Shown: positions 1 through 64,000 of the stretch, one piece after another
Position numbering within the stretch: the first letter of the stretch is position 1
Layout of the letters: the number at the start of each line of letters is the position of its first letter
DNA from: Alphaproteobacteria bacterium
GTDB lineage: Bacteria > Pseudomonadota > Alphaproteobacteria > RF32 > CAG-239
Length of the DNA: 64,000 nucleotides
NCBI GenBank assembly: GCA_045597005.1
Contig: JAZODJ010000022.1
Coordinates: 51,379-115,378, forward strand
Direction: 5' to 3'
Program-made: the position numbers and the translations under genes
The notes under the pieces: generated by a model
What the model saw: only the letters and a program-made list of their open reading frames with translations
What the model was told of the DNA's origin: nothing
Databases searched by the model: none

Positions 1-126
1 ACCGTTTGGGGTGAAGTAACATCCGGTATGGAATTTGTCGATATGATAAAAAAAGGAACCGGAGCCAACGGTGAAGTAAACACCCCCGATGAAATTATAT
101 CAATGACCGTCATTGCTGATATCTGA
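1..126 (+). CDS. Peptidyl-prolyl cis-trans isomerase, cyclophilin type (3' fragment, 5' end outside window)
   Basis: Frame 1 is open from the window edge: TVWGEVTSGMEFVDMIKKGTGANGEVNTPDEIISMTVIADI, then TGA at 124-126. This resembles the C-terminus of bacterial cyclophilins (PpiA/PpiB). It is absent from the ORF track because it has no start codon. Confidence 0.6.
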   Translation, partial: TVWGEVTSGMEFVDMIKKGTGANGEVNTPDEIISMTVIADI

Positions 127-132
127 TTACCC

Positions 133-165
133 AAAGGCTCTTTCATCTGAAAGAGCCTTTTTTTA
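133..165. terminator. Rho-independent hairpin between convergent genes
   Basis: aaaggctctttc / atct / gaaagagccttt is a perfect 12-bp stem followed by a T-run. It sits between the PPIase stop (126) and the stop of the minus-strand ORF (163). Confidence 0.7.
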
Positions 166-465
166 ATCTTCATCATCTGTTCCAAAAAGTATATTCCATA
201 ATGGTTTTCGATAAATCCACAAATTAAATACTCCCAATACTACCGAAATCATTCCAAACAGATACAAAAAATAATACCAATTAAGTTGTTCGGCATTCAT
301 CATCACATCTTGTTGACTAACTTTAACAAAAGCAATTGCAATTGATGTCGCCGCAAAAGATATAATAAAAGCTATCATCCAAATTTTTTCTTTTAACCGT
401 TCACTGAGCAAAAAAGCCGTAATTATATAAAACAACAAAAATGCAAAAAACAAATATAGCTCCAT
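163..465 (-). CDS. Hypothetical small membrane protein
   Basis: 100-aa ORF with about 3 hydrophobic helices (LFFAFLLFYIITAFLL, MIAFIISFAATSIAIAF, FLYLFGMISVVLGVF). No recognisable family. Confidence 0.4.
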   Translation of the reverse strand: MELYLFFAFLLFYIITAFLLSERLKEKIWMIAFIISFAATSIAIAFVKVSQQDVMMNAEQLNWYYFLYLFGMISVVLGVFNLWIYRKPLWNILFGTDDED

Positions 466-583
466 TGATATATCTCCTAAAATCTTTTATCTGATTTTTT
501 ATATAATCATCAAAGCCTTTAAAACAACAACTTCGGTTTTTCGAAACTAAATAAAAGTTTCAAGAAAAACCGAAGTTATTGTT

Positions 584-973
584 TTATTTACCTAGGCTAT
601 CACCAAGGTAAACCAGTGCCATTGGCACTGTAAGAATCACCATAACAATTGGCCATTCCGCATCGAACACGTGGTTTACCACAATGTTCAATGCCATACC
701 TATCATTGCTACCAATGAAATATAGCAATGAGGGAGCAATTCGCTCCTCTTTTGGAATGGCTTATTATCTTCATCACTGCATCTTGCGATGAGGAAAAAG
801 ATAACCATAGCAATAGCGGAAATTTCCCAACTATCACCTGTGGCAACAACCACTGCAAAAGCAGCAATTATTGCCAGTGCAAAGATCTTTGACGCTCTGG
901 CGTCTTTGCTAAATACCAGAGAAATCATTACTGCTATCGCCATAATGATTACAGGAATTGTAAACATTCCCAT
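584..973 (-). CDS. Hypothetical integral membrane protein
   Basis: 129-aa ORF with about 4 predicted TM helices. No family recognised. The overlapping plus-strand ORF 789..1046 is treated as a shadow ORF. Confidence 0.4.
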   Translation of the reverse strand: MGMFTIPVIIMAIAVMISLVFSKDARASKIFALAIIAAFAVVVATGDSWEISAIAMVIFFLIARCSDEDNKPFQKRSELLPHCYISLVAMIGMALNIVVNHVFDAEWPIVMVILTVPMALVYLGDSLGK

Positions 974-1183
974 CTTTATTTATTTTTTTTCTTTCTTTAT
1001 TTGTTTCTTTTTTTACATGATATCCATTACAAAAGAAAAACATTAATGAAAATGTCCACTTTCAATCTATAATTTAAAAAAAATTACATTAATAAATACC
1101 ATACCTAGGGTAATTATATCACAAAATACCATCTCTTGCAAATACTTATCACATTCGGTAAAATAAATTTGTTTTTCAAACGA

Positions 1184-2941
1184 TTAGAATAAAAATTCTT
1201 TCATATCTACAACCGGCCAATTACCGTTAATAAGCTGTCCTAACGTATTATTATCTTTTCCAAATCGGATATTATAAATCCAATAATTAGCCATCACTCT
1301 TTCAATATAAATTCTGGTTTCTGCCGATGGTATAACCTCAATAAACAATAAAGGATCATTCCCGAAACGCGCATTCTTTTTCCATTTAACCAAATTCCCC
1401 GGCCCTCCGTTATATGCTGTCAGCATATAGAACAAATTTCCTTCAATAAACGGCTTATTCAACAAATATGAGACATACTTCTGTCCTAATTCCAAATTAT
1501 AATCCAAATTTAACAATTTGTTTTTTTGTTTTTTTATACTTCTATCTCCACTGACATGATATGCCGTATTCGGCATCAGTTGCATCAAACCTCTGGCTCC
1601 AGCCTTACTTGTAGCTTTATCCTTAAATGCCGATTCTTGTCTTATCAAAGCTAAAACAAGAGCCTTATCAACCTTCCAATCCTTATTTTCAGTCCAATCC
1701 GGTAAAGGATAAACCTCCTTTTCATATTTTCCGTTAAGATTAACAATATTTTTTTGTTTTGCTATATTAATTACCATTGAATGCATACCATATTGATTTG
1801 CCAACAAAATCACTGCCTCTTTTTGGCTATCGGTTAAACCGTCGTATGCAGCATAAAGTTCCTTTTCCGCCAACTCATTTTGTTTTATTTTCAATAATAT
1901 CAATGCTCTGCTTATTGCCTTAGATGCCAACATTTCATTAACATAATCAAACGTTGCAAAATCATTTATATAACTATCTTCATCAAAAGCAAAATCAAAA
2001 CTTTCTCCCAATTGATATGTCGCCAAAATTCCATAAAACGTATACTTATGAACCATTGCCAACTTAAGCATCTCTTTTGCTTTAAGGTGATTACCTAATT
2101 TTTCATACGCTCTGGCAGCCCAATAAGCCCCTGCTGATTTCAACCACTCATCCGAATTTTTTGAACTTCCGAGCCTTGCAAAATAACTGGCCGAAGCTTT
2201 ATAATTTTTTTTGCGCCATGTTGCCAAACCTGCAACCCACGTTGCTGTTCCCGAATTATGGCGTTTTGATGCAATTCTCGCCCATTCAAGAGCTTTTGTA
2301 TCATAATTATCAACCAAATATTTCAAAGCTAATGTTGCTGCCAAATTATCCCAATAAACCTTCGGTGCTAAACTCTGAAATTTTTTATTTTCCAATATCA
2401 ATCTTGCAGCCAAAGTTTTTCCTCTACGAATATTTCGTTTAAAATTTTTGGCCTGCTTAACCAAAAAACGTCTATCACTATTTGTTAATCTATCAAGATA
2501 TCTTAAAGACAATTTTTGAAACTCAATTTCCCCATCTGATTCCACATAAATAGGCTGTTTAGCTTCTTTACTTCCTTTTTTTATTGCTAATCTGTAAATT
2601 CTTTCTGCTTGAGGGTAATCTCTATACAATATTAGCCAATCTTCTAATTCTTCACGTGTCGATTTATAAACCGGATGCAGATATTTTTCGGCCAAAACAT
2701 GTCCCAACAAAATCGTATTATTCAGTTTTTTTACTAAATTATCAACTTTTTCAAAATCTTCATTTTTCAACGCCTTAAAAATATGTTTATATTTTTTTAT
2801 ATCCTTATCATCAACATCAAGATTTTCCATTACCCTATCATAAACAGAAGGTGTAACAACAACATTATCGGCTTTGACATCAAAACCAATAACACCGCTA
2901 TAAACAAAGACTAAAACTGCAATAATTTTCCTAATATGCAT
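1184..2941 (-). CDS. slt: Soluble lytic murein transglycosylase (Slt family)
   Basis: 585 aa with a signal peptide and a long helical superhelix region. The C-terminal SLT domain carries the catalytic motif LIRQESAFKDKATSKAGARGLMQLMPNTA and AYNGGPGN. Confidence 0.8.
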   Translation of the reverse strand: MHIRKIIAVLVFVYSGVIGFDVKADNVVVTPSVYDRVMENLDVDDKDIKKYKHIFKALKNEDFEKVDNLVKKLNNTILLGHVLAEKYLHPVYKSTREELEDWLILYRDYPQAERIYRLAIKKGSKEAKQPIYVESDGEIEFQKLSLRYLDRLTNSDRRFLVKQAKNFKRNIRRGKTLAARLILENKKFQSLAPKVYWDNLAATLALKYLVDNYDTKALEWARIASKRHNSGTATWVAGLATWRKKNYKASASYFARLGSSKNSDEWLKSAGAYWAARAYEKLGNHLKAKEMLKLAMVHKYTFYGILATYQLGESFDFAFDEDSYINDFATFDYVNEMLASKAISRALILLKIKQNELAEKELYAAYDGLTDSQKEAVILLANQYGMHSMVINIAKQKNIVNLNGKYEKEVYPLPDWTENKDWKVDKALVLALIRQESAFKDKATSKAGARGLMQLMPNTAYHVSGDRSIKKQKNKLLNLDYNLELGQKYVSYLLNKPFIEGNLFYMLTAYNGGPGNLVKWKKNARFGNDPLLFIEVIPSAETRIYIERVMANYWIYNIRFGKDNNTLGQLINGNWPVVDMKEFLF

Positions 2942-2945
2942 ATTT

Positions 2946-3608
2946 TTATTTCGACAACCAAACTAATTTATTTGCACACTCTGCAGCGGTCATCCCTTTA
3001 ACTCTGCATCTGTTTACAATAATGTTTGGAGCCTTATCCATATTATAACATCCATCTCCTATTAATGAATAATTATAATATGTCTGAGTATTAGGCTTAA
3101 CATCTGCAAATGATAAAGCGGTAGTCATTCCCGGCCACACCAACTTTATATCAAGTGCCGTAATTTTCCTATCCAGATTCGATAAAATATTAAACCGCAC
3201 ATCACAAGTTGCACCGCTAGCCAAATAATTTGTAACCTTAAAGTTATCATAAAACAAAAATATATTATCAACTTTCTTCATTCGACCTTTGTCATCAACT
3301 TCAACAAAAGCCTTTCCTCCCCTTGTAGATCCGTCAAACGTCGGCGTATTAAGACGATGAAGCTCACCTTCCGGAATAAATATATCCTCTTTTTGTTGCT
3401 CAGCAACCTCAGATGCCGCACCACCATCAGCCATATTTTTATTTAATGCCTGTGATATCTGATTAACAGGATCGACATTGCTATCTACAACACTTTCAAC
3501 AAAATTTCCTTTGCTGCTTTTGGAACTACTATCTAAAGACAGCATCTGAGCATTAACATCAAATACAAACAACGCCGTGATCAATAACAAGAGTCTTTTC
3601 ATCGCCAT
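2946..3608 (-). CDS. Hypothetical secreted protein
   Basis: 220 aa with N-terminal signal peptide MKRLLLLITALFVFDVNAQ. Tightly spaced with slt. No family recognised. Confidence 0.5.
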   Translation of the reverse strand: MAMKRLLLLITALFVFDVNAQMLSLDSSSKSSKGNFVESVVDSNVDPVNQISQALNKNMADGGAASEVAEQQKEDIFIPEGELHRLNTPTFDGSTRGGKAFVEVDDKGRMKKVDNIFLFYDNFKVTNYLASGATCDVRFNILSNLDRKITALDIKLVWPGMTTALSFADVKPNTQTYYNYSLIGDGCYNMDKAPNIIVNRCRVKGMTAAECANKLVWLSK

Positions 3609-3626
3609 TTTGCTCCTAACAAATGA

Positions 3627-4376
3627 TTACTCTTCTTCTGCTGTTTCCTCTTTCTTTGCTAACTCTGCATTCACTTCATTGGTAATATCTTTAATTTTTG
3701 CTACTGTAGCCTCATAAGTCGCATTAATCTCGTTTTTAACCTTAGCTAGTTCAGCATCTTCAACAGCCATCATCTGTTCTGGAGAAAGTTCCTTAAATTC
3801 TGTATAATATTCAGCATCCTTAGGGCCGACATAACGAAACAAATTATCACATCCTTGACGAGAAACCCTATCATTCATTGATGCTGTACCACAATTGGTA
3901 ACATTAACATCCATCTCATTCAATAACAAGAAACAACGATCTGTATCAACCTTAGTTTTCATCGAAACTTGTTGATTCATCTTCAACGGAGGCAATTTAA
4001 TTGATGTTTTAATAGTTTTCCCGGTAAATCCTGCCGTTCCGTAACGTGGCGCAGCACTTCTGGAATTCAATCGTTTACGCTCTTTTTCAGCACGTTCTTC
4101 CTGATCAATAGCATCGCCGATAACTTCATCTTCCCACGACAAATTAATAGCTGCATTAGCTATATCAATTTTTGTTCTATTATAAAACGTAGCTCCCACA
4201 TTACAATACAGTACTTTCCCTTCATTGTCTTTTTCAGGAACAACATCATGAATCTTAAACAAAACCTCGCCGTTATCAACTTCATCACTTTTAGGTGCAG
4301 CCTCACACAAACCGGCAACAACCAATGCTGTAGAAAAACCTAAAACCCGAACCAAAATCTTTGCACTGTTATTCAT
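3627..4376 (-). CDS. Hypothetical secreted protein
   Basis: The ORF track gives 3627..4406. The internal ATG at 4374-4376 is preceded by agagg and yields MNNSAKILVRVLGFSTALVVAGLCEA, a signal peptide. Acidic coiled-coil C-terminus. Confidence 0.5.
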   Translation of the reverse strand: MNNSAKILVRVLGFSTALVVAGLCEAAPKSDEVDNGEVLFKIHDVVPEKDNEGKVLYCNVGATFYNRTKIDIANAAINLSWEDEVIGDAIDQEERAEKERKRLNSRSAAPRYGTAGFTGKTIKTSIKLPPLKMNQQVSMKTKVDTDRCFLLLNEMDVNVTNCGTASMNDRVSRQGCDNLFRYVGPKDAEYYTEFKELSPEQMMAVEDAELAKVKNEINATYEATVAKIKDITNEVNAELAKKEETAEEE

Positions 4377-4474
4377 CTTAATTACCTCTAAAAACATAAA
4401 TACCAACCACTAAGTTCATAATATAAATATTTTTAGTAAAATACCATTAAATATTAAAATATTTACTAACTTTG

Positions 4475-5266
4475 TTAATTATTTTTTTCCAATTCTTTTT
4501 TCAAACGCAAAAAATCACTCCATGCTCTGGCTTTTTGAGCCGGTGTTCTGAGCAAATATGCAGGATGATACCCCGCCAAAACTTTTATTTTTTTACCCTG
4601 TTCCGTTTCATACTCCATCCATTTTCCTCTAAGACGAGAAATACTGTCAGAATTTCCCAATAACGCATTAACCGCAACAGCTCCCAATATAAAAATGATA
4701 TCAGGATTAACGATTTCGATCTGCTTTTTTAAAAACGGCAAACAAACTGCAATTTCAGAATCTGCCGGCGCTCGATTTCCCGGTGGGCGCCAAGGCAAAA
4801 TATTGCATATATAACAACTTTCTCTGTCTATACCTATTGCTCCTAGCATCTTATCCAAAAGCTGCCCGCTTCTTCCGACAAAAGCTCGTCCTATTCTATC
4901 CTCTTCTGCTCCGGGAGCTTCGCCTATAAACATTAACTTTGCTGCCGGATTACCATCACCCATAACCGTATGCGCGGCAGTATTTTTCAATGCACACCCG
5001 TCAAAACTTTCAACAATTTTTCGCAACTCCTCAATCGTTGAAACATTTTCACACAAACCTGATGCATTTCTGACAGCCTCGCCCGCAACAATAGCCAAAT
5101 GAGATGTAGCCGGACGCAACTGTTCTGTCTTCTCACTCACCACATTTTTTTTCTTCGCATTATCGGTTATTGCTATGCCAAAAGGTTCACTACCGCAAGT
5201 GTCTTCAACTCCGGCCAACGCATAAAACTCAAGCAACGCTTTTATATTTAAATCATTAACATCCAT
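4475..5266 (-). CDS. Uracil-DNA glycosylase, family 4
   Basis: Motifs GEAPGAEEDRIGRAFVGRSGQLLDKML and NILPWRPPGNR, plus HPAYLLR near the C-terminus, are typical of family-4 UDGs. There is an N-terminal extension. Confidence 0.75.
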   Translation of the reverse strand: MDVNDLNIKALLEFYALAGVEDTCGSEPFGIAITDNAKKKNVVSEKTEQLRPATSHLAIVAGEAVRNASGLCENVSTIEELRKIVESFDGCALKNTAAHTVMGDGNPAAKLMFIGEAPGAEEDRIGRAFVGRSGQLLDKMLGAIGIDRESCYICNILPWRPPGNRAPADSEIAVCLPFLKKQIEIVNPDIIFILGAVAVNALLGNSDSISRLRGKWMEYETEQGKKIKVLAGYHPAYLLRTPAQKARAWSDFLRLKKELEKNN

Positions 5267-5403
5267 ATCACAAACTTAAAATAAATATTATCAGCACGCA
5301 AGAACAAACATTTATTTGCACAAATTTAATCATATATTCATAAACCTATTGTATCATATGTAAAATGTGTTTAATGTAAAGATAGTTGTTTTAGGAAATT
5401 CAA

Positions 5404-7179
5404 ATGAACAAAATGTCATTCATATCTGTGTTGTTAGTTTCGACGGCAATTTTTGTGTCTTGTTCGCCGACCATAAGTAAACATCCTACTTTTCAAACAA
5501 CATCTGAAGAAACACTTAGCACACAAATATCCACCAATGCATATGGTTCTTATCTTGCCGGTCGCGTTGCCCACATTCGCAAAGACTTCGGTAATGCTGC
5601 CGACTACTACGAACTGGCTTACTCATACAACAAAGATAATCCGGAATTACTCGACAAACTTTACCTATTATTGACTTCACAAGGACGTATTGACGAAGCG
5701 GCATACTATGCTGATCTTGCCATAAAAGCCAAAAGCAACAACAACTTTGCACATATGGTTTGCGCTATAAACCTTATGAAAAAAGGTAACTATGAACAAT
5801 CAATAGATCGCATTAAACAAATCAAAGATCCTATATATCACTCTCTTATCGGTCCGATGATAAATGCATGGAACTATGCCGGCCTTAATAATCCGACCAA
5901 ATCATTTTCAGAACTTAACAAACTGAATAAAGAAACCAATTTCAAATCAATTTACAGAATTCATTATGCAATGTTGCTTGACTTCTTTGGCAAAAATCGC
6001 GAAGCTGAAGAAGCATACACAGCTATATTATCAGATAAAAATTCTGAAATTTCAGTACGATTACTCGATATAATAACCAATTTTTATCTGCGTACCAATC
6101 AAAAAGACAAAGCCGTTGCAATGATGAACGCCACAATTAACAACCAAAATTTAGACACTCTTTTAAGATCTTTGCATAACAATGTATTAGCGGCTGATAA
6201 CAATATCTCTCCGATTATTTCATCGGCATCAATCGGCGCCGGAGAGGCATTATTCACAATAGCTTCTACCTTTCGTTATGATGATGCTATTGATGTAGCT
6301 CATATGTACAATGCTCTGGCTATATACGTAAGCCCAAACTATTCAACAGCTAAAATACTTATGGCTGATATTCTTGAAGCTCGTGAAATGATTAAAGATG
6401 CTAACCAAATATATGACAGCATTAATGTTAAAGATATTGCCTATTATCCGGCACAACTTAAAAAAGCACGCAATTTAGTTAAACAAGAAAATTACGAAGC
6501 TGCTGAAGAATTACTAAAAAAACTTAGCCGAAAATTTGATGATTTACAAACATATATGGAACTTGGTGATGTTTTACGCCTGAATAATCGCTATAAAGAA
6601 GCAATTAAATTTTATGATAAAGCAATTGCCAAAACAGATAATCCTGTTAATTTGTGGGTATTATATTATGCTAAAGGTGTTGCTCAGGAACGTCTTGGCG
6701 ATTGGGAAGATGCCGAAAAAACGTTAATGAAAGCATATAACATAAAAAAACACTATCTTGTATTAAACTATATCGGCTATTCATGGATTCGACAAAACAA
6801 AAATATTGACGAAGCTTTTTCTATGATTGTCGATGCGTATAATCAAGCTCCTTTTGATCCCAGCATTAATGACAGTCTTGGTTTTGCACTATACAATCTT
6901 GGCTACTATACTATGGCTCTCCCTTATTTGGAACGAGCAGCCGAACTCTATCCTTCATCTGCAGTTATAAGCTCTCACCTTGGTGATGCCTACTGGTTTG
7001 CACACCGCAAAAATGAAGCAAAATTTCAATGGCAACATGCTCTTAAACTGAAAGATGACAGTGGCGAATTGGATATTGATACAACCAAAACCAAAATAGC
7101 TAAAGGCTTAAAAAACGAACCATCTCTCACATACAACAAAGAAAAAATCGAAGAAACAATTAAAAAAATAAAAAAATAA
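5404..7179 (+). CDS. TPR-repeat protein, probably lipoprotein/periplasmic
   Basis: 591 aa. N-terminus MSFISVLLVSTAIFVSCS looks like a lipobox. Multiple TPR-like A/Y/L heptads run throughout (e.g. GNAADYYELAY, YKEAIKFYDKAI, LGDAYWFAHRKNEAKFQWQHAL). Confidence 0.6.
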   Translation: MNKMSFISVLLVSTAIFVSCSPTISKHPTFQTTSEETLSTQISTNAYGSYLAGRVAHIRKDFGNAADYYELAYSYNKDNPELLDKLYLLLTSQGRIDEAAYYADLAIKAKSNNNFAHMVCAINLMKKGNYEQSIDRIKQIKDPIYHSLIGPMINAWNYAGLNNPTKSFSELNKLNKETNFKSIYRIHYAMLLDFFGKNREAEEAYTAILSDKNSEISVRLLDIITNFYLRTNQKDKAVAMMNATINNQNLDTLLRSLHNNVLAADNNISPIISSASIGAGEALFTIASTFRYDDAIDVAHMYNALAIYVSPNYSTAKILMADILEAREMIKDANQIYDSINVKDIAYYPAQLKKARNLVKQENYEAAEELLKKLSRKFDDLQTYMELGDVLRLNNRYKEAIKFYDKAIAKTDNPVNLWVLYYAKGVAQERLGDWEDAEKTLMKAYNIKKHYLVLNYIGYSWIRQNKNIDEAFSMIVDAYNQAPFDPSINDSLGFALYNLGYYTMALPYLERAAELYPSSAVISSHLGDAYWFAHRKNEAKFQWQHALKLKDDSGELDIDTTKTKIAKGLKNEPSLTYNKEKIEETIKKIKK

Positions 7180-7206
7180 AAAATTTTTGTAACAAAACAT
7201 CTAAAA

Positions 7207-7238
7207 AATAAGCCCTTTAATTAGGGCTTATTTTTCTT
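7207..7238. terminator. Bidirectional rho-independent terminator
   Basis: ataagccct / ttaatt / agggcttat is flanked by A-run and T-run, between the convergent TPR gene and clpX. Confidence 0.7.
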
Positions 7239-7245
7239 TTCAATT

Positions 7246-8502
7246 TCACACTGCCTTTTTATTTTCTCTGGCTTTTATAAATTTAGGAGCTTTTTTATCA
7301 TTAATGACCTTATCATCAATAACTATTTCCGCAATATCCTTTTTATCTGGAATTTCATACATAAGCTCCAACAACGCCTCTTCCATAATAGCCCTAAGCC
7401 CACGAGCTCCTGTTTTTCTTTCAATAGCTTTTTTCGCTACGGCTTTCAATGCTCCATCTGTGAATGTAAGTTTTACATCTTCCATATCAAACATGGTTTT
7501 ATATTGCTTAACAAGAGCATTTTTAGGCTCTGTCAACACTCTAACCAATGCTTCTTCACTTAAATCTTCTAATGTTGCAATAATAGGCAGACGACCTACA
7601 AATTCCGGTATCATACCATATTTAAGCAAATCTTCCGGCTGAACATCTTTGATAATTTCACCGATATTACGTTCTTCCTTAGTTGCAACTTTTGCTCCAA
7701 AACCTATTGATGTTTCCTTTCCTCTGCGTCCTACAATTTTTTCCAATCCGGCAAACGCACCACCACAAATAAACAAAATATTTGTGGTATCAACATGTAA
7801 AAATTCCTGCTGAGGATGTTTTCTACCTCCTTGAGGAGGAACATTTGCAACCGTACCTTCAATAATCTTCAACAGCGCCTGTTGCACTCCCTCACCCGAA
7901 ACATCACGCGTAATTGATGCACTATCTGATTTTCGAGTAATTTTATCAATTTCATCGATATACACTATTCCTCGTTGCGCCTTTTCAATATCATAATTAG
8001 CATTTTGAACCAATTTTAATATAATATTTTCTACATCTTCTCCAACATATCCTGCTTCAGTCAAAGTTGTAGCATCAGCAATAGCAAACGGAACATCCAA
8101 AATTTTTGCTAACGTTTGAGCAAGCAATGTTTTACCGCACCCTGTCGAACCTATCAAAATAACATTTGATTTCGCAATATCCACATCGCTGTTATTTTTC
8201 TTTGAATTAAGACGCTTATAATGATTATAAACTGCAACAGCCAACACCTTTTTAGCCAAATCTTGACCAATTACATACTGATCCAAAAATTCTTTAATTT
8301 TCGATGGAGAAGGCAAACTGTCAAAAACAACTTTACCCTCTGCTTTTTCCATTTCCTTAATTTCTTCGGAAACAATACTTATACAAACCTCAATACACTC
8401 ATCGCAAATATAAACGCCTCTACCTGCCACAAGCTTTTTTACCTCATCTTGGCTTTTGCCACAAAATGAACAATGTAATTTTTCTTCTGCCATTATATTC
8501 AA
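7246..8502 (-). CDS. clpX: ATP-dependent Clp protease ATP-binding subunit ClpX
   Basis: N-terminal zinc finger CSFCGK...CDEC, Walker A GSTGCGKT, Walker [10 protein letters not shown], and GARGLR near the C-terminus. Located immediately downstream of clpP. Confidence 0.95.
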
Positions 8503-8505
8503 TCC

Positions 8506-9120
8506 TTATTTGCTTAATTCTTCACGACTTGTTACAATATGATCAATAAGTCCGAACTTCTTAGCTTCTTGAGGCGTCATAAAATTATCACGCTCCATTG
8601 CCGCTTCAATAATGTTGAGTTTTTTTCCTGTGTGAGATGCATATATCTGATTCAATCGTTTTTTCATATCCAAAATTTCTTTAGCATGAATCTCAATATC
8701 CGTAGCCTGACCTCTGAAACCACCGGATGGTTGATGAATCATTATTCTGGCATTTGGCAAAGCAAATCTTTTTCCTTTTGCACCACCGGCCAACAACAAA
8801 GACCCCATAGAACAAGCCTGTCCTATGCACAATGTATTAACATCACACGAAATATATTGCATTGTATCGTACATAGCCATTCCTGATGTAACAACTCCAC
8901 CAGGTGAATTTATATAAAAGAAAATATCCTTTTTTGGATCTTCTGCTTCCAAAAATAAAAGCTGAGCACAAACCAAAGCCGAAACTTCATCGTTAACCTC
9001 TCCTGTTAAAAAGATAATTCTTTCTTTAAGAAGCCTTGAAAAAATATCAAATGAACGCTCACCCCGTGATGTTTGTTCAATAACCATCGGTACTAAACTG
9101 TCTCTGATTTCACTCATCAT
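8506..9120 (-). CDS. clpP: ATP-dependent Clp protease proteolytic subunit ClpP
   Basis: [29 protein letters not shown] and the catalytic region [11 protein letters not shown]...IMIHQPSGG. The track ORF extends to a GTG at 9153. ATG at 9118-9120 (MMSEIRD) with aagga upstream is preferred. Confidence 0.95.
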
Positions 9121-9204
9121 TTTCTTTATCCTTATAATAAAATAAAAAGCCACTTACCTTATTTTCGCATATCATAATATAATCAACAAATTATTAAGAA
9201 AAAC

Positions 9205-9243
9205 TATTTTTTCAAAAAAAATCTCTCAAGCTTAAAACTTGAG
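9205..9243. terminator. Rho-independent terminator downstream of tig
   Basis: atctctcaag / cttaaaa / cttgagagat is a 10-bp perfect stem flanked by A8 and T6 runs. Confidence 0.7.
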
Positions 9244-9270
9244 AGATTTTTTATCTCATAAAAACTATTC

Positions 9271-10626
9271 TTAAGCTGACTTTTTAGAAGTTTTTTTCGT
9301 ATTTTTCTTTTCTTCGTCAAACTTATAAAGCTCTTCAACAGAAACTGTTTTTTCGCTTAACTTAACCTTCGAAACGATATAATCAATAATTTTTTCTTCA
9401 AAAATAGGAGCTTTCAAAGCTTCTACAGCTTGTTTGTTTTTCAAATAATAATCCAAAACCATTTGTTCTTGTCCCGGATATTTCTTTGCTTCATTCATAA
9501 TCGCAGCATTAATATCTTCAGGTTTAATGCTGACTTTAGCATCTTGTCCTACTTCCGACAACAACAAACCAAGTTTAACTCTTCTAACTGCAATATCCTT
9601 ATACTCTTTTAACAAATCTTCTTCTTTTTTATTTTTTTCTTCTTCATCAAGCTGATTATATTTTTTAGCCTGCTCATACTGATTAACAATAGCTTTATAT
9701 TCCGCATCAACCAACGAAGAAGGAACTTCAAATTCATATTCCTTATCCAAAACATCCAACAACTGACGTTTCAATTTCATGCGTGAAGCATTATCATAAT
9801 CAGCTTTAATACGTGAAGACAAATTCTCTTTCAATTTATCTAAGCTTTCTGCTCCCAAAGATTTTGCCAATTCATCATTAATTTCAACAGCTTTTGCTTC
9901 ACGAACCTCTTTAACGGTAACAGCAAAAACTGAATCTTTTCCAGCCAAATCTTTTGCATGATAATTTTCAGGGAACTTAACTTTTACGTCAACCTTATCA
10001 CCTGCTTTAGAACCGATTAATTGCTCCTCAAACCCCGGAATAAAAGAACCTGAACCAAGTTCCAAAGGATAATTATTTCCTTTTCCGCCATTAAATTCCA
10101 CACCATCAACAGATCCGACAAAATCAATCATAACAGTGTCACCTTTTTCGGCAACTTTTCCTTCAACAGCAACGGTTTCTTTTCTGGAATTTGCAAGATA
10201 CGAAACAGCTTTTTCAACTTCTTCAGCCGGAACTTCAGCAACTTGTTTATCTAAACTTATTTTTGAAAAATCCCCTAACTTAATTTCAGGAAGAACTTCA
10301 ACATCCATATCAAATTCAAGATCTTTATCTTCGCCGAAAGAAACGATTTTTATTGAAGGTTGTGTCGCAGGACGCAACTTTTTGTCATCCAAAACCTTAT
10401 TACTTCCGTTACGTACAGCTTCATCCAATGCTTCAGCCATAACTTCATTACCATATTTTTTCTTAATCATTGCCAACGGAGCTTTTCCAGTTCTAAACCC
10501 TTGTATCTTAGCATTCTTTGCAATACTGTTCAATTTAGCTTCAACATCCTTGGCAAAATCTTTTTTGTCAACGATAACTTTGTAAGACTTATTTAAGCCT
10601 TCTGATTTTAATTCGGTAACTTTCAT
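9271..10626 (-). CDS. tig: Trigger factor
   Basis: 451 aa. N-terminal ribosome-binding region with GFRTGKAP (the GFRxGxxP signature), a central FKBP-like domain (DFVGSVDGVEFNGG), and conserved tig-clpP-clpX order. Confidence 0.9.
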   Translation of the reverse strand: MKVTELKSEGLNKSYKVIVDKKDFAKDVEAKLNSIAKNAKIQGFRTGKAPLAMIKKKYGNEVMAEALDEAVRNGSNKVLDDKKLRPATQPSIKIVSFGEDKDLEFDMDVEVLPEIKLGDFSKISLDKQVAEVPAEEVEKAVSYLANSRKETVAVEGKVAEKGDTVMIDFVGSVDGVEFNGGKGNNYPLELGSGSFIPGFEEQLIGSKAGDKVDVKVKFPENYHAKDLAGKDSVFAVTVKEVREAKAVEINDELAKSLGAESLDKLKENLSSRIKADYDNASRMKLKRQLLDVLDKEYEFEVPSSLVDAEYKAIVNQYEQAKKYNQLDEEEKNKKEEDLLKEYKDIAVRRVKLGLLLSEVGQDAKVSIKPEDINAAIMNEAKKYPGQEQMVLDYYLKNKQAVEALKAPIFEEKIIDYIVSKVKLSEKTVSVEELYKFDEEKKNTKKTSKKSA

Positions 10627-10670
10627 TAAATTTCTCTTTCTTTACAAAAAAACCACCTTCGGCTAAAAAG

Positions 10671-10755
10671 TGGTGCGGGTGAAGGGACTTGAACCCCCAC
10701 TCCTCACGGAACCAGATCCTAAGTCTGGCGCGTCTACCAGTTCCGCCACACCCGC
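10671..10755 (-). tRNA. tRNA-Leu (anticodon UAG)
   Basis: The reverse complement reads gcgggtg tg gcggaactggtagacgc g ccaga cttagga tctgg ttccgtgaggagt gggggttcaagtccc ttcacccgc a cca. It has a long variable arm, anticodon loop ctTAGga, and an encoded CCA. Confidence 0.9.
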
Positions 10756-10911
10756 TTTGGGTTACAAAAAGCCTTTTTAATTGCCTGAATACTAACTTAA
10801 TATTTTTTTAAATCAAGCATAAATTAACAATGCAAACAAAATTATTGTAATATCATTCAATATTTTATAATATACCTCCAGACATTCGATTAATTTTGTG
10901 GGGTATATATC

Positions 10912-12135
10912 TTGATGTTTTCACGTAACTTAACCAAAACCTTATTGTCTGCAACAGCTTTCAGCTTGCTTACTGCTTGTGCAATAGTTGATAAAAAAGA
11001 TTCGGCCAAAGAGTCTAATTGGTTTGTTCAAATGTTTGAAAAAGACGGACAAAACTATGCCGATAAAGCAACTATCACATACTCAGCCGGACAATTTGAT
11101 AAAACACTTGAATATACAACCGAAGCTCTCAAAGCCAATCCTCGCAATCAGCAGGCTTTATTGGTTGGAGCATTGGCTGCTGAAAAATTAGGACGTTACA
11201 ATAAAGCTCGCCAATATTACGAAGATTTGATAATCATCAACGGACAAGAACTGTCTATTTTGGGTTCGTCTGACGGACAACCGCAAAAAATATCGGAAAT
11301 AGCCAAGAACAATCTGCGCGCAATCACAATTGCCCAAAGTAATCTCACCATAGAAAATCGTGATGGCACCAAACATTTTGCCATTTCCGAAGATGCCGGA
11401 GAACTTCAAAGCAAAACAACCATCGCAAATGCATTAAACAAGAAAAATATTAAGGCTGTTCGTTCACAACCTATAGGAGTGGATGATATATTCAGCCCTC
11501 AAGAACAAAATATTGTTTCTCGATTCTTAATTTTAAAAGAATTGGCTGAAAAAGATTTTATTACCAAAGATGAATTTTTATCACGACGTTCAGCAAACAT
11601 AGGAGGCTTGTTGCCTTTAACTCGCAAAGCTCCGGGTGTCGGAATTGATCAACCGGTTCCTTCTCCAGACTTAATTATTGAACGCTTGGAAATTTTAAAA
11701 GAAGGAGTTGAAAACAGAGCAATAACTCCTCGAGAATTTTCTGCGGAAAGAGATATCATTATAGAAGCTCTTATGTCTCCGGCTCCTCGCCAACGCATCA
11801 AAAATAAAGCTCCTTCAAAAAATATTCTTGATGCCGCTAACGATTTACGCAGATTGGAAGTTTTATATGATCTTAATTTAATTACCGAAAATGAAAAAAA
11901 TACGGAGAAAAAAGCTGTTGAAAAATATTTGGGTATCAATCAAGCCCCAAAGCAACAAGTGGCTGTTAAACCAACTGAGGCAATCGTAAATTCATCACCC
12001 CAAACAACCACAAATACTTCTCTAGTAAATACCTCATCAGCCCCAACTAAACAAGATCAAACACAAACACAGTCACAAACGTCGTCTCCAGCTCCCGATA
12101 TTGTAGCTTCTCCGGCTGTAAGTAGCCCTTTTTAA
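10912..12135 (+). CDS. Hypothetical lipoprotein with N-terminal TPR-like region
   Basis: Lipobox LLTAC after a signal sequence. TPR-like helices (YDKTLEYTTEALKANPRN, YNKARQYYEDLI). Three short repeats resemble SHOCT-type motifs (ITKDEFLSRR, ITPREFSAERD, ITENEKNTEKK). Q/T/S-rich tail. The track start is TTG at 10912; an ATG follows at 10915. Confidence 0.5.
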   Translation: MMFSRNLTKTLLSATAFSLLTACAIVDKKDSAKESNWFVQMFEKDGQNYADKATITYSAGQFDKTLEYTTEALKANPRNQQALLVGALAAEKLGRYNKARQYYEDLIIINGQELSILGSSDGQPQKISEIAKNNLRAITIAQSNLTIENRDGTKHFAISEDAGELQSKTTIANALNKKNIKAVRSQPIGVDDIFSPQEQNIVSRFLILKELAEKDFITKDEFLSRRSANIGGLLPLTRKAPGVGIDQPVPSPDLIIERLEILKEGVENRAITPREFSAERDIIIEALMSPAPRQRIKNKAPSKNILDAANDLRRLEVLYDLNLITENEKNTEKKAVEKYLGINQAPKQQVAVKPTEAIVNSSPQTTTNTSLVNTSSAPTKQDQTQTQSQTSSPAPDIVASPAVSSPF

Positions 12136-12168
12136 AAAAACAAAAAAAGGCAAAGCCCGAGCAGACTA

Positions 12169-12747
12169 TTAATCTGTCTCGGGCTTCTTTTCAATTAAAA
12201 GATTTCCTATGGTAGCTTCTTTTTGAGGAATAGGATAACGTATAACTATATCTATCTTATAACGACGTTGAATTTTCCTCTCCTCTTTCTCAATCTTCGC
12301 CTCCGTCCATTTCTTATCGGCAGCCTTTCTATGAAGATAGAATATATCTTCTCTAAGCTGTCTGCAAGAATGAATCCCCGGCCAATCCAAAACAGATTGT
12401 TTAGCCTTCCTCACAGAGTTTTCATCACCGGTAATAAGTGGATGATAATTAGGTAATCCTTTTCCTTCATAAAGTAACCTATACGCACAAGTCTCAGGCA
12501 AAAGTTCCGGCTGATCACGTAACAAATTCAAATCAACCTTTGCACAATCAGAACAAATCCTCTTTGCATAACGGGTACACCTTGCTGTTTTCATATCCAT
12601 ACCGTCACAAACTCGGTTAGAAAAACCAATCATCCCCGAATCAAACGATTTAAGAACACAACATTTTCCACATTTCAGACAAATGGCATCCCACTCATCT
12701 GCAGTAAAATCTACCATAGATTTTACTTCCCAAAATTTATTATCCAT
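12169..12747 (-). CDS. YcgN/UPF0260-family cysteine-cluster protein
   Basis: WDAICLKCGKCCVLK ... CDGMDMKTARCTRYAKR ... PETCAYRLLYEGKGLPNYHPLITG is collinear with E. coli YcgN (CDGCGQCCLHK ... [21 protein letters not shown]). Start chosen at ATG 12745-12747; the track extends to 12783. Confidence 0.65.
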   Translation of the reverse strand: MDNKFWEVKSMVDFTADEWDAICLKCGKCCVLKSFDSGMIGFSNRVCDGMDMKTARCTRYAKRICSDCAKVDLNLLRDQPELLPETCAYRLLYEGKGLPNYHPLITGDENSVRKAKQSVLDWPGIHSCRQLREDIFYLHRKAADKKWTEAKIEKEERKIQRRYKIDIVIRYPIPQKEATIGNLLIEKKPETD

Positions 12748-12830
12748 ATCTTCATAATTTAGACTTATACGTCTTAATACCACAGATTCTAGACAAAATC
12801 AACTTTTTTTGTCATTACAAAAAAAGCAAC

Positions 12831-13847
12831 CTATATGGCTGCTTTTTCCTTTTCTTGTCTAGCAATTTCCTGCATCCTAAACAACTTTATCTTATCTAAT
12901 TGTTGTTTTTTGATATATTTTAAATATCCTTCATAAGAAAACAAAACTATCGCAGATATCATTAATGGCAACAAATAATATATAACCCTATATGCCAAAA
13001 GCGCACCAAACAACATTGCTTGATTGTGTTCTCCCGGAATAATATACATAAATAATCCCTCAAATACCCCCAAACCACCGGGAACTTGGCTAAACACCCC
13101 TAAAACTTGAGCGATAATAAACACCCCCATAAAAGTTTCAAAAGGAATATTAACAAATGGAATTAATGAAAAATATAAAACCAATGATGCCATAACAATA
13201 TCAACAGCTCCGATAATCATTTGAGCCAAAGCCATTTTAAAACTAGGCATATCCAATTCAATATCCTTAATTTTAAGAGGTTTCTTATACCAAATGCTAA
13301 GAGCAAAATACCCTAACAAACCGATAACAGAACAAATCGTTACAATTTGAGTTGTAAATTTTGAAACAGATCCTGCTCCAAAAGCATGATTAGGCGTAAT
13401 CAAATAACCTACTATAATCAAAAAGAAACAAGCTATCAAATATGTAAAGCCGGAAAACGTAACCATCTTTACAATCTCTGTTCCTCTAAAACGCCAACGA
13501 GTATAAAGACGATAACGAATAGTTCCTCCGGAAACAATTGCATGTCCGGCATTATTACTTACTGAAAAACCGATAACCCCCGCAAATATCCATTTCCAAG
13601 CGGATAATTTGCGTCCGATATAACGCAATGCCAAATAATCATATGACGATAATGCTACGTATCCTAACAAAGAAGCCCCGCAAGCCAACCATAAATTCGT
13701 TGCCGGAATTGAAAATACTGCATCTTTAATATCACTTAAGCTGTACTTCGAAAGCTGATTATATAACATATACGCGGCAACCGCAAAAAAGAATAATCCT
13801 GCCCAAGATATTGCTTTTTTTAATACCCTTTTTGCCTGAATTGACAT
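12831..13847 (-). CDS. Polytopic membrane protein, UPF0104/lysyl-PG-synthase-TM-like (tentative)
   Basis: About 8 TM helices. The N-terminus (KRVLKKAISWAGLFFFAVAAYMLY) and overall architecture recall the flippase-like UPF0104 family. Start at ATG 13845-13847 with agagg upstream. Confidence 0.4.
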   Translation of the reverse strand: MSIQAKRVLKKAISWAGLFFFAVAAYMLYNQLSKYSLSDIKDAVFSIPATNLWLACGASLLGYVALSSYDYLALRYIGRKLSAWKWIFAGVIGFSVSNNAGHAIVSGGTIRYRLYTRWRFRGTEIVKMVTFSGFTYLIACFFLIIVGYLITPNHAFGAGSVSKFTTQIVTICSVIGLLGYFALSIWYKKPLKIKDIELDMPSFKMALAQMIIGAVDIVMASLVLYFSLIPFVNIPFETFMGVFIIAQVLGVFSQVPGGLGVFEGLFMYIIPGEHNQAMLFGALLAYRVIYYLLPLMISAIVLFSYEGYLKYIKKQQLDKIKLFRMQEIARQEKEKAAI

Positions 13848-13966
13848 TATTTTACCTCTGTTCAACTATTTTGTTAATATTAAATAACATTAAATTTATT
13901 AAAAATAAGTAACATTTTTGTATTGCCAAAAATTTTTATTAGGATTACAAGACATATAAATACTTT

Positions 13967-14040
13967 GCGGGTATAGTTCAATGGTAGAACGTGAGCTTCC
14001 CAAGCTTAGGACACGGGTTCGATCCCCGTTACCCGCTCCA
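13967..14040 (+). tRNA. tRNA-Gly (anticodon CCC)
   Basis: gcgggta ta gttc aatggta gaac g tgagc ttcccaa gctta ggac acggg ttcgatc cccgt tacccgc t cca. Clean cloverleaf, followed by the hairpin aacgcc tgac tggcgtt TTTTT. Confidence 0.9.
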
Positions 14041-14074
14041 TCAAAAAAACGCCTGACTGGCGTTTTTTGTTGTT

Positions 14075-15649
14075 TTATTCTTTTACCTTGGCAAATTTAA
14101 CTTTCGGAAAATCCTCCTGTGCTTTATTTAGATGCCAAGCATTTCGTGCCAAGAATACTAAAGCTCCATCATTATCTTCCGCAATATTTAGACGATTCGC
14201 ATCAACAAATTTATTCAATTCCTTATTATCATCAGCAACAAGCCATCTTGCAGTATAATATTGTGTCGGTTCAAACATTACCGGCAAACCGAATTCATTT
14301 TTAATGCGATCAGCCATTACTTCAAATTGCAACACTCCCACAACACCAACAATCCATTCTGCTCCGACAACGGGCTTAAAAATACTTGCTCCTCCCTCTT
14401 CGGCAATTTGTTTTAACGCATCTCCCAAATGTTTTGATTTAAGGGGATCAAGCGCACGGGCTGATTTCAACAATTCCGGTGCAAAAGAAGGAATTCCTGT
14501 AAAGTTGATTTTTTCCCCTTCAGTTAAAGTATCACCGATTCGCAATTGTCCATGATTTGGAATACCTATAATATCACCGGCATAAGCATCTTCGGCCAAC
14601 TCACGTTCTTGAGCCAAAAACATAACAGGCGTAGGAACTTTGATTCCCTTACCGGTACGCACCTGATTCAACGTCATACCTCTTTTAAAGTGTCCGGAAC
14701 AAATTCGCATAAAAGCTATTCTGTCTCGATGTTTAGGGTCCATATTTGCCTGTATCTTAAACACAAAACCACTGACTTTATTTTCATTCGGTTCCATCAT
14801 TCTTTCAACGGCCGGATGTGACCTGGGTGTCGGCGCAAAAGAATACAATCCGTCCAAAACCTCTTTAACACCAAAGTTATTAATTGCACTACCGAAAAAT
14901 ACCGGCGTTAATGTTCCCGCCAAATATGCCTCCAAATCAAATTTCGGACACAATTCTTGAATCATCATTACATCTTCGCGCAATTTTTCAACCTGATGCG
15001 CCGGCAACAACTCATCCAATTTAGGATCATCCAATCCGCTACAAGTTTCAATAACACTATTAACAACAGACTTGTCCCCTGACTTATTCATCAAAATCAT
15101 TCTATTGTTTAAAATATCATAACACCCCTTAAAATCCTTACCCGAACCGACCGGCCAACTTGCAGGTGTCACATCTAAAGCTAAAGTTCGTTCAATCTCA
15201 TCCAAAAGAGCAAACGGATCTTGTCCTTCTCTATCCATTTTATTGATAAACGTTAAAATAGGTACATCACGAAGACGACAAACCTCAAACAATTTTTTTG
15301 TTTGAGTTTCAATACCTTTTGCCGAATCAAGCACCATAACTGCCGAATCAACAGCTGTCAAAACACGATATGTATCTTCCGAAAAATCTTCGTGTCCCGG
15401 AGTATCCAATAAGTTAAACGTAACATCGTTATATTCAAAAGTCATAACCGAAGAAGCAACAGAGATTCCTCTTTCTTGCTCTACCTTCATCCAGTCAGAA
15501 TGCGCTCTTCTGTTTTCGCCTCTGGCTTTAACAGCACCGGCTTGTTGAATAGCACCTCCGAAAAGCAACAATTTTTCAGTCAATGTCGTTTTACCGGCAT
15601 CAGGGTGCGAGATTATTGCAAAAGTCTTGCGCGGATTTACTTTAGTCAT
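14075..15649 (-). CDS. prfC: Peptide chain release factor 3
   Basis: RTFAIISHPDAGKTTLTEKLLLFGGAIQQAGAVKARG...SDWMKVEQERGISV, DTPGHEDF and NKMDR GTPase motifs. Full-length 524 aa. Confidence 0.9.
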   Translation of the reverse strand: MTKVNPRKTFAIISHPDAGKTTLTEKLLLFGGAIQQAGAVKARGENRRAHSDWMKVEQERGISVASSVMTFEYNDVTFNLLDTPGHEDFSEDTYRVLTAVDSAVMVLDSAKGIETQTKKLFEVCRLRDVPILTFINKMDREGQDPFALLDEIERTLALDVTPASWPVGSGKDFKGCYDILNNRMILMNKSGDKSVVNSVIETCSGLDDPKLDELLPAHQVEKLREDVMMIQELCPKFDLEAYLAGTLTPVFFGSAINNFGVKEVLDGLYSFAPTPRSHPAVERMMEPNENKVSGFVFKIQANMDPKHRDRIAFMRICSGHFKRGMTLNQVRTGKGIKVPTPVMFLAQERELAEDAYAGDIIGIPNHGQLRIGDTLTEGEKINFTGIPSFAPELLKSARALDPLKSKHLGDALKQIAEEGGASIFKPVVGAEWIVGVVGVLQFEVMADRIKNEFGLPVMFEPTQYYTARWLVADDNKELNKFVDANRLNIAEDNDGALVFLARNAWHLNKAQEDFPKVKFAKVKE

Positions 15650-15717
15650 TTTAAATTACCTCTAAAAACATTTGCCTAATCACTATCAATTATCATCTTA
15701 TAAGTCAAGCAAAGAAA

Positions 15718-15745
15718 AACTCCCTGATTTTTATCAGGGAGCTAA
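15718..15745. terminator. Rho-independent terminator downstream of the parvulin gene
   Basis: ctccctgat / tttt / atcagggag is a 9-bp stem with a T-run on the minus strand. Confidence 0.65.
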
Positions 15746-15760
15746 AAAATCAACGCAAAA

Positions 15761-16573
15761 TTAATTTTTAATTTCATTACCTTCCGCATCATATTTTACA
15801 ACTGATGCATTCTTCTGCAAATCTTTAATTATATCGCCCATAGTTTTCTGAGCTAACATTGCTTTTAATTGGTTTTCAATTTTATCCAATGGTTGCGGTT
15901 TAGCATCTCTTATATCTTCAACCAAAATCACATGATAACCGAATTGAGTTTTAACAGGAGTCTTGGTGTATTGACCTTTTTTCAAACTAAATGCTGCATT
16001 AGCAAACTCAGGAACCATCATTTCTTTAGTAAAATATCCCAAATCAGCAGGTTCTTTTGAATATTCTTTAGCCAATTTATCAAAACCGCCTTCTTTTTGA
16101 TATTTAGCAATAACTTCTTTAGCTGTAGCCTCATTTTTCACCAAAATATGCTTAGCTTTAACTTCTTTCTCACCTTTAAAAGTATTTTTATAATCTTCAT
16201 AAAGCTTTTTAACGGCAGCATCATCGACTTTAGCTTTTACTTTCTTTTCCAAATATATTTTTCGAGCTAATTCTTCCTTCAAACCTTTAAGCTGTTGCTT
16301 ATATTCCGGAGTTTCTTCAATATTTTCCTTTGCCGCTGCCTGATAAACTATTTCACCATCAACAAAAATATCCAAAGTCTTTGAATAAAATTCATCAAAT
16401 GATGTCTTTTGTTTAACATTCGGATTTGCTTCATACGCAACCTTAATATCAGCAACATTGATATTTTTTCCATTAACAACTGCTGCAACACCGCCTTTTC
16501 CTGCAGCAAGAACATCGCCACTTTGCAAAACAGCTAATCCCATAACGGCCAAAGCTAAATATTTTTTATTCAT
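15761..16573 (-). CDS. Periplasmic peptidyl-prolyl isomerase, parvulin (PpiC/SurA-like) type
   Basis: Signal peptide MNKKYLALAVMGLAVLQSGDVLA. Parvulin domain VKAKHILVKNEATAKEV...GGFDKLAKEYSKEP...LGYFTKEMMVPEFANAAF...PVKTQFGYHVILVED. Start at ATG 16571-16573 behind aggag. Confidence 0.75.
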   Translation of the reverse strand: MNKKYLALAVMGLAVLQSGDVLAAGKGGVAAVVNGKNINVADIKVAYEANPNVKQKTSFDEFYSKTLDIFVDGEIVYQAAAKENIEETPEYKQQLKGLKEELARKIYLEKKVKAKVDDAAVKKLYEDYKNTFKGEKEVKAKHILVKNEATAKEVIAKYQKEGGFDKLAKEYSKEPADLGYFTKEMMVPEFANAAFSLKKGQYTKTPVKTQFGYHVILVEDIRDAKPQPLDKIENQLKAMLAQKTMGDIIKDLQKNASVVKYDAEGNEIKN

Positions 16574-16757
16574 TTCACTTCTCCTAAAAAACAAAAACTA
16601 TCATTCAAAGGTTATATAATAAATTGATTAAAATTTCCAACTTATTTTTTTATGAGGTTTATAACTTAGTCAACTCTTGACTCTGTACATTTAAAACACT
16701 AAATGTTAGACATTAAACTATTGAATATAAACTTTATAACTCAAGGATAATTGAAAA

Positions 16758-19487
16758 ATGATTGGTAGTCTTGCCCGCAAAATTTTTGGTTCCGCCAACG
16801 ACAGATACATAAAAAGACAATACAAAACCGTTGAAAAAATAAATTCTTTAGAACCCGAAATATCTTCATTAACTGATGAACAATTAAAGGCAAAGACACA
16901 AGAATTTAAAAATCGTTTATCCCAAGGCGAAACTCTTGATGATCTTTTACCCGAAGCTTTTGCCGTGGTCAGAGAAGCAGCCAAACGCACTCTCGGTCAA
17001 CGCCACTACGATGTACAACTCATAGGCGGTATAGTTTTACACCACGGACAAATTGCCGAAATGAAAACAGGTGAAGGAAAAACTCTTGTTGCAACTCTTG
17101 CAGCCTATCTCAATGCTTTGACCGGCAAAGGTGTTCACATCGTAACCGTTAACGACTATCTTGCCAAGCGTGATGCTGAATGGATGGGACAAGTATACCG
17201 TTTCTTAGGTCTTACCGTTGACTATATCATCCATGAAAAAGACGATGAACAACGCAGAATAGCTTATAATTCCGATATTTTATACGGAACTAATAATGAA
17301 CTCGGATTTGATTATCTGCGTGACAACATGAAATTTCGTCGTTCAGATATGGTTCAACGGGAATTTAACTATGCTATCGTAGACGAAGTTGACTCTATTT
17401 TAATCGACGAAGCCAGAACACCTCTTATTATATCCGGTGCTGCAGAAGACAGTTCTGAAAAATACATATTAGTCAATCGCATTATCCCTAATCTTTATGA
17501 AGAAGATTACGAAAAAGATGAAAAAGCACGCCAAGTTACCCTAACCGAAAAAGGTATGGTACACGTTGAAGATTTATTAAAAAAAGTCGGTTTAATTGCC
17601 GAAGGCGGTTTATACGATTTGGCAAATGTAACTTTGGTACATCATGTAAACCAAGCACTTCGCGCTCACAAAATGCACACCAAAGATGTTGACTACATTG
17701 TAAAAGACGGCAAAGTTATGATTATTGACGAATTTACCGGTCGTATGATGGAAGGACGCCGCTATTCAGATGGTCTACACCAAGCTATTGAAGCCAAAGA
17801 AGGTGTTAAAATTCAATCTGAAAATCAAACTCTTGCCTCAATCACTTTTCAAAATTATTTCCGCATATACCCGAAACTTTCGGGTATGACCGGAACAGCA
17901 ATGACTGAAGAAGCGGAATTTAACGATATATACAATCTGTCTTGTGTTGAAATTCCAACTAACAGACCTGTTCAGCGCAATGATTTACATGATGAAATAT
18001 ATCGTACCGAAAAAGAAAAATTTGCAGCAATCGTTAAAACAATTGAAGAGTGCCATGCCAAAGGTCAACCTGTTTTGGTTGGTACCGCTTCAATCGAAAA
18101 ATCAGAATTAGTGGCAGATATGTTGGCAAAACAAACAAACCTTAAGTTTGAAGTTTTGAACGCTCGTCATCACGAAAGAGAAGCATATATCGTTGCACAA
18201 GCGGGTGTTTCCGGTGCGATCACAATTGCCACCAATATGGCCGGACGCGGTACAGATATTCAACTTGGCGGTAATATTGATATGCGTTTAAAAGAAGCAT
18301 TAAAAGGTGATGAATCCGAAGAACAAATTGCAGCTTTACGTGAAAAAATCAAACAAGAAGTTGAAACAGACAAAGAAAAAGTTAAAGCTGCAGGCGGATT
18401 ATACATTCTTGGCACAGAACGCCACGAAAGTCGCCGAATTGACAATCAATTACGTGGTCGTTCCGGTCGTCAGGGAGACCCTGGAACATCAAAATTTTTC
18501 TTATCCCTTGAAGATGATTTAATGCGTATCTTTGGTTCTGAGCGTATGAGTATAATGCTTCAAAGACTGGGTTTACCTGAAGGCGAAGCTCTTATCCATC
18601 CATGGATTAGCAAAGCATTAGAAAAAGCCCAACAAAAAGTAGAAGAACGAAACTTTGATATCCGTAAAAACTTGCTTAAATATGACAACGTAATGAATGA
18701 ACAACGCAAAGTTATATATGAGCAACGCAAAGAATTAATGGAAGCTGAAGAAGTAACCGAAACAGTTACTGATATGTGTCATGACCAAATTCGCAACATT
18801 ATTTATAAGAACATAAATTATGGTTCTGCACCTAAAGATTGGGATATTGAAGTATTAAAACAAGATCTTGGGCGTTTAAGTGGAGTATTATTACCTATAG
18901 AACAATGGATTGATGAACCGGAAATGGATTCGGAAAAACTCATTGATAAAGTAATCGAAATATTGGATACCAACCAACAAGCCAAAAATGCCAATGTTCC
19001 GACGGAGATTGTTCGTTTGGTTGAAAAATCTGTTTTATTGCAAGAACTTGATGCATTATGGAAAGATCATATTGCAACATTAGATTACATGCGTCATACC
19101 ATCGTTTTACGTGCTTATGGCCAAAAAGATCCTCTTAATGAATACAAAAAAGAGGCGTTTAATCTTTTTTCCGAAATGCTAAATCAGCTTGGTGAAAAAG
19201 TTGCTTTCATTTTGATGAGAACTGTTATTCAGCAAAATTCTGCCGAAGATATTGAAGAACGCAACTCTAAACAAGCTAAAATGCAAGCTGTCCATGAAAG
19301 TCCTGTAAATTTGTTATCCGGCAAAAACGACAGCCCGACAAATGAAACAGAAAAACAAACACCTTTTGCATATGGCAAACAAGAAATAGATCCTAAAAAT
19401 CCTAATACATGGGGTAAAGTCGCTCGCAATGACCTATGCCCTTGCGGTAGTGGTAAAAAATACAAGCATTGTCACGGACAAGTATAA
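16758..19487 (+). CDS. secA: Preprotein translocase ATPase SecA
   Basis: 909 aa with [58 protein letters not shown], and the C-terminal zinc finger [14 protein letters not shown]. Confidence 0.95.
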
Positions 19488-19613
19488 CCGCAAAAATCAT
19501 TCCTTGCCTGGCTTTTTGCATCAGTGTGTCAAGGAAACTCATCTTTGCGAAGCATTAGTTATAAAAAAAGCATCTCGTCACTACGAAATGCTTTTTTTAC
19601 ATTCATCAGAAAA

Positions 19614-19946
19614 TTAATATCTTGCAGCTGCTTTCAAAGCTTTCAACTGTTCGGTTAACTTTTCGATACTTGCTTTAGCATTAGCAATTGCTTTCATTGT
19701 ACCTTCTGAATCAGCACTATCAGAAGATTGCCATTTAGCAATTTTTTCTTTCAATTTAGCAATTTTTTCTTCAATTTTATTTTGAGCTTCTTCATTTTTA
19801 GCATCATTTTTAGCCTGAGCTTCCTCAATTTTTGCACTTGCTTTATCAGCGGCAGATTGAACTTTGTTTGCCATTGATGCCAAATCAAAAGCACTAGCAT
19901 TAGAAGCAATCAATGTAACAGCTAAAAGAGCAATAAGTTTTTTCAT
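19614..19946 (-). CDS. Small secreted alpha-helical protein (hypothetical)
   Basis: Signal peptide MKKLIALLAVTLIASNASA, then an A/K/E-rich coiled coil. gaggag SD upstream. Confidence 0.45.
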   Translation of the reverse strand: MKKLIALLAVTLIASNASAFDLASMANKVQSAADKASAKIEEAQAKNDAKNEEAQNKIEEKIAKLKEKIAKWQSSDSADSEGTMKAIANAKASIEKLTEQLKALKAAARY

Positions 19947-20067
19947 TATCCTATCTCCTCAAAAACAATTAACACGAAGCAACTATAAAACTTGCCGCCA
20001 TTCGCCGCAAGCTCAAATATCTTTTTGCACAAAAAAAGCACGTCCCTTTTTTAAGGGGCGCGCTTAA

Positions 20068-20145
20068 TTAAGCAATAAAAATTACAATAAGTCCTGAATA
20101 GAGAAATTGAAAAAACAATAAAATCAACGACACCATAACCAACAC
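20068..20145 (-). CDS. Candidate 25-aa hydrophobic micro-protein
   Basis: Minus strand reads taAGGAGGtaaaaa GTG TTG GTT ATG GTG TCG ... GCT TAA, giving (M)LVMVSLILLFFQFLYSGLIVIFIA. This is the strongest SD seen in the window. It is followed by a GC-rich hairpin (gcgcgcccc..gggacgtgc) and a T7 run at 20035-20066. It is below the ORF-track length cutoff. Confidence 0.3.
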   Translation of the reverse strand: MLVMVSLILLFFQFLYSGLIVIFIA

Positions 20146-20330
20146 TTTTTACCTCCTTAGCAATAAAAAATCTCTCAAAAACCTAATTTTTTAGTGGATT
20201 TTTAATATCCCAAATGCTATAAGAACTACAGAATTTAATTCTGTTTTGTAACGGCCGGCAGATTAGGCATAAAATCGTCTAATTTAAGGGCCTTTTTTTA
20301 TTTTGTTAACGTTAACTTTAAGGATGAAAT

Positions 20331-23300
20331 ATGTCTGAAGTAAAGATGAAAATGATGGATGGTAACGAAGCTGCTGCTTCTGTTGCTCACCGCATGAATG
20401 AAGTCTGCGTTATCTACCCGATTACTCCATCTTCTCCGATGGGTGAATGGGCTGATGCGTGGTCTGCTGCTAAACAAAAAAACCTTTGGGGCGTTGTTCC
20501 TGAAGTTCAGGAAATGCAATCTGAAGCTGGTGCTGCCGGTGCTTGCCATGGTTCAATCCAAGCAGGTGCTTTAACCACCACCTTTACGGCTTCTCAAGGT
20601 TTGCTCTTGATGATTCCAAACATGTATAAAATTGCCGGTGAATTAAGCCCGTTTGTTATGCATGTTGCTGCACGTTCTTTGGCTTATCATGCTTTGTCAA
20701 TTTTTGGCGACCACTCTGATGTTATGTCTTGCCGCCAAACAGGTTTTGCAATGCTTTGTTCAAACTCTGTTCAAGAAGCCCATGACCTTGCCGCAATTGC
20801 TCAAACAGCAACCTTGCGTTCACGTGTTCCGTTTATGCATTTCTTTGATGGTTTCCGTACTTCTCACGAAATCAAAAAGATTAATTTGTTGTCTGATGAT
20901 GATTTGCGTGCAATGTTAGAAGGTGTTGACTACCAATTCAATGCCAAAAATGCTCTTCGTCCGGAAGCTCCTGTTTTGCGTGGTACAGCTCAAAACCCTG
21001 ATGTATTCTTCCAAGGTCGTGAAGCTTGCAACAAATTCTACAACGCCGTTGAAGATATTGTTCAAGAAGAAATGGACAAGTTTGCTAAAATTTCAGGTCG
21101 CAAATACAATGTTGTTGACTATGTTGGTCCTGAAGATGCCGAACAAGTTATTGTTATTATGGGGTCCGGTGCCGAAACAGTTGAAGAAGCAATCGCTTAC
21201 TTAAACAACAATGGCTATAAGGTTGGTCTTTTGAAAGTTCATCTGTACCGTCCGTTCCCTGAAAAATCATTCATGAATGCTTTGCCGAAATCTGTCAAAG
21301 TTGTTAACGTATTGGATAGAACAAAAGAATCAGGTTCTATCGGTGAACCTTTGTACTTGGATGTTGTTGCAACATTGACTCATGCATTCGCTGACGGCAA
21401 AATCTCTGCAATGCCTCGCATTTATGGCGGTCGCTACGGTTTGTCTTCAAAAGAATTCACTCCGGGTATGGTTCGTGCAGTTTATGACAATGGCGCATCA
21501 ATGAAACCAATTAACAGTTTCTCAGTCGGTATTAATGATGATGTAAACAACACATCTTTACCATACAATGACGATATCGATACCGAAGGCAAAGATGTTG
21601 TTCGTGCTGTATTCTTTGGTTTGGGTGCTGATGGTACCGTTGGTGCAAACAAAAACTCAATCAAAATTATTGCTGAAGATGCCGGAAAATATGGTCAAGG
21701 TTACTTTGTTTACGATTCTCGTAAATCAGGCTCTATGACTACATCTCACTTGCGTTTTTCTGACAATCCGATTAAAGCTGCTTATTTGATTAACAAAGCA
21801 GACTTTGTTGCTTGTCACCAATTCCCGTTCATGGCAAAAGTTGATATTTTGAAAATCGCCAAACCAGGCGCAACATTCTTGTTAAATGCTCCATATTCTG
21901 CAGATGAAGTATGGAATCATCTTCCTCGCGAAGTTCAACAAGAAATCATCGAGAAAAAACTCGAGTTCTACACAATTAACGCTGTAGAAGTTGCCCGTGA
22001 AACCGGTATGGGACAACGCATTAACACCATCATGCAGGCTTGTTTCTTTGCAATTTCTAACATCTTGCCGAAAGATGAAGCTATTGCTCAGATCAAAAAC
22101 GCTATTAAGAAAACATATTCTAAAAAAGGTGATGCAATCGTTCAAAAGAACTTTGCTGCCGTTGATGCTTCTTTGGCTCATATGCACAAAGTTGAATACC
22201 CCAATGAAGTTACTTCAACCTTCAGTCGTTTGCTTCCTGTTCCGGCAGATGCTCCTGAGTTTATCCGCAAAGTTACAGGTGAAATCATTGCTGATCGCGG
22301 TAATGAACTTCCTGTTTCTGCTTTCAACGAAGTTGTAGACGGAACATGGCCGACAGGTACAACTCAATATGAAAAACGTTGTATCGCTACCGAAATTCCG
22401 GTCTGGGATGCTGAAAGTTGTATCCAATGCGGCAAATGTTCTCTCGTTTGTCCTCACGGCGTTATTCGTATGAAGGTTGCAACAGATGCCGAATTGGCTT
22501 CTGCTCCTGCAACTTTGAAATCAGCTCCGTATAAGGGTAAAGAGTTTGCTGATAAGAAATTTATCTTGCAAATTACTCCTGAAGATTGTACCGGTTGCGG
22601 AATCTGCGTATCTGCTTGTCCTGCAAAGAACAAAGCAAATCCTGAATTGCATGCAATCAATATGGATCACATCGAAAATCATTTGGATGCTGAAAAAGAA
22701 AATTGGAAGTTCTTTGAAACTTTACCATACGTAAAACGTACCGAAGTTGCTAAAAACTTGCCGAAAACCACTCAAATGATTCAACCTTTGTTTGAATTCT
22801 CTGGTGCTTGTGCCGGCTGCGGTGAAACTCCTTATGTTAAGTTGTTGACACAATTGTTTGGTGACAGAATGGTGGTTGCCAATGCAACAGGTTGTTCTTC
22901 AATTTACTCTGGTAACTTGCCGACAACTCCATATGCTAAAGATGAAAAAGGTCATGGTCCGGCTTGGGCAAACTCTTTGTTTGAAGACAACGCTGAGTTT
23001 GGTCTTGGTATGCGTTTCTCAATCGATCAACAAACATCTTTTGCTAAGCAATTGTTAGAAGGCTTAAAAGATAAAGTCGGCGCTGATTTAGCAGACAAAT
23101 TGTTGAATAACCCGCAATCAAATGATATCGAAATTGACAATCAACGTGATTTCGTTGCCGAATTGCGCACCAAGTTAGCAACAATTAACACAGCCGAAGC
23201 TAAACATCTTGATAAATTAGCCGACTACCTCATCAAAAAATCTGTATGGATTTTAGGTGGTGACGGTTGGGCTTATGATATCGGTTTCGGCGGTCTTGAC

Positions 23301-23891
23301 CATGCTATTGCATCCGGCAAAAATATCAACATCTTGGTTATGGATACAGGTGTTTACTCTAATACCGGTGGCCAACAATCAAAAGCAACTCCTATGGGTG
23401 CTTCTGCTAAGTTTGCTACAGCCGGTAAAGCAATCCCGAAAAAAGACTTGGGTATGATAGCTATGTCTTACGGCAATGTTTACGTAGCTCAAGTTTCAAT
23501 CGGTGCCAATGACACACAAGTAATCAAAGCTTTGAACGAAGCTGAAGCTTACGATGGTCCGTCATTGATTATTGCTTACTCACATTGTATCGCTCAAGGT
23601 TTCAACTTGGCAGATGGTTTGAATCACCAAAAAGCTGCCGTTGAATCAGGTTCTTGGCCTTTGTATCGTTACAATCCTGAAAACGTTAGCGCCGGCAAAG
23701 CTCCTTTGAGTCTCGACTCAAAAGCTCCGACCAAACCATTGGCTGAATATATGGCCAATGAAACACGTTTCCAGATTGTAAACAAACAAAATCCGGAACG
23801 TTATGAAACTTTGGTAAACAAAGCTCAAGAAAACGTAAACGAAAAACGTTCACTTCTTGAACATATGGCTGAGTTCAAAGTAGCTGAATAA
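20331..23891 (+). CDS. nifJ: Pyruvate:ferredoxin (flavodoxin) oxidoreductase, single-chain NifJ/PFOR type
   Basis: 1186 aa. N-terminus MDGNEAAASVAHRMNEVCVIYPITPSSPMGE. Two 4Fe-4S ferredoxin motifs (CIQCGKCSLVCP, CTGCGICVSACP). The TPP-binding region reads GGDGWAYDIGFGGLDH. Confidence 0.95.
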   Translation: MSEVKMKMMDGNEAAASVAHRMNEVCVIYPITPSSPMGEWADAWSAAKQKNLWGVVPEVQEMQSEAGAAGACHGSIQAGALTTTFTASQGLLLMIPNMYKIAGELSPFVMHVAARSLAYHALSIFGDHSDVMSCRQTGFAMLCSNSVQEAHDLAAIAQTATLRSRVPFMHFFDGFRTSHEIKKINLLSDDDLRAMLEGVDYQFNAKNALRPEAPVLRGTAQNPDVFFQGREACNKFYNAVEDIVQEEMDKFAKISGRKYNVVDYVGPEDAEQVIVIMGSGAETVEEAIAYLNNNGYKVGLLKVHLYRPFPEKSFMNALPKSVKVVNVLDRTKESGSIGEPLYLDVVATLTHAFADGKISAMPRIYGGRYGLSSKEFTPGMVRAVYDNGASMKPINSFSVGINDDVNNTSLPYNDDIDTEGKDVVRAVFFGLGADGTVGANKNSIKIIAEDAGKYGQGYFVYDSRKSGSMTTSHLRFSDNPIKAAYLINKADFVACHQFPFMAKVDILKIAKPGATFLLNAPYSADEVWNHLPREVQQEIIEKKLEFYTINAVEVARETGMGQRINTIMQACFFAISNILPKDEAIAQIKNAIKKTYSKKGDAIVQKNFAAVDASLAHMHKVEYPNEVTSTFSRLLPVPADAPEFIRKVTGEIIADRGNELPVSAFNEVVDGTWPTGTTQYEKRCIATEIPVWDAESCIQCGKCSLVCPHGVIRMKVATDAELASAPATLKSAPYKGKEFADKKFILQITPEDCTGCGICVSACPAKNKANPELHAINMDHIENHLDAEKENWKFFETLPYVKRTEVAKNLPKTTQMIQPLFEFSGACAGCGETPYVKLLTQLFGDRMVVANATGCSSIYSGNLPTTPYAKDEKGHGPAWANSLFEDNAEFGLGMRFSIDQQTSFAKQLLEGLKDKVGADLADKLLNNPQSNDIEIDNQRDFVAELRTKLATINTAEAKHLDKLADYLIKKSVWILGGDGWAYDIGFGGLDHAIASGKNINILVMDTGVYSNTGGQQSKATPMGASAKFATAGKAIPKKDLGMIAMSYGNVYVAQVSIGANDTQVIKALNEAEAYDGPSLIIAYSHCIAQGFNLADGLNHQKAAVESGSWPLYRYNPENVSAGKAPLSLDSKAPTKPLAEYMANETRFQIVNKQNPERYETLVNKAQENVNEKRSLLEHMAEFKVAE

Positions 23892-23910
23892 GCTATTCTG
23901 AACGATGCAA

Positions 23911-23942
23911 AGAAAGCTCTAATCATTCGATTAGAGCTTTCT
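23911..23942. terminator. Rho-independent terminator after nifJ
   Basis: agaaagctctaatc / attc / gattagagctttct is a 14-bp perfect stem. A second hairpin (aaaaacctct...agaggttttt) at about 23962-24000 serves the convergent minus-strand gene. Confidence 0.7.
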
Positions 23943-24015
23943 TAATAAAAATTCCAAAAGAAAAACCTCTGGTCCTTTTTAAGAGACGAGAGGTTTTTCT
24001 TTAAAATCTACTTGA

Positions 24016-24996
24016 CTAAATCACCAAGCCTTTGGCTTCCAATTTCTTCAAGATTCTGTTCATAAACACAGCCTCTTGAGTAGAAAATTGGTTAGGCTTG
24101 ATAACCTGTTGCAACATTGCATGGCGGTCATTATAGAGCTTCATTCCTGTCTCAGGATCAATTTTTACCAACTTCCACATCTTGTGGTTTCCAAAGTAAC
24201 CACAATAGCCCCTCAATAAAAGATCGACTATGATGCTGGATCTGGGATGATCCAAAAGTTTTTCGACAGGAAGTCCGAGCTGTTTACCGGGGTCTCTTCG
24301 AAACGACAAAACAACATTTGCCAAAATCTTATCAACAGCATAAGTATTGATATCAAATACTTCACTATCAAACAATTTTGCACTTTGTTCTAATGTCGGT
24401 GTCTCAAAGACCAAAAATTCCATTTCCGGCAACTGAGGAACCAACACCTGAGCGGCATACATGGAATATCCGTTTCCGGTAATCAGCAACACTCTGGGTT
24501 TATGTTTGCACCCAAACTTTCGAACCGAAATTTTAAGCTCAAACACTTTATCCTCTGTTATTCCGCAAGGATGTTGCTTGTATTGCATTACCCAATCCTC
24601 AGGAAACCCCAAATGCACCATCTTCTCGGCATACCAATCCCCCATTTCGCAACGTTGGCGATACATACCTTTGCCATCTCCGATCGCCAAAAAATACGGA
24701 AAATTACCATATTTATCACGATATCGAACAGCAATTTCTGCAGCATACTCCAACGCTCTCGGCGAATTCCCCCAAACCAACATAATGTCAGCTTCAGGAA
24801 TATTTTTGTAACCGAAAGATTTAACCTTAGTATCATCATCACTTAAAAAAGTCGAAAAATTTCCGCCTCCTTTTTTGTGATCTTCACTAATGACTTCTGA
24901 AATATCCAAAGCACCGCTGGAGATATTATAACTTCCCCAACGTTCCATATAGGCTAAATGAAGAATATCCTTCTTATTCAAACTCATCGTAGCCAT
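24016..24996 (-). CDS. Hypothetical protein, paralog pair member A (possible DUF218/YdcF-like fold)
   Basis: 326 aa. It shares collinear blocks with the upstream ORF: ADIMLVWGNSPRALEYAAEIAV vs VDAVLVVADNPRAAAEAAVFMH, and RVLLITGNGYSMYAAQVLVPQLPEMEFLVFETP vs NIVVFSSRGFATLVAQELLCQLPKVNWKFFENP. The family assignment is a guess. Confidence 0.4.
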   Translation of the reverse strand: MATMSLNKKDILHLAYMERWGSYNISSGALDISEVISEDHKKGGGNFSTFLSDDDTKVKSFGYKNIPEADIMLVWGNSPRALEYAAEIAVRYRDKYGNFPYFLAIGDGKGMYRQRCEMGDWYAEKMVHLGFPEDWVMQYKQHPCGITEDKVFELKISVRKFGCKHKPRVLLITGNGYSMYAAQVLVPQLPEMEFLVFETPTLEQSAKLFDSEVFDINTYAVDKILANVVLSFRRDPGKQLGLPVEKLLDHPRSSIIVDLLLRGYCGYFGNHKMWKLVKIDPETGMKLYNDRHAMLQQVIKPNQFSTQEAVFMNRILKKLEAKGLVI

Positions 24997-26024
24997 ATAT
25001 CATCCTCCATTTTAAACTGTTGGACAATACGCTCAATTTGAGCATCGATTCGCTCTGGATCTTCAAGAAGATGCATTACTTCCTCTTGTCTGTTAAATGA
25101 CATTTCAATGCCACTCATGACATCAAAACCATAAAACATCCAATCCTGATAAGACGTCATTGCTGCAGCATAGCCTTTTTCAAGGGTTTTCTTTACCACA
25201 CAAAGTTCATCTTTGGTAATGTCATTGTTTGCATACAAAGGCAACTTCTTGACATACCACCCCATGTGAGATTTCGAAATATTAGCAATCATCAAATCAA
25301 TTGCCAACCCTTCCGGACCGATGATTTCTGCATCGAAGATTCGATTTTCCTCCAGTACAACCGGATTCTCAAAGAACTTCCAATTAACCTTAGGAAGCTG
25401 ACACAACAACTCTTGAGCCACCAAAGTCGCAAAACCGCGTGATGAAAACACTACAATGTTTTTCAACTTTGAATACTTCTCAAGTGTTGCCTTGATACCT
25501 TCAATATTACCCTCACTGTAATCAGGCGATATAAAGTTCAAGATCTCTGCCGAAACCCCGAGCTTCTGCATAATTTGCATACATACATCAACCATACTAT
25601 ATGCAAACTTCAATCGTTGTGGTGTACAAAATCCGGGAGTAAAGATGACACACGGATAAACACCAAACTTATGCACCTGATTATGCATAAACACCGCAGC
25701 CTCAGCAGCAGCTCTTGGATTATCAGCTACGACCAAAACCGCATCAACGGGCTTGTCATTACCGAAAATCGATACCATCTTTACCGGAATCAACGATTCT
25801 TTCTTAATACGACGGAAATTTTCAATTGAAAGCATGGTCTCCCAGCTCATCACTGCTCGTCTTTTATAAGTCGAGACATCCACAGTTTTTAATTTTGCCA
25901 TAGATTTCTTTTTTTTAGTTAAAAATAGAGAACTCATAATTTTTTTGATGCAAAGTTGATACAACCTTTTTAGACAAAAATCAAGACAAAAATATTGACG
26001 AACAAATAAAAATATGTTTATCAT
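24984..26024 (-). CDS. Hypothetical protein, paralog pair member B
   Basis: Overlaps member A by 13 nt. The true start is probably internal (MAKLKTVDV, ATG at 25899-25901, or M30), because the first ~40 codons are low-complexity and AT-rich. Confidence 0.4.
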   Translation of the reverse strand: MINIFLFVRQYFCLDFCLKRLYQLCIKKIMSSLFLTKKKKSMAKLKTVDVSTYKRRAVMSWETMLSIENFRRIKKESLIPVKMVSIFGNDKPVDAVLVVADNPRAAAEAAVFMHNQVHKFGVYPCVIFTPGFCTPQRLKFAYSMVDVCMQIMQKLGVSAEILNFISPDYSEGNIEGIKATLEKYSKLKNIVVFSSRGFATLVAQELLCQLPKVNWKFFENPVVLEENRIFDAEIIGPEGLAIDLMIANISKSHMGWYVKKLPLYANNDITKDELCVVKKTLEKGYAAAMTSYQDWMFYGFDVMSGIEMSFNRQEEVMHLLEDPERIDAQIERIVQQFKMEDDIWLR

Positions 26025-26057
26025 TGAATATCAAACAAATATAAAACATAAATTACT

Positions 26058-26726
26058 ATGAAACATGAGTTTATACCTAAAGATGCAGTAATTCAAAATG
26101 AAACTGCCGCCAGAATGCATATTCCACAACTGGCAAATATGAACATTAACTACATTCCTTGTCTGTTACTGTTTGACAATATCGACAATCTGGAAACAGA
26201 TGTTGCATTTTGTTGGAAAGGAACTCTTGAAGACAAAACAGAAATATTTATCTTCGCTTTTGAAGATGATAAATATTTGATGGGAGAATTTGATAATTAT
26301 GAAATTATAAATCTTTCACAAGAAAGTACTTTCATAATCGGGGATCGAATTTTCACATTAAAACATTCTTATAGAGGATATGAGTTAATGGAATTATCTT
26401 ATGTCTATTCTGAACTTCAAGTACGCTCTATAGCTCATGTTTTGGACATAGAAACGGACTTGATTTGGAACATTTGTTTGGGATATTATGAACAAAAACC
26501 TCTCTGTTATGTATGGAGAGGACAAACAATTAACCACGAGGGAACCTTCATCATTCCTATTTTTGGATGTGATGCCGACAAAGTCGAATTCATTGAAGAA
26601 TTCAAGGTAATCAACAACGAAAGAACCATAATAACCGATAATGGTATATTTGAAGTTGGTTCATCCGATAAAGAAGGAAAAATTCTCAAGAAAATTTGTT
26701 CTGCGGTTAAAAGCCTGCCATCTTGA
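26058..26726 (+). CDS. Hypothetical protein with apparent internal duplication
   Basis: 222 aa, divergent from the paralog pair. Its two halves share a pattern: W.G....TEIFIFAFEDDKYLMGEFDNYEIIN vs WRGQ...GTFIIPIFGCDADKVEFIEEFKVIN. No family recognised. Confidence 0.4.
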   Translation: MKHEFIPKDAVIQNETAARMHIPQLANMNINYIPCLLLFDNIDNLETDVAFCWKGTLEDKTEIFIFAFEDDKYLMGEFDNYEIINLSQESTFIIGDRIFTLKHSYRGYELMELSYVYSELQVRSIAHVLDIETDLIWNICLGYYEQKPLCYVWRGQTINHEGTFIIPIFGCDADKVEFIEEFKVINNERTIITDNGIFEVGSSDKEGKILKKICSAVKSLPS

Positions 26727-26748
26727 TATCAAGAGGCAGGCTTTGCCT

Positions 26749-27882
26749 TTATTTTAACTTATCCGGATTTAATCCTTGCAATTCTTTTATAACAAACAAT
26801 CCGTCTTTTCTGATTAAAACATCATCAAACCAAATTTCGCCACCGCCATGAGCCTTGTCTTGAATCAATACCAAATCCCAATGCACACTGGAACAATTTC
26901 CGTTAAATGTTTCATCACTGTATGAATTACCGATTGCCATATGAAGCGAACAAGCTATTTTTTCATCAAACAAAATATCAAGCATTTCTTTTCTTATATA
27001 TGGATTTATGCCAATAGCAAACTCACCCATATATCTGGCCCCCTCATCTGTCTGAAGTAATTTTTGCAATTTGTCATTATTAGCTTTCGATTCGGCCTTT
27101 ACAATTTTTCCGTTCACAAACTCTAAATATACATTTGAATAAAACACCCCTTCATACAAAGTATCAGTATTAAACTGAATATATCCGTTAATTGAATCCT
27201 TAACCGGAGCAGTATAAACTTCACCATCAGGAATATTCATTTTTCCATCGCTGGCAATAGCTTTCAAACCTTTTATCGAAAAATTCAAATCTGTATTTGG
27301 CCCCTTAATTCTGACCTTGTCTGTTTTATCCATCAATTTTTTCAACGGCGACATGGCCTTTCCCATTTTTGCATAATCGACCAAACAACAATCAAAATAA
27401 AAATCTTCTAATTTTTCACGCGACATTTTTGACACCGCTGCCATCGTATCATTCGGATATCTCATAACACACCACCGCGTATTGGGGATACGAGCATCAA
27501 AATGCACAATATTATAATAAATATCACTATAATACTTCATTTTTGCGGGTGGAATATCTGACATTGCAAACAAATCATCATATCCTCTCACTGCTACATA
27601 GCAATCCATCTGGTCCATCAAAGCCCTATGCATTTTTGCATATTCTCTCACTTGCTCAGCATTAGCATAAGACATCAAATTCTTTACAAATGAATTATCA
27701 TTATAAAAATAAAACGGCGTTGCTCCCATTTTAGAAGCCAAACGAATAAATTCATTAAACAAATCTTTGGTTGAAGCACTAAAAGCTTCAATATAAATTT
27801 TTTCGCCTTTTTTCAACTTAACCGAATTTTTCAAAACACTTTCAGCTAACTTCGTAAGTCTTTCATCAATTTTCATTATCAC
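26749..27882 (-). CDS. Aminopeptidase, M29 (AmpS/PepS) family
   Basis: GEFAIGINP, HMAIGNSY and VHWDLV motifs, at about 370 aa, are typical of thermophilic-metalloprotease M29 aminopeptidases. Confidence 0.75.
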   Translation of the reverse strand: MIMKIDERLTKLAESVLKNSVKLKKGEKIYIEAFSASTKDLFNEFIRLASKMGATPFYFYNDNSFVKNLMSYANAEQVREYAKMHRALMDQMDCYVAVRGYDDLFAMSDIPPAKMKYYSDIYYNIVHFDARIPNTRWCVMRYPNDTMAAVSKMSREKLEDFYFDCCLVDYAKMGKAMSPLKKLMDKTDKVRIKGPNTDLNFSIKGLKAIASDGKMNIPDGEVYTAPVKDSINGYIQFNTDTLYEGVFYSNVYLEFVNGKIVKAESKANNDKLQKLLQTDEGARYMGEFAIGINPYIRKEMLDILFDEKIACSLHMAIGNSYSDETFNGNCSSVHWDLVLIQDKAHGGGEIWFDDVLIRKDGLFVIKELQGLNPDKLK

Positions 27883-29294
27883 AATCCTTTAATCAATTCA
27901 TTCAATAATTTAACTCCAAAACCCGAAGCTAACCCTGTCTTATCCAAACGCATACCGCTCATATCAATATGAGCCCATTTTTGCCCTTTTTCAACAAAAC
28001 CACTCAAAAACGATGCCGAAACGACAGACGATTTACCATCCGAAGAAATATTACGCACATCTGCAACCTTTGATTTGAGCATTGCATCATATTTTTTATC
28101 CAAAGGCATCATCCATAATTTTTCACCACATCTATCACCGGCTTTTATCAAATCTTTTATCAACTTATCATCATTACCGAATATTCCGGCATACACATTA
28201 CCCAACACATTTTTTAATGCGCCTAATGTAGAAATATCAATAATTTTTCTTAATTTATAATTTTTTTGCAAATAAGCCAAACAATCTGCAACAATCAAAC
28301 ATCCCTCTGCATCTGCATTCATAATTTCAACTGTTTTTCCGGCATAAGAAGAATAAATATCCCCGATTTTCATAGCTGCACTTCCGGACATATTTTCAAC
28401 CAATCCGACGATTGCCACTAAATTTTTACGCACACGTTGCAACGCCATTGCCTTCATTACAGCCACAACAGCAGCCGCTCCGGCCATATCCATTTTCATT
28501 TCAACCATTCCGGCATTACTTTTTAATGATAATCCACCGGCATCAAAACAAACACCTTTACCGACCAAACCTAAATCATACGAACTGTCAGCTCTATTTC
28601 CTTTCCAAGAAATTACAACCACTTTAGGCGAATTAACAGATCCTTTGCCTACAGCCTCAATCAAACCGAAACCTTTAATATTTATATTATCAGCATCATA
28701 AATTTCTACATCAAGTCCAAGATACTCAAGTCTTTTAATATCTGCAGCAAAAACTTCCGGTGTTAAATAATTGGCCGGCTCATTACACAAATCTTTACAA
28801 TATCTTATTGCATTAACCATTGCCAAAAAAGGCTTAAAGTTTTCTGTTGTTTTATCAGGTTCTGCAACCCTCAACTCTATCTTTTCCAGTTTTGTATATT
28901 CTTCTGCTTTTTTTTCCGTCTTATATTTATCAAAACTATATGACCCTTGCAAAATTCCATACGCCAAATTTATTGCGGTATTGTCATCTTTAGATATTAT
29001 ATACGCATCTTCATCATTAAATAACTTTTCAAACAACTCAACACCGACTTCTTGTAAAGATAAATCCGTTTTCTCTTTACCCAAACCAACCAATATTATT
29101 TTTGAATTTCCACCATAAACATCAACAAATTGCTTAAACTTACCTTCAAAGTTTGTTTGAAAAATCGCCCTTTCTAATATTTCTGCCTCATCCTCCGACA
29201 AAAAATCAACAACAGCTTCTTCACCTTCATACATAGTTACTACTTTAGCCTGATTATCTTTCGGGCTTTTATTATTAAAAATAACTTCCAACAT
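27879..29294 (-). CDS. pepA: Leucyl aminopeptidase (M17)
   Basis: VGKGVCFDAGGLSLK, MKMDMAGAAAV and NADAEGCLIVADCL (a variant of NTDAEGRL). 4-nt overlap with the downstream M29 gene. Confidence 0.85.
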   Translation of the reverse strand: MLEVIFNNKSPKDNQAKVVTMYEGEEAVVDFLSEDEAEILERAIFQTNFEGKFKQFVDVYGGNSKIILVGLGKEKTDLSLQEVGVELFEKLFNDEDAYIISKDDNTAINLAYGILQGSYSFDKYKTEKKAEEYTKLEKIELRVAEPDKTTENFKPFLAMVNAIRYCKDLCNEPANYLTPEVFAADIKRLEYLGLDVEIYDADNINIKGFGLIEAVGKGSVNSPKVVVISWKGNRADSSYDLGLVGKGVCFDAGGLSLKSNAGMVEMKMDMAGAAAVVAVMKAMALQRVRKNLVAIVGLVENMSGSAAMKIGDIYSSYAGKTVEIMNADAEGCLIVADCLAYLQKNYKLRKIIDISTLGALKNVLGNVYAGIFGNDDKLIKDLIKAGDRCGEKLWMMPLDKKYDAMLKSKVADVRNISSDGKSSVVSASFLSGFVEKGQKWAHIDMSGMRLDKTGLASGFGVKLLNELIKGL

Positions 29295-29450
29295 ATTAAT
29301 ATCTCCTACTCCAAAGGATTCATATATTTATTCATATTAAATATTTTTTTTTAAAATAAAACCATAAAAAGCAATCTACTCAATTAAATGTATAGACAAA
29401 ACTGATTAAATGTGCTATTTTTAGACAAAATAAACTTTTTGGATAAGATA

Positions 29451-30545
29451 ATGAGCAAAGCGCGTAAAATTTTAACCGAAAAAATCAAAGATGAAAATTA
29501 CGCCAGACACTGGGTTAAAGCATTCTATAACTTAGCTCAAGAAAAAGATCGTTGTGCAAAAATGTATAAAGATGCTATTTCCGTAATTATCAACGGCTAC
29601 CCTGATGACAACGCTCCCAAGCACTACTTTCCGACAACAATTTCTACCGAAACAAACACATTTGAAAAGCATCGTTTTCTAAAATTATTAACCAGTATTG
29701 ATTTTGAAGGACTTTACTTTCCCATTGCTGAAGAAGATCTATCCCCAATATACTTAAACGCCCTACATAATTCTGCCGAAACATCAACAATTTCCTATTC
29801 CGAAGATACATACAATTTGAATACTATCCCTCAATGGAAAGTTATGAAAAAATTTTCATCTTTTCGCAGCATGCGAAAAATGGTATGCTCTCGCCTGTCG
29901 GAACTGAAAATTGCTCCGGACAAATTACCGGAATTACACCATAACGATATATTACATATAATAAGACAACATAATATTGCACATCCTGAACAGGCAATGC
30001 CATGTCGTCGAACAAAATTCTTAAAAATGTTTGCAGCCTGTTATGGTGAAGATTTTGTTCGTATTGAGTCATATTTCGGAAGAAAAAAACAAGCTTTAGA
30101 TTTTTTAGCATATATCACTTATCTTGGAACAGCTAAAAAAACACCTCCTGAGATACGACAATCTGCCGAATTATACAATGTTCATCATGGTAATTGGCGT
30201 ACAGATGCCAAAAGCAATACCAACGGCAAACTCACCCTTTGCAATAAAGAATTCCACGCAATGCTCCATTATTTGAAAAAAAATATTAATCCGCAAATCG
30301 TTTATTTTGGCACTTTTTCTCCTTATTTTCACATCAAAAGAGATTTTCAAAAAGAACATTTATACGCCTGTGGTGAAATTTCCGATTACAAAATTCCAGA
30401 TAATCAATTCTTTGATACTGATTATAGCAGACAAAATAATAAACACCCTAAAAAGAACAAACAAAAAAACAAAAATAAAGATCACAAAGAAATAACACAT
30501 CGTATTCCCCGAAATAATCGTTGTAGCAGAAGAGGAAGTCGCTAA
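29451..30545 (+). CDS. Hypothetical protein with C-terminal HNH-like nuclease motif and lysine-rich tail
   Basis: LYNVHHGNWRTDAKSNTNGKLTLCNKEFHAMLHY fits the HH...N...H..H spacing of HNH/EndoVII nucleases. The tail reads KHPKKNKQKNKNKDHK. Start chosen at ATG 29451; the track starts at 29412. Confidence 0.4.
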   Translation: MSKARKILTEKIKDENYARHWVKAFYNLAQEKDRCAKMYKDAISVIINGYPDDNAPKHYFPTTISTETNTFEKHRFLKLLTSIDFEGLYFPIAEEDLSPIYLNALHNSAETSTISYSEDTYNLNTIPQWKVMKKFSSFRSMRKMVCSRLSELKIAPDKLPELHHNDILHIIRQHNIAHPEQAMPCRRTKFLKMFAACYGEDFVRIESYFGRKKQALDFLAYITYLGTAKKTPPEIRQSAELYNVHHGNWRTDAKSNTNGKLTLCNKEFHAMLHYLKKNINPQIVYFGTFSPYFHIKRDFQKEHLYACGEISDYKIPDNQFFDTDYSRQNNKHPKKNKQKNKNKDHKEITHRIPRNNRCSRRGSR

Positions 30546-30961
30546 TGAAAAAGCTGTTTTCTCAAATAGCAAATTTAGACTATGGAATAACCGGATACCC
30601 TCTAAATCAAACAGATCTAACATTGTTTCAAAACGAATTATCATCAGCAGGATACCCCTCGCTTCCGGAAGAAGTTTTTCTGTTTCTGTTAACATACAAT
30701 GGCTTTTGCCGAGAATCTTGCTGTATTTGGGGAATTAATAAACAACATAATTCTTTAAACGATATATTAAGCGAAAACAACCATTCTCATAATCCGACAC
30801 CAACAGAATTGTTGCTTCTTGGTTCAACTGATTACTGTTACGTAGGCTATCATAAAACATCAAAAATTTATTCAATGATTGACAAATCAACCTTTATGGT
30901 GCTACATAACTTTAAAAATTTCGCTGATACAGTAAGATATATATTAAAAATCGATGACTAA
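30545..30961 (+). CDS. SMI1/KNR4 (SUKH)-like protein, candidate immunity protein
   Basis: 138 aa. LTLFQNELSSAGYPSLPEEVFLFLLTYNGF ... LLLLGSTDYCYVGY ... FKNFADTVRYIL follows the SUKH-1 layout. Its start overlaps the upstream stop (TAATGA). Confidence 0.45.
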   Translation: MKKLFSQIANLDYGITGYPLNQTDLTLFQNELSSAGYPSLPEEVFLFLLTYNGFCRESCCIWGINKQHNSLNDILSENNHSHNPTPTELLLLGSTDYCYVGYHKTSKIYSMIDKSTFMVLHNFKNFADTVRYILKIDD

Positions 30962-31904
30962 TATTTTTACATATTCAAACTCTACCCTTCAACAAGCTGC
31001 CCAAACAATCAAAAATGGCGGACTTGTAGCTTTTCCGACCGAAACCGTATATGGTCTCGGGGCAAATGTGTTTGATGCAAAAGCTGTAGCCGGAATTTTT
31101 GCAGCAAAAGGACGTCCTTCTTTTAACCCTCTGATTTCACATATTGCGGAAATTGAAACTTTATACGATTTAGCCGACGTTGATGAACGAGTAAAATCCC
31201 TGGCTAAACAATTTTGGCCGGGACCATTAACTTTTGTTGTCAATCGCAAAAAACAAAATAATTCTCTCGATTTGGTTTGTGCCGGTCTTCCGACTATGAC
31301 TGTCAGAATGCCCAATCATCATATCGCTCTTGAATTAATCAAAGCGTCAGGTGTTCCCATTGCCGCCCCTTCTGCTAACCGCTCGCAAAGTATTTCACCG
31401 ACTACTGCTCGTCACGTATTTGAAAGTCTGGGATCAAAAGTCAATATGATATTGGACGGCGGCCCTTGTAAAGTAGGTGTTGAATCAACTATTATCGATC
31501 TTACCACATCTGATGTAGTATTACTTCGCGCCGGCGGTCTTGCTAAAGAAAACATTGAAGCCTTTCTCGGAGAAAAAGTTTTATTATCTCACGGCAACCC
31601 CGATCTTCCTTCTTCTCCCGGACAAATGCTCAAACATTATGCCCCTCGCATTCCGACACGCATAAACATTACACCGGAAAATAAACGTGATGATGAATTT
31701 TATATTGGTTTTGGCAAAATTAACGGCAACCTAAACTTAAGCAAAGACGGCAACCTTATCGAAGCTGCCGCCAACTTGTTTGCCTATATGCACCTTGCCG
31801 AAGAACAATTTGATTATCCCGCTATAGCCATAGCCCCGATACCCGAAACTGGTTTAGGATTAGCAATCAACGATCGCATTCGCCGTGCGGCATATTCCAA
31901 ATAA
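30954..31904 (+). CDS. tsaC: L-threonylcarbamoyladenylate synthase (Sua5/YwlC/TsaC long form)
   Basis: GGLVAFPTETVYGLGANVFD, SHGKGRPSFNPLI-like region (AKGRPSFNPLISH), APSANRSQSISPTTA, and a C-terminal Sua5 domain. Confidence 0.85.
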   Translation: MTNIFTYSNSTLQQAAQTIKNGGLVAFPTETVYGLGANVFDAKAVAGIFAAKGRPSFNPLISHIAEIETLYDLADVDERVKSLAKQFWPGPLTFVVNRKKQNNSLDLVCAGLPTMTVRMPNHHIALELIKASGVPIAAPSANRSQSISPTTARHVFESLGSKVNMILDGGPCKVGVESTIIDLTTSDVVLLRAGGLAKENIEAFLGEKVLLSHGNPDLPSSPGQMLKHYAPRIPTRINITPENKRDDEFYIGFGKINGNLNLSKDGNLIEAAANLFAYMHLAEEQFDYPAIAIAPIPETGLGLAINDRIRRAAYSK

Positions 31905-32444
31905 TCAAATCCTATCAACTACAATTTTATAAGTATTTTTTGACATCTGATATTCGGCTAATTGCAACAATGCAAACAAAATTGCATACAACCCGAGTAT
32001 TGTTGATATCGTAAACGCCCCAACCATCGGATATGCCAAAATTATAAAACCGAATATAGCTCCTGTGATTCCCATCAAAATAGACCATCCCCAGGGCAAT
32101 CCGTATTTCTTCAGCTCTAAAGCTCCTATTATCTGAATAACCCCGACAGTCAAACTCCACAATGCCAAAATTATCGGAAGGCTTACTGCCGTTACCCCCA
32201 AATTGGACATCAGAATAAATCCGACCACCAAATCAAGTACTCCTACCAATAAATACCAACCCGATTTTATATATATTGATGACATCACATAAAACGCACC
32301 CACTAAAATAAATGCGATTCCGATATAAAAAGCTAAAGCAAGCATTGTACCAAAAGGATTAAACAAAACCATAACCCCCAATAACATCATTGCAATACCT
32401 GCTATCAAATTCCAATAATTTCCCTTAAATTTGGTAATTGTCAT
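31905..32444 (-). CDS. HdeD/DUF308-family membrane protein
   Basis: 179 aa with six short TM helices. N-terminal NYWNLIAGIAMMLLGVMVLFNP is typical of DUF308 repeats. Confidence 0.55.
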   Translation of the reverse strand: MTITKFKGNYWNLIAGIAMMLLGVMVLFNPFGTMLALAFYIGIAFILVGAFYVMSSIYIKSGWYLLVGVLDLVVGFILMSNLGVTAVSLPIILALWSLTVGVIQIIGALELKKYGLPWGWSILMGITGAIFGFIILAYPMVGAFTISTILGLYAILFALLQLAEYQMSKNTYKIVVDRI

Positions 32445-32504
32445 TCCTATATCTCCTGCAAAAATTATCCATACTTATTGATATAGGAACTAAAATTATT
32501 GATT

Positions 32505-33698
32505 TCAAATATTCATTTTAAATTTATACATATTACGCTTCCATCTTTCATCAATTTGGAATACTATTGCTCCCCACAAAGCAGATAGAACCGAACCACA
32601 TAAAATTCCTAAACGTATCTCAACTTGCATAGCTTCCGGAAGAGACAGCTTTCCGACAAACAACGCCATTGTAAATCCAATACCGGCAATACAAGCCACA
32701 CCATACAAATCCGGCAATTTTACCTCTTTCGGAAATACAGCTATTTTTTCTTTTACCAACAACCAAGTTGTAAAGAAAATACCAATTTGTTTACCAAAAA
32801 ACAAACCGCAAATAATACCTAATGTTAAAGTATGACTAAATGTTTCCCACGTAACATCTCCTAAATAAAGTCCGGCAGACGCAAAAGCAAAAACAGGTAA
32901 AATCAACAAATCAACCCAAGGTTTTAAAGCATGGCTTAATCTTTCAAGCGGCGAATACGTTTTTGCTCTGACACGCATAGGATACGCCATAGCAACAACA
33001 ACTCCGGCGATTGTTGTATGGATTCCGCCATTCAAAAAACAATACCACAAAACAACTCCCAAAATTAAATAAGGACTAAAACTCGTTACCTGCATTCTAT
33101 TAAGCATATACAAAGCCAAACAAGCCAACCCCGCATACCCTAACAAATCTAAAGAAACACCTTGATTATAAAATAATGCAATAATCAAAATTGCTCCCAA
33201 ATCATCAAAAATAGCAATCGCCAACAAAAAAATCTTAGCAGCTTGAGGAACGGTCTTTCCAACCAACATTAATATACAAATCGCAAAAGCAATATCCGTA
33301 GCTGTAGGAATAGCCCATCCGTTCATATATTGTGGCGAATTATTGTTTATTATCGCATAAATAATTGCCGGACAAATTATACCACCGACAGCGGCTAAAG
33401 CAGGAACCAAAATCTGTTTTGGATCTGATAAAAATCCTTCCTTCATTTCTCTTTTTAATTCCAAACCAATCTGTAAAAAGAAAAAAACCATTAAAACATC
33501 ATTAACCCACCACTCAAGTGATTGGGAAAATTTTAATGCACCAACTCCGACAAATAATTTAGTTTCCCAAAAATGAACTATTGGTTCGCGAAGTTCGCTG
33601 TTTGCACACAAAATAGATGCTACCATGGCCATAATCATCAAAATTCCGCTAGCCATATCATTTGAAAACAAATCTTCCAACCACTCTTTTATCTTCAT
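32505..33698 (-). CDS. nhaA: Na+/H+ antiporter NhaA
   Basis: WAIPTATDIAFA and FLLAIAIFDDLGAILIIALFY (the conserved DD pair), with 12-TM architecture. Confidence 0.9.
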   Translation of the reverse strand: MKIKEWLEDLFSNDMASGILMIMAMVASILCANSELREPIVHFWETKLFVGVGALKFSQSLEWWVNDVLMVFFFLQIGLELKREMKEGFLSDPKQILVPALAAVGGIICPAIIYAIINNNSPQYMNGWAIPTATDIAFAICILMLVGKTVPQAAKIFLLAIAIFDDLGAILIIALFYNQGVSLDLLGYAGLACLALYMLNRMQVTSFSPYLILGVVLWYCFLNGGIHTTIAGVVVAMAYPMRVRAKTYSPLERLSHALKPWVDLLILPVFAFASAGLYLGDVTWETFSHTLTLGIICGLFFGKQIGIFFTTWLLVKEKIAVFPKEVKLPDLYGVACIAGIGFTMALFVGKLSLPEAMQVEIRLGILCGSVLSALWGAIVFQIDERWKRNMYKFKMNI

Positions 33699-33815
33699 AA
33701 TCTCAATCCAAATTAACCAAATTAAAATACTAACACATACTACAAGACTAACTATTAATATTTAATAAAAAATAGCCGCCTTTTAAAGACGGCTATTAAC
33801 ATTATTCCGGAGGCG

Positions 33816-34142
33816 TTAATCAATATAAATAATATCATCCGAAGCATTACCGACACATTCTTGTCGAATTTTTCCTGTTTTTCGAGAAACAACTGTATAA
33901 CATTTTCCTTCAGGTTCAGCGATATAGACCCTCGGCTTACTGTTTTTTCTTCGAGTATTTCTTGCATCTATCAACTCATCTGCTATCAAAATACCTACTG
34001 TTGTTCCGACAATACCGGCTACGACATCCGAAGCATAATAATTTCTATGATGTTTATGATAACGGTGATGATTAAATCTCTTTGCCATTACAGGATTCGA
34101 TACCAACATACACATCACAAAAAATACTATAAATTTTTTCAT
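33816..34142 (-). CDS. Small secreted/membrane-anchored hypothetical protein
   Basis: Start at ATG 34140-34142 behind ggagg. Signal peptide MKKFIVFFVMCMLVSNPVMA, a His-rich stretch, and one glycine-zipper-like helix. Last gene of the ECF-sigma cluster. Confidence 0.4.
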   Translation of the reverse strand: MKKFIVFFVMCMLVSNPVMAKRFNHHRYHKHHRNYYASDVVAGIVGTTVGILIADELIDARNTRRKNSKPRVYIAEPEGKCYTVVSRKTGKIRQECVGNASDDIIYID

Positions 34143-34169
34143 TTCAACCTCCATTTCAAAATGGCTAAA

Positions 34170-34598
34170 TTATTTTTTATCCGGATGCTTACCCCTATTC
34201 ATAGGTCTTCTAGGTCCTTTTCTCTCTTCTTGAAATTTTTTAAATTCTACTTTTTGCTCATCTGTCAAAATTTTCTCAAACTCTTGCATATTTTGACTAC
34301 GAATTTCTTTCATTTTTTCGCTTATTTTTTTACTTTCCTCAATCAATGGTTTCATTTTTTCACGACCGGCTTCCCTTATTTCTTCAGATTGCTTTTTTTG
34401 TTCATCTGTAAGTTTTAAACGTTCCGCCAACCTATCTTCCATATTTTTTCTATGCGGCCTCTTCATATTTACATCTGCCTTCATCATTTCTGCTTTTGGC
34501 ATATCCGCTGAAACATCCTTTACATCATCAGCTCTAACATTTACTGCTCCCAAACCTAAAACAGTCAAACAAACAGCAGTCATCAATACTTTTTTCAT
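34170..34598 (-). CDS. Periplasmic Spy/CpxP/ZraP-like LTxxQ-motif protein
   Basis: Signal peptide plus two LTxxQ motifs (LKLTDEQKKQ, ILTDEQKVEF). Start overlaps the sigma-factor stop. Confidence 0.5.
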   Translation of the reverse strand: MKKVLMTAVCLTVLGLGAVNVRADDVKDVSADMPKAEMMKADVNMKRPHRKNMEDRLAERLKLTDEQKKQSEEIREAGREKMKPLIEESKKISEKMKEIRSQNMQEFEKILTDEQKVEFKKFQEERKGPRRPMNRGKHPDKK

Positions 34599-35095
34599 TA
34601 TTTATCTCCTTTTAAAAATTTAAGTTTATCAGCCAAAATATGTCTGGCTTTATATAATCGCGATTTTATTGTCCCCTCTGGTTCACCGAGCTTCTTGGCA
34701 ATCTCGGCCACACTAAAATCTTCAAATTCAAACAAAATAATAACTTTACGCATCTTTCTTGGCAAATCATTAACCGCATCCAAAATGATTTTTTGTCTTT
34801 TTTTTGCATCCACTATTTTTTCTTGAGATGCTGCAATTCCTCTATTTTGCAACACATCATCAGACGAAATTTCAGTTGATTGCTGTTTATACACAGAAGA
34901 TTTAAAATAATCTCTGCAAACATTCGCTGTAACAGTTGCTATCCATGATTTAAACTTTCCATTCTCTGTATAATTAGGTAAATTACGCCAAGTTTTTATA
35001 TATACTTCTTGTTCAATATCTTCATCGTAAAAACCGATAATTTTCCTAATTATTGATTTTATTAAAGCTTTATTTTCTGCTATTAATTGTTTCAT
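34598..35095 (-). CDS. ECF (sigma-70 family, group IV) RNA polymerase sigma factor
   Basis: 165 aa. Region 2 (DIEQEVYIKTWRNLPNY...FKSWIATVTANVCRDYF) and region 4 HTH (FEDFSVAEIAKKLGEPEGTIKSRLYKARHIL). Confidence 0.8.
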   Translation of the reverse strand: MKQLIAENKALIKSIIRKIIGFYDEDIEQEVYIKTWRNLPNYTENGKFKSWIATVTANVCRDYFKSSVYKQQSTEISSDDVLQNRGIAASQEKIVDAKKRQKIILDAVNDLPRKMRKVIILFEFEDFSVAEIAKKLGEPEGTIKSRLYKARHILADKLKFLKGDK

Positions 35096-35344
35096 CTATC
35101 CCACCCAAAGCAAACCATAATCATCAAGCGGTAAACCCGAATATTCAACATCCGTCAATAAAGCTTCATTTTCACCCAAATCCCACCAACTCAAATCATC
35201 AACAACATGTTCTTGCGATGTAAAGTTCCACACAAAAGCTACACAAGCTAATGTTGCCAAACCGATTTTAATTTGTTGCTTACGTTTTTTTCGGGCATGA
35301 TATAAAGGCTTTGCCTCTCTTATTAAATCTGAAATATCTTGCAT
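35096..35344 (-). CDS. Small single-pass membrane protein upstream of ECF sigma (possible regulator)
   Basis: Start at ATG 35342-35344 behind ggagg (MQDISDLIREAKPLY...), one TM (IGLATLACVAFVW). Its stop abuts the sigma-factor start. Confidence 0.35.
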   Translation of the reverse strand: MQDISDLIREAKPLYHARKKRKQQIKIGLATLACVAFVWNFTSQEHVVDDLSWWDLGENEALLTDVEYSGLPLDDYGLLWVG

Positions 35345-35471
35345 TATTTTTCCTCCATACCATTTAAAACGATAGTATAATAAAAAAGGTTCATTTTTAA
35401 TTAAAAATTTTTCAAAATAAGATTGCATTTAAAAAATTTTTGATATATACAAACCAAGCATAAAATACTTT

Positions 35472-35545
35472 TGCCTCATCGTCTAATGGTAGGACAGCGG
35501 ACTCTGACTCCGTTAATCGTGGTTCGAATCCATGTGAGGCAGCCA
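35472..35545 (+). tRNA. tRNA-Gln (anticodon CUG)
   Basis: tgcctca tc gtct aatggta ggac a gcgga ctctgac tccgt taat cgtgg ttcgaat ccatg tgaggca g cca. Followed by the hairpin acgccc..gggtgt and a T-run. Confidence 0.9.
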
Positions 35546-35691
35546 ATAAAAAACGCCCTTATTTATGGGTGTTTTTTTGTTGCCCTGACCACACGATAAG
35601 AACCGCGAAGTGGTTCGGATTCGAGCAAACGATTTATCTGTTTGCGAGAACGTATTAACCCGTTAGGGTGCGCAATGTGAAACGCGCGCAC

Positions 35692-35710
35692 AATCCATGT
35701 GAGCCAGCCA
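35692..35710 (+). repeat. Direct repeat of the tRNA-Gln 3' end (att-like)
   Basis: aatccatgtgagccagcca matches tRNA positions 35527-35545 (aatccatgtgaggcagcca) at 18/19. The ~146 bp between the copies looks GC-richer than its surroundings. Confidence 0.5.
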
Positions 35711-35725
35711 ACATCAAAAAAGTCG

Positions 35726-36316
35726 TCATTTTGACGACTTTCCATTATCCTTGTTTTTCCGTAAGCGTTGTTGTTTTTCTTTCATTTTTAATGCTCTTTT
35801 CTCAGCTTTTATCTTGGCCTTTTCCGTAAAACGAGATTCTGAAACTCTTTGTTCTTTTTTTATTCCGTCTACCTTTTTCTTTTCTGCTCTTTCTTGAGCT
35901 TCTTTCTGAAATCTGGAAGCTCTATCCTTTTTTCGTTTCATTATCTCTTCATATTTTTTCTCTCTTTTTTCTGTATTTTCAATTGCCTTTCTCTTAAAAC
36001 GATTCGTTTCATTTAATCTTTCTTCCGCTATTTCAGCTTTTCTTTCTGCTTCTCGCTCTTCTTTTCTGCTACGCCAAACAGGCTCTTCCGCTTCAGGAGT
36101 TTTATCTTGTAATATTTCTTCTTTTTTTTCATCATTTTCTACACTGACATTTTCATCTTCCATAACCTCTTTTTGTTCTTTTTTCCGTTTTTCCTTTGCT
36201 ATATCTGATGCACTGACATAATTACCTTCGGGTAAAGCTTCTTTCATAAATTGAGCATATCCTACTTTACAAAACATTCCACCGATCAAGCACAAAACAA
36301 TCAAAAATTTTTTCAT
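35726..36316 (-). CDS. Secreted Lys/Glu-rich coiled-coil protein (hypothetical)
   Basis: Start at ATG 36314-36316 behind aggagg. Signal peptide MKKFLIVLCLIGGMFCKVGYA, followed by highly charged KE/R-rich sequence. The stop lies inside a terminator hairpin (gtcgtca tttt gacgac). Confidence 0.45.
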   Translation of the reverse strand: MKKFLIVLCLIGGMFCKVGYAQFMKEALPEGNYVSASDIAKEKRKKEQKEVMEDENVSVENDEKKEEILQDKTPEAEEPVWRSRKEEREAERKAEIAEERLNETNRFKRKAIENTEKREKKYEEIMKRKKDRASRFQKEAQERAEKKKVDGIKKEQRVSESRFTEKAKIKAEKRALKMKEKQQRLRKNKDNGKSSK

Positions 36317-36411
36317 AACACCTCCTAAAAATATCCCACAAATAAAAATACACATAAATATTTGACTATTCAAGACATTGAATGTTATAAGTGCAAAAAA
36401 GGAGTTTTTAT

Positions 36412-36828
36412 ATGAAAAAAATCATTGTAGCTGCTGCAGCTTTAATCCAAAACGACAAAATCTTTATCGCTCAACGTCCTGCTGACAAACTTCCTCCTTT
36501 GGTATGGGAATTTCCCGGTGGCAAGCCGGAAACTGGTGAAACACTACAAGAAGCGCTTCACCGTGAACTCATGGAAGAATTGCATATAGATACAAACATT
36601 GGCAATTTCATAATTCAAACAAAACATCTTTATGATTTTGCTGAAGTTGAAATAAATCTCTTCTGGGCTACAATGAAAAATCCTAATACTACCATTGTCG
36701 ACAACGAACACCCGAACACCGCTTGGGTTACACTTAATGAGCTGGATAATTACAAATTTGCCGATGCCGACATTCCTCTTGTAAACCATTTAAAACAAAT
36801 AGGTATTAAAGTATCTGCTTGCTTGTAA
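36412..36828 (+). CDS. mutT: NUDIX hydrolase, MutT-like (8-oxo-dGTP/CTP pyrophosphohydrolase)
   Basis: Nudix box WEFPGGKPETGETLQEALHRELMEELHI. aaggag SD before ATG 36412; the track starts at GTG 36391. Confidence 0.8.
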   Translation: MKKIIVAAAALIQNDKIFIAQRPADKLPPLVWEFPGGKPETGETLQEALHRELMEELHIDTNIGNFIIQTKHLYDFAEVEINLFWATMKNPNTTIVDNEHPNTAWVTLNELDNYKFADADIPLVNHLKQIGIKVSACL

Positions 36829-36912
36829 AACATATATATCAACACACGAAACAACAACGGAAAAAATCCGCTCAAACACACATAAAAACAATGAAATAGA
36901 AAACAAGAAAAA

Positions 36913-36990
36913 CTGGGGCGGATGATCGGATTCGAACCGACGACATCTGGTACCACAAACCAGCGCTCTAACCAACTGAGCTACATCCGC
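36913..36990 (-). tRNA. tRNA-His (anticodon GUG)
   Basis: The reverse complement reads g gcggatg ta gctc agttggtta gagc g ctggt ttgtggt accag atgtc gtcgg ttcgaat ccgat catccgc c cca. It has the His-specific extra G-1 opposite C73. Confidence 0.9.
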
Positions 36991-37133
36991 CATCAGATAC
37001 CTTGTAGGTTTTACTCATAATATTAATTAAAGTCAAGCTAATTTTAATAAAAAAAATTTCATTAATAATTTATTTTCTTTTTATAGATATACTGAACCAA
37101 GTAACACGGTTTTCTGTTTTCGATGAGGATACA

Positions 37134-38300
37134 ATGAAGCTTGGTTTTAGAACCAAAAACATTTTTTTAATTGTGGCAATACTCTTAAAATGTATTACGC
37201 CTGTTTATGCCGCCCCAAAAACTACATCATCAATAGTTATTGATGCTCTATCTGGAGAAGTAATATCTTCATCAAATGCTGACGAACGACGTTATCCCGC
37301 ATCTTTAACCAAATTAATGACGCTTTACATAACATTTGATGCTCTGGATAAAGGAAAAATAACTTTTGACACCCCCCTAAAAGTATCACGTTATGCTGCC
37401 AATCGAGCTCCATCTCGCATAGGTGCAAAACCTGGAGAAACCATATCTGTTAGAGACGTTGTCTTAGCATTGATTGTAAAGTCTGCTAATGATTGTGCTG
37501 CTATAATAGCCGAAGCACTTGGAGGAAGTGAAGAAAATTTCGCCAAAATAATGACGCAGACAGCAAAAGAATTGGGAATGAAAAATACTACATTTAAAAA
37601 TGCTTCAGGTTTACCGCACAAAGACCAAAAAACAACGGCTCGTGACATGGCCATTTTAGGAAGTGCCGTATATCACCACTTTCCTGAATATTACGACTTG
37701 TTTTCAACAACAAAATTCAAATACAAAGACAGAACATATTATACTCACAATCATCTTTTGAAAAATTTCAAAGGAACAGATGGTATGAAAACAGGATACA
37801 CCGCCGCAGCTGGATACAATATCGTAACATCTGCCCAACAAAACGGACGCCGCGTTATTGCTGTAACTATGGGACACAACAGTATAAAAAATCGTGACTA
37901 CAAAATAGCCACACTAATGAAAAGCGGACTAAAAAAACTCAATCAAGTAGCCCCCTCATCATCTCATATGATTGCTAAACTTGATATCCCCTCCCTCAAC
38001 AATGTTTCTCAACAATCTGATAATAACTGGGGAATACAAATAGGAGCATTTTCAAACTATATCAAAGCAAGAAACTACGCACTTGAAATTCAAAATCGTA
38101 TACACTTACCTTATGCCGCAAAAACAGAAATAAATATCGAACCGGCAACTAACGGGGCCGCGATAGTATATCGCTCACAATTAACCGGATTAGCAAAAAA
38201 TGAAGCGGATAAAACTTGTTATCGTTTGAAAAAAGCAAACAAGTCTTGTATAGTCATCGCAACTGAAGATCAACAACAATTCGTAATGGCAGATAAATGA
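37134..38300 (+). CDS. D-alanyl-D-alanine carboxypeptidase (S11, PBP5/6-like) with C-terminal SPOR domain
   Basis: Signal peptide, active-site PASLTKLMT (SxxK), SANDCA (SxN) and KTGYT (KTG). The C-terminal NWGIQIGAFSNYIKARNYALEI...YRSQLTGL resembles a SPOR domain. Confidence 0.8.
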   Translation: MKLGFRTKNIFLIVAILLKCITPVYAAPKTTSSIVIDALSGEVISSSNADERRYPASLTKLMTLYITFDALDKGKITFDTPLKVSRYAANRAPSRIGAKPGETISVRDVVLALIVKSANDCAAIIAEALGGSEENFAKIMTQTAKELGMKNTTFKNASGLPHKDQKTTARDMAILGSAVYHHFPEYYDLFSTTKFKYKDRTYYTHNHLLKNFKGTDGMKTGYTAAAGYNIVTSAQQNGRRVIAVTMGHNSIKNRDYKIATLMKSGLKKLNQVAPSSSHMIAKLDIPSLNNVSQQSDNNWGIQIGAFSNYIKARNYALEIQNRIHLPYAAKTEINIEPATNGAAIVYRSQLTGLAKNEADKTCYRLKKANKSCIVIATEDQQQFVMADK

Positions 38301-39088
38301 GTGAAATTTCTACAAAAGCCCATATTGTGGTAATAGGTAACGAAAAAGGCGGAACCGGCAAGTCAACAATCGCTATGCATTTGGCTGTAAAATTGATGAC
38401 CGAAAACTTTAAAGTCGCTGTAATAGATTTAGACGGCAGACAAGGATCATTATCAAAATATATCAGTAACAGACGCAATTTTTGTACTAAAAACAATCTT
38501 CACCTTCCAATTCCTGTTCACTATATATATGAACCGATAAAAGACGAAACCAACACCACCGAAATTGAAACTCTTATAAAGGATTTATCTCTGCGTTTCG
38601 ATGCTATAATTATTGATACCCCCGGTTCAAAAAATTATCTTTTCGAATTAGCTCATAAATTTCCTCACACCCTTGTAACTCCTATATCAGACAGCCTTGT
38701 TGATTTGTCTGCCATTGCGGATATTAATCCCGATAACGGAGAAATAATTCAATCAGGACATTATGCCGAATTTGTGTGGGAAACCAAGAAAAGATTAGCG
38801 GCTCAAAATCTTCCTTATTTAAACTGGGTAATTTGCGGTAATAAAATATCATACACTCGATCTAAAAATAAAAATGTTGTATTTGCTAAGCTCGAAAATC
38901 TATCAAAGCTGTATGGATTTCGCTTCGCTCACGGCTTAAAAGATCGTGTTATATACAAAGAACTGTTTTTGGATGGATTGACCGTTTTAGATTTAGCTTT
39001 ACCTGAATTACACCGCAGAATGACAATGTCTCATATAGCAGCCAAAATGGAAATAAACGAACTGGCAGAATTTATTTTTCAGCAATAG
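38297..39088 (+). CDS. mipZ: ParA-family ATPase MipZ (division-plane positioning)
   Basis: HIVVIGNEKGGTGKSTIAMHLAVKLM...KVAVIDLDGRQGSLSKYISNRR is collinear with Caulobacter MipZ (VIVVGNEKGGAGKSTIAVHL...VAVIDLDLRQRT...ENRR). 4-nt overlap with the upstream gene. Confidence 0.75.
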   Translation: MSEISTKAHIVVIGNEKGGTGKSTIAMHLAVKLMTENFKVAVIDLDGRQGSLSKYISNRRNFCTKNNLHLPIPVHYIYEPIKDETNTTEIETLIKDLSLRFDAIIIDTPGSKNYLFELAHKFPHTLVTPISDSLVDLSAIADINPDNGEIIQSGHYAEFVWETKKRLAAQNLPYLNWVICGNKISYTRSKNKNVVFAKLENLSKLYGFRFAHGLKDRVIYKELFLDGLTVLDLALPELHRRMTMSHIAAKMEINELAEFIFQQ

Positions 39089-39173
39089 AGTGATGATAAC
39101 TTTGTTATAACGCTTGTATTTAGAGCCACAAATGATAAATTATCTTATATTAAATATCATTTGAGGAGATGCT

Positions 39174-40793
39174 ATGATTACAACCATAAAAACCACCCCC
39201 TTTACAGATCAAAAGATGGGAACCGCCGGCTTACGTCGTAAATCAAAAATTGTAATGCAAGAAAATTACGTGGAAAATTTCATCCAAAGTATTTTTAATG
39301 TTATAGATAATCTGTCAGAAAAAACTTTTTTGGTAGGCGGAGATGGACGTTTTTATAATGATATTGCCATACAAAAAATCATCAAAATTGCCGCTGCAAA
39401 TGGAGTCAAAAAACTGTTTATTGCCCAAAACGGCTACATTTCAACTCCGGCCGGTTCTGTCATAATAAGAAAAAACAAACTAAACGGTGGCCTCATTTTG
39501 TCTGCATCTCATAATCCGGGAGGCGAAAATGGTGACTTTGGAATAAAATACTCAAATGAAACAGGCGGACAGGTTCCAAGCTCGGTTAGCGATGCAATAT
39601 ACAAACAAACTATATCTATTAACGAATATAAAATTTGTAATGCGCCTGATTTTGATATATCTCAAATTGGAGAATATGAATATTGCGGAATGCAAATAGA
39701 AGTTATTGATTCCATAAAAGATTATGTTGAGTTGATGCAAACTATTTTTGATTTTAAGGCTATAAAAGATTTATTTGCTTCCGGCTTTACTATGCGCTTT
39801 GACGCAATGAATGCTATCACGGGACCGTATGCCACAGAAATATTTGAAAATATACTTGGTGCCAACAAGGGATCTGTAGTTAATGCCACTCCTAAACCTG
39901 ATTTTGGAGGATTACACCCTGATCCGAATTTGGTTTATGCTAAAGATCTTGTTGATTTTATGTTTTCAGATAAAGCAACAGATTTCGGTGCGGCAAACGA
40001 TGGTGACGGTGACCGTAATATGATCTTAGGAAAGAGCTTTTTTGTTACTCCAAACGATAGTTTGGCAATTATTACCGATAATTTCAATTTGGTTCCATAT
40101 TACAAAAATGGTATTTATGGCGTTGCCAAATCTGCTGCCACTTCAACCGCTGTTGCTCGCGTTGCGAAAAAACACAACATCGCATATTACGAAGTTCCCA
40201 CCGGTTGGAAATATTTTGTAAATCTTATGGATTCCAATCGTATTACTTTCTGTGGTGAAGAAAGCTTCGGAACAGGTTCTTCTCACATACGTGAAAAAGA
40301 TGGTATTTGGGCTGTTCTATTTTGGCTCAATATTTTGGCTGCGACAAGAAAAACCGTTGAGCAAATTACTGTTGAACATTGGAAAAAATATGGTCGCAGT
40401 TACTATATTCGTTTTGATTTTGAAAACATTGACACTTTCGTTGCCGATAACTTAATGAACGATTTGGAAAATAAATTGCCGTCTTTGTCAAATAAACAAT
40501 TCGGTGATTTTACCATAAAGGAAGCCTCTCCGTTCATTTACAATGATCCTGTTGACAATTCAACTACCAAAAACGGATTGGTAATATATTTTGCCGATGG
40601 ATCTCGCATTGTATATCGTTTATCAGGAACAGGTTCATCTGGAGCAACTCTTCGTGTATATCTTGAACGTTTTTCTTCTGATGATATTTTGCAAAATCCT
40701 CTCGAAATGGTATCTCCTTTAGCTAAGATTGCATTAGAAATAGCTGATATAACAGCAAGGACAGGAAAAGTTGAAGCAGATGTTATTACCTAG
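39174..40793 (+). CDS. pgm: Phosphoglucomutase (alpha-D-glucose-phosphate specific)
   Basis: KTTPFTDQKMGTAGLRRK, the phosphoserine loop SASHNPGG, and the Mg site GAANDGDGDRNM. 539 aa. Confidence 0.9.
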   Translation: MITTIKTTPFTDQKMGTAGLRRKSKIVMQENYVENFIQSIFNVIDNLSEKTFLVGGDGRFYNDIAIQKIIKIAAANGVKKLFIAQNGYISTPAGSVIIRKNKLNGGLILSASHNPGGENGDFGIKYSNETGGQVPSSVSDAIYKQTISINEYKICNAPDFDISQIGEYEYCGMQIEVIDSIKDYVELMQTIFDFKAIKDLFASGFTMRFDAMNAITGPYATEIFENILGANKGSVVNATPKPDFGGLHPDPNLVYAKDLVDFMFSDKATDFGAANDGDGDRNMILGKSFFVTPNDSLAIITDNFNLVPYYKNGIYGVAKSAATSTAVARVAKKHNIAYYEVPTGWKYFVNLMDSNRITFCGEESFGTGSSHIREKDGIWAVLFWLNILAATRKTVEQITVEHWKKYGRSYYIRFDFENIDTFVADNLMNDLENKLPSLSNKQFGDFTIKEASPFIYNDPVDNSTTKNGLVIYFADGSRIVYRLSGTGSSGATLRVYLERFSSDDILQNPLEMVSPLAKIALEIADITARTGKVEADVIT

Positions 40794-41901
40794 ATATATC
40801 AAAATATTGTTGATTATCATAACAATCTCTCCGGCTTTTTTTAAATCAGCTGATGCTGGTTTGCACGGTTTTCATCAATATAATCCTTACACCAAAGAAG
40901 AGCGGATACTTGATTTGAGCGTTGTTCCGGATACCATCCACAACTATAGAGCTGATATGCGAAATAATTTATTGATGCTCATTCGTTATGCTAAAGAACA
41001 ACGCCCTGATTTCAAAATAATAGCTCATGAAGGCCAAGACTTATTAACAAAAAGCCTTTGGGAATATGATCGTGAAGGCTATAATCGTGCTCGTTTACAA
41101 GACAATGCTGAAGATGCTTCTTTTCTTTTTCATTCAAACTTTTCCGAAATGGAGCCTGAAAGATATACCCCTGCCTACGACTATCTTAATTCCATTGATG
41201 CCATAGCCATCAACAATCTTTATTGCAAACAAAAAAAATCTAAGGGACGTGAAAATAACGTAACTAAAAATCATAATCTTGGACTAATAACTATTGAACA
41301 TTGCCAATCACAAGAAGATATCGAAGATGCCCGCATAAATTCAATGATTGATCAAAAATCTTCATATTTTTTCACAAACATATCTGATGCTTTTAATAAC
41401 ACTTTCGACCACAACAATATAAATGATTCATCAAAAAATATTTTTAATGTTTCGGATGCCCAAAATATACTTATCATAACTGATGATTCTCGCTACAAAA
41501 ACAAAGAAGACTTCGTAACTGCTTTGCTTAAAACTAATTATGATATAATAATAATGAAACCTCTTTTTGCCAACGCTATTCGTTTTTCCGCTGATGACAT
41601 TCAAAAACTACGTTTCAAAAAAAATGGAACAAAAAGATTATTAATTGCAGAATTTAATGTATCGGAAGCATCTCCAAAAGATTATTATTGGAATCGAGAC
41701 TGGAAAATAGGTAACCCCGAATGGCTTGCTCGTCTGTCATTTTCCAGCAAAGATACAATTATAACCAGATTCTGGTATCCGGAATGGAAACAAATAATGT
41801 CTCGCCACTTTAAAGATATTTTGGAAGAAGGTTTCGATGGAATATTCTTTACGGGTATCGAAAACTATCAATATTTTGAACAACAAACACCTTTAGAGTA
41901 A
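40771..41901 (+). CDS. Secreted hypothetical protein, possibly GH114/endo-alpha-1,4-polygalactosaminidase-like
   Basis: Signal-like N-terminus. The C-terminal region (LIAEFNVSEA...YYWNRDWKIGNPEWL...RFWYPEWKQIM...EGFDGIFFTGIENYQYFE) recalls the GH114/TM1410-like TIM-barrel family. The track start is TTG and overlaps pgm; the true start is uncertain. Confidence 0.4.
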   Translation: MKQMLLPRYIKILLIIITISPAFFKSADAGLHGFHQYNPYTKEERILDLSVVPDTIHNYRADMRNNLLMLIRYAKEQRPDFKIIAHEGQDLLTKSLWEYDREGYNRARLQDNAEDASFLFHSNFSEMEPERYTPAYDYLNSIDAIAINNLYCKQKKSKGRENNVTKNHNLGLITIEHCQSQEDIEDARINSMIDQKSSYFFTNISDAFNNTFDHNNINDSSKNIFNVSDAQNILIITDDSRYKNKEDFVTALLKTNYDIIIMKPLFANAIRFSADDIQKLRFKKNGTKRLLIAEFNVSEASPKDYYWNRDWKIGNPEWLARLSFSSKDTIITRFWYPEWKQIMSRHFKDILEEGFDGIFFTGIENYQYFEQQTPLE

Positions 41902-41908
41902 CAATACT

Positions 41909-42172
41909 ATGAATGAAGCAGAAATTTTTGAAATAACCAAAGACGCAATTTTTACTCTCCTTAAAATTGTCACACCTATTATCGGAACTGCCCTCGCTGT
42001 TGGGTTGATAGTTGGTATTTTCCAAGCTCTCACTCAAATTCAAGAAATGACATTGGCATTCGTTCCTAAAATCATTTGTGTTTTTCTGGCACTTGTTATG
42101 TTATTTCCGTTTATGTACAACCAAATGCAAACCTTATCTGATTCTCTGTTTGCCAAAATTGCCGGTGGCTAA
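41909..42172 (+). CDS. fliQ: Flagellar export apparatus protein FliQ
   Basis: 87 aa with two TM helices, size and context matching fliQ; ALTQIQEMTLAFVPKI is the FliQ signature (xxTQIQExTLxFxPK). Confidence 0.85.
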   Translation: MNEAEIFEITKDAIFTLLKIVTPIIGTALAVGLIVGIFQALTQIQEMTLAFVPKIICVFLALVMLFPFMYNQMQTLSDSLFAKIAGG

Positions 42173-42177
42173 ACAAT

Positions 42178-42933
42178 ATGACAGAATTATTCAACATAAC
42201 CCTTTATAATTACTTAATGATTTTTCTACGTATAGGATCCGTATTTATTTTTATGCCGGGACTTTCGGCTTCATATGTAAATATTCAAACTCGTCTTATA
42301 TTAGCATTGGCAATGACACTCGTGTCAATGCCTATTATTACTCCTATGCTTCCGACAGAACCCAAAGAATTTAGCATTATGCTTCAATATATAATAAACG
42401 AAATAACCACAGGCATATTTTTAAGTATTATATTACAAGTACTATTTTTTGCTCTTAATCTAGCCGGTTCAATTGCTTCTCAGGCTATTGGCTTTTCAAA
42501 TGCACAAATATTTGATCCGGCATTTCAAACACAAACTATGCTTATCGAAACGTTTTTTAGTATTATAGCTATAACTTTTATTTTTATGACCGATATACAT
42601 CATCTTATGTTTGAAGCCATTGTGGATAGCTATTATTTGTTTCGTCCCGGAGAAGGTCTGCCTTGGGGAGATTTTGCCAACCATATGACTGAAACAGTAA
42701 ACAGATCATTTAGTATGGGATTTAAATTAGGATCACCATTTATTGCCTTCACAATAATTTTTTATTCAGGTATAGGTTTAGTTTCACGCCTCATGCCGCA
42801 ACTAAACATATTTTTCTTATCTCTACCCTTGCAAATATACTTAGGACTTGGTGTATTGCTTTTAACTGCACCCATCATCATAGTATTTTTCTTTCGCTAT
42901 TTTGATGACAATATGTATATCTTCACACACTAG
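42178..42933 (+). CDS. fliR: Flagellar export apparatus protein FliR
   Basis: 251 aa polytopic membrane protein directly after fliQ. LRIGSVFIFMPGL and GFKLGSPFIAFTII are typical of FliR. Confidence 0.85.
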   Translation: MTELFNITLYNYLMIFLRIGSVFIFMPGLSASYVNIQTRLILALAMTLVSMPIITPMLPTEPKEFSIMLQYIINEITTGIFLSIILQVLFFALNLAGSIASQAIGFSNAQIFDPAFQTQTMLIETFFSIIAITFIFMTDIHHLMFEAIVDSYYLFRPGEGLPWGDFANHMTETVNRSFSMGFKLGSPFIAFTIIFYSGIGLVSRLMPQLNIFFLSLPLQIYLGLGVLLLTAPIIIVFFFRYFDDNMYIFTH

Positions 42934-42944
42934 AGGAAAAAAAC

Positions 42945-44015
42945 ATGGTAGCACCTGAAGATGATGATGACGCATCAAAAACCGAAGAACCTTCCGAACG
43001 AAAAATATCCAAAGCTAAAGAAGAAGGTGATGTTGCCGTATCCCAAGATGCCAAAAGCTTTATTATGTTACTCGGCTCACTTTTTATCGTATGGCTTTTT
43101 ATTCCCTTAATGTTTAAATGGATGAAAACTATTGGAACATCTTTTGTATCCCGTGCTACAGACACCCATGTTGATGCAGGAAATTTTGTTGTATTGCTAC
43201 AACAAGCAGTCTTTGGCTTCTTTAAACTTATGGGAATCCCTTTTGTCGTATTTGTTATTTTAGGTGTTTTTGCATCCATAAGCCAAACAGGTTTCATATA
43301 TGCACCAAAAAAATTAGAACCGAACTGGAATAAACTAAACATTTTTGCAGCCATTCCCAATTTTATAAATAAACAAAAAATAGTCGAAAGTATAAAAGGC
43401 ATCATAAAAATTTGTGTAGTAAGTATCTTAACATATTTTGTATTAAAACCATACATTCCTCAGACAGAACTTCTCCCAACCATGGATAACTATGCCATAT
43501 TGGATTATATTCATCATATTGTTGTGATACTTTTATTTACTGTCACCATTGCCGTTCTGATTATTGCCGCAGGAGATTATGCTTGGCAAAAATACTCTCA
43601 CTTGGTAAAACTACGAATGACTAAACAAGAGGTAAAAGAAGAATACAAACAGATGGAAGGAGATCCATTAATAAAATCTAAAATTCGCCAAATTCGAATG
43701 GACCGCGCTCGCCAACGCATGATGGAAAATGTCCCCAAGGCCGATGTTGTTATTGTCAACCCGACCCATTATGCTGTAGCATTAGAATATAAAATGAATG
43801 AAATGCCGGCACCTAAAGTAACGGCAAAAGGTGTAGATAACGTTGCTCTTCGCATTAAAGCTCTGGCAGAAGATAATGATATACCGATTGTCGAAAATCC
43901 ACCTTTAGCTCGTGCATTATTCGCGTCAACAGAACTTGACCAAACCATTCCAACCGAACATTTTCAAGCAGTCGCAGAGGTTATTAATTATGTTATGCAA
44001 CTTAAAAACCAATAA
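42945..44015 (+). CDS. flhB: Flagellar export switch protein FlhB
   Basis: N-terminal KTEEPSERKISKAKEEGDVAVSQD, four TM helices, and the autocleavage motif NPTHYAVAL in the C-terminal domain. Confidence 0.9.
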   Translation: MVAPEDDDDASKTEEPSERKISKAKEEGDVAVSQDAKSFIMLLGSLFIVWLFIPLMFKWMKTIGTSFVSRATDTHVDAGNFVVLLQQAVFGFFKLMGIPFVVFVILGVFASISQTGFIYAPKKLEPNWNKLNIFAAIPNFINKQKIVESIKGIIKICVVSILTYFVLKPYIPQTELLPTMDNYAILDYIHHIVVILLFTVTIAVLIIAAGDYAWQKYSHLVKLRMTKQEVKEEYKQMEGDPLIKSKIRQIRMDRARQRMMENVPKADVVIVNPTHYAVALEYKMNEMPAPKVTAKGVDNVALRIKALAEDNDIPIVENPPLARALFASTELDQTIPTEHFQAVAEVINYVMQLKNQ

Positions 44016-46629
44016 CAGACCTGATAAAAAATTACAAAACGCTTTGCTAAAACTGGCATTGGCTTTAATTCTGTTGACATTAAGTCTTATTTGGTTCTTT
44101 TTAGCTCCAAGCCACTTGTTATATACAACCACAACGACATCTCTCATCACCATATATTGTCTTATAACGGCTATAAAAACTCTTACTGCAGGCGAAGCGG
44201 CTATAAGTTATGGTGGTTTCGCTAACGAAATTATACACAATGATTTTAAAATGCGCAGAATCGAAAATCCCTATGGTGAATGTGTTATTGAAAATTCTCC
44301 GGCAAAAGAATTAATAAAAAACACCGATGTGCTATCATTTTTAAATAAATATATTGCCGAAGGGGCAAATAACAAATCAGCCTTGTATAGATTACAAACT
44401 GCCACGCAAAATCTCAGCTCAGAAAAAGTTACTCTGTCATTATTGTTAAAACAAAATAGCACCAGAATTTTTAATGATCTTGAGTATTTTGAAGTATCAA
44501 TACGTCCCATTTACCTAAAAAAACCCAAAATTTTTGATGGAGCATTTTCTGTAAAAAAAATAAAGAAAGAAACATATTTTTATTGGACACTAAACAATAT
44601 CACCTCGAAACAAAATATGGATTATGTTTTCAAAGAAGAATGTTCATCTCTTCATAACTTCTTGGATTATATGCCTGTCGGCCTTTATACAATAGATAAA
44701 GATTATGTAATAAATTACACAAATCATAATATGGCATCTTTTCTAGGGTTAAACCCTCATCAACTATTAGGATCTTCATTACATAGTTTCTTAACATCAG
44801 ACTCAACACTTCCACTAAAAAAAGATTTTTGGCATGGTCCTCTTCACTTTATTAAACATAACGGAGAAGTTACAGAAACGTATGTCTTTCAAAGCTCTTA
44901 TCGTGAAAAAGAAAAAATTATGTTGCGAGGAGTTGTCATACATCAACTCCCAACACCATCTGATCTGCAACAACAAATAAACAAATCATTAGATGACGTT
45001 AATTGGTTATTCAATAACTCACCTATCGGTATTTTATTTGTTAACGAACAAGGAATCATAATAAACAGTAACCCTAAAGCCTCTGATTTATTTAAAATAG
45101 AAACAGATAACAGTAATTTACTCATTAAATTACCACCTGAAGGCGCAAAAGCACTTCAACAAGCATTTCAAAAAGCTAAGCAGTGCCAAAATTCTGTTTC
45201 AATAGAACTAAAAACAAAGGAAACATCTCTCAATATTTATATCAGTGCTCTGCATCATCTTCATCAAAAAAACAGCTCATTAGGAACACAATTTATTATT
45301 TACGCAATTGACGTAACCAAACAAAAAAATCTTGAAGTACAATTTGCCCAAGCTCAAAAGATGCAAGCCGTAGGTCAACTGGCAGGTGGTGTGGCCCACG
45401 ATTTCAACAACCTTTTAACAGCAATGATTGGTTTTACCGATTTATTACTTCAACGACATGGTGTAGGAGATCCATCTTTTGCCGATCTCATCCAAATCAA
45501 ACAAAATGCTAATCGAGCAACATCTTTAGTTCGCCAATTACTTGCTTTTTCACGAAAACAACCATTATTGCCCAAACTCATAGATATTACAGATAACTTT
45601 GCTGATTTAAGCCAAATGTTAAAACGTATTTTAGGCGAAAAAATAAAGTTGACCTTTAATCATGGCAATGATTTAGGATTTGTAAAAGTAGATCCCAACC
45701 AATTTTCACAAGTTATTATTAATTTGGCGGTTAATGCCAAAGATGCAATGAACGGTAACGGCTCCCTTCATATATCGACATCAACATTTCGCTTAAGCGA
45801 AAAATACATCTTCGGTGATGATACTATTATGCCTGGAGATTTTGTTGTAATAGATGTTACTGACACCGGATGCGGAATACCTCCTGAAAACATAAACCGA
45901 ATATTCGACCCATTTTTCTCTACCAAAGAAAATATTGTCGGCTCAGGAACAGGACTCGGTCTTGCCATGGTTTATGGTATTGTTCGTCAAACTGAAGGTT
46001 TTATAAAAGTTGCATCAACTATTGGTAAAGGAACAACTTTTTCTATCTATCTTCCTCGATTCGAAACTGGCCCCGAAGAAGAAAATTCCATATTAGCATC
46101 ACCTATTATAACTGATAGCTCCGGACAAACGATTCTTCAAGTTCAAGAAACTTTATCTGCTCCTGCTAACATTAATCAAAAAATAATTATGGGACTAAAT
46201 ATAACAAATACTATCGACAGAAGCCACACAGCTCCTGCAAAAGGAAGCCGTCCCGCTCGTATTTTGTTCGTTGAAGATGAAGATTCTGTAAGAGCTTTTG
46301 GTGTTCGCGCTCTAAAAAAGAAAGGTTACACCGTAATTGATAGTAACTCTGCGGAGAATGCTTTGGATATACTGGAAAAAGATACCGATTTTGACTTACT
46401 GTTAACAGACATGGTACTTCCGGGAATCAGCGGAGCTCAATTAACAAATAAAGTTAAAGAAAAACTTCCGCAGATATCCGTAATTCTGGCATCCGGTTAT
46501 TCTGAAGATATCGCTCGCAAAGAAGTTGATAATACAAATGAATTTGAATTTATTACCAAACCATATAGTCTGGGAGACTTGACAGCTAAAGTTTTTGATG
46601 TTCTAAATAGGAACCAAGATGGAAAATAA
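43990..46629 (+). CDS. Hybrid sensor histidine kinase/response regulator, CckA-like
   Basis: Two N-terminal TM helices and two PAS-like segments. The H-box QLAGGVAHDFNNLLTAMIGFTDLLL is the CckA-type motif. N and G boxes are present (GTGLGLAMVYGIV). The C-terminal receiver reads ILFVEDEDSVR...LLLTDMVLPGISG...K. Start chosen at ATG 43990, overlapping the flhB end by 26 nt; the track ORF starts at 43912. Confidence 0.65.
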   Translation: MLCNLKTNNRPDKKLQNALLKLALALILLTLSLIWFFLAPSHLLYTTTTTSLITIYCLITAIKTLTAGEAAISYGGFANEIIHNDFKMRRIENPYGECVIENSPAKELIKNTDVLSFLNKYIAEGANNKSALYRLQTATQNLSSEKVTLSLLLKQNSTRIFNDLEYFEVSIRPIYLKKPKIFDGAFSVKKIKKETYFYWTLNNITSKQNMDYVFKEECSSLHNFLDYMPVGLYTIDKDYVINYTNHNMASFLGLNPHQLLGSSLHSFLTSDSTLPLKKDFWHGPLHFIKHNGEVTETYVFQSSYREKEKIMLRGVVIHQLPTPSDLQQQINKSLDDVNWLFNNSPIGILFVNEQGIIINSNPKASDLFKIETDNSNLLIKLPPEGAKALQQAFQKAKQCQNSVSIELKTKETSLNIYISALHHLHQKNSSLGTQFIIYAIDVTKQKNLEVQFAQAQKMQAVGQLAGGVAHDFNNLLTAMIGFTDLLLQRHGVGDPSFADLIQIKQNANRATSLVRQLLAFSRKQPLLPKLIDITDNFADLSQMLKRILGEKIKLTFNHGNDLGFVKVDPNQFSQVIINLAVNAKDAMNGNGSLHISTSTFRLSEKYIFGDDTIMPGDFVVIDVTDTGCGIPPENINRIFDPFFSTKENIVGSGTGLGLAMVYGIVRQTEGFIKVASTIGKGTTFSIYLPRFETGPEEENSILASPIITDSSGQTILQVQETLSAPANINQKIIMGLNITNTIDRSHTAPAKGSRPARILFVEDEDSVRAFGVRALKKKGYTVIDSNSAENALDILEKDTDFDLLLTDMVLPGISGAQLTNKVKEKLPQISVILASGYSEDIARKEVDNTNEFEFITKPYSLGDLTAKVFDVLNRNQDGK

Positions 46630-47347
46630 AAAAAATATAACCCAATTAGCTCTTGATTTTCCCCATCGTCCAAGTCTTGGACGAGAGGATTTTATGGTAG
46701 CCGGATGTAATATAGAAGCTGTATCAACTATTGATTTGTGGCCTTCTTGGCCTTACTTTTCAATATGTATATACGGACCCTCGGGCTGTGGTAAAACTCA
46801 TCTTGCCAATGTCTTTGCCCAAATGGTTGCCTTAAACACACCACATCCTTACAGAATACCTTTTATCAAAGCCAATCAACTATCAAAAGACATAGTTCAC
46901 TCTATTTTCGATATCAGTAAACAAATAGTTATCGAAGATTTACACACACTTAACAATCAAGAAGCATTATTTCATTTATACAATACTTATCGAGATCTCG
47001 GCGGAAATATTTTATTTACTTCAGAAATAGCTCCGGCTCGCATCAATTTTTCATTACCGGATCTTCGTTCTCGTATGAATATTGTCCCGGCCTTAGAAAT
47101 AAAAGCCCCCGATGATGATTTATTGATGGCGCTATTAGTCAAATTATTTATGGATAGACAAATTACCCCGTCTCAAGAGCTTATAAATTACCTTTTAAAA
47201 AATATTCAACGCTCTTTTTCTTACACTCGTAAGGTTGTAGAAGAAATAGATAATATATCACTGGCAAAAAAAAGAGCCATCAGCATAGCTATCGCCAAAG
47301 AAGCTATAGAAACACTTAACTCAGATCTCCAATTCAACCTCTTTTAA
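46619..47347 (+). CDS. hdaA: DnaA-related regulator HdaA (Hda family)
   Basis: N-terminal QLALDFP (a beta-clamp-binding-like motif), an AAA+ core with IYGPSGCGKTHLANVF, and an arginine-finger region LRSRM. Overlaps the kinase stop by 11 nt. Confidence 0.65.
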   Translation: MENKKNITQLALDFPHRPSLGREDFMVAGCNIEAVSTIDLWPSWPYFSICIYGPSGCGKTHLANVFAQMVALNTPHPYRIPFIKANQLSKDIVHSIFDISKQIVIEDLHTLNNQEALFHLYNTYRDLGGNILFTSEIAPARINFSLPDLRSRMNIVPALEIKAPDDDLLMALLVKLFMDRQITPSQELINYLLKNIQRSFSYTRKVVEEIDNISLAKKRAISIAIAKEAIETLNSDLQFNLF

Positions 47348-47415
47348 CATTATACATAAAAAAAAGCCGAAAGTATTAAATATACTCCCGACTTTTACCG
47401 TGAATAAAAAATTTG

Positions 47416-49107
47416 TTATCTACGCCTTAAAAATGACGGTATTTCAAGATTAACCTTATCATCAACATCATCCGCAAAATTAGGAGCCACCGGCTCTTGA
47501 ATTCTTGGAGCTTGTCTCTGTTGATTCTTCTTAGCTATAGATCTTCCTGTCATAATCTCAATAAAACTGCGACGTTTTGGTTCATTATCACTTACAATCA
47601 GTTGTTCAACTTCTTCAACAGGTTTTGAAATTACCGGTGTCGGATTATGATTCGGAAACAACTCTGGTTCTTCTTCCGGCATTTTTAACGCTGTTTTCGG
47701 AACAAAAAATCCTTCTTGAGAATTCAATGCTTCCGCAATTTGTTCAACTTGAGTATCTTTTTTTTCTGCAACAACATCTTCCGTCGTTTTGTTTATAATA
47801 GCCTTAAACAAAGAAGTCGAATTAGGCATATCACCCATAACTTCTGACTTAGCTAAATTATCAAAATCATTAAAAGAAGCTTCTTGTGTAGGCATTACTA
47901 TTTCTGTCTTTTCCATAGGAGTAACAACAGCTGTTTCAACAATTTGTTCAATTTCCTGTTTATCATTTAAGATATCTTGAGACATCTGTTGCAAAACTTC
48001 TTCCATTTTATTTACAACAGGCTCTTCTATCTTTTCATTTTCGACAACTACTTCATATGAAGGTTCAACAGCTACTTCAATTTTTGATGTCTTTGGTTGC
48101 TCGTTTCTTCTAACCGACTCAGAATGCGTACGAATTCTATCATCAATACCTGTAGCAACTATTGATACTCTTATCTTACCATCCAATGTTCCATCAAAAC
48201 TGGATCCGAAAATAATATTGGCATCCTCATCAACTTCTTCTTTAATTCTGTTTACGGCATCATCAACTTCCATCAAAGTAATATCTTGACTTGCGGTAAT
48301 GTTAATCAAAACACCTTTAGCTCCTTTCATTGAGCAATCATCAAGCAAAGGATTCGCCAAAGCCTGTTCGGCAGCCTTAACAGCTCGATCTTCTCCTTCT
48401 GCTTCACCTGTTCCCATAATTGCCTTACCCTTATCTTCCATAATTGCCTTAACATCAGCAAAATCAAGATTAATAAGTCCGGGCATAATCATCAAATCGG
48501 TAATTGAACGAACACCATCATACAAAACATTATCACACATAATAAATGCATCAGACAATTTTGTATTTTTATCAGCAATACGGAACAAATTCTGATTAGG
48601 AATAACGATAATACTATCTACTTCTTTAGTAAAATTTTCTAATGCAAGTTCAGCTGTTTCCGAACGTTTTTTACCTTCAAATTGAAATGGTTTTGTAACG
48701 ACACCGACTGTCAAAATCCCTTTTTTCTTAGCGATTCGAGCTACGACAGGAGCTGCACCGGAACCTGTACCGCCACCCATACCTGCCGTAATAAATACCA
48801 TATTGGCACCTTCCAATTCACGCTCGATATCTTCTAAAGCTTCTTCAGCAGCTAATTTACCAATTTCCGGTCTTGCACCGGCTCCCAATCCTTTAGTTGT
48901 TTCCAAACCCAGCTGAATACGTCTTTGAGTTTTTGAATTTTCCAAAGCCTGAGCATCCGTATTTGCTACGATAAAATCAACACCCTCAAGCTTTTGAGTA
49001 ATCATATTATTAACAGCATTACCGCCACCGCCACCGACACCGATAACTGAAATTCTGGGTTTTAACTGAACCATATTCTTTTCAGGTACTGCTAATTTAA
49101 TGCTCAT
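47416..49107 (-). CDS. ftsZ: Cell division GTPase FtsZ (long alphaproteobacterial linker form)
   Basis: [17 protein letters not shown], the tubulin signature [11 protein letters not shown], and NLDFADV. A long disordered linker ends in the conserved C-terminal peptide [15 protein letters not shown]. The track starts at TTG 49137; ATG 49105-49107 is preferred. Confidence 0.95.
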
Positions 49108-49211
49108 AATATTACTAACTCCTTCAAATTCTGACAAATTAAGCCTTTTGAGAAGAGTATAATATAAATACCTTAAGTTTTAGTTACTATTACAAATTAA
49201 ATTGAAAAAAA

Positions 49212-50471
49212 TTAACCCCATAACGTCTTTAACCACATACCGACATTATCCCAAACACCACCATTGGAATTTAAAGGTCTGTTTACTATTTTTTTAGGAC
49301 GACGCTCACTAAAATTTGCATCAAACAACAACATTCCTATACAAGTCGCAAATGAAGGAGTATATAAACTGTCCGGTAAATTCAAAATATTTTTCGGACG
49401 TCCTAAACGAACCTGCTTATCTAACACCATTGCCGCCACATCAACAACTCCCGGTAACTGAGAAGCTCCTCCGGTCAAAACAACCCTGTGAGAAGAATCG
49501 TTTTCTAGACCTGCCTCTCGCAACTTTCGATTTACCATCTCAAAAGTCTCTTCGATTCGAGGAGTTATAATATCTATTAACTCCGAACGAGGAATTTGCT
49601 TAATACAACTATCATCTTCTTCACCAACCGGATATACATTTATTGTATCTATACTATCCTGTGAAGTCAAAAAAGCACAACCATGTAGTGTTTTTAAACG
49701 TTCTGCATGCGAAAAAGACGTTGTCAAACCGTATGCTATATCATTTGTTACATTATTTCCGCCAACCGGTATTGATGCAAAATAAATAGGATGCCCATTC
49801 CTGAAAGAAGTAACTGACGTCGTACCACCGCCCATATCAATAACAGTAGCACCCATTTCCTTTTCATCATCAACTAAACAAGCCAAACCTGATGCATAGG
49901 AATCAAAAACTCTTCCTGCAATATCCAAATGAGCATTTTCAATAACGGTACTTAAATTTTTACAAATATGGTCAGGAATAAGTCCCAACAAAATATTTAT
50001 AGACAACTCTTCCGCAAACAAATTATGCGGATCTTTCAACAATTCACCTTTATCTAAACGATAACTATTATGTATGCAGTGTATCAAACTATACTCGCCG
50101 ACATTAACTTTAGCTGTTCCTTTTTGATAAACTTTCTCTAAATCAGCATCACTTATAGGTTTATTTTTATTCAACTGTATTGATGCCGTCTTAAGCATAC
50201 TACGTACCTTATCACCGCCGACACTAACTATAACTTTATCAATGCGCTCATTTGCCATTTGTTCGGCATCTTGAACCGCATTACCGACAGCAATTGTTGC
50301 TTGTCCGATATCCGTAACCACACCATTTTTTATTCCTCGTGATGCATTATATCCGTACCCTACAACATTTATTCTTTTGTCTTTTGTAATTTTCGCAATA
50401 ACACAACTTACTTTAGATGATCCAATATCTAAAGCAGCCACCGTCATAGTTTTTCCAAAAGTATGTTGCAA
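49212..50471 (-). CDS. ftsA: Cell division protein FtsA
   Basis: Actin-fold motifs VAALDIGSSKV, VIDMGGGTTSV and VLTGGASQLPG. Located directly upstream of ftsZ. Confidence 0.9.
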   Translation of the reverse strand: MQHTFGKTMTVAALDIGSSKVSCVIAKITKDKRINVVGYGYNASRGIKNGVVTDIGQATIAVGNAVQDAEQMANERIDKVIVSVGGDKVRSMLKTASIQLNKNKPISDADLEKVYQKGTAKVNVGEYSLIHCIHNSYRLDKGELLKDPHNLFAEELSINILLGLIPDHICKNLSTVIENAHLDIAGRVFDSYASGLACLVDDEKEMGATVIDMGGGTTSVTSFRNGHPIYFASIPVGGNNVTNDIAYGLTTSFSHAERLKTLHGCAFLTSQDSIDTINVYPVGEEDDSCIKQIPRSELIDIITPRIEETFEMVNRKLREAGLENDSSHRVVLTGGASQLPGVVDVAAMVLDKQVRLGRPKNILNLPDSLYTPSFATCIGMLLFDANFSERRPKKIVNRPLNSNGGVWDNVGMWLKTLWG

Positions 50472-50483
50472 ACCTAAATACTC

Positions 50484-51350
50484 CTACATCTCATAATCAG
50501 ATCTTTTTTCAACAGATCTGCTTTTACGCAATTTCACCGTCACTTTACCATCTAATCTTAAATCAATGATAGTTAATTTACGCTTAAGAATTCCCCTAGT
50601 CTCATCTAACTTTAATAATTTTTTCCATGCTTTTTCTAAATTATCTTCAGGCAATTTAACCGTAACACCATTTCGAATATCATCTAAAATAATATTCCAT
50701 CTTCTCTTTGATATAAAATTAGCAACCTTAATACGATCAAAATACTGAGGACTAACTTCTTTTACCATCTTTATAAAAGATAAAATATTTTCTGCAGCAC
50801 CGGCTCCTACAACCAATAAAATTGGCTTATCCGGACGATAATCCGCTTCAATAACATATCCGTCCATATCAAGAGGATAAAATTTTTCATTCAATTGCCA
50901 TATTGCCAAAATATCTTTTTCTTTAATTTCTATTTTTAATACATTAGGAAAAAAATTTATAGAAACATCAACATCTCTAACCCATGGTAAAAATTCCAAT
51001 TTTCTTTTAATATCTTTAACATCAACAGCTAAAAGATTATCTCCCCTGTGCAATTCCAAAACTTTATTAATTTCATCTATGGTGGTTCGAACACGCCCGG
51101 TTACCACAATATCTTCAAGAGCAAAAGCTTTATTCCCCACATAATTTAAAACAGAAACTTTAAACTCATCAATTTTTTTATTAACCAAATCATTTTTTAA
51201 AACAACAATCAATATTGCTATAACAAACGAACAAACCAAAACAAACAACGTTGCTTTAAGCCTTGCCGGCCATTCACAAACCGGCAAAACAATCTTATTA
51301 TTCGTTTGTTTTTGTTCGTTTTCTTTTTGCATATTATTTAACAATACCAA
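50484..51350 (-). CDS. ftsQ: Cell division protein FtsQ
   Basis: Single N-terminal TM helix followed by a POTRA-like domain (IVVTGRVRTTIDEINKVLELHRGDNLLAVD). Positioned between murB and ftsA. Confidence 0.7.
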   Translation of the reverse strand: MVLLNNMQKENEQKQTNNKIVLPVCEWPARLKATLFVLVCSFVIAILIVVLKNDLVNKKIDEFKVSVLNYVGNKAFALEDIVVTGRVRTTIDEINKVLELHRGDNLLAVDVKDIKRKLEFLPWVRDVDVSINFFPNVLKIEIKEKDILAIWQLNEKFYPLDMDGYVIEADYRPDKPILLVVGAGAAENILSFIKMVKEVSPQYFDRIKVANFISKRRWNIILDDIRNGVTVKLPEDNLEKAWKKLLKLDETRGILKRKLTIIDLRLDGKVTVKLRKSRSVEKRSDYEM

Positions 51351-52257
51351 CTCTTTTTATTTCCCATTCCAAATCAATGGATGTTTTCTTTTTCACATTA
51401 TCTACAATTTTATTACCTAAATCTTCTATATCCTTAGCCTTTGCATTTCCCTTATTTATCAAAAAATTGCAATGAACGTCCGAAACCTCAGCATCATTTA
51501 CCTTAAAATTATTACTTCCTGTTTTTTTAATCAATTCCCAAGCTTTTAATCCTTCAGGGTTCTTAAATGTTGATCCGGCAGTTTTAACATTATGTGGTTG
51601 ATTTTTCATTCTATACGCTTTGTGTTCATCAATTATCTGTAAAGTTTTTTGTGCATCCTGTTTTTCTACATTTAATATCAACGATGTTACTATCCATTCC
51701 TCAGGAAAAAAACTACATCTGTATCCCAAATTAAAATCGCTTGCCGCAACCTCTATCTCTTCACCCTCTGCATTTATAACTGTTGCTCCAAGCAAAACAT
51801 CTTTTAATTCTTTTCCAAAACATCCGGCATTTGTTTTAATTGCTCCCCCCAATGTCCCCGGTATTGACACCAAAAACTCCAAACCGCCAATTCCACTATC
51901 TGTCATAATTTTTTTCAATTCGGAATTTTTCATTCCGGCACCACAAAACAACTTATTTTCGCTAAGTTTATATTTTTTATAAAATTTTGAAGACAATTTT
52001 ATAACAACTCCGGGAATACCCCCATCTCTTACTAAAATATTAGAACCGCCACCAATAACGAAAATAGGCAAATTATACGGCTTGTGTTTCATAAAATGAC
52101 AAAGATCATCATTATCTTCAGGGTAAAACATAACTTCTGCAGGACCTCCTACCCCAAACCAAGTATATTTATGAAGAGGTTCGTCGCAAACATATTTTCC
52201 TTTTACTTTAGGTAAAATATTCAATAAATTATTTTTTTTCTTATTAAACCACAACAC
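51334..52257 (-). CDS. murB: UDP-N-acetylenolpyruvoylglucosamine reductase MurB
   Basis: TWFGVGGPAEVMF and VIGGGSNILVRDGGIPGVVI (FAD-binding), plus GSTFKNP. Overlaps the ftsQ start by 17 nt. Confidence 0.85.
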   Translation of the reverse strand: MLWFNKKKNNLLNILPKVKGKYVCDEPLHKYTWFGVGGPAEVMFYPEDNDDLCHFMKHKPYNLPIFVIGGGSNILVRDGGIPGVVIKLSSKFYKKYKLSENKLFCGAGMKNSELKKIMTDSGIGGLEFLVSIPGTLGGAIKTNAGCFGKELKDVLLGATVINAEGEEIEVAASDFNLGYRCSFFPEEWIVTSLILNVEKQDAQKTLQIIDEHKAYRMKNQPHNVKTAGSTFKNPEGLKAWELIKKTGSNNFKVNDAEVSDVHCNFLINKGNAKAKDIEDLGNKIVDNVKKKTSIDLEWEIKRVGIVK

Positions 52258-52277
52258 AACCCGATCTCCCTTAAATG

Positions 52278-53369
52278 TTATATTTTTTCAACAACATCAG
52301 CCAAACGTTCTGCCGCATCAATAATAGCTATTTTTTTTGTCGCAATTGACATTTTTTTCATTTTTTGCGGATTAGCCATAAAATCTTGTAAAATATCTTT
52401 TACTTTTTGAGATGAAAAATCTTTTTGTTCAACAATCAACCCAGCTTCATCAATCGCAAAATCTTTAGCATTATAATACTGATGATTATCTGCTGCTGAC
52501 GGCAAAGGCACCAAAACCGACGGCAACCCGACTGCCGCAATTTCATATACTGACGATGCACCGGAACGAGATATTATCATGTGTGCTTTTTTATACAAAT
52601 CAGGCATATTATCAAAAAATGATTTCACTTCTACTTCAGATAAACTACTATCATACTTTGCAACCAGTTCACTTTCTTCACCACGTCTGCACTGTTGATA
52701 TATAATTAATCTTTTTTGCTCTTTTTCAGACAACATCTTAATTGCATCCGGAACAACTTCAGCAAAAATTTTAGCTCCTTGCGAACCACCTAAAACAACC
52801 AAACATATTTTACTATTTTCATCGGGCTCGACATACTCTCTTTCAAATAATGCAGCTATTGATTTTCTTATCGGCATACCGCTCAAAAATGTTTTAACAT
52901 TTGTTGGTGTATTTTTTACATTTCGAAAACTCTGAGCAACTACTGTTGCAAATCGTGCCAAAATTCGATTCGTTCTGCTCATAACGGAATTTTGTTCGTG
53001 TATTATCAACGGAATTCTCATAATGACAGCAGCAATAGCCGTGGGAAACGAAGCATATCCGCCAAACCCGACAACACATTTCGGACGAAACTTAATCAAC
53101 AAAACAATTGCTTGCAAAATTCCAAAAGAAACCTTAAACAAACTCATAATTTTTGTAATCACTGATTTTCCGACAACACTACCCGACCAAATTGACTTAT
53201 TTTCAATTTCACCAAGTTTTCCTTTATAATTATTCAGCCCTCTTTTATCAGTAAACAATATTACTTTATATCCGCGTTTTTCTAGCGCTGTAGCCAGAGC
53301 ATCTGCCGGATATACATGCCCTCCGGTTCCTCCGGCCGTTAACACAACTAACTTATTATCCTTCATCAT
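52278..53369 (-). CDS. murG: UDP-GlcNAc:lipid I GlcNAc transferase MurG
   Basis: LTAGGTGGHVYPADALA (G-loop), GGYASFP, HEQN and GGSQGA motifs. Confidence 0.9.
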   Translation of the reverse strand: MMKDNKLVVLTAGGTGGHVYPADALATALEKRGYKVILFTDKRGLNNYKGKLGEIENKSIWSGSVVGKSVITKIMSLFKVSFGILQAIVLLIKFRPKCVVGFGGYASFPTAIAAVIMRIPLIIHEQNSVMSRTNRILARFATVVAQSFRNVKNTPTNVKTFLSGMPIRKSIAALFEREYVEPDENSKICLVVLGGSQGAKIFAEVVPDAIKMLSEKEQKRLIIYQQCRRGEESELVAKYDSSLSEVEVKSFFDNMPDLYKKAHMIISRSGASSVYEIAAVGLPSVLVPLPSAADNHQYYNAKDFAIDEAGLIVEQKDFSSQKVKDILQDFMANPQKMKKMSIATKKIAIIDAAERLADVVEKI

Positions 53370-54507
53370 CTCGATTCTCCGCATGAATATTTTTTCTGGT
53401 TAACGCCAACAACATCCCCATTCCTATTGTAGCTCCCAATAATGATGACCCGCCATATGAAATCAACGGTAAAGCCATCCCCTTTGTCGGTCCCAATTGC
53501 AATGTAGAAGCCATATTAACTAATGCCTGCAAACCAAAACTCACAGCCAAACCGCAAACTGATAATACAATAAACATATTATCATCTTTTCCTGACAATT
53601 TCATAGACCTCAACACAATCAATGCATAAGCCGCAACAATCATCAAGCAAAATATCATTCCGAATTCCTCTGCCGCAACCGGAAAAATAAAATCAGTATG
53701 AGCATCGGGAATATGCCATTTTACCACACCTTCTCCAACACCGACACCAAACCAACCGCCATTTTGAAATGCTTCTAATGATCTTTTTACCTGATATGAC
53801 GGTTCTCCATTAAAAATACCGCTTACAAATTGATCTACACGATTTTGTACATGTGATACTGTCAAATAACCTAAACCCAAAGCTCCAACAGCAATCAAAA
53901 CCAAAAACATAACAATTTTCAAAGATCCACCGGCTAAAAAAAACTGAGCTAACCAAACAACCGCCACGACAATCATCATCCCCCAATCCGGCTGACTACG
54001 TAGCAACGAACATGTCAAAACGCACAAAACAACACTGATTATTATCCCTGGAAAATTTTTATATCGTCGCTGCATTTCAAACAACCACGCGGTAACAACA
54101 ACAAACATAGGCTTCAAAAATTCAGACGGTTGAATTTGTATACCAATATCTATCCATCGTTTTGCTCCTTTAGCCTCAACGCCCCAAAACAGTGTAGCCA
54201 AAACCAAAACAAAAGCTCCGACATACCCCAAAATTGCAAAACGTCTTATCCACTTTAAGCCCAACAAAGAAAAAGCCAACATAACACCGGAGGCTATACA
54301 TAAATAAAACCCGTGTCTGTAAACAAAGCGATAAGTACTCCACCCATGCCCTTCGGCTACTGCCGGTGATGCTGAAAAGCTCAATATAACCCCGCAAGCC
54401 AACAAAAATACTATGCCCGATAACAACCATTTATCAATAGTCCACCACCAATTAGCAACAATATTTTTGCTTGAACGTGAAAAAGACAAAAACACTTTAT
54501 CCCCCAC
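53356..54507 (-). CDS. ftsW: Lipid II flippase/peptidoglycan polymerase FtsW (SEDS family)
   Basis: 10-TM SEDS protein with RWIDIGIQIQPSEFLK, HTDFIFPVAAEEFG and PTKGMALPLISYGGSS. Positioned between mraY and murG. Confidence 0.85.
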   Translation of the reverse strand: MGDKVFLSFSRSSKNIVANWWWTIDKWLLSGIVFLLACGVILSFSASPAVAEGHGWSTYRFVYRHGFYLCIASGVMLAFSLLGLKWIRRFAILGYVGAFVLVLATLFWGVEAKGAKRWIDIGIQIQPSEFLKPMFVVVTAWLFEMQRRYKNFPGIIISVVLCVLTCSLLRSQPDWGMMIVVAVVWLAQFFLAGGSLKIVMFLVLIAVGALGLGYLTVSHVQNRVDQFVSGIFNGEPSYQVKRSLEAFQNGGWFGVGVGEGVVKWHIPDAHTDFIFPVAAEEFGMIFCLMIVAAYALIVLRSMKLSGKDDNMFIVLSVCGLAVSFGLQALVNMASTLQLGPTKGMALPLISYGGSSLLGATIGMGMLLALTRKNIHAENRDDEG

Positions 54508-54515
54508 TCCTCAAA

Positions 54516-55592
54516 TTACTTACAATACAAACTAACCAAAGCTAAAACAGCTAAAACTATCCCAATTAACCAAAACCTGAACACAACCTTTGTTTCCGGC
54601 CAACCTAATTGTTCAAAATGATGATGTATCGGAGCCATTTTAAAAAATCTTTTTCCACCGGTATACTTAAACCAACCGACTTGTATCATTACAGATATCG
54701 ATTCCATTACAAAAACGCCACCAGCAACAGCCAACAACAATTCTTGTTTAAGCATAACGGCAACCAATCCTAAAAAAGCCCCCAAAGCTAAAGATCCCGT
54801 GTCACCCATAAATACTTGTGCCGGCTTTGCATTAAACCATAAAAATCCTAAACAGCCTCCAACAACAGCCGCACACATAACGGCAACATCTGAACAACCG
54901 GGAATGGAAGATACATTATATTGAGAAGCATAAACACCTCCTGCAATATACGCCAATATCATAAACACAACAAATACAAAACTTAACAGACCAGATGCCA
55001 AACCATCTAATCCATCACTCAAATTAACCCCATTAGATGCACCGGCAATTACAATCATTGCAAAGGGAATATAAAACCACCAAATATCAATACCCCAATT
55101 TGAAATATAGGGAATATTAACAATAAATCTGACATTTTCAGGAGTATTATATGTTACCAACAAAATCGCAACCATTGCTGTCGCAAACTGCAACAATAAT
55201 TTCATTTTCGCTGTCATAGCATTAGACGATTGCTTTGTTACTTTCAGATAATCATCCACAAACCCAACCAAACCAAAAATAACCAATACGGCTATCCCGA
55301 CCCAAACAAAAATATTTTTTAAATCGCAAAATAAAACAAATGCAAAAACAGATGCCACCAAAATCATAATTCCGCCCATTGTCGGCGTACCTTTTTTTGT
55401 TTCCAAATGAGATTGTGGCCCATCCTCTCTGATAGGTTGTCCTTTCTTTTGATGTTTATGCAAAAAATCTATCAATTTTCCGCCAAAGACAAGTGCCAAA
55501 AACAATGACACAAAAAAAGCTCCAAAACACCGCAATGCCAAAGTAGCAGATACGGAAGAAACACCCAAAACATCAAACAAATAAAGTAACAT
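54516..55592 (-). CDS. mraY: Phospho-N-acetylmuramoyl-pentapeptide transferase MraY
   Basis: KKGTPTMGGIMIL, NGVNLSDGLDGLA, MGDTGSLALG and MAPIHHHFE motifs. Confidence 0.95.
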   Translation of the reverse strand: MLLYLFDVLGVSSVSATLALRCFGAFFVSLFLALVFGGKLIDFLHKHQKKGQPIREDGPQSHLETKKGTPTMGGIMILVASVFAFVLFCDLKNIFVWVGIAVLVIFGLVGFVDDYLKVTKQSSNAMTAKMKLLLQFATAMVAILLVTYNTPENVRFIVNIPYISNWGIDIWWFYIPFAMIVIAGASNGVNLSDGLDGLASGLLSFVFVVFMILAYIAGGVYASQYNVSSIPGCSDVAVMCAAVVGGCLGFLWFNAKPAQVFMGDTGSLALGAFLGLVAVMLKQELLLAVAGGVFVMESISVMIQVGWFKYTGGKRFFKMAPIHHHFEQLGWPETKVVFRFWLIGIVLAVLALVSLYCK

Positions 55593-55770
55593 ATTTTCAC
55601 CCTTATAAAAAATCCTGTTTAGGCTAAACTATCATTCAATTCTAAACAAATATTAAATAGAAACAGTTATGATTAAAATAATTGCAAAAACATCTGTTTT
55701 TTCTGCAACAAAAGCTTCTTGCTTTTAAGCATGTTTGTTTCTATATTACAAAATGCAAAAGGAGAAAAAA

Positions 55771-56994
55771 ATGCAAACCGGAGCCAGATATCAAGCTGTT
55801 TTAGAAATATTGACCGAAGTTTTCAAAAACGAAACACCAGCAGACAAAATAATCAATGATTATTTGCGCAATCGAAAATATATAGGTTCCAAAGACAGAC
55901 GTTTTATTGTTGAACTTACTTGGAATATTATACGTAATCGACTAAAATTATCTTTCGATTCTCAATACGATGATCCCAGACATATTTTACTTTATGCTCT
56001 TTGCGATAAGTTAGAAGATGTTTTTGACGATTCAACATATGGAATATCTCCTCTGACACCTGAAGAAAAATTATGGCTTAAAAAAGTAAAAGATATAAAT
56101 GAAACTGTTTACCCTGATTATATTGAAGCAGAATGTCCATTATGGATTTTTGAAAAAATACAAAATATCGATTTATGCAAATCATTAAATCAACCGGCAA
56201 CAACAGACATTCGTTCACACAACATCGGCCGTGAAGAACTTCAAAATAAGCTGGCTACGGAAGGGATTGAAGCGACTAAAGGGGGCTATTCTCCATACTG
56301 CCTTAAAATTAACGAACGTCTGGTATTAAACAACTGTATGGCTTGGCATGATGGTTTTTTTGATATTCAAGACGAATCAAGCCAAATTGCTTCTGTTTTA
56401 ATAGATGCCAAACCGGAACATAAAATTATTGATTATTGTTGCGGTGCCGGAGGCAAATCACTTGCTGTAAGTAACATCTTAAAAAACAAAGGAAATATAT
56501 TGGCTTATGACATAGATGCAAAGAGGCTTGAAAATATAAAACCGAGAATAAAACGCCTAAATGTCAAAAATATCGAATTAACCGATATAATTGCCGATTC
56601 CGACAAAGATTTTGATCGTTTCATTCTTGACGCACCTTGTTCAGGCTCCGGAACATGGCGCCGTTCGCCGGATGCTAAATTTCGCCTCACCAAAGAAAAG
56701 TTATTCGGACTTACCAAAATTCAATCAAACCTATTGAACATCGCCGCATCCAAAACCAAACTTAACGGCCACATAATATACATAACTTGCTCTATCCTAA
56801 AAGATGAAAACGAGAATATTATAGAAAGTTTCTTAAATACAAATCCCGAATTTTCCCCCATAAATATACAACAACTCTGGAAACAAAAAATATCGGCTCC
56901 CTATCCTTGCTCTTCGGATATTTATCTTCGTATGTCTCCTCTTACAACAGGCACAGACGGATTCTTTGTCTGCATCTTAAAAAAGACATCCTAA
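55771..56994 (+). CDS. rsmB: 16S rRNA m5C methyltransferase, RsmB/Sun family
   Basis: N-terminal NusB-like region. SAM-binding IDYCCGAGGKS, and the catalytic pair DAPCSGSGTWRRSPD and YITCS. aaggag SD before ATG 55771. Confidence 0.8.
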   Translation: MQTGARYQAVLEILTEVFKNETPADKIINDYLRNRKYIGSKDRRFIVELTWNIIRNRLKLSFDSQYDDPRHILLYALCDKLEDVFDDSTYGISPLTPEEKLWLKKVKDINETVYPDYIEAECPLWIFEKIQNIDLCKSLNQPATTDIRSHNIGREELQNKLATEGIEATKGGYSPYCLKINERLVLNNCMAWHDGFFDIQDESSQIASVLIDAKPEHKIIDYCCGAGGKSLAVSNILKNKGNILAYDIDAKRLENIKPRIKRLNVKNIELTDIIADSDKDFDRFILDAPCSGSGTWRRSPDAKFRLTKEKLFGLTKIQSNLLNIAASKTKLNGHIIYITCSILKDENENIIESFLNTNPEFSPINIQQLWKQKISAPYPCSSDIYLRMSPLTTGTDGFFVCILKKTS

Positions 56995-57314
56995 TTTGCA
57001 CTATTTTTCTTGTATATATAAGAAATTATTTCAGCAACAGCCGCAAATGCTTCTATGGGGATTTCCTGATTGATATCAACAGCCTTCAAAATTTGCAGCA
57101 AGTCCGCATCCTGTTTTATTTCGATTCCTTCTTTTTGAGCAATTGCAATTATTTTTTTTGCAATATCCCCTTGCCCTTTTGCTAAAACTATCGGAGCGTT
57201 ATCCTTATTTTGATCATACCCTAATGCCACAGCATAATCACTGTCCTTGCTTGTGGAAAAATCGGAAGCACCGTTGTCTTCATCTTCAAATATGCTATTA
57301 TCTCTCTCAGACAT
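56991..57314 (-). CDS. FlhB C-terminal-domain-like protein (EscU/YscU/HrcU-family fragment, FhlB type)
   Basis: 107 aa. AVALGYDQNKDNAPIVLAKGQGDIAKKIIAIAQKEGIEIKQDADLLQIL...IPIEAFAAVAEIISYIY mirrors the post-NPTH half of FlhB, which in this window ends AVAEVINYVM. Confidence 0.7.
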   Translation of the reverse strand: MSERDNSIFEDEDNGASDFSTSKDSDYAVALGYDQNKDNAPIVLAKGQGDIAKKIIAIAQKEGIEIKQDADLLQILKAVDINQEIPIEAFAAVAEIISYIYKKNSAN

Positions 57315-57382
57315 GATAACTCCGTTTGTATTTTATCTGTATTGATAATATGTTCAACAAACAAAGTTTTCAAGTTGTTTTT

Positions 57383-57398
57383 TGGCATACAACTTGCA
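57383..57398 (+). promoter_or_regulatory. Sigma-54 (RpoN) -24/-12 promoter for flgB-flgC-fliE
   Basis: TGGCAT-acaac-TTGCA matches the TGGCAC-N5-TTGCW consensus with exact spacing. It lies 50 nt upstream of the flgB ATG (57448). Confidence 0.55.
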
Positions 57399-57447
57399 TG
57401 TTGTTTAGATGAGGGGACATCTAAACTTTAACTTAGGGGAATATTGT

Positions 57448-57870
57448 ATGGATTTGCAGAATCTTACAGTTTTTAGCATGGCTAATCAAAATATGAAATA
57501 TTTATCGGCAAAAGAACGTATAATTGCCGCAAATATTGCTAATGCATCAACCCCAAACTATCTTCCGCAAGATATAACCAAACCGACATTTTTCAGCAAT
57601 TTAAAGGTCGAAAAACCTTTACTGGATATAAAAACAACCCATAACAAACATATCGGTAGTCTGGTATCTCAAACAAAACCGAAAAATAACGGTCCGTTTA
57701 TCTATACCCCTCAACCCACAAATGCACTTACCATTGATGGAAACGGAGTGGTATTGGAAGACCAAATGAACGAAGCCAGCAAGGCCAGTTCCGAATACAA
57801 AAGAATGATTACAATTTATAACTCGTACAAAAATATGCTCTCGGTAGCTAACACCAAAATTAGCGGATAA
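57448..57870 (+). CDS. flgB: Flagellar proximal rod protein FlgB
   Basis: LSAKERIIAANIANASTPNY (rod N-terminal motif) and the flgB-flgC-fliE order. Start at ATG 57448 behind agggga; the track starts at 57409. Confidence 0.85.
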   Translation: MDLQNLTVFSMANQNMKYLSAKERIIAANIANASTPNYLPQDITKPTFFSNLKVEKPLLDIKTTHNKHIGSLVSQTKPKNNGPFIYTPQPTNALTIDGNGVVLEDQMNEASKASSEYKRMITIYNSYKNMLSVANTKISG

Positions 57871-57876
57871 TGAAAA

Positions 57877-58290
57877 ATGGCTGGTAATTTATCATTAAGT
57901 GCAGATATCGCATCTTCCGGAATGAAGGCTCAAGCAGAACGCTTGAAAGTCATATCGCAAAATATGGCAAATGTCGATTCTGTATCTGCCGAACCGGGAG
58001 GAGAACCATATCGTCGCCAAGTGGTAAGTTTTCAAAACTATATTGATCCCGAAACCGGAGCGCAAAAGGTTCGTGTCGACAAAATAGTAAAAGATATGTC
58101 ACCTTTTGAAAAAAAGTATGATCCCAATCATCCGGCTGCAGATGCCAATGGTTATGTATCATTACCCAATGTCAACACATTGGTTGAAATGATGGATATG
58201 AAAGAAGCACAACGAGTTTATGATGCTAATTTAAATATGCTGAAAACAGCAAGAGAAATGAATTCCAGCGTATTAGATATATTAAAATAA
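57877..58290 (+). CDS. flgC: Flagellar proximal rod protein FlgC
   Basis: SGMKAQAERLKVISQNMANVDS, HPAADANGYVSLPNVN and VEMMDMKEAQRVYDANL are canonical FlgC blocks. Confidence 0.9.
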   Translation: MAGNLSLSADIASSGMKAQAERLKVISQNMANVDSVSAEPGGEPYRRQVVSFQNYIDPETGAQKVRVDKIVKDMSPFEKKYDPNHPAADANGYVSLPNVNTLVEMMDMKEAQRVYDANLNMLKTAREMNSSVLDILK

Positions 58291-58305
58291 AAAGGGGAAT
58301 AAAAA

Positions 58306-58626
58306 GTGGTTAACAGCGTAACTAATGCACTAAACGCATATCAAACGGCTCTAAACAGGATCAACAACACACCTGCAACACCCAAAGCTCAATCACTCAA
58401 TGAGCCTAAAGAAACTTTTGGACAGGTTTTAAGCAACATTGTTGAAAACGCTGTAGATTCCCAAAAGCAAGCAGAGATAACAACCATCAACGGCATTGCC
58501 GGCAAAGCGGATATTCAAGATGTTGTTTTAGCTATATCCAACGCAGAACAAGCATTAGAAACTGTTGTTGCTGTTCGTGATACAGCAATCAAAGCTTATA
58601 ATTCAATTATGCAAATGAACATTTAA
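58306..58626 (+). CDS. fliE: Flagellar hook-basal body complex protein FliE
   Basis: 106 aa with a GTG start behind aagggga. FGQVLSNIVENAV and the C-terminal LETVVAVRDTAIKAYNSIMQMNI match the FliE pattern. Confidence 0.8.
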   Translation: MVNSVTNALNAYQTALNRINNTPATPKAQSLNEPKETFGQVLSNIVENAVDSQKQAEITTINGIAGKADIQDVVLAISNAEQALETVVAVRDTAIKAYNSIMQMNI

Positions 58627-58685
58627 TTTGCTCCGGTTTTCTTAAAAAACTATAATATCATTCAGATGAGCCTTTCCCTTTCTGT

Positions 58686-59050
58686 CATCCAAAGGAGCCT
58701 TTTTTCTTTTGTCATTCAGAGGAGCCACCCCTCCCTCTGTCATTCAGAGGAGCCGACAGGCGACGAAGAATCCATAAAATCAGAGACTCTTCGCGTTACT
58801 CAGAGTGACATAAAATGGATTGCTTCAGCGCAAGCGCTTCGCAATGACTTTTCATTCTCTGTCACTGCGAGGAGTGACAACGACGAAGCAGTCCATAAAA
58901 AGGAGTGGATTCCTTCGTCGCTATCGCGCCTCGGAATGACATAGGGGAAAAAATCTTCCTCGCTGCAACATAAAAAAATAAAAGCTGTCTCGAAACAATA
59001 TAAAATTACCATCATGCCTCCGAACGAAGTGAGGTCAGGGCATCTTCAAT
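58686..59050. repeat. Cluster of REP/MITE-like imperfect palindromic units
   Basis: At least seven ~30-35 nt units of the type gtcaYtc.gaggagY....cgacgaag.a.tcc occur in both orientations. Examples are gtcattcagaggagccgacaggcgacgaagaatcc, its inverted partners ...cttcgcgttactcagagtgac and ggattgcttcagcgcaagcgcttcgcaatgac, and gtcactgcgaggagtgacaacgacgaagcagtcc / ggattccttcgtcgctatcgcgcctcggaatgac. Track ORFs 58666..58944(+) and 58800..59015(-) are translations of these repeats. Confidence 0.8.
58859..58986 (+). repeat. Flanking direct repeat, copy A (3' side of the flagellin gene)
   Basis: 128 nt (tctgtcactgcgaggagtgacaacgacgaagcagtcc...cctcgctgcaacataaaaaaataaaagc). By eye it aligns with 61328-61453 with 4-5 substitutions and one 2-nt indel. 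Confidence 0.85.
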
Positions 59051-59062
59051 ATTTCGCTATTC

Positions 59063-61175
59063 TTAAAACAAACTCAAGATACTTTGTGCGGATTGTGATG
59101 CCAGCGAGAGTGAGTTTGTTGCCAACTGTTGGCGCGTCTGCAACGCCAAATAATTTGCCGATTCTTCATTCATATCTGCCAACACCAGATTATCAGCACC
59201 GGTTTCCAAGACATCAATAAGCGCATCGGTAAAATTTTGCCTTGTTTGAATCAGTTGATATTGATTGCCGAATGCCTCGGAATATTCGCGCAATTTGTTT
59301 ATTGCCAACACCAACTCGTCCAAAGCTTGTTCAACATCAGCAACACTTTTCCAATCGACAGTTTTTAGCCCTATTGCATCATACTTGGCATCAACTCCTG
59401 ACACCTCGATATTATGAACTCGCGATTCATTTAATGTTACGCTCAATTTACCATTATTCAACAAATTGATTCCCTGATACGACGTATCTTTTATCATATC
59501 ATCATAATTGCTCAATATCTTCAAATATTGCTCGCCGAAATTATCCGCCAAACTATCGTCGCTGATAATTTCGGAGCCGGCTCCGCCGGCATAAGATACC
59601 GCACTTGCCACTACAATACTTCCCATAGACTTCATTGCTGTTAATAATGCTGAGGCATTATAATTCGTTATTGCCGTAATATCTTCTGTATATTTCGCAC
59701 TTGTTGCCCAATATGTATTGGTGGTCGAACCGCCGTACGGATTGTCGGCATTAAAATTGCCCGTTGAACTTGTACTGCTGAATGTTAAATCCTTGAGGTT
59801 AACTATCTTTACTGAACCGTCGTTATTTACTGCACATACTATACCGACTGCCGTTTTGCTTCCGTCATAATCATCAGCCGATCCCCAAGTTTTATCACTG
59901 TACATAACATCGCCAATTTGTGGGGCAGCTCCGCTGCCACCGCCACCTACGGTGCCGGAAAGGGTTGAAGGGTTAAAGCAATTTTCTAAAAGCTGGAAAC
60001 AACGGACGAGGGTTAGTGTTGTTCTTATTGCCGTTGTAACGGTAACCATTACTTGTACTCAATTTCCAAGAAAAGTTATTAGATTACTCAGAAGAGGACC
60101 AATAATAACCGCTCATTTCCGATGCAACGCTTGAATCTTTAGCTGCCAAGGTGCCTAACGCATCGTTGATGACCTTCATATTACTTGTATCATAACTTGC
60201 AGCACCACTTGTTCCACTTCCTGAGGTCATTGCACTGGTATCTGTGCCATACATATCCATCAACTCACCTATTGATGGCAAATACCACGTCCCTTGATCA
60301 AACTCTCCACTCGTGCTGCCTACATAAAATTGATTAGCTGCTGTTGCTGCCAGACTATGTTCTTCTAGCTGATTTACTATTGCTTTGGTGTTTGCTTCTC
60401 CTGCATATAGATTAACTGCATCATCATTTCCATTCTGGAACATTTGAGATCCTGTTCCACTTACCTTTATATTGGATGGATTATCTATTATTACACTTCC
60501 TCCATTTAATACTTGTATTCCTTTTACATTGGTGCCACTGGCTTCTATTATCAAATTCGATATTTCTGCAATTGAATCTGCCCCATCTACTACTATCGCA
60601 GAACCTCCACTTGCGGAATTATAAACTAGCTTATGTCCATTACCTTCTATTACAACGTCACTTGTTCCTATATTTAAACTCTCGCTTAGCGTTACATCTC
60701 CGGATAATACTAGCTTCGTCGCTCCGCCTGCTATAAGCGCCTCTATTTCCGAAGCTCCTGATCCTGCCGGTACTGCTGTATATCCTTCCGCTATAAAGTC
60801 TTCTATCGGGCGTGATACTACCCCACTACTTCCTTCTCCTCCTGAAACTCCGCTCTGCGATGAAGCTCCACTCTGTGACAATGCTTGCTCCACAACTGAC
60901 TTAGCTTGCTCTAAAAACGTCAAGCCGATCTCTATTCCCTCGGACGCCGCACTTAAGGTTTGTATCCCCTGTCCCATACTGTCTAATAATGAGGCCAAAT
61001 CACTCGCCCTGTTCGTTAACGCTCGTGCCTGATAATAACTACTCGCATTGTCCAATGCCGAATTTACATCCTTACCAGTAGACAAACGCTCCTGTGTCTT
61101 ATCCATTTGTGTCGAAATCGTTTTTAACGACTGCAAATTACTGCGCATACTCGAGGTTAAGGTGATCCGGTTCAT
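59063..61175 (-). pseudogene. Flagellin carrying an internal DGR variable region, currently interrupted by an in-frame TAA and a +1 frameshift
   Basis: ORF 60084..61175 starts with a flagellin N-terminal D0/D1 domain (MNRITLTSSMRSNLQSLKTISTQMDKTQERLSTGKDVNSALDNASSYYQA...). ORF 59063..60049 ends with a flagellin C-terminal domain (LDELVLAINKLREYSEAFGNQYQLIQTRQNFTDALIDVLETGADNLVLADMNEESANYLALQTRQQLATNSLSLASQSAQSILSLF). The junction is the VR. Total span is 2113 nt; removing the single extra VR nucleotide gives 2112 nt, or 704 codons in one frame. The central part has beta-helix-like repeats and a DUF1566/CLec-like module (WYLPSIGEL ... GYYWSSSE ... VRC). Confidence 0.85.
59991..60102 (-). other. 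DGR variable repeat (VR)
   Basis: The reverse complement (112 nt) is ttggtcctcttctgagtaatctaataacTTttcttggaaattgaGtacaagtaatggtTaccgtTacaacGGcaataagaacaacaCtaaccCTcgtccgttgtttccagct. Capitals mark the only differences from the TR. Confidence 0.9.
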
Positions 61176-61282
61176 TAATAAACTTTCCTAATTTAAAGAC
61201 TATCATATATATTAAAATATGCATATATTATGTTTAATAAATATTTAATTTCTACACTTTTTTTTAAGACAGAAAAAATAAT

Positions 61283-61453
61283 CCCTCCCGTCATCCTGAA
61301 CGCAGTGAAGGATCCCCCTTTTTTTCTTCTGTCACTTCGAGGAGTGACAACGACGAAGCAGTCTAAAAAGGAGTGGATTCCTTCGTCGCTATCGCGCCTC
61401 GGAATGACAGAGGGGGAAAAATCTGCCTCGCTGCAACATAAAAAAATAAAAGC
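61283..61453. repeat. REP/MITE-like units plus flanking direct repeat copy B (61328-61453), 5' side of the flagellin gene
   Basis: gtcatcctgaacgcagtgaaggatcc is followed by a 126-nt copy of the 58859-58986 repeat. Track ORFs 61193..61495(-) and 61230..61526(+) are translations of these repeats. Confidence 0.85.
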
Positions 61454-61709
61454 GAACTCGCAACAACAAAAAATTGCATTACTTAAAATAAACACCTATA
61501 AATTTGCGGATAAATTAAAAAAATAAATTTGTTTCTACAAAAATTATTCCATAATACAAAAGGCAATTTGAGCGGAGATTAAAAAGAAGTATTCGCCGGA
61601 ATTTTAATAATTATGGTTATTAAAAGTGAGCATCTTTTTATAAAAAAAGGGTCATTCACAGCAATCAAATGCTGTTAAGAACAATAGCAATGACAAAAAA
61701 CTGTTTGGC

Positions 61710-61820
61710 TTGGTCCTCTTCTGAGTAATCTAATAACAATTCTTGGAAATTGAATACAAGTAATGGTAACCGTAACAACAACAATAAGAACAACAATAAC
61801 CACGTCCGTTGTTTCCAGCT
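61710..61820 (+). other. DGR template repeat (TR)
   Basis: 111 nt: ttggtcctcttctgagtaatctaataacaattcttggaaattgaatacaagtaatggtaaccgtaacaacaacaataagaacaacaataaccacgtccgttgtttccagct. In the target's frame it is rich in AAC/AAT codons (S N N N S W K L N T S N G N R N N N N K N N N N H V R C). It lies 47 nt upstream of the RT start. Confidence 0.9.
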
Positions 61821-61867
61821 CTTTTTATAAATAGACATCAGATACTAACAAACGTTGTAAGAAACAA

Positions 61868-63166
61868 ATGACCTTATTTGACCCCGAAAATACTGCATTA
61901 ACTTGTCAAATACCTCTTGAAGAGGTTTTTAATGCTTATTACGAATGTCGACGCAACAAACGTCGCACAGTCAACGCTTTGGCATTTGAGCTTAATTTTG
62001 AACACGAACTGATTCGTTTGTGGCAAGAAATTAATACCAACAAATACAAAATCGGCCGTTCAATTGCCTTTGTTATAAAACATCCGGTACAACGTGAAGT
62101 ATTTGCAGCCAATTTTCGCGACCGAATAGTACACCATTTGGTTATATCTAAAATCAATCACCTATTTGAAGAAGAATTTATCCCAACAAGCTATAGTTGC
62201 CGCGAAGGGAAAGGTGTTTTATATGGGGGCAAAAATATCAAAGCACAAATGAAAGATTGTTCCGAAAACTACACCAAAGATTGCTACATCTTAAAACTGG
62301 ACATACGTTCATTCTTTATGAGTATCAACAAAAATATTCTTTATCAACGCTTACATGCATTTGTATCCGAAAAATATCATCAACCGGATAAACCCATCCT
62401 ATTACGACTTATAAAACAAATAATATTTTATGCTCCTGAAGATAATTGCACCATCAAAGGAAAATGGGCTGATTGGAAAGGACTTCCCTGTTATAAAAGT
62501 TTGTTTTGGTCTGAAGGACATTGCGGACTTCCTATCGGTAACCTAACGTCTCAAATATTTGCTAACTTTTATCTCAATAGCCTTGATAAATACATAACAG
62601 AAACATTAGGAATAAAACACTACGGACGATATGTCGATGATTTTATACTGATGCACCAAAACAAACAAACCTTAATAGAAGCCCACCAAAAAATCAAAAA
62701 TTTTATCTCTTCAGACCTCAAACTCTATCTTCATCCGCAAAAAGTATATTTGCAACATTATAGCAAAGGTGTAAAATTTATTGGTAGCGTTATCAAACCT
62801 CATTGCATTTATATTGGCAAACGTTCAAAAAACAACCTATACAACAAAATTTATTCCTTATTACCCCAAATGGCTAACAACGTACAAAATACTCTGGATT
62901 TATTACAACATTTCACCTCTAGCATCAATTCATATATGGGATTTATGCGACACTACAATACCTATAATCTACGATGCAAAATAACAAATCTTTTAGAAAC
63001 AACTTTTTTGGGCAACATTTTACTGCAAACCCCTAATGCCTTAAAAATTGCAATTCATAAAAATTTTACCGCAAAAGAATTAAAAAAACGCCAATTGCGA
63101 CGACAAAAACAATACCGAAAAAAATTAAAAAAACATCTACAGGAGAATATTTATGGTCTTGTATAA
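61868..63166 (+). CDS. DGR-type reverse transcriptase
   Basis: 432 aa. REVFAANFRDRIVHHLV, then LPIGNLTSQIFANFYLN (the [ILV]GxxxSQ motif that distinguishes DGR RTs from group II and retron RTs), and the catalytic GRYVDDFIL. There is no endonuclease or maturase extension. TR lies immediately upstream. Confidence 0.9.
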   Translation: MTLFDPENTALTCQIPLEEVFNAYYECRRNKRRTVNALAFELNFEHELIRLWQEINTNKYKIGRSIAFVIKHPVQREVFAANFRDRIVHHLVISKINHLFEEEFIPTSYSCREGKGVLYGGKNIKAQMKDCSENYTKDCYILKLDIRSFFMSINKNILYQRLHAFVSEKYHQPDKPILLRLIKQIIFYAPEDNCTIKGKWADWKGLPCYKSLFWSEGHCGLPIGNLTSQIFANFYLNSLDKYITETLGIKHYGRYVDDFILMHQNKQTLIEAHQKIKNFISSDLKLYLHPQKVYLQHYSKGVKFIGSVIKPHCIYIGKRSKNNLYNKIYSLLPQMANNVQNTLDLLQHFTSSINSYMGFMRHYNTYNLRCKITNLLETTFLGNILLQTPNALKIAIHKNFTAKELKKRQLRRQKQYRKKLKKHLQENIYGLV

Positions 63167-63491
63167 CCAACTTCCTATTTATCGAGATGCATATCAACTT
63201 TTGTTGGAAATATACCAAATAACCAACAAATTTCCTCGTGACTTCAAATATACTCTCGGACAAGATATGAAAAAAAGCTCTCTTGAACTGTTCAAAGAAT
63301 TATACAATGCAAATGTTTCTATCGAAAATCGTAAAGAATGTATCAATAGATTTTTAGCATCATTCGAACTCTTAAAAATAGAAATGCGATTATGCACAGA
63401 TTTACAAATATTATCCGTCAACAAACTGGCTCAACTTAGCTTAATTATGGATTGTATCGGCAAACAAGCTTCCGGTTGGCGTAAAAAATAA
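63153..63491 (+). CDS. avd: Avd-like accessory variability determinant (four-helix-bundle protein)
   Basis: 112 aa. LPIYRDAYQLLLEIYQITNKFPRDFKYTLGQDM ... IGKQASGWRKK follows the Avd / 23S-rRNA-intervening-sequence-protein family pattern (FP+..KY.LG ... GKQ..GW.K). aggag SD. Overlaps the RT stop by 14 nt. Confidence 0.8.
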   Translation: MVLYNQLPIYRDAYQLLLEIYQITNKFPRDFKYTLGQDMKKSSLELFKELYNANVSIENRKECINRFLASFELLKIEMRLCTDLQILSVNKLAQLSLIMDCIGKQASGWRKK

Positions 63492-63517
63492 GGGCGAAGA
63501 AATCTCTCGCCCTTTTC
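63490..63517. terminator. Bidirectional rho-independent terminator after avd
   Basis: aagggcga / agaaatctc / tcgccctt followed by a T-run, lying between avd and the convergent minus-strand ORF. Confidence 0.65.
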
Positions 63518-63531
63518 TAATAATCCGAATA

Positions 63532-64000
63532 TTATTCCGCTTGCAAAAACTTAACCTTCATTATAGCTAAGGCATTTGCCGAAATTCTGCTTATCGCATC
63601 ATAAAACACAACAAAATCATCGGCTTCTTGCAACCATTCATTAAACTGAACATTTTTTAGCAAATCTTCATTTAGCGGTTTTTTAGCTATTGCAACTGCT
63701 TTTTTTATGTCACCTCTAGCAACAAAATCATTTATAACCGCCCAAGCTCTATCTTCTTCAGAAAACACCGGCTCATTTACAACTTCATTTGTTTTATTTA
63801 TTTTTACAACTTTACTAACCTGCTGATAGATTCTTTCTTTCCAATTCAAAGAACTATCATCATTTTCAACATCTGTTTCTGAATATTTGTCCGCAAAAAT
63901 ATCAGCAAACATTCTTTGTAGTTCAATATTCGATTTTATTCCCTTTAATGAAGCTTCATTAATGATTGAAATCTCTTTTTCGATTTTATAATTACCTGAT
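63532..64000 (-). CDS. Hypothetical protein (5' end probably outside window)
   Basis: The track lists 63532..63912, but the frame stays open upstream of that Met to the window edge (...SGNYKIEKEISIINEASLKGIKSNIELQR-MFADIF). No family recognised. Confidence 0.4.
   Translation of the reverse strand, partial: SGNYKIEKEISIINEASLKGIKSNIELQRMFADIFADKYSETDVENDDSSLNWKERIYQQVSKVVKINKTNEVVNEPVFSEEDRAWAVINDFVARGDIKKAVAIAKKPLNEDLLKNVQFNEWLQEADDFVVFYDAISRISANALAIMKVKFLQAE

Follow-up and report, generated by a model that had tools for sequence, protein, structure and literature searches.

Organization of the DGR locus

The window, which is the whole stretch of 64 kb that was analysed, belongs to the low-GC genome (36%) of a gut alphaproteobacterium and contains a DGR cassette on the plus strand and a divergently oriented gene, its apparent target, with the domains of a flagellin. 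This gene adjoins flgB-flgC-fliE, and neither a second flagellin nor a second VR copy was found within the 64-kb window. The region shows the following features:

59063 to 61175, minus strand: target gene, an outer-domain flagellin, disrupted here (Pfam Flagellin_N and Flagellin_C, repaired ORF)
59924 to 59958, minus strand: two inverted repeats, GC-rich and able to form hairpins, which lie 32 nt downstream from where TR/VR homology ends and are a candidate target-recognition hairpin or cruciform
59991 to 60102, minus strand: VR, 112 nt, encoding WSSSE*SNNFSWKLSTSNGYRYNGNKNNTN(+1)LVRCFQ, with nine A-specific substitutions and a 1-nt insertion relative to TR
60010 to 60012, minus strand: CCC run in VR (CC in TR), whose extra base shifts the frame just before VRCFQ
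60084 to 60086, minus strand: in-frame TAA in VR, identical to TR codon 61726-61728 (codon-by-codon view and ORF list)
61602 to 61834, plus strand: conserved structured RNA around TR (RNAalifold, 7 loci)
61710 to 61820, plus strand: TR, 111 nt, 41 A (107-nt core), with the target-frame reading WSSSE*SNNNSWKLNTSNGNRNNNNKNNNNHVRCFQ
61868 to 63166, plus strand: DGR reverse transcriptase (RT), 432 aa, intact, with IGNLTSQ and YVDD (RVT_1, E 6e-20)
63153 to 63491, plus strand: Avd accessory protein, 112 aa, overlapping the RT stop by 14 nt (Pfam bAvd)

Alignment of TR and VR shows nine substitutions, at TR positions 61738, 61739, 61754, 61768, 61774, 61780, 61781, 61796 and 61802. All of them are at TR adenines (P ~1e-4, given 41 A in the 107-nt TR core) and in codon positions 1-2 of AAT, AAC or CAC codons, and none of the non-A positions of TR is substituted in VR. 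The gapped alignment also shows one extra base in VR, CCC (GGG on the plus strand, 60010-60012) against CC at TR 61800-61801, which adjoins the mutated A at TR 61802; since VR is 1 nt longer than TR, the frame is shifted downstream. The ungapped repeat finder gives the pair as two arms with a one-base offset, one of 92 nt at 91% and the other of 24 nt at 92%. The 3' end of the homology is an 18-nt identical segment followed by divergence, and the in-frame TAA of TR, at 61726-61728, is kept by VR at 60084-60086. An earlier note on this DNA had described the two repeats, the nine differing sites, their restriction to TR adenines and their codon positions, and the alignment reproduced coordinates and positions. 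The same note called the differences strictly adenine-specific, which holds for the substitutions but not for the pair as a whole: its own intervals are of 111 and 112 nt, and their direct alignment needs one gap, CCC against CC.

A phmmer search of the RT against PDB gave as best match the DGR RT 8ub7_A (E 1.8e-29), with group II and retron RTs at ~1e-6, and the IGxLTSQ motif is aligned between RT and 8ub7_A (IGSLTSQLFAN). Judged from these matches, the RT is of DGR type. The Avd ORF matches Pfam bAvd with 66.3 bits (cut-off 40) and NCBIfam DivGenRetAVD with 60.1 bits, which is under the cut-off of 80. In NCBIfam, the RT has only sub-threshold matches, to group II, retron and Drt3a models, as would be expected if a chance or recombinational inverted repeat were located beside an unrelated retron or group II-like RT. 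This explanation has almost no probability left and is effectively refuted by the A-specific substitutions (P ~1e-4), the Avd gene adjoining the RT, the lead of a DGR RT as best structural relative, over 20 orders of magnitude in E-value, and the recurrence of this architecture in many relatives whose VRs vary at TR adenines. The RT motifs and the Avd-like gene following the RT, both reported in the earlier note, were found in the intact 432-aa ORF and in the next ORF, and its description of a complete DGR was borne out, with TR, DGR-type RT, Avd and cognate VR all present. The flagellin identity of the target, the in-frame TAA of TR and VR and the 1-nt length difference are absent from that note. 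A 126-aa ORF after Avd was considered as a different right flank and rejected: it corresponds to the 332-aa gene of the related locus L019, truncated by the window.

The flagellin target and its lectin-like domain

The target is divided in two ORFs. The N-terminal ORF (60084-61175, 363 aa) matches Flagellin_N with 42.2 bits (Pfam cut-off 26.6), and the C-terminal ORF (59063-60049, 328 aa, in the +1 frame) matches Flagellin_C with 27.3 bits (cut-off 23). Both domains are in a single polypeptide only after conceptual repair of the window sequence, and more than 100 natural homologs carry the two on the same ORF. When one C is deleted and the TAA is read as Tyr, a single ORF of 703 aa results, 100% of whose length aligns with many intact flagellins of 660-790 aa. 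With the TAA kept and a 1-nt insertion in VR, the target as sequenced is therefore a null allele; this is the state of the consensus sequence, from which individual cells may differ. Among NCBIfam models, only those of flagellin subfamilies match the target, and the FlgL model is absent.

The domain order of the flagellin is Flagellin_N, a beta-helix, an Lcl_C/DUF1566 lectin-like domain which holds the VR, and Flagellin_C. In the repaired protein, Lcl_C (PF07603) covers residues 280-392 of 703 with 25.8 bits, below the Pfam cut-off of 34.9; the PF07603 match is precomputed for many full-length homologs, and a profile of 23 homologous domains matched among PDB sequences 8q4e, the solved Legionella Lcl C-terminal domain, across the VR stretch (E 6.5e-5). 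VR corresponds to the C-terminal strands of this domain, which is internal, with ~310 residues after it. For the structure, the AlphaFold model of P0002, the closest intact homolog (76% identical to the target), was used. It shows terminal helices, a beta-helix and inserted domains, the last modelled with confidence (pLDDT >90), and its best PDB matches in Foldseek are Caulobacter flagellin filaments; in the whole-model search against PDB the flagellin helices dominate, and the Lcl domain appears weakly, at rank 29 (E 0.56). The family membership of the target rests on domain profiles. We conclude that the DGR targets a flagellin with a lectin-like domain, that its VR is in the middle of the protein and that the gene is switched off in this genome. 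Its product is predicted to be exported by the flagellar type III system and assembled into the filament. DGRs as such are already known, and a published list of target annotations includes the single word flagellin (PMC6642488); beyond this entry, no study of flagellin as a DGR target was found in the open literature searched.

VR alleles in related loci

Public assemblies contain many intact flagellin relatives of 555-813 aa with the same hypervariable motif, and among the 120 best homologs, 62 are flagellins of full length that show the pattern WSSSE-x-..SW.L...G.R....K....VRCFQLLENCF, variable exactly at the VR positions. The four RT relatives at 65-88% identity (P0121, P0122, P0135 and P0157) all adjoin such flagellins. 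Near RT relatives at ~55% identity, flagellin is absent within 6 kb, so the link to flagellin covers RTs down to roughly 65-70% identity. Near-identical RTs were found in many samples and the identical Avd protein on 19-22 contigs; a scan of GTDB genomes with the RT gave one species-level MAG only, with four contig ends, and a scan of JGI metagenomes, using a pattern with N at adenines, gave zero matches to the window-type VR/TR.

Loci L010-L014, from five samples, show one common TR and four different VRs, and L004, L019 and L020 show another common TR and three different VRs. Between the latter TR and that of the window seven positions differ, and at these the window VR matches its own TR. 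Because close relatives with identical TR carry sample-specific VRs, which differ at TR adenines, the DGR lineage has recently been active. The activity proposed in the earlier note thus stands for the lineage, but the clean A-only pattern on which it was based does not, given the 1-nt VR insertion.

TRs with the TAA are present in the window, L004, L019-L023, L027, L028 and the more distant L009 (RT 70% identical). The TAA is not universal in the clade, a possibility which was rejected, since other TRs carry TAC, TAT, AAC or AAT at that codon. The corresponding VR codon is TAA in the window, TAG (stop) in L020, TAC (Tyr) in L004 and TGG (Trp) in L019 and L009, and in L020 the flagellin gene is split in ORFs of 387 and 338 aa. 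VR length also varies in relation to TR: +1 in the window and L003, and +3 in L013 and L019. Other null alleles confined to VR are found in L003, L029, L030 and L031, and many C-terminal-only ORFs begin within or right after VR; some of those in public assemblies may reflect contig breaks at VR rather than true lesions. The frequency of frame-breaking alleles suggests that non-triplet indels originate from this RT or from integration, which matters to users of DGRs as mutagenesis tools.

Two other explanations of the window allele bear on these data. The first is decay, in which the flagellin would be a dead pseudogene, the DGR a remnant, and the stop and frameshift terminal lesions instead of transient ones. 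Two independent lesions in one gene fit this explanation, as do the split flagellins of relatives, expected if these paralogs are dispensable. Nevertheless, it is improbable: both lesions are within the 112-nt VR and the other 2 kb of both halves are stop-free, identity of the flagellin termini with those of intact orthologs is 86-100%, neither RT nor Avd is damaged, ~20 other contigs carry an identical Avd, and TR and VR show no substitution at non-adenine positions. In addition, the stop is templated by TR and is therefore not a random mutation.

The second, to which we give slightly less weight than to decay, is that assembly or sequencing introduced the extra C, and perhaps the OFF state, by error, or that the assembler chose a minority haplotype of a heterogeneous VR, most cells then having an intact gene. 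The insertion is indeed a change from CC to CCC in a homopolymer, where such an error could arise, VRs are heterogeneous in populations, and contigs of these organisms often break at TR or VR. Against this, TR and VR both have the TAA, which does not depend on the homopolymer; frame-breaking VR alleles, +1 among them, recur in independent short-read assemblies (L003, L029 and L030); and L020 has a TAG allele at the same codon. Direct observations are the anatomy of the locus, the adenine specificity of the substitutions, the null state of the window allele, the family setting and the alternative alleles of other samples.

Proposed homing mechanism and comparison with known systems

We consider it likely that the window contains a chromosomal DGR cassette (leader, TR, RT and Avd) serving a flagellin, and that its allele is a reversible OFF product of homing. 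The steps proposed here are taken from established DGR biology, and we infer the homing mechanism, the surface display and the reversibility by analogy with it. TR would be transcribed, RT and Avd would make cDNA with random copying at template adenines, and this cDNA would replace VR, with the conserved GTCCGTTGTTTCCAGCT segment and the GC-rich hairpin 32 nt downstream as the probable 3' boundary of homing. Since VR forms the last strands of the Lcl_C/DUF1566 domain inserted between the flagellin helical regions, a patch on the filament should vary, and diversification would alter ligand binding along the filament surface. Homing would be error-prone for the reading frame, as TR carries an in-frame TAA with two mutable adenines, and homing products in the clade, often unlike TR in length, would be a second source of frame errors. 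The window allele would be an OFF product, with the TAA kept and one base added; as both lesions are in the segment overwritten at each homing, and as none of TR, RT and Avd is damaged, a return from the OFF state should be possible. In our reading, this is a clade of flagellin-diversifying DGRs in gut Alphaproteobacteria, in which homing diversifies and often switches off the flagellin. A more speculative proposal, which we think rather doubtful, is a dual role in which the DGR varies the lectin-like patch of the filament and also turns this flagellin ON and OFF stochastically and reversibly, by means of a mutable TAA kept in TR by selection and of frequent homing products of altered length.

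The DGR of Bordetella phage BPP-1 (mtd VR, avd, TR, brt) is similar in its RT of the same clade, the window RT having IGxLTSQ aligned to 8ub7_A, its Avd partner and its adenine-specific TR/VR changes concentrated in AAC/AAT codons. A conserved GC-containing 3' homology end and a GC-rich hairpin downstream of VR (hairpin features in PMC3240598) are candidates for a further resemblance. Unlike BPP-1, the order here is leader-TR-RT-Avd and the target is encoded by the other strand, VR is in the middle of a 703-aa protein instead of C-terminal, the target is a cellular flagellin and not the tip of a phage tail fibre, TR has an in-frame TAA, and the hairpin is within coding sequence, 32 nt from VR, with loops that are not GRNA. 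Legionella LdtA and Treponema TvpA are DUF1566/Lcl_C or other C-type-lectin-fold surface proteins diversified by cellular DGRs. Bacteroides DGRs diversify type V pilus adhesins (bioRxiv 10.1101/2024.11.15.621889). The window locus resembles these systems in that a chromosomal DGR diversifies a lectin-like binding domain, here predicted to be displayed on an appendage, in a gut microbiome habitat, but differs in its scaffold, which is the flagellar filament subunit; with the domain placed between the D0/D1 helices, which are conserved, the same variant would be present thousands of times in each filament. Sinorhizobium and Achromobacter filaments (PDB 7sn9 and 7sqd) also combine conserved terminal helices with additional globular domains in a hypervariable middle, but the insert here is a beta-helix plus an Lcl_C lectin-like domain hypermutated by a dedicated retroelement. 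As in Salmonella Hin inversion (PMC8987985), the outcome would be stochastic, heritable and reversible flagellin switching with an altered surface antigen; in contrast to the site-specific inversion of promoter DNA by Hin, retrohoming would here write or remove a stop or frameshift.

If a hypermutable lectin-like domain is part of the filament subunit itself, every cell lineage would present one binding variant in thousands of copies on a motile appendage, which is relevant to adhesion, to escape from flagellotropic phages and to recognition by antibodies in the gut. If the dual role were true, a retroelement-based mechanism would be added to flagellar phase and antigenic variation. According to the accepted design rule, the AAC/AAT codons of TRs avoid stop codons, and a TAA encoded in TR contradicts the view of TRs as built against truncation (PMC12875486). 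With stop or sense outcomes across samples, this TAA is a natural counterpart of laboratory stop-codon repair reporters.

Hairpins and structured RNA

The inverted repeats at 59924-59958 fall in codons of a Gly-rich linker and fold as DNA with -14.7 kcal/mol (z -3.4). Four lineages have a hairpin at this register, with stems that differ in sequence, and the z values are mixed: -3.4, -1.1, -3.1 and -1.3. The loops are GTA, GGA, GAA and TTCCG, unlike the GRNA loop of 4 nt in phage DGR hairpins (PMC3240598). Rfam gave no match in the DGR region, and only tRNAs elsewhere in the window. The RNA structure around TR shows compensatory changes in 13 of 51 pairs, where shuffles gave 3.3 +/- 1.4 and slid controls 1-6, in a small sample of seven loci. 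It contains a leader with two hairpins upstream of TR, at 61602-61625 and 61651-61694, and an A/U-rich stem of 14 bp, formed by 61634-61649 with 61819-61834, which brackets TR.

Template repeat, variable region and enzymes

The best-supported reading of the window is a flagellin-diversifying diversity-generating retroelement (DGR) that in this genome currently yields an OFF allele, with a stop codon and a frameshift in the variable region (VR). The core elements are:

61710-61820, plus strand: template repeat (TR), 111 nt in gapped local alignment with the VR
59991-60102, minus strand: VR, 112 nt, reverse complement aligned to the TR
61868-63166, plus strand: reverse transcriptase (RT), an intact 432-aa ORF matching RVT_1
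63153-63491, plus strand: accessory protein (Avd), above the Pfam cut-off for bAvd

The TR and VR form an inverted repeat, and gapped local alignment reproduced the nine substitutions described in the earlier note (TR positions 61738, 61739, 61754, 61768, 61774, 61780, 61781, 61796 and 61802), each on a TR adenine. The 107-nt TR core contains 41 adenines (hypergeometric P ~1e-4 for 9/9 changes on A), and the codon view confirmed that the changes fall in positions 1-2 of AAT, AAC and CAC codons in the target frame. The claim that the differences are strictly adenine-specific holds for all substitutions but not for length, as the VR contains one extra C: VR AACCCTCG faces TR AACCACG, which gapped alignment resolves into an A-to-T change and the additional base. 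An ungapped repeat finder gave two arms with a one-base offset, confirming the extra base, and a one-base length difference was already implied by the interval lengths of the earlier note, 111 and 112 nt. The final 18 nt of homology (CGTCCGTTGTTTCCAGCT) are the same in TR and VR, and divergence begins beyond them.

The top match of the RT among solved structures is 8ub7_A, a 328-aa entry titled 'Reverse transcriptase' and presumably bRT, the DGR enzyme of the Bordetella phage (E 1.8e-29, IGSLTSQLFAN aligned with IGNLTSQIFAN), against E ~1e-6 for group II and retron RTs in the same search, in agreement with the DGR-type RT proposed earlier. The Avd gene proposed to follow it was also recovered, as the ORF passes the Pfam bAvd cut-off; its match to the NCBIfam DGR Avd model is below the model cut-off. 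The exact Avd sequence is present in ~20 other public contigs, and a dozen more carry RTs of the 90% identity cluster of the window RT.

The interrupted flagellin gene

The minus-strand gene bearing the VR (59063-61175), which adjoins flgB, flgC and fliE, is divided into two ORFs in the ORF listing:

60084-61175, minus strand: N-terminal ORF, 363 aa, Flagellin_N, ending ...GYYWSSSE-TAA
59063-60049, minus strand: C-terminal ORF, 328 aa, +1 frame, reading ...LVRCFQLLENCF, Flagellin_C at its end

With one C removed and the TAA read as Tyr, the two halves join into one ORF of 703 aa, in which the domain search found Flagellin_N, a sub-threshold match to the lectin-like Lcl_C/DUF1566 domain (residues 280-392, ending at the VR) and Flagellin_C. 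Several lines of evidence indicate that this repaired ORF reflects a natural protein. It aligns full-length with hundreds of proteins, of which the best 120 are mostly 555-813 aa long with Flagellin_N and Flagellin_C, PF07603 being often recorded, and 62 of these 120 show the motif WSSSE-x...SW.L...G.R....K....VRCFQLLENCF, variable exactly at the VR positions. A profile built from this domain finds 8q4e, the solved C-terminal domain of Legionella Lcl, at E 6.5e-5, with a match that extends across the VR. In the AlphaFold model of P0002, a 76% identical homolog, the termini are long helices, residues ~130-250 form a beta-helix, and two inserted domains (260-400 and 410-510) are predicted with confidence; the top PDB matches of the model are Caulobacter flagellin filaments.

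Two direct repeats of 150-170 nt, 92% identical (58840-59010 and 61328-61475) and with no further copies in the window, bracket the flagellin gene, and four tandem 27-28 nt units (TGTCATTCAGAGGAGCC) adjoin the left one (58656-58754). These could be MITE- or REP-like elements bracketing exactly the target gene. Whereas the RT and Avd share 96-100% identity with their counterparts in L019 and L004, the outer segments of the flagellin (residues 101-250 and 501-550 of the repaired target; window ~60426-60875 and ~59526-59675) reach only 24% with P0004 and P0005, its syntenic orthologs. Over residues 151-350 the protein instead matches another flagellin, P0001, at 94-98% identity, which suggests a mosaic in which outer domains were swapped between flagellin paralogs.

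Stop codons, frameshifts and activity in related loci

An in-frame TAA is present in both the VR (60084-60086) and the TR (61726-61728), which reads WSSSE*SNNNSWKLNTSNGNRNNNNKNNNNHVRCFQ in the target frame. Other genomes share the TAA; the TR of L019 is of the same type as those of L021-L023, L027 and L028, and other TRs of the clade have TAC, TAT, AAC or AAT after WSSSE.

Codon after WSSSE in loci with a TAA-type TR (TR codon; VR codon; reading)
Window: TAA; TAA; stop
L020: TAA; TAG; stop, flagellin split into 387 + 338 aa
L004: TAA; TAC; Tyr
L019: TAA; TGG; Trp
L009 (RT 70% identical): TAA; TGG; Trp

TRs are known to favour AAC and AAT, which avoid stops, and the bias of bRT minimises truncation (PMC12875486); the window TR departs from this rule. 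In six pooled TR/VR pairs, five of the TAA type and L003 (TAC), 38% of the TR adenines are replaced in the VR, in over half of cases by G. A naive independent model predicts TAA, TAG or TGA at the TAA codon in ~0.6 of homing products, a rough figure because the alleles have already passed through selection.

Relative to its own TR, the VR is longer by one base in the window and L003 and by three in L013 and L019. Triplet slippage in AAC repeats was noted earlier (PMC12875486), and no description of non-triplet length changes was found there. In L003, the second target of the human-gut metagenome-assembled genome (MAG) GCA_045637985.1, the +1 splits the flagellin into 472 + 332 aa. Further lesions confined to the VR, verified on DNA, are an internal frameshift in L029, a frameshift at the 5' edge of the VR in the split flagellin of L030 (4990-5010), and an in-frame TGA in L031. 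The L030 flank GCAGTTTTTATTTGG matches sequence upstream of the TR of a relative and not the usual ...TATTATTGG, and from this similarity it looks as if cDNA integration ran on into TR-upstream sequence. Among ORFs similar to the C-terminal half, 19 begin inside the VR and 16 at a conserved Met ~25 codons past it; part of the C-terminal-only ORFs may be contig breaks.

Samples of related elements differ in their VRs. One sister element found in five samples (L010-L014) shows an identical TR and four different VRs, and the closest relatives of the window, from three samples (L004, L019 and L020), share one TR and have three VRs, in both sets with changes at TR adenines. Of 107 positions, 7 differ between the window TR and that of the latter set; at these the window VR carries the window-specific bases, so TR and VR have stayed in step since the divergence.

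The interrupted gene might also be ascribed to long-term decay of target or cassette, but the stop and the frameshift both lie within the overwritten segment, the remainder of the gene and the entire cassette are intact, and non-A substitutions between TR and VR have not accumulated, all of which argues against it. The extra C could be a homopolymer error, but such an error would not account for the TAA. Under the preferred reading, that of an OFF allele, frequent OFF products may be under selection, as a form of phase variation, or may simply be tolerated; tolerance is plausible because these genomes carry several such flagellins, with three on one 44.6-kb contig as an example. The DGR mechanism is already known, and flagellin as a DGR target has a passing mention in one survey (PMC6642488), no study of such a target being found in the open literature searched. 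What sets this element apart within the known mechanism is its internal VR, the stop encoded by its TR and the frame-breaking alleles that recur in the family.

Cis elements and family context

Three structured segments accompany the repeats:

59924-59958, minus strand: GC-rich hairpins, 32 nt past the homology end, within coding sequence for a Gly-rich linker, z -3.4
61602-61694, plus strand: conserved structured leader 5' of the TR, with two hairpins that hold most of the compensatory changes
61634-61649 with 61819-61834, plus strand: conserved A/U-rich stem of 14 bp that encloses the entire TR

Compensatory changes occur in 13 of 51 pairs against 3.3 +/- 1.4 in shuffles, from seven sequences only. 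Leader and stem may serve the function that the avd-TR-Sp RNA scaffold has in the Bordetella element. The downstream hairpin is found at the same register in four lineages with differing stem sequences, two of the four z-scores being weak. BPP-1 needs a downstream hairpin/cruciform with GC stems of 7-10 bp, 4-34 bp from the VR (PMC3240598); the window hairpins are alike, and their loops differ.

The window shares synteny with contigs from the alphaproteobacterial MAG GCA_045637985.1 (SGB_6346; L003/L004/L005/L006), whose RT is 96% identical. This MAG contains two cassettes, each adjoining its own flagellin, and the contigs break inside the RT because the RTs of the two cassettes are near-identical; the two TRs differ after WSSSE, with TAA in one and TAC in the other. 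The RTs P0121, P0122, P0135 and P0157 (65-88% identical) each have a neighbouring gene with Flagellin_N, Lcl_C and Flagellin_C, whose orientation varies. The P0002 locus (L001), with a VR-like motif in its flagellin, has neither a TR nor an RT within 8 kb, and some targets may depend on a DGR in trans or have ceased to be diversified. RT relatives at ~55% identity have a different neighbourhood, with no flagellin within 6 kb. Two of these loci, L032 and L033, show no target within 6 kb; in both, Avd lies upstream and the TR is overlapped by a short ORF that scores as Lcl_C. DNA ligase and IF3 are neighbours common to L033 and the split-flagellin locus L030.

Follow-up and report, generated by a model that had tools for sequence, protein, structure and literature searches.

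Diversity-generating retroelements (DGRs) have so far been described as acting on phage receptor-binding proteins, lipoproteins, and pilus-associated and other surface proteins. The closest of these systems to the locus described here are the DGRs that act on DUF1566/Lcl_C-type domains (Legionella LdtA-type lipoproteins, and the BPP-1 Mtd/brt/avd prototype), with which it shares adenine-only substitutions between a template repeat (TR) and a variable region (VR), a reverse transcriptase (RT) with an IGxxxSQ-type motif, an Avd four-helix protein, a TR rich in AAY codons, and the Lcl_C scaffold motif ..VRC.. at the end of the VR. By contrast, the Lcl_C domain here is not C-terminal but lies inside a flagellin, with ~310 residues and a polymerisation domain following the VR; in addition, the TR contains a stop codon, and the VR often exceeds the TR by 1-3 nt. 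On the flagellin side, the giant, flagellinolysin-type and PRK12688/PRK14708 flagellins similarly combine conserved D0/D1 ends with a long insert at the D2/D3 position. Giant and enzyme-bearing flagellins polymerise, and in flagellinolysins the filament shows the functional domain in thousands of copies. Here, however, the insert is an adhesin-like beta-helix together with a lectin-like domain, the putative binding face of which would be rewritten by a retroelement. There are also likenesses to flagellar antigenic and phase variation (Salmonella hin, recombination of the central region), in which variation is likewise found in the surface-exposed middle of the protein, single flagellin genes have on and off states, and conspecifics carry mosaic alleles. 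Unlike inversion by hin or recombination, variation here would arise by templated adenine mutagenesis of one 115-nt segment, and the off states would be stops or indels written into the VR. The flagellar filament is part of a motor-driven organelle and is a major target of innate immunity and of phages.

The DNA analysed is a 64,000-nt stretch (the window) from an Alphaproteobacteria bacterium (RF32; CAG-239), assembly GCA_045597005.1, contig JAZODJ010000022.1:51,379-115,378, forward strand. The source is an uncultured gut alphaproteobacterium of low GC content. Its chromosome probably carries a DGR (TR, RT and Avd), divergent from its target, that diversifies a large flagellin, the flagellin copy in the window being a null allele made by the DGR (Table 1). 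These data support flagellin as a new class of target for a mechanism already known. The first-pass annotation of this DNA had stated that no DGR diversifying a flagellin was known to have been described; we found no such case described either, although 'flagellin' is named once, without description, among the DGR target annotations of Yan et al. 2019 (PMC6642488), which slightly softens the novelty. The supplements of that study hold no flagellin entry. In Roux et al. 2021, 'flagell' is absent from the main text; in the part of its supplements covered here, PF07603 occurs at least 338 times, and neither PF00669 nor PF00700 is among the entries listed.

Table 1. Features of the flagellin-DGR locus and its flank (window positions).
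Feature	Position	Strand	Description
flhB-C-terminal-like gene	56991..57314	-	Pfam
flgB	57409-57870		Pfam
flgC	57877-58290		Pfam
fliE	58306-58626		Pfam
Direct repeat, downstream copy	58848..59007	+	~160 nt, hairpin-forming; pair brackets the flagellin gene
Flagellin 3' remainder	59063..60083	-	Rest of VR, Gly/Ala linker, second small beta-rich domain, D1/D0 C-terminal helices with QSILSLF end
GC-rich stretch, Gly/Ala linker	59915..59962	-	65% GC in 36% GC window; ~30-75 nt past VR; candidate DGR target-recognition hairpin
Variable region (VR)	59988..60102	-	115 nt, mid-gene, ~310 codons before gene end; aligns with TR
1-nt insertion	60009..60011	-	CCC versus CC in TR; frame shifted just ahead of conserved VRCFQ
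In-frame TAA	60084..60086	-	Within VR; same codon as in TR
Flagellin 5' fragment	60084..61175	-	363 aa; D0/D1 N-terminal helices, pectate-lyase-like beta-helix insert and most of Lcl_C/DUF1566; stops at in-frame TAA
Direct repeat, upstream copy	61318..61475	+	Between flagellin start and TR
Template repeat (TR)	61710..61823	+	114 nt, 41 A; in frame WSSSE*SNNNSWKLNTSNGNRNNNNKNNNNHVRCFQL
DGR reverse transcriptase (RT)	61868..63166	+	432 aa, intact; RVT_1 6e-20; LPIGNLTSQ motif
Avd accessory protein	63153..63491	+	112 aa; PF22296 bAvd 3.9e-18

The two ORFs that the first-pass annotation had read as halves of one flagellin were found at the positions it gave (60084..61175 and 59063..60049, both on the minus strand), and Pfam bears out the reading itself, with Flagellin_N (PF00669; 42.2 bits, cut-off 26.6; 1e-10) in the 5' ORF and Flagellin_C (PF00700; 27.3 bits, cut-off 23; 4.5e-6) in the 3' ORF. 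The latter is listed as 328 aa starting at 60049 and not at 60083 because of the frameshift. The gene spans 2113 nt (59063-61175); removal of one C at 60009-60011 leaves 2112 nt, or 703 codons and a stop, in which the frames join as had been predicted and a single in-frame stop, the TAA, is left. Since this TAA is the same in TR and VR, the stop is templated. Both lesions are confined to the VR, and the remainder of the 2.1-kb reading frame, once reconstructed, is undamaged. The two flagellin regions form one unbroken polypeptide in the conspecific proteins P0005 and P0004, whereas in the window they are separated by the TAA and the +1 insertion; as assembled, the window copy is a null allele unable to give a full-length flagellin. 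Several trivial accounts of the interruption were rejected. TAA is the main stop of the long ORFs in the window, closing 23 of 31, and is therefore a genuine stop in this genome, which rules out reassignment of the codon. Programmed frameshifting or readthrough is without support, the conspecific genes being simply in frame. Misjoining of unrelated contigs is excluded by synteny with two conspecific assemblies, L002 and L162, which have uninterrupted flagellins of 733-734 aa, and by the 96-97% identity of both flanks to L002.

Profile matches place the protein among the flagellins. The best NCBIfam matches are the large-flagellin subfamilies PRK12688/PRK14708 (1e-30); FlgL was rejected as an alternative identity, its model scoring far more weakly, at 1e-4 in a relative. 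Conservation within the family is greatest at the N and C termini, and about 470 residues are inserted where other flagellins have D2/D3. The domain comparisons support an insert composed of a pectate-lyase-like beta-helix, an Lcl_C/DUF1566 (C-type-lectin-like) domain that holds the VR, and a small beta-rich domain. An Lcl_C/DUF1566 module between the flagellin halves had been proposed from the motifs WYLPSIGEL, GYYWSSSE and VRC, all of which are present in the reconstructed protein, and PF07603 matches there at residues 280-392 (E 2e-5), although at 25.2 bits it stays below the 34.9 cut-off. With the TR-templated sequence the score is 33.0 bits, still under the cut-off, and E for Lcl_C membership ranges from 2e-5 to 8e-8. 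Flagellin relatives score 18-27 bits, as against 50.8 bits for a non-flagellin relative (P0023), and many homologues have precomputed PF07603 matches. When the family profile was compared with the PDB, the only solved structure matched was the C-terminal domain of Legionella pneumophila Lcl (8q4e; E 1.2e-4), exactly over the VR, the alignment running through YWSS..SW....G....K....VR, the VR scaffold. Lcl differs in being a collagen-like surface adhesin, neither a flagellin nor DGR-diversified, and the structural match of the models is weak: AF2 gave a poor model of the domain alone (pLDDT 56.8), for which the best Foldseek match, again 8q4e, had an E of 0.8 over 52 columns. Mtd and TvpA were not recovered in the fold searches, the BFVD fold search gave no significant match, and a single-sequence search of the insert against the PDB found nothing. 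As to the beta-helix-like repeats proposed earlier, the window protein has no direct profile match to Pectate_lyase_5 (PF20585), but a segment of P0018 that does match this family (32.1 bits, cut-off 24.3) shares 50% identity (E 3e-39) with residues 121-270 of the window protein. The beta-helix segment of the conspecific orthologue P0005 has no detectable DNA similarity to that of the window, and was modelled by AF2 as stacked strands at residues 132-269.

TR and VR, which lie on opposite strands (61710-61823 on the plus strand; 60102-59988 on the minus strand), align over 115 columns. All nine substitutions in the TR body are at TR adenines, so that 9 of the 41 adenines are changed in the window VR; as the TR is only 36% A, such a pattern would arise by chance with a probability of ~1e-4. 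The other differences are one C/T at the 3' boundary and the 1-nt insertion in the VR. The two repeats share a 3' block, CGTCCGTTGTTTCCAGCT, and then diverge, which makes the block an IMH candidate. A search of the 64-kb window for a second VR found none, and an exact search of a metagenome collection with the TR flanks found nothing.

The remaining parts of a DGR, proposed earlier to lie beside the flagellin, were confirmed next door as a DGR-type RT with the LPIGNLTSQ motif, an Avd and the TR. In NCBIfam the RT had only weak cross-matches, with RTs of group II and retron type; the RT that adjoins the intact flagellin of L002 shares 97% identity with it. Avd scores 66.3 bits against PF22296 bAvd (cut-off 40 bits) and also matches NF033474 DivGenRetAVD (2e-16; 60.1 bits, under the 80-bit cut-off). 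The bracket of ~160-nt repeats around the flagellin is found in L002 as well; Rfam returned only sub-threshold hairpin-type matches for these flanking repeats, and a promoter and terminator scan gave nothing informative. A prophage origin was ruled out, the neighbours being cell-division and flagellar rod genes, SecA, PFOR and RF3. No second flagellin was found in the 64-kb window; related MAGs have many flagellin paralogues, with copies variably present. Exact-sequence look-ups of the N-terminal flagellin fragment and of the RT from the window found nothing.

Both conspecific assemblies have the same cassette as the window, and the TAA is kept in the TR of all three. At the TAA site in the VR, L002 and L162 have TGG and TAC. 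Within the species the VR is of TR length in L162, 3 nt longer in L002 and 1 nt longer in the window, and the three VRs all differ at TR-A positions. P0004 and P0005 are 97% identical, and 15 of their 21 differences are within VR residues 388-413. Together with the conspecific VRs, this is indirect evidence that diversification takes place in this system; the RT may be active at present. Homologues that are intact and full-length (650-790 aa) number more than 100. The search for flagellin VRs beside DGR RTs that the first-pass annotation had suggested was fruitful: an RT-Avd-TR set paired with a flagellin VR recurs at seven further loci of gut Alphaproteobacteria (six GTDB species representatives and one human-gut contig), four or five of which have adenine-only mismatches. 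RT and Avd adjoin a flagellin in L009, L016, L021, L025, L039, L040, L049 and L082. TR/VR pairs of relatives have 11-18 adenine mismatches each, together with no non-adenine mismatch in L009, L021, L025 and L039, and 1-4 in L002, L040 and L049. The TR of L040 is also matched by a remote second flagellin (L019), and one DGR appears from this match to serve two flagellin paralogues. RTs of 56% identity or less, from other environments, adjoin small non-flagellin Lcl_C proteins.

As in the known DGR pathway, RT-Avd would copy TR RNA into cDNA, misincorporating at random opposite adenines, and this cDNA would replace the 115-nt VR within the Lcl_C domain. On the putative binding face, some 15 codons templated by AAY would be randomised with the scaffold retained. 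The flagellin itself has the D0/D1 helices that build the filament core. Should the subunit polymerise, its variable site, which is predicted to bind ligand, would be shown along the filament. Because the TR has TAA at one VR codon, retrohoming that leaves both adenines of this codon unmutated would write a stop into the VR. The window VR combines an unmutated TAA with a 1-nt insertion near its 3' end, and would thus be a DGR-made null allele, alongside the in-frame TGG or TAC alleles held by conspecifics. The restriction of null alleles to the VR and the keeping of the TR stop in three conspecific assemblies make it possible that the DGR acts as an on/off switch. A more ambitious form of this idea, which we regard as possible but rather doubtful, is that the DGR would both reprogram a lectin-like site borne in thousands of copies on the filament and turn single flagellin paralogues off and back on at high frequency. 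Codons of the TR that can give stops (in this species TAA, and more widely AAA and AAG) would bring this about together with insertions of the slippage type, so that a retroelement would drive antigenic and phase variation of the flagellum in combination, the null allele being a normal, reversible state and several paralogues being served by one DGR.

In favour of the main reading, breakage is specific to the VR: four of 38 full-length representative loci have broken genes, with the break inside the VR in all four, and contigs of 26-87 kb hold split flagellin halves whose ends or starts fall within the VR. In a rival account, which we consider fairly unlikely, the DGR-flagellin is real but its TAA and +1 are in no real cell and were produced as an assembly consensus or chimera of many VR variants of an intact gene. 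If metagenome assemblers fail at one site, it is expected to be the VR, and contigs frequently stop there (that of L049 just past it); 9 of 41 changed adenines plus an indel could be a path through a mixed VR population, and, given the VR length variants within the species, the joining of two paths could give a net +1. However, no artefact is needed for the TAA, which is simply the unmutated TR codon; an indel-free nonsense allele at a TR codon AAA recurs in separate samples on two long contigs (P0156/P0149 and P0157/P0152); and single-base insertions are normally present in reads, De Bruijn assembly paths being built from real k-mers. We infer that the lesions are present in real cells. It is less probable still that the gene is a decaying pseudogene, in a lineage where the DGR is disused and this paralogue is on its way out since other flagellins suffice. 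Such decay would account for two independent inactivating lesions and a stop codon within the TR itself, and would fit the many paralogues and variable copies of related MAGs. Yet there is no damage to RT, Avd or TR, which have 96-97% identity to their counterparts in a conspecific whose target is intact, and the gene has no lesion beyond the VR. Moreover, with every TR-body substitution at an adenine, the VR will have been rewritten recently as measured against ordinary point mutation, and breaks in relatives that fall only within 5.5% of the gene, the share taken up by the VR, are not expected of random decay.

For the variable site to be displayed in many copies, intact alleles would have to enter the filament. 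A protein with a flagellin fold could instead be a free or tip-located adhesin that uses flagellar export, or a junction- or cap-like minor part, with no multivalent display. We consider this unlikely, although the AF2 model of P0005 (pLDDT 75.5; insert domains about 90) has D0 segments of low confidence, the Flagellin_C score is modest (27 bits), and related genomes are so rich in flagellin paralogues that this one may be minor. Against it, the best family matches are flagellin subfamilies with FlgL far behind, conservation is highest at the flagellin termini, other flagellins with giant or enzymatic inserts do polymerise, and the best structural matches are filament subunits: the top six Foldseek matches of the P0005 model are Caulobacter FljK/L/M/N (E 2.6e-5 to 1.2e-4). 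Export of the diversified flagellin and its assembly into a filament are predicted, with the adjacent flgB, flgC, fliE and flhB-like genes as their context. A flagellin target, if true, would place a hypervariable lectin-like site on a filament polymerised from thousands of subunits, and would make it testable whether templated mutagenesis lets gut bacteria tune flagellar adhesion, or evade flagellotropic phages or antibody recognition. It would also provide libraries for multivalent display with a natural scaffold.

The locus further predicts that a DGR VR can function deep within a gene, in which case the recognition elements must lie within coding sequence. The GC-rich linker stretch past the VR contains the palindrome GGCAGC-GGA-GCTGCC (59924-59938) and has an MFE of -20.6 kcal/mol, as against -13.0 +/- 3.1 for synonymous recodings (fraction 0.012). 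Most DGR-linked relatives have equivalent hairpins of other stem sequence, and four paralogues without a matching TR lack them. These observations are suggestive of the hairpin being a DGR target-recognition element, the IMH likewise being identified only tentatively. Across loci, the GC-rich hairpins were stabler than synonymous recodings in four of eight (p about 0.01).

The two ORFs at 59063–61175 are one flagellin gene, as the first-pass annotation had proposed on reading them as halves of a single protein. Pfam searches detected Flagellin_N in the first ORF (42.2 bits against a cut-off of 26.6) and Flagellin_C in the second (27.3 bits, cut-off 23), and NCBIfam placed both within the large-flagellin subfamilies PRK12688 and PRK14708. 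The model for the hook-associated protein FlgL was far weaker than these subfamilies, and this identity was rejected. Removing one C of the CCC at 60009–60011 brings the 2113-nt gene span to 2112 nt and 703 residues, the length previously put forward for the joined frames, and leaves one in-frame stop, a TAA at 60084–60086. For the central fold predicted earlier the match was sub-threshold: Lcl_C (PF07603, formerly DUF1566) matched the reconstructed protein at E 2e-5 and 25.2 bits, below the 34.9-bit cut-off, and at 33.0 bits, also below it, when the sequence templated by the retroelement was substituted.

Features of the flagellin gene and adjoining retroelement in the window, with domain positions in the reconstructed protein and in the predicted structure of its orthologue P0005
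Feature	Position	Strand	Description
Flagellin ORF 1	60084–61175	-	363 aa
Flagellin ORF 2	59063–60049	-	328 aa
Variable region (VR)	60102–59988	-	aligned with TR over 115 columns
Template repeat (TR)	61710–61823	+	41 adenines in 114 nt
Reverse transcriptase (RT)	61868–63166		after TR; 432 aa, intact; RVT_1 6e-20; LPIGNLTSQ motif
Accessory protein (Avd)	63153–63491		after RT; 112 aa; PF22296, 66 bits
ORF convergent with avd	63532–63912	-	126 aa; matches no Pfam family
Candidate hairpin	59924–59938		GGCAGC-GGA-GCTGCC
Flagellin_N	residues 12–104		reconstructed 703-residue protein
Lcl_C	residues 280–392		reconstructed 703-residue protein
Flagellin_C	residues 624–703		reconstructed 703-residue protein
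P0005 termini			long N- and C-terminal helices
P0005 strand stack	residues 132–269		predicted
P0005 alpha/beta domain	residues 280–432		predicted; ends in VR strands, then Gly/Ala linker
P0005 small beta-rich domain	residues 440–530		predicted; followed by long disordered linker

The interpretation of this flagellin as the target of a diversity-generating retroelement (DGR) was supported by comparison of the TR and VR. All nine substitutions between them fall on TR adenines, and the remaining differences are one C/T at the 3′ boundary and one base inserted in the VR. The in-frame translation of the TR is WSSSE*SNNNSWKLNTSNGNRNNNNKNNNNHVRCFQL; the stop in the flagellin is therefore templated, since the TR itself holds TAA at the same codon. 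Reassignment of this codon was ruled out, as TAA terminates 23 of the 31 long ORFs of the window and is the ordinary stop codon of the genome. A TAA in the TR was seen in this species only, the other six TRs having TAT, TAC or AAT at the homologous codon. TR codon 26 (61786–61788) is AAG (Lys), with two adenines, yet is unchanged in nine of ten VRs (GAG in the conspecific locus L162) and matches a near-invariant Lys of the family alignment, which suggests strong purifying selection on this scaffold residue within the VR.

Two assemblies of the same species, L002 (ENA) and L162 (NCBI GCA_045637985.1), share the gene order of the window: flagellin, fliE-flgC-flgB, an flhB-like gene, rsmB and on to mraY. 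The whole Avd-RT-TR cassette lies upstream of the flagellin in L002, while the contig end of L162 holds the TR and, upstream, a truncated ORF. Their flagellins, P0005 (L002, 734 aa) and P0004 (L162, 733 aa), are uninterrupted. Both conspecifics have TAA at the same TR codon, and their VRs there have TGG (Trp) and TAC (Tyr), the expected products of adenine mutagenesis of TAA. P0004 and P0005 are 97% identical, with 15 of their 21 differences within VR residues 388–413, which is indirect but strong evidence that VR rewriting occurs in nature.

The flagellin is also a mosaic between conspecifics (window 59063–61175 versus L002 8001–10205). Both flanks are 96–97% identical in DNA, as are the last ~450 nt of the gene (97%); identity falls to ~81% over Lcl_C and the following domain and ~77% over the 5′ D0/D1 region, and no DNA similarity between the window and L002 was detectable in the beta-helix segment. 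This points to exchange of the central region by recombination among paralogues, besides DGR variation. A ~160-nt hairpin-forming direct repeat lies on both sides of the flagellin in the window (58848–59007 and 61318–61475, the only copies in the 64 kb) and in L002 (7613–7764 and 10285–10436), and against Rfam it gave no more than a hairpin match (plant miRNA) below threshold. The bracket could be the remnant of a tandem flagellin array, or a recombination handle for flagellin cassette swaps.

The flagellin allele of the window is off, and both of its lesions (the TAA and the 1-nt insertion) are inside the VR. Among 38 full-length loci of representative genomes, four carry a broken gene, interrupted by a nonsense codon in L027 and frameshifted in L040, L043 and L047, and all four breaks are within the VR, though it makes up ~5.5% of the gene. 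Judged by this comparison, the VR-located null allele of the window is no isolated accident. Many 'half' proteins are likewise encoded on long contigs within 90%-identity clusters of intact relatives. For example, P0156 and P0157 end in ..SSSEDSNSTSW, through a nonsense change at the site of the AAA (Lys) codon after the Ser-Trp of related TRs, and their partners P0149 and P0152 resume a few codons on in the same frame (contigs of 86.6 kb and 32.6 kb); the frameshift of P0138 and P0132 is directly ahead of VRCFQ, like that of the window. Wherever lengths differ, the VR is longer than the TR, by one nucleotide in the window and L040, two in L049 and three in L002 and L009; the extra codon of L002 sits in an AAC-AAC-AAT run and looks like slippage. 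Off states may in part reflect assembly through mixed VR populations rather than the state of cells; the pure nonsense alleles, on the other hand, argue that at least some of them are real.

The reconstructed protein retrieved 486 relatives in a sequence search, and the matches listed include more than 100 intact proteins of 650–790 aa that combine Flagellin_N and Flagellin_C, in many cases together with Lcl_C. A GTDB scan with one genome per species gave at least 559 relatives, of which 80 loci were kept. All 80 belong to uncultured Alphaproteobacteria (in a few cases the label says no more than 'Proteobacteria' or 'proteobacterium'), mostly from gut metagenomes, e.g. Hadza, Nepal and ruminant samples, and many come from MAGs with numerous flagellin paralogues. 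RT and Avd homologues (RTs 62–71% identical) were found <2 kb from the flagellin in L009, L016, L021, L025, L039, L040 and L049. This search for other flagellins beside DGR RTs, proposed in the first-pass annotation, yielded TR/VR pairs with 11–18 adenine mismatches in six of the seven loci; the contig of L016 ends before the TR. Non-adenine substitutions number three to four in L040 and L049 and none in the other four pairs. A metagenome scan with an RT profile added one flagellin-linked locus, L082, from human gut (RT 67% identical). L019, a remote and intact flagellin of MAG JAHALQ, has a VR that the TR beside L040 matches as well, and, as all but one of the TR-body mismatches are on adenines, two or more flagellins appear to be served by a single DGR in this MAG.

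RTs of 56% identity or less (from lakes, sludge and other sites) adjoin small non-flagellin Lcl_C proteins, so that flagellin-targeting DGRs form a narrow subclade nested among Lcl_C-targeting DGRs. This suggests that the flagellin acquired its VR-bearing Lcl_C module by capture into the outer region. Two non-flagellin proteins of about 1100 aa, P0023 and P0024 (contigs of 258 kb and 41 kb), have the Lcl_C module and the following domain, with 55% and 46% identity to the flagellin query over 37–50% of its length. In P0023, Lcl_C is above cut-off and a CHAP match is weak; this protein and the flagellin P0088 are probably on the same 258,042-bp contig. Both may be further DGR targets or donors of the Lcl_C module.

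In L009 (5802–7529), the + strand encodes RT and Avd, and the A-rich TR sense strand (7529 to 7418) is on the - strand downstream of avd, so the TR appears antisense to the RT gene, unlike in the window, L021 and L039, where it is upstream of the RT in the same orientation. In L003, from a related species (MAG JAZSQL; its nucleotide identity to the window across SecA/PpiC/RF3 is 81–89%), a flagellin paralogue (8001–10088) is inserted at the site equivalent to window ~15720–15770, which holds no flagellin in the window itself. Close relatives differ in how many flagellin copies they have and where these lie.

The TR and VR have CGTCCGTTGTTTCCAGCT in common, with divergence beyond. Some 30–75 nt past it, within the Gly/Ala-linker codons, a stretch of 65% GC contains a short GC hairpin or two; relatives linked to a DGR carry hairpins with stems of other sequence at the equivalent place (e.g. 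GGCGGC-GCA-GCCGCC), and the hairpin is absent from four paralogues without a matching TR. Folding was better than that of synonymous recodings at four of eight loci (fraction ~0.01), with the window and L002 non-independent. Retrohoming of the Bordetella phage DGR reportedly needs a GC-rich hairpin, which the linker hairpins resemble; the likeness is suggestive, making them candidate target-recognition elements.

An AF2 model of P0005, built with 56 sequences, had a mean pLDDT of 75.5, with values of ~90 at residues 280–430 and 440–530 and low values in the D0 helices and linkers. The top Foldseek matches in the PDB were the Caulobacter filament subunits FljK/L/M/N (2.6e-5 to 1.2e-4), and beta-helix matches were weak. 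PF20585 ('pectate lyase-like adhesive domain') exceeded its cut-off over the first insert of the relatives P0012 and P0018, and window residues 121–270 are 50% identical to the matching segment. The solved structure 8q4e, the C-terminal domain of Legionella Lcl, was matched by a profile of the Lcl_C region (E 1.2e-4), with the match lying precisely over YWSS..SW..G..K..VR. When the domain was modelled by itself, the result was poor (pLDDT 56.8) and its fold matched 8q4e weakly (E 0.8), so that sequence profiles are the main basis of the Lcl_C fold assignment. In flagellins, everything between the D1 segments points outward from the filament, and the VR is therefore expected on the filament surface.

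Full-text searches pairing DGR terms with flagellin, flagellar filament or DUF1566 turned up no account of a flagellin targeted by a DGR, apart from one passing listing: in a single sentence, Yan et al. 2019 (PMC6642488) name 'flagellin' among target annotations, with no detail, and the available part of its supplements has no flagellin entry. Roux et al. 2021 do not mention flagella, and the accessible portion of their supplements lists PF07603 338 times and PF00669/PF00700 never. The earlier claim of novelty thus holds for a description of such a system and gives way for the bare naming of flagellin as a target; the mechanism is known and the target class essentially undescribed. The unusual features, as read from sequence, are the mid-gene VR, the stop codon in the template, null alleles restricted to the VR and the apparent multiple flagellin targets.

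The window also encodes a pyruvate:ferredoxin oxidoreductase (1186 aa, 20331–23891) and has a GC content of 36%, and an Rnf cluster is located near the flagellin paralogue of L001, a contig from another sample and perhaps another species. These observations fit an anaerobic gut lifestyle of this uncultured alphaproteobacterium.

Follow-up and report, generated by a model that had tools for sequence, protein, structure and literature searches.

In the window analyzed here, a 64,000-nt stretch of an Alphaproteobacteria bacterium assembly (GCA_045597005.1, JAZODJ010000022.1:51379-115378) from the gut, an intact diversity-generating retroelement (DGR) targets an internal domain of a flagellin, and a TAA codon encoded in its template is either opened or left closed by adenine mutagenesis, resulting in ON and OFF alleles. 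The target is best explained as an Lcl_C/C-type-lectin-like domain internal to the flagellin, and the first codon to be diversified is a TAA that the template passes on as a heritable feature. Comparison with related loci showed that the stop is template-encoded and conserved and that natural populations hold both ON and OFF alleles, with distinct haplotypes.

The locus is a DGR with the template repeat (TR) beside the reverse transcriptase (RT) gene and the variable repeat (VR) within the flagellin gene. The TR (61710–61820, plus strand) is 111 nt long, contains 41 adenines and, when translated in the VR frame, gives WSSSE*SNNNSWKLNTSNGNRNNNNKNNNNHVRCFQ. The VR comprises 112 nt (59991–60102, minus strand). 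The alignment of both repeats covers 111/112 nt, and the common block begins with TTGGTCC. All nine substitution sites correspond to TR adenines (41 of 111 TR bases; 0.37^9 ~1e-4), with zero non-A mismatches and one extra base in the VR. Because the substitutions are confined to adenines of the RT-proximal copy, this copy is the TR of a DGR and the copy in the flagellin gene its VR. The TR ends 47 nt upstream of the RT gene (61868–63166, plus strand), which encodes an intact protein of 432 aa with the motifs IGNLTSQ and YVDD (RVT_1, E = 6e-20). With IGNLTSQIFANFY and YVDD, the protein matches the DGR-type motif pattern ([I/L]GxxxSQ, YxDD). Next to it lies the gene for the bAvd accessory protein (63153–63491, plus strand; 112 aa; E = 3.9e-18; 66 bits, with the cut-off at 40). 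Homologs of the RT number in the thousands, mainly in MAGs of gut Alphaproteobacteria, and the closest ones inspected adjoin a TR and bAvd.

At their 3′ ends, TR and VR share an identical block of 18 nt (CGTCCGTTGTTTCCAGCT; 59991–60008, minus strand), which is a candidate for the IMH-like terminus of this tract in homing. A hairpin search 3′ of the VR yielded a single weak hairpin ~60 nt off (z = -1.6). Upstream of the TR, we detected a structured element (61605–61709, plus strand) consisting of two hairpins and a long-range helix; one hairpin is formed by TTTTAATAA/TTATTAAAA, and the helix encloses the other. Based on the homologous stretches from 16 loci (L001, L003–L013, L016, L087, L089 and L090), 13 of the 32 predicted pairs show compensatory changes, and the element probably belongs to the DGR RNA. 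Rfam contained no family for this TR-flanking RNA, its sole hits being spurious miRNA matches to the palindromic repeats in the flanks. A metagenome scan with the conserved element upstream of the TR returned three loci, none of them with a stop in the TR. In more distant relatives (L017, L019, L023–L027, L058 and L068), a single RT gene is preceded by two to four TR-like units in tandem, and a separate structured element lies upstream of every unit.

The flagellin gene is split into two parts. Its N-terminal ORF (60084–61175, minus strand; 363 aa) comprises Flagellin_N, a beta-helix-like region and most of Lcl_C (DUF1566). The C-terminal half (VRCFQLLENCFNP ... Flagellin_C; 59063–60008, ORF 59063–60049, minus strand) is open throughout in the +1 frame; it takes in a second domain as well as the C-terminal helices of the flagellin and runs to position 59063. 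In the repaired flagellin of ~703 aa, Flagellin_N (E = 6e-10) and Flagellin_C (E = 3e-5) were recognized, and Lcl_C was found with E = 1.4e-5 at 25.8 bits, under the Pfam cut-off of 34.9; many of the flagellin homologs carry PF07603. We identified at least 484 full-length homologs of 650–800 aa with the arrangement Flagellin_N, Lcl_C and Flagellin_C. A true two-gene layout with separate N and C proteins was considered and rejected, as hundreds of relatives possess a single ORF of 650–800 aa. The VR lies mid-gene, about 330 aa from the end of the flagellin.

The homolog P0121 shares 80% identity with the repaired window protein, and its AlphaFold model reached a mean pLDDT of 79. The VR (residues 333–372) is modeled in beta strands with pLDDT above 90, in a domain inserted between the flagellin helices, and the stop-derived residue is placed just past the first of the VR strands. 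Comparison of the whole model with the PDB matched Caulobacter flagellin filaments and filament cores, mainly through the flagellin cores. Apart from these, the sole match was to the C-terminal domain of Legionella Lcl (8q4e), and it was weak and local.

The genes flgB, flgC and fliE (57409–58626, plus strand) provide a flagellar context that is common to the orthologous loci L090 and L093. On either side of the flagellin gene lies a direct repeat of ~160 nt (58848–59007 and 61318–61475; 87–92% identical) that is composed of palindromic REP-like units. These repeats could mediate exchange or loss of the flagellin cassette, which is conceivable because the flagellin alleles are strongly different between strains with 97%-identical flanks. 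In a further locus (L091, 5001–7091), a 76%-identical flagellin (P0122) carries a diversified-looking VR, with RT and TR absent within 5 kb on either side; this flagellin could be either an orphan or the target of a DGR located elsewhere.

Directly after the sequence encoding WSSSE, the VR contains an in-frame TAA (60084–60086, minus strand) that ends the flagellin N-terminal ORF, and the matching TAA lies in the TR at 61726–61728 (plus strand). The initial annotation had noted a stop in both repeats, 16 nt inside the homology, and we confirmed it at both positions. The frame is set by the upstream 363-aa ORF (...GYYWSSSE-TAA) and by full-length relatives that read through in-frame. With this codon, the window TR departs from the stop-proof codon layout that has been reported as a regularity of DGRs. 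That the TAA is read through or reassigned and the flagellin made in full appears next to impossible. TAA is the main stop codon of the window, terminating 33 of the 47 long ORFs and occurring internally in none, and a search for a suppressor tRNA found none among the four tRNAs of the window; the check for suppression or recoding proposed at the outset therefore gave no sign of either. The genome has a G+C content of 36%, and the context TAA-T is not known to be leaky. The frame is open after the TAA in two related VRs (L094 and L096), which is all that speaks for readthrough, and in the window the protein would be truncated anyway by a frameshift (see below).

The view of the initial annotation that a Tyr codon is usual at this position agrees with the full-length homologs: among 120 of them, Tyr was the commonest residue after WSSSE (42 of 116 motif sites), and Tyr, Ser and Phe together dominate. 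In related TRs, TAT and TAC are common at this codon. The TAA itself is kept in the TRs of the two orthologous loci (L090 and L093) as well as of L003 and L087/L088, as the suggested comparison with homologous DGRs revealed. Following GAG, the TR reads TAA TCT AAT AAC AAT in the window, TAA ATT AGC AAT AAT in L090 and TAA TCA AGT AAC AAA in L003. Judged by these alignments, the TAA is retained while the adjoining TR codons diverge.

To what extent the stop is opened can be seen in the relatives. Two near-conspecific loci, L090 (GCA_045637985.1, contig JAZUAM010000027.1) and L093 (ENA ERZ28593768), share the gene order RsmB, FlhB-like, flgB, flgC, fliE, flagellin, TR and RT; their flanks are 95–97% identical to the window at the DNA level and their RTs 96–97% identical. 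In both, the TR reads GAG TAA ATT AGC AAT AAT TCT TGG.... Opposite this TAA, the VR has TAC (Tyr) in L090 and TGG (Trp) in L093, and the flagellins are intact with 733 and 734 aa, respectively. Their downstream VR haplotypes are unlike each other and differ from the TR almost only at adenines. The more distant L003 (RT 70% identical) combines a TR TAA with a VR TGG and a flagellin of 729 aa. The predicted conversion of TAA to TNN via the TR adenines was thus observed in three loci, and TAC and TGG are each linked to a downstream haplotype of their own in L090 and L093, as had been anticipated for sense variants. The relatives are not uniformly TAA in the VR; such uniformity would have spoken against the proposal.

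Further template stops were found in the same clade. In L087/L088 (RT 84% identical to that of L003), the TAA is kept in an otherwise diverged TR. The TR of L013 (5816–5934, 9236–9354) contains TGA at the conserved second Trp codon, opposite TGT in the VR of an intact flagellin of 786 aa. In L089 (5848, 9054), TAA lies one codon later in the TR, with TCC in the VR and an intact flagellin of 765 aa. The VR of L092 (TTC) shows 7 non-A mismatches to the TR of L087, so that this pairing is uncertain. The closest genome, GCA_045637985.1, harbors two flagellin-DGR cassettes, L090 on JAZUAM010000027.1 and L005 on JAZUAM010000028.1 (2904–5217). The RT of L005 is 96% identical to that of the window, and an additional base at a pair of adenines, again in the 3′ AAY tract, breaks its flagellin in two. 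The TR of L005 has TAC and its VR GGC, a non-adenine mismatch that suggests an alteration of the TR codon after the last homing event.

Closed alleles were found as well. A search with the N-terminal flagellin fragment returned database proteins ending exactly at ...WSSSE, and metagenome contigs spanning the whole VR carry the TAA as sole lesion. The VR of L094 (ERZ27318262) reads GAG TAA GTT AGC ACT TTT... and that of L095 (ERZ28594592) GAG TAA GTT AGC AAT GGT.... As the contigs of L094–L097 carry no TR, the first two were compared with the TR of L090, which gave 17 A-site and 1 non-A mismatches for L094 and 15 A-site and 0 non-A mismatches for L095. In L094, the frame is open past the TAA, which is the only lesion. 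The same holds for L096 and L097, from two further samples and with a distant flagellin, whose VR reads GAG TAA TAT TCA.... Beyond the window, the OFF set therefore amounts to four contigs with three haplotypes from independent samples. Compared with a single TR sequence, present on the contigs of L090 and L093, the four VR haplotypes of L090, L093, L094 and L095 differ almost only at adenines. Different VRs apparently derived from one TR are the mark of ongoing mutagenic homing, here in relatives of the window. Some VRs thus hold an unaltered copy of the template TAA, whereas in others changes at its adenines have turned it into a sense codon, and the ON (TAC, TGG) and OFF (TAA) alleles all lie at the templated codon, as expected of a local programmed mechanism.

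In the window itself, the TAA alone does not decide the state of the flagellin. An extra VR base, overlooked in the initial annotation, puts the N and C halves into different frames (60009–60010, minus strand): the TR has AACC-A-CGTCC and the VR AACC-CT-CGTCC, so that a TR adenine is replaced by CT. Removal of one base restores a frame of 703 codons with a single internal stop. The gene is therefore interrupted twice, by the TAA and by this +1 frameshift, and both lesions lie inside the 111-nt VR with none elsewhere in the 2.1-kb gene (chance ~0.003 for two random lesions). This confinement to the VR points to the DGR as their source rather than general decay. Slippage of the RT at an adenine beside a run of C may have added the extra base; slippage has been discussed as a model for bRT (PMC12875486), and frameshifting TR/VR indels are on record in other DGRs (PMC5758913). 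The 3′ AAY tract is where the length differences of VR against TR concentrate, with +1 in the window and L005 and an in-frame +3 in L093 (6147–6270) and L092 (1420–1545), which suggests that slippage of the RT is frequent there. Many database flagellin ORFs also carry tails indicating a frameshift inside the VR. An apparent +2 frameshift in L007 was left uncounted for lying 24 nt from the contig end.

The two disabling lesions in the target could also mean that the system is dying, with a decayed TR, a flagellin pseudogene and a DGR inactive in this genome. The share of mutated adenines, at 21% the lowest in the clade (others 28–55%), points the same way. We nevertheless regard this alternative, which the initial annotation had offered, as very improbable. 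Against it stand the intact RT (432 aa, 96–97% identical to that of relatives) and bAvd, the lack of any non-A mismatch between the window TR and VR, and the placement of both lesions in the VR. Moreover, the same template TAA serves intact targets in L090, L093 and L003.

Slightly less probable again is an artefact, in which the TAA or the extra base of the VR would be an assembly or sequencing error, for instance a miscalled homopolymer or a chimera of TR and VR. Populations are heterogeneous in their VRs, and the extra base lengthens a CC run to CCC, both of which would favor such errors. However, a protein identical to the truncated 363-aa product is independently on record (P0241), a chimera would require a crossover inside 16 nt of common sequence, and TAA-bearing VRs recur in four other assemblies from different projects.

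To judge how often a template stop should persist in the VR, we considered 18 TR/VR pairs. The codon after GAG was changed in 11 of them, showing that the homing tracts reach this codon; the possibility raised initially, that VR variation always begins downstream of it, does not apply. On average, 40% of the TR adenines were changed, and the outcome in the VR at TR adenines was A in 0.60, G in 0.19, T in 0.14 and C in 0.07 of cases. At this retention, a TAA template is predicted to yield a stop fraction of ~0.5–0.6. The initial estimate of stops in 3 of 16 outcomes has to be revised to about one half because ~60% of the TR adenines stay A. Among the eight VR haplotypes tied to TAA-type templates, four carry TAA. 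So close to what is expected without selection, this fraction is as compatible with neutral tolerance as it is with switching under selection.

Stops in the template are not evenly distributed among DGRs. We found in-frame stops in six of 17 distinct TRs of the flagellin clade, a number inflated by shared ancestry and reflecting at least three independent origins, compared with none of 31 other DGR TRs (Fisher p = 0.001). The 31 comparison DGRs are more distant, came from the same RT search and have their VR at the C-terminus of non-flagellin targets.

A simpler rival to selection is mere tolerance of the stop. The TAA would then be a neutral or mildly harmful mutation of the TR (TAY to TAA), selection would act on the VR products, and OFF alleles would be failed homing events without a function, with no selected phase variation. 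TAT/TAC as the commonest TR state at this codon is one change away from TAA, the TAA share of 4/8 lies close to the expectation of ~0.5 without selection, and frameshifted VRs, which are plainly errors, are likewise common; frameshifting TR/VR indels are known from other DGRs (PMC5758913). We consider this reading unlikely, though clearly less so than decay or artefact, for the TAA is kept while the neighboring TR codons diverge (window, L090 and L003), the stops occur at three different TR codons in the flagellin clade and at none in the 31 other DGRs, and stop-prone codons are strongly depleted in TRs (10.1101/2025.03.24.644984; 10.1101/2023.09.22.558884).

Under the preferred reading, which we consider probable, of a DGR-driven opening and closing of the flagellin gene, mutagenic retrohoming of the fixed T and the two mutable adenines would place TNN in the VR. 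If neither adenine is changed, or if TAG or TGA results, the flagellin would be cut before its C-terminal D1/D0 polymerisation domain (OFF). Changed adenines would yield Tyr, Phe, Leu, Ser, Cys or Trp and leave the gene open (ON). The gene could also be turned OFF by a second route, the slip of one base in the 3′ AAY tract. The C-terminal D1/D0 region of flagellin is needed for filament assembly; since a stop or frameshift in the VR removes it, OFF means that no functional subunit is made from this gene. Each homing event would redraw the ON/OFF state, and diversification of the flagellin surface domain would be coupled to the switch. In the window, a further homing event would be expected to overwrite and repair both lesions because the TR has the correct length.

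The proposal of DGR-driven phase variation thus stands as far as ON and OFF alleles with distinct haplotypes in nature are concerned; that this variation is adaptive is only our inference. The alleles were seen between strains and samples, from which switching within lineages at a useful rate may be extrapolated. We also infer selection on the TAA rather than mere tolerance, either because it allows phase variation or because it opens the way to Trp, Leu and Tyr at a position where aromatic residues are favored. One possible gain is that an immunogenic or phage-targeted filament protein can be switched off. Another possible gain lies in the coding capacity, TAA being the sole T-initial codon from which Tyr, Phe, Leu, Ser, Cys and Trp can be reached by adenine-only mutagenesis. 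More tentatively, and with doubts that outweigh our confidence, we suggest that gut Alphaproteobacteria harbor a large, hitherto undescribed family of DGRs directed at flagellins, in which selection has made template stops part of the design. With TAA or TGA at a diversified codon of an internal VR, each homing event would be a draw between the loss of the flagellin and a new surface on it, fusing phase variation with antigenic or ligand diversification and giving access to Trp, Leu and Tyr, a combination beyond the reach of AAY codons.

Templates of DGRs are widely held to avoid nonsense codons, and it has even been suggested that elements under selection can be told by this avoidance. The placement of TR adenines is said to prevent nonsense codons, with natural TRs showing a depletion of stop-prone codons (10.1101/2024.11.15.621889; 10.1101/2023.09.22.558884; 10.1101/2025.03.24.644984). 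A natural, conserved template stop contradicts this accepted rule. In the literature, over which our search was incomplete and hence weak as evidence, we found no description of natural template-encoded stops or of DGR-driven ON/OFF switching. If the preferred reading is correct, a DGR can be an ON/OFF switch besides a diversifier, here acting on flagellin, which in the gut is a major motility organelle, an immune target and a phage receptor. The analysis also exposes a large and barely described family of flagellins that are diversified by DGRs and contain a putative lectin-like domain in their interior. Flagellin has been named once among the functions of DGR targets (PMC6642488); that list gives no account of the family, an internal VR or template stops, compared with the at least 484 homologs found here.

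In its components, the system resembles the BPP-1 DGR (Mtd/TR/Avd/bRT) and other canonical DGRs: it possesses TR, RT and Avd, transfers information from TR to VR in an adenine-specific manner, and combines an AAY-rich TR with a putatively lectin-like variable domain that closes with a block conserved at the 3′ end. It differs in that the TRs of canonical DGRs are described as stop-avoiding, whereas the window TR itself encodes a TAA. Furthermore, the VR lies mid-gene, so that a stop or frameshift removes an essential domain, and the target is a flagellin encoded on the opposite strand. In an engineered DGR reporter, a TR with TAATAA gave VR products in which the adenines of the stop codons were mutagenized (PMC12875486). 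That system is a lab construct with stops at the gene end, whereas the stop described here is natural, conserved and internal, with both outcomes found in the wild. Classical flagellar phase variation is brought about by Hin inversion in Salmonella or by slipped-strand tracts, as in flagellar genes of Campylobacter. The flagellin DGR would share with these systems a heritable flagellin ON/OFF state that results from a programmed local DNA change. In contrast to them, the proposed DGR switch would operate by reverse-transcription-based rewriting and would change the surface sequence simultaneously.
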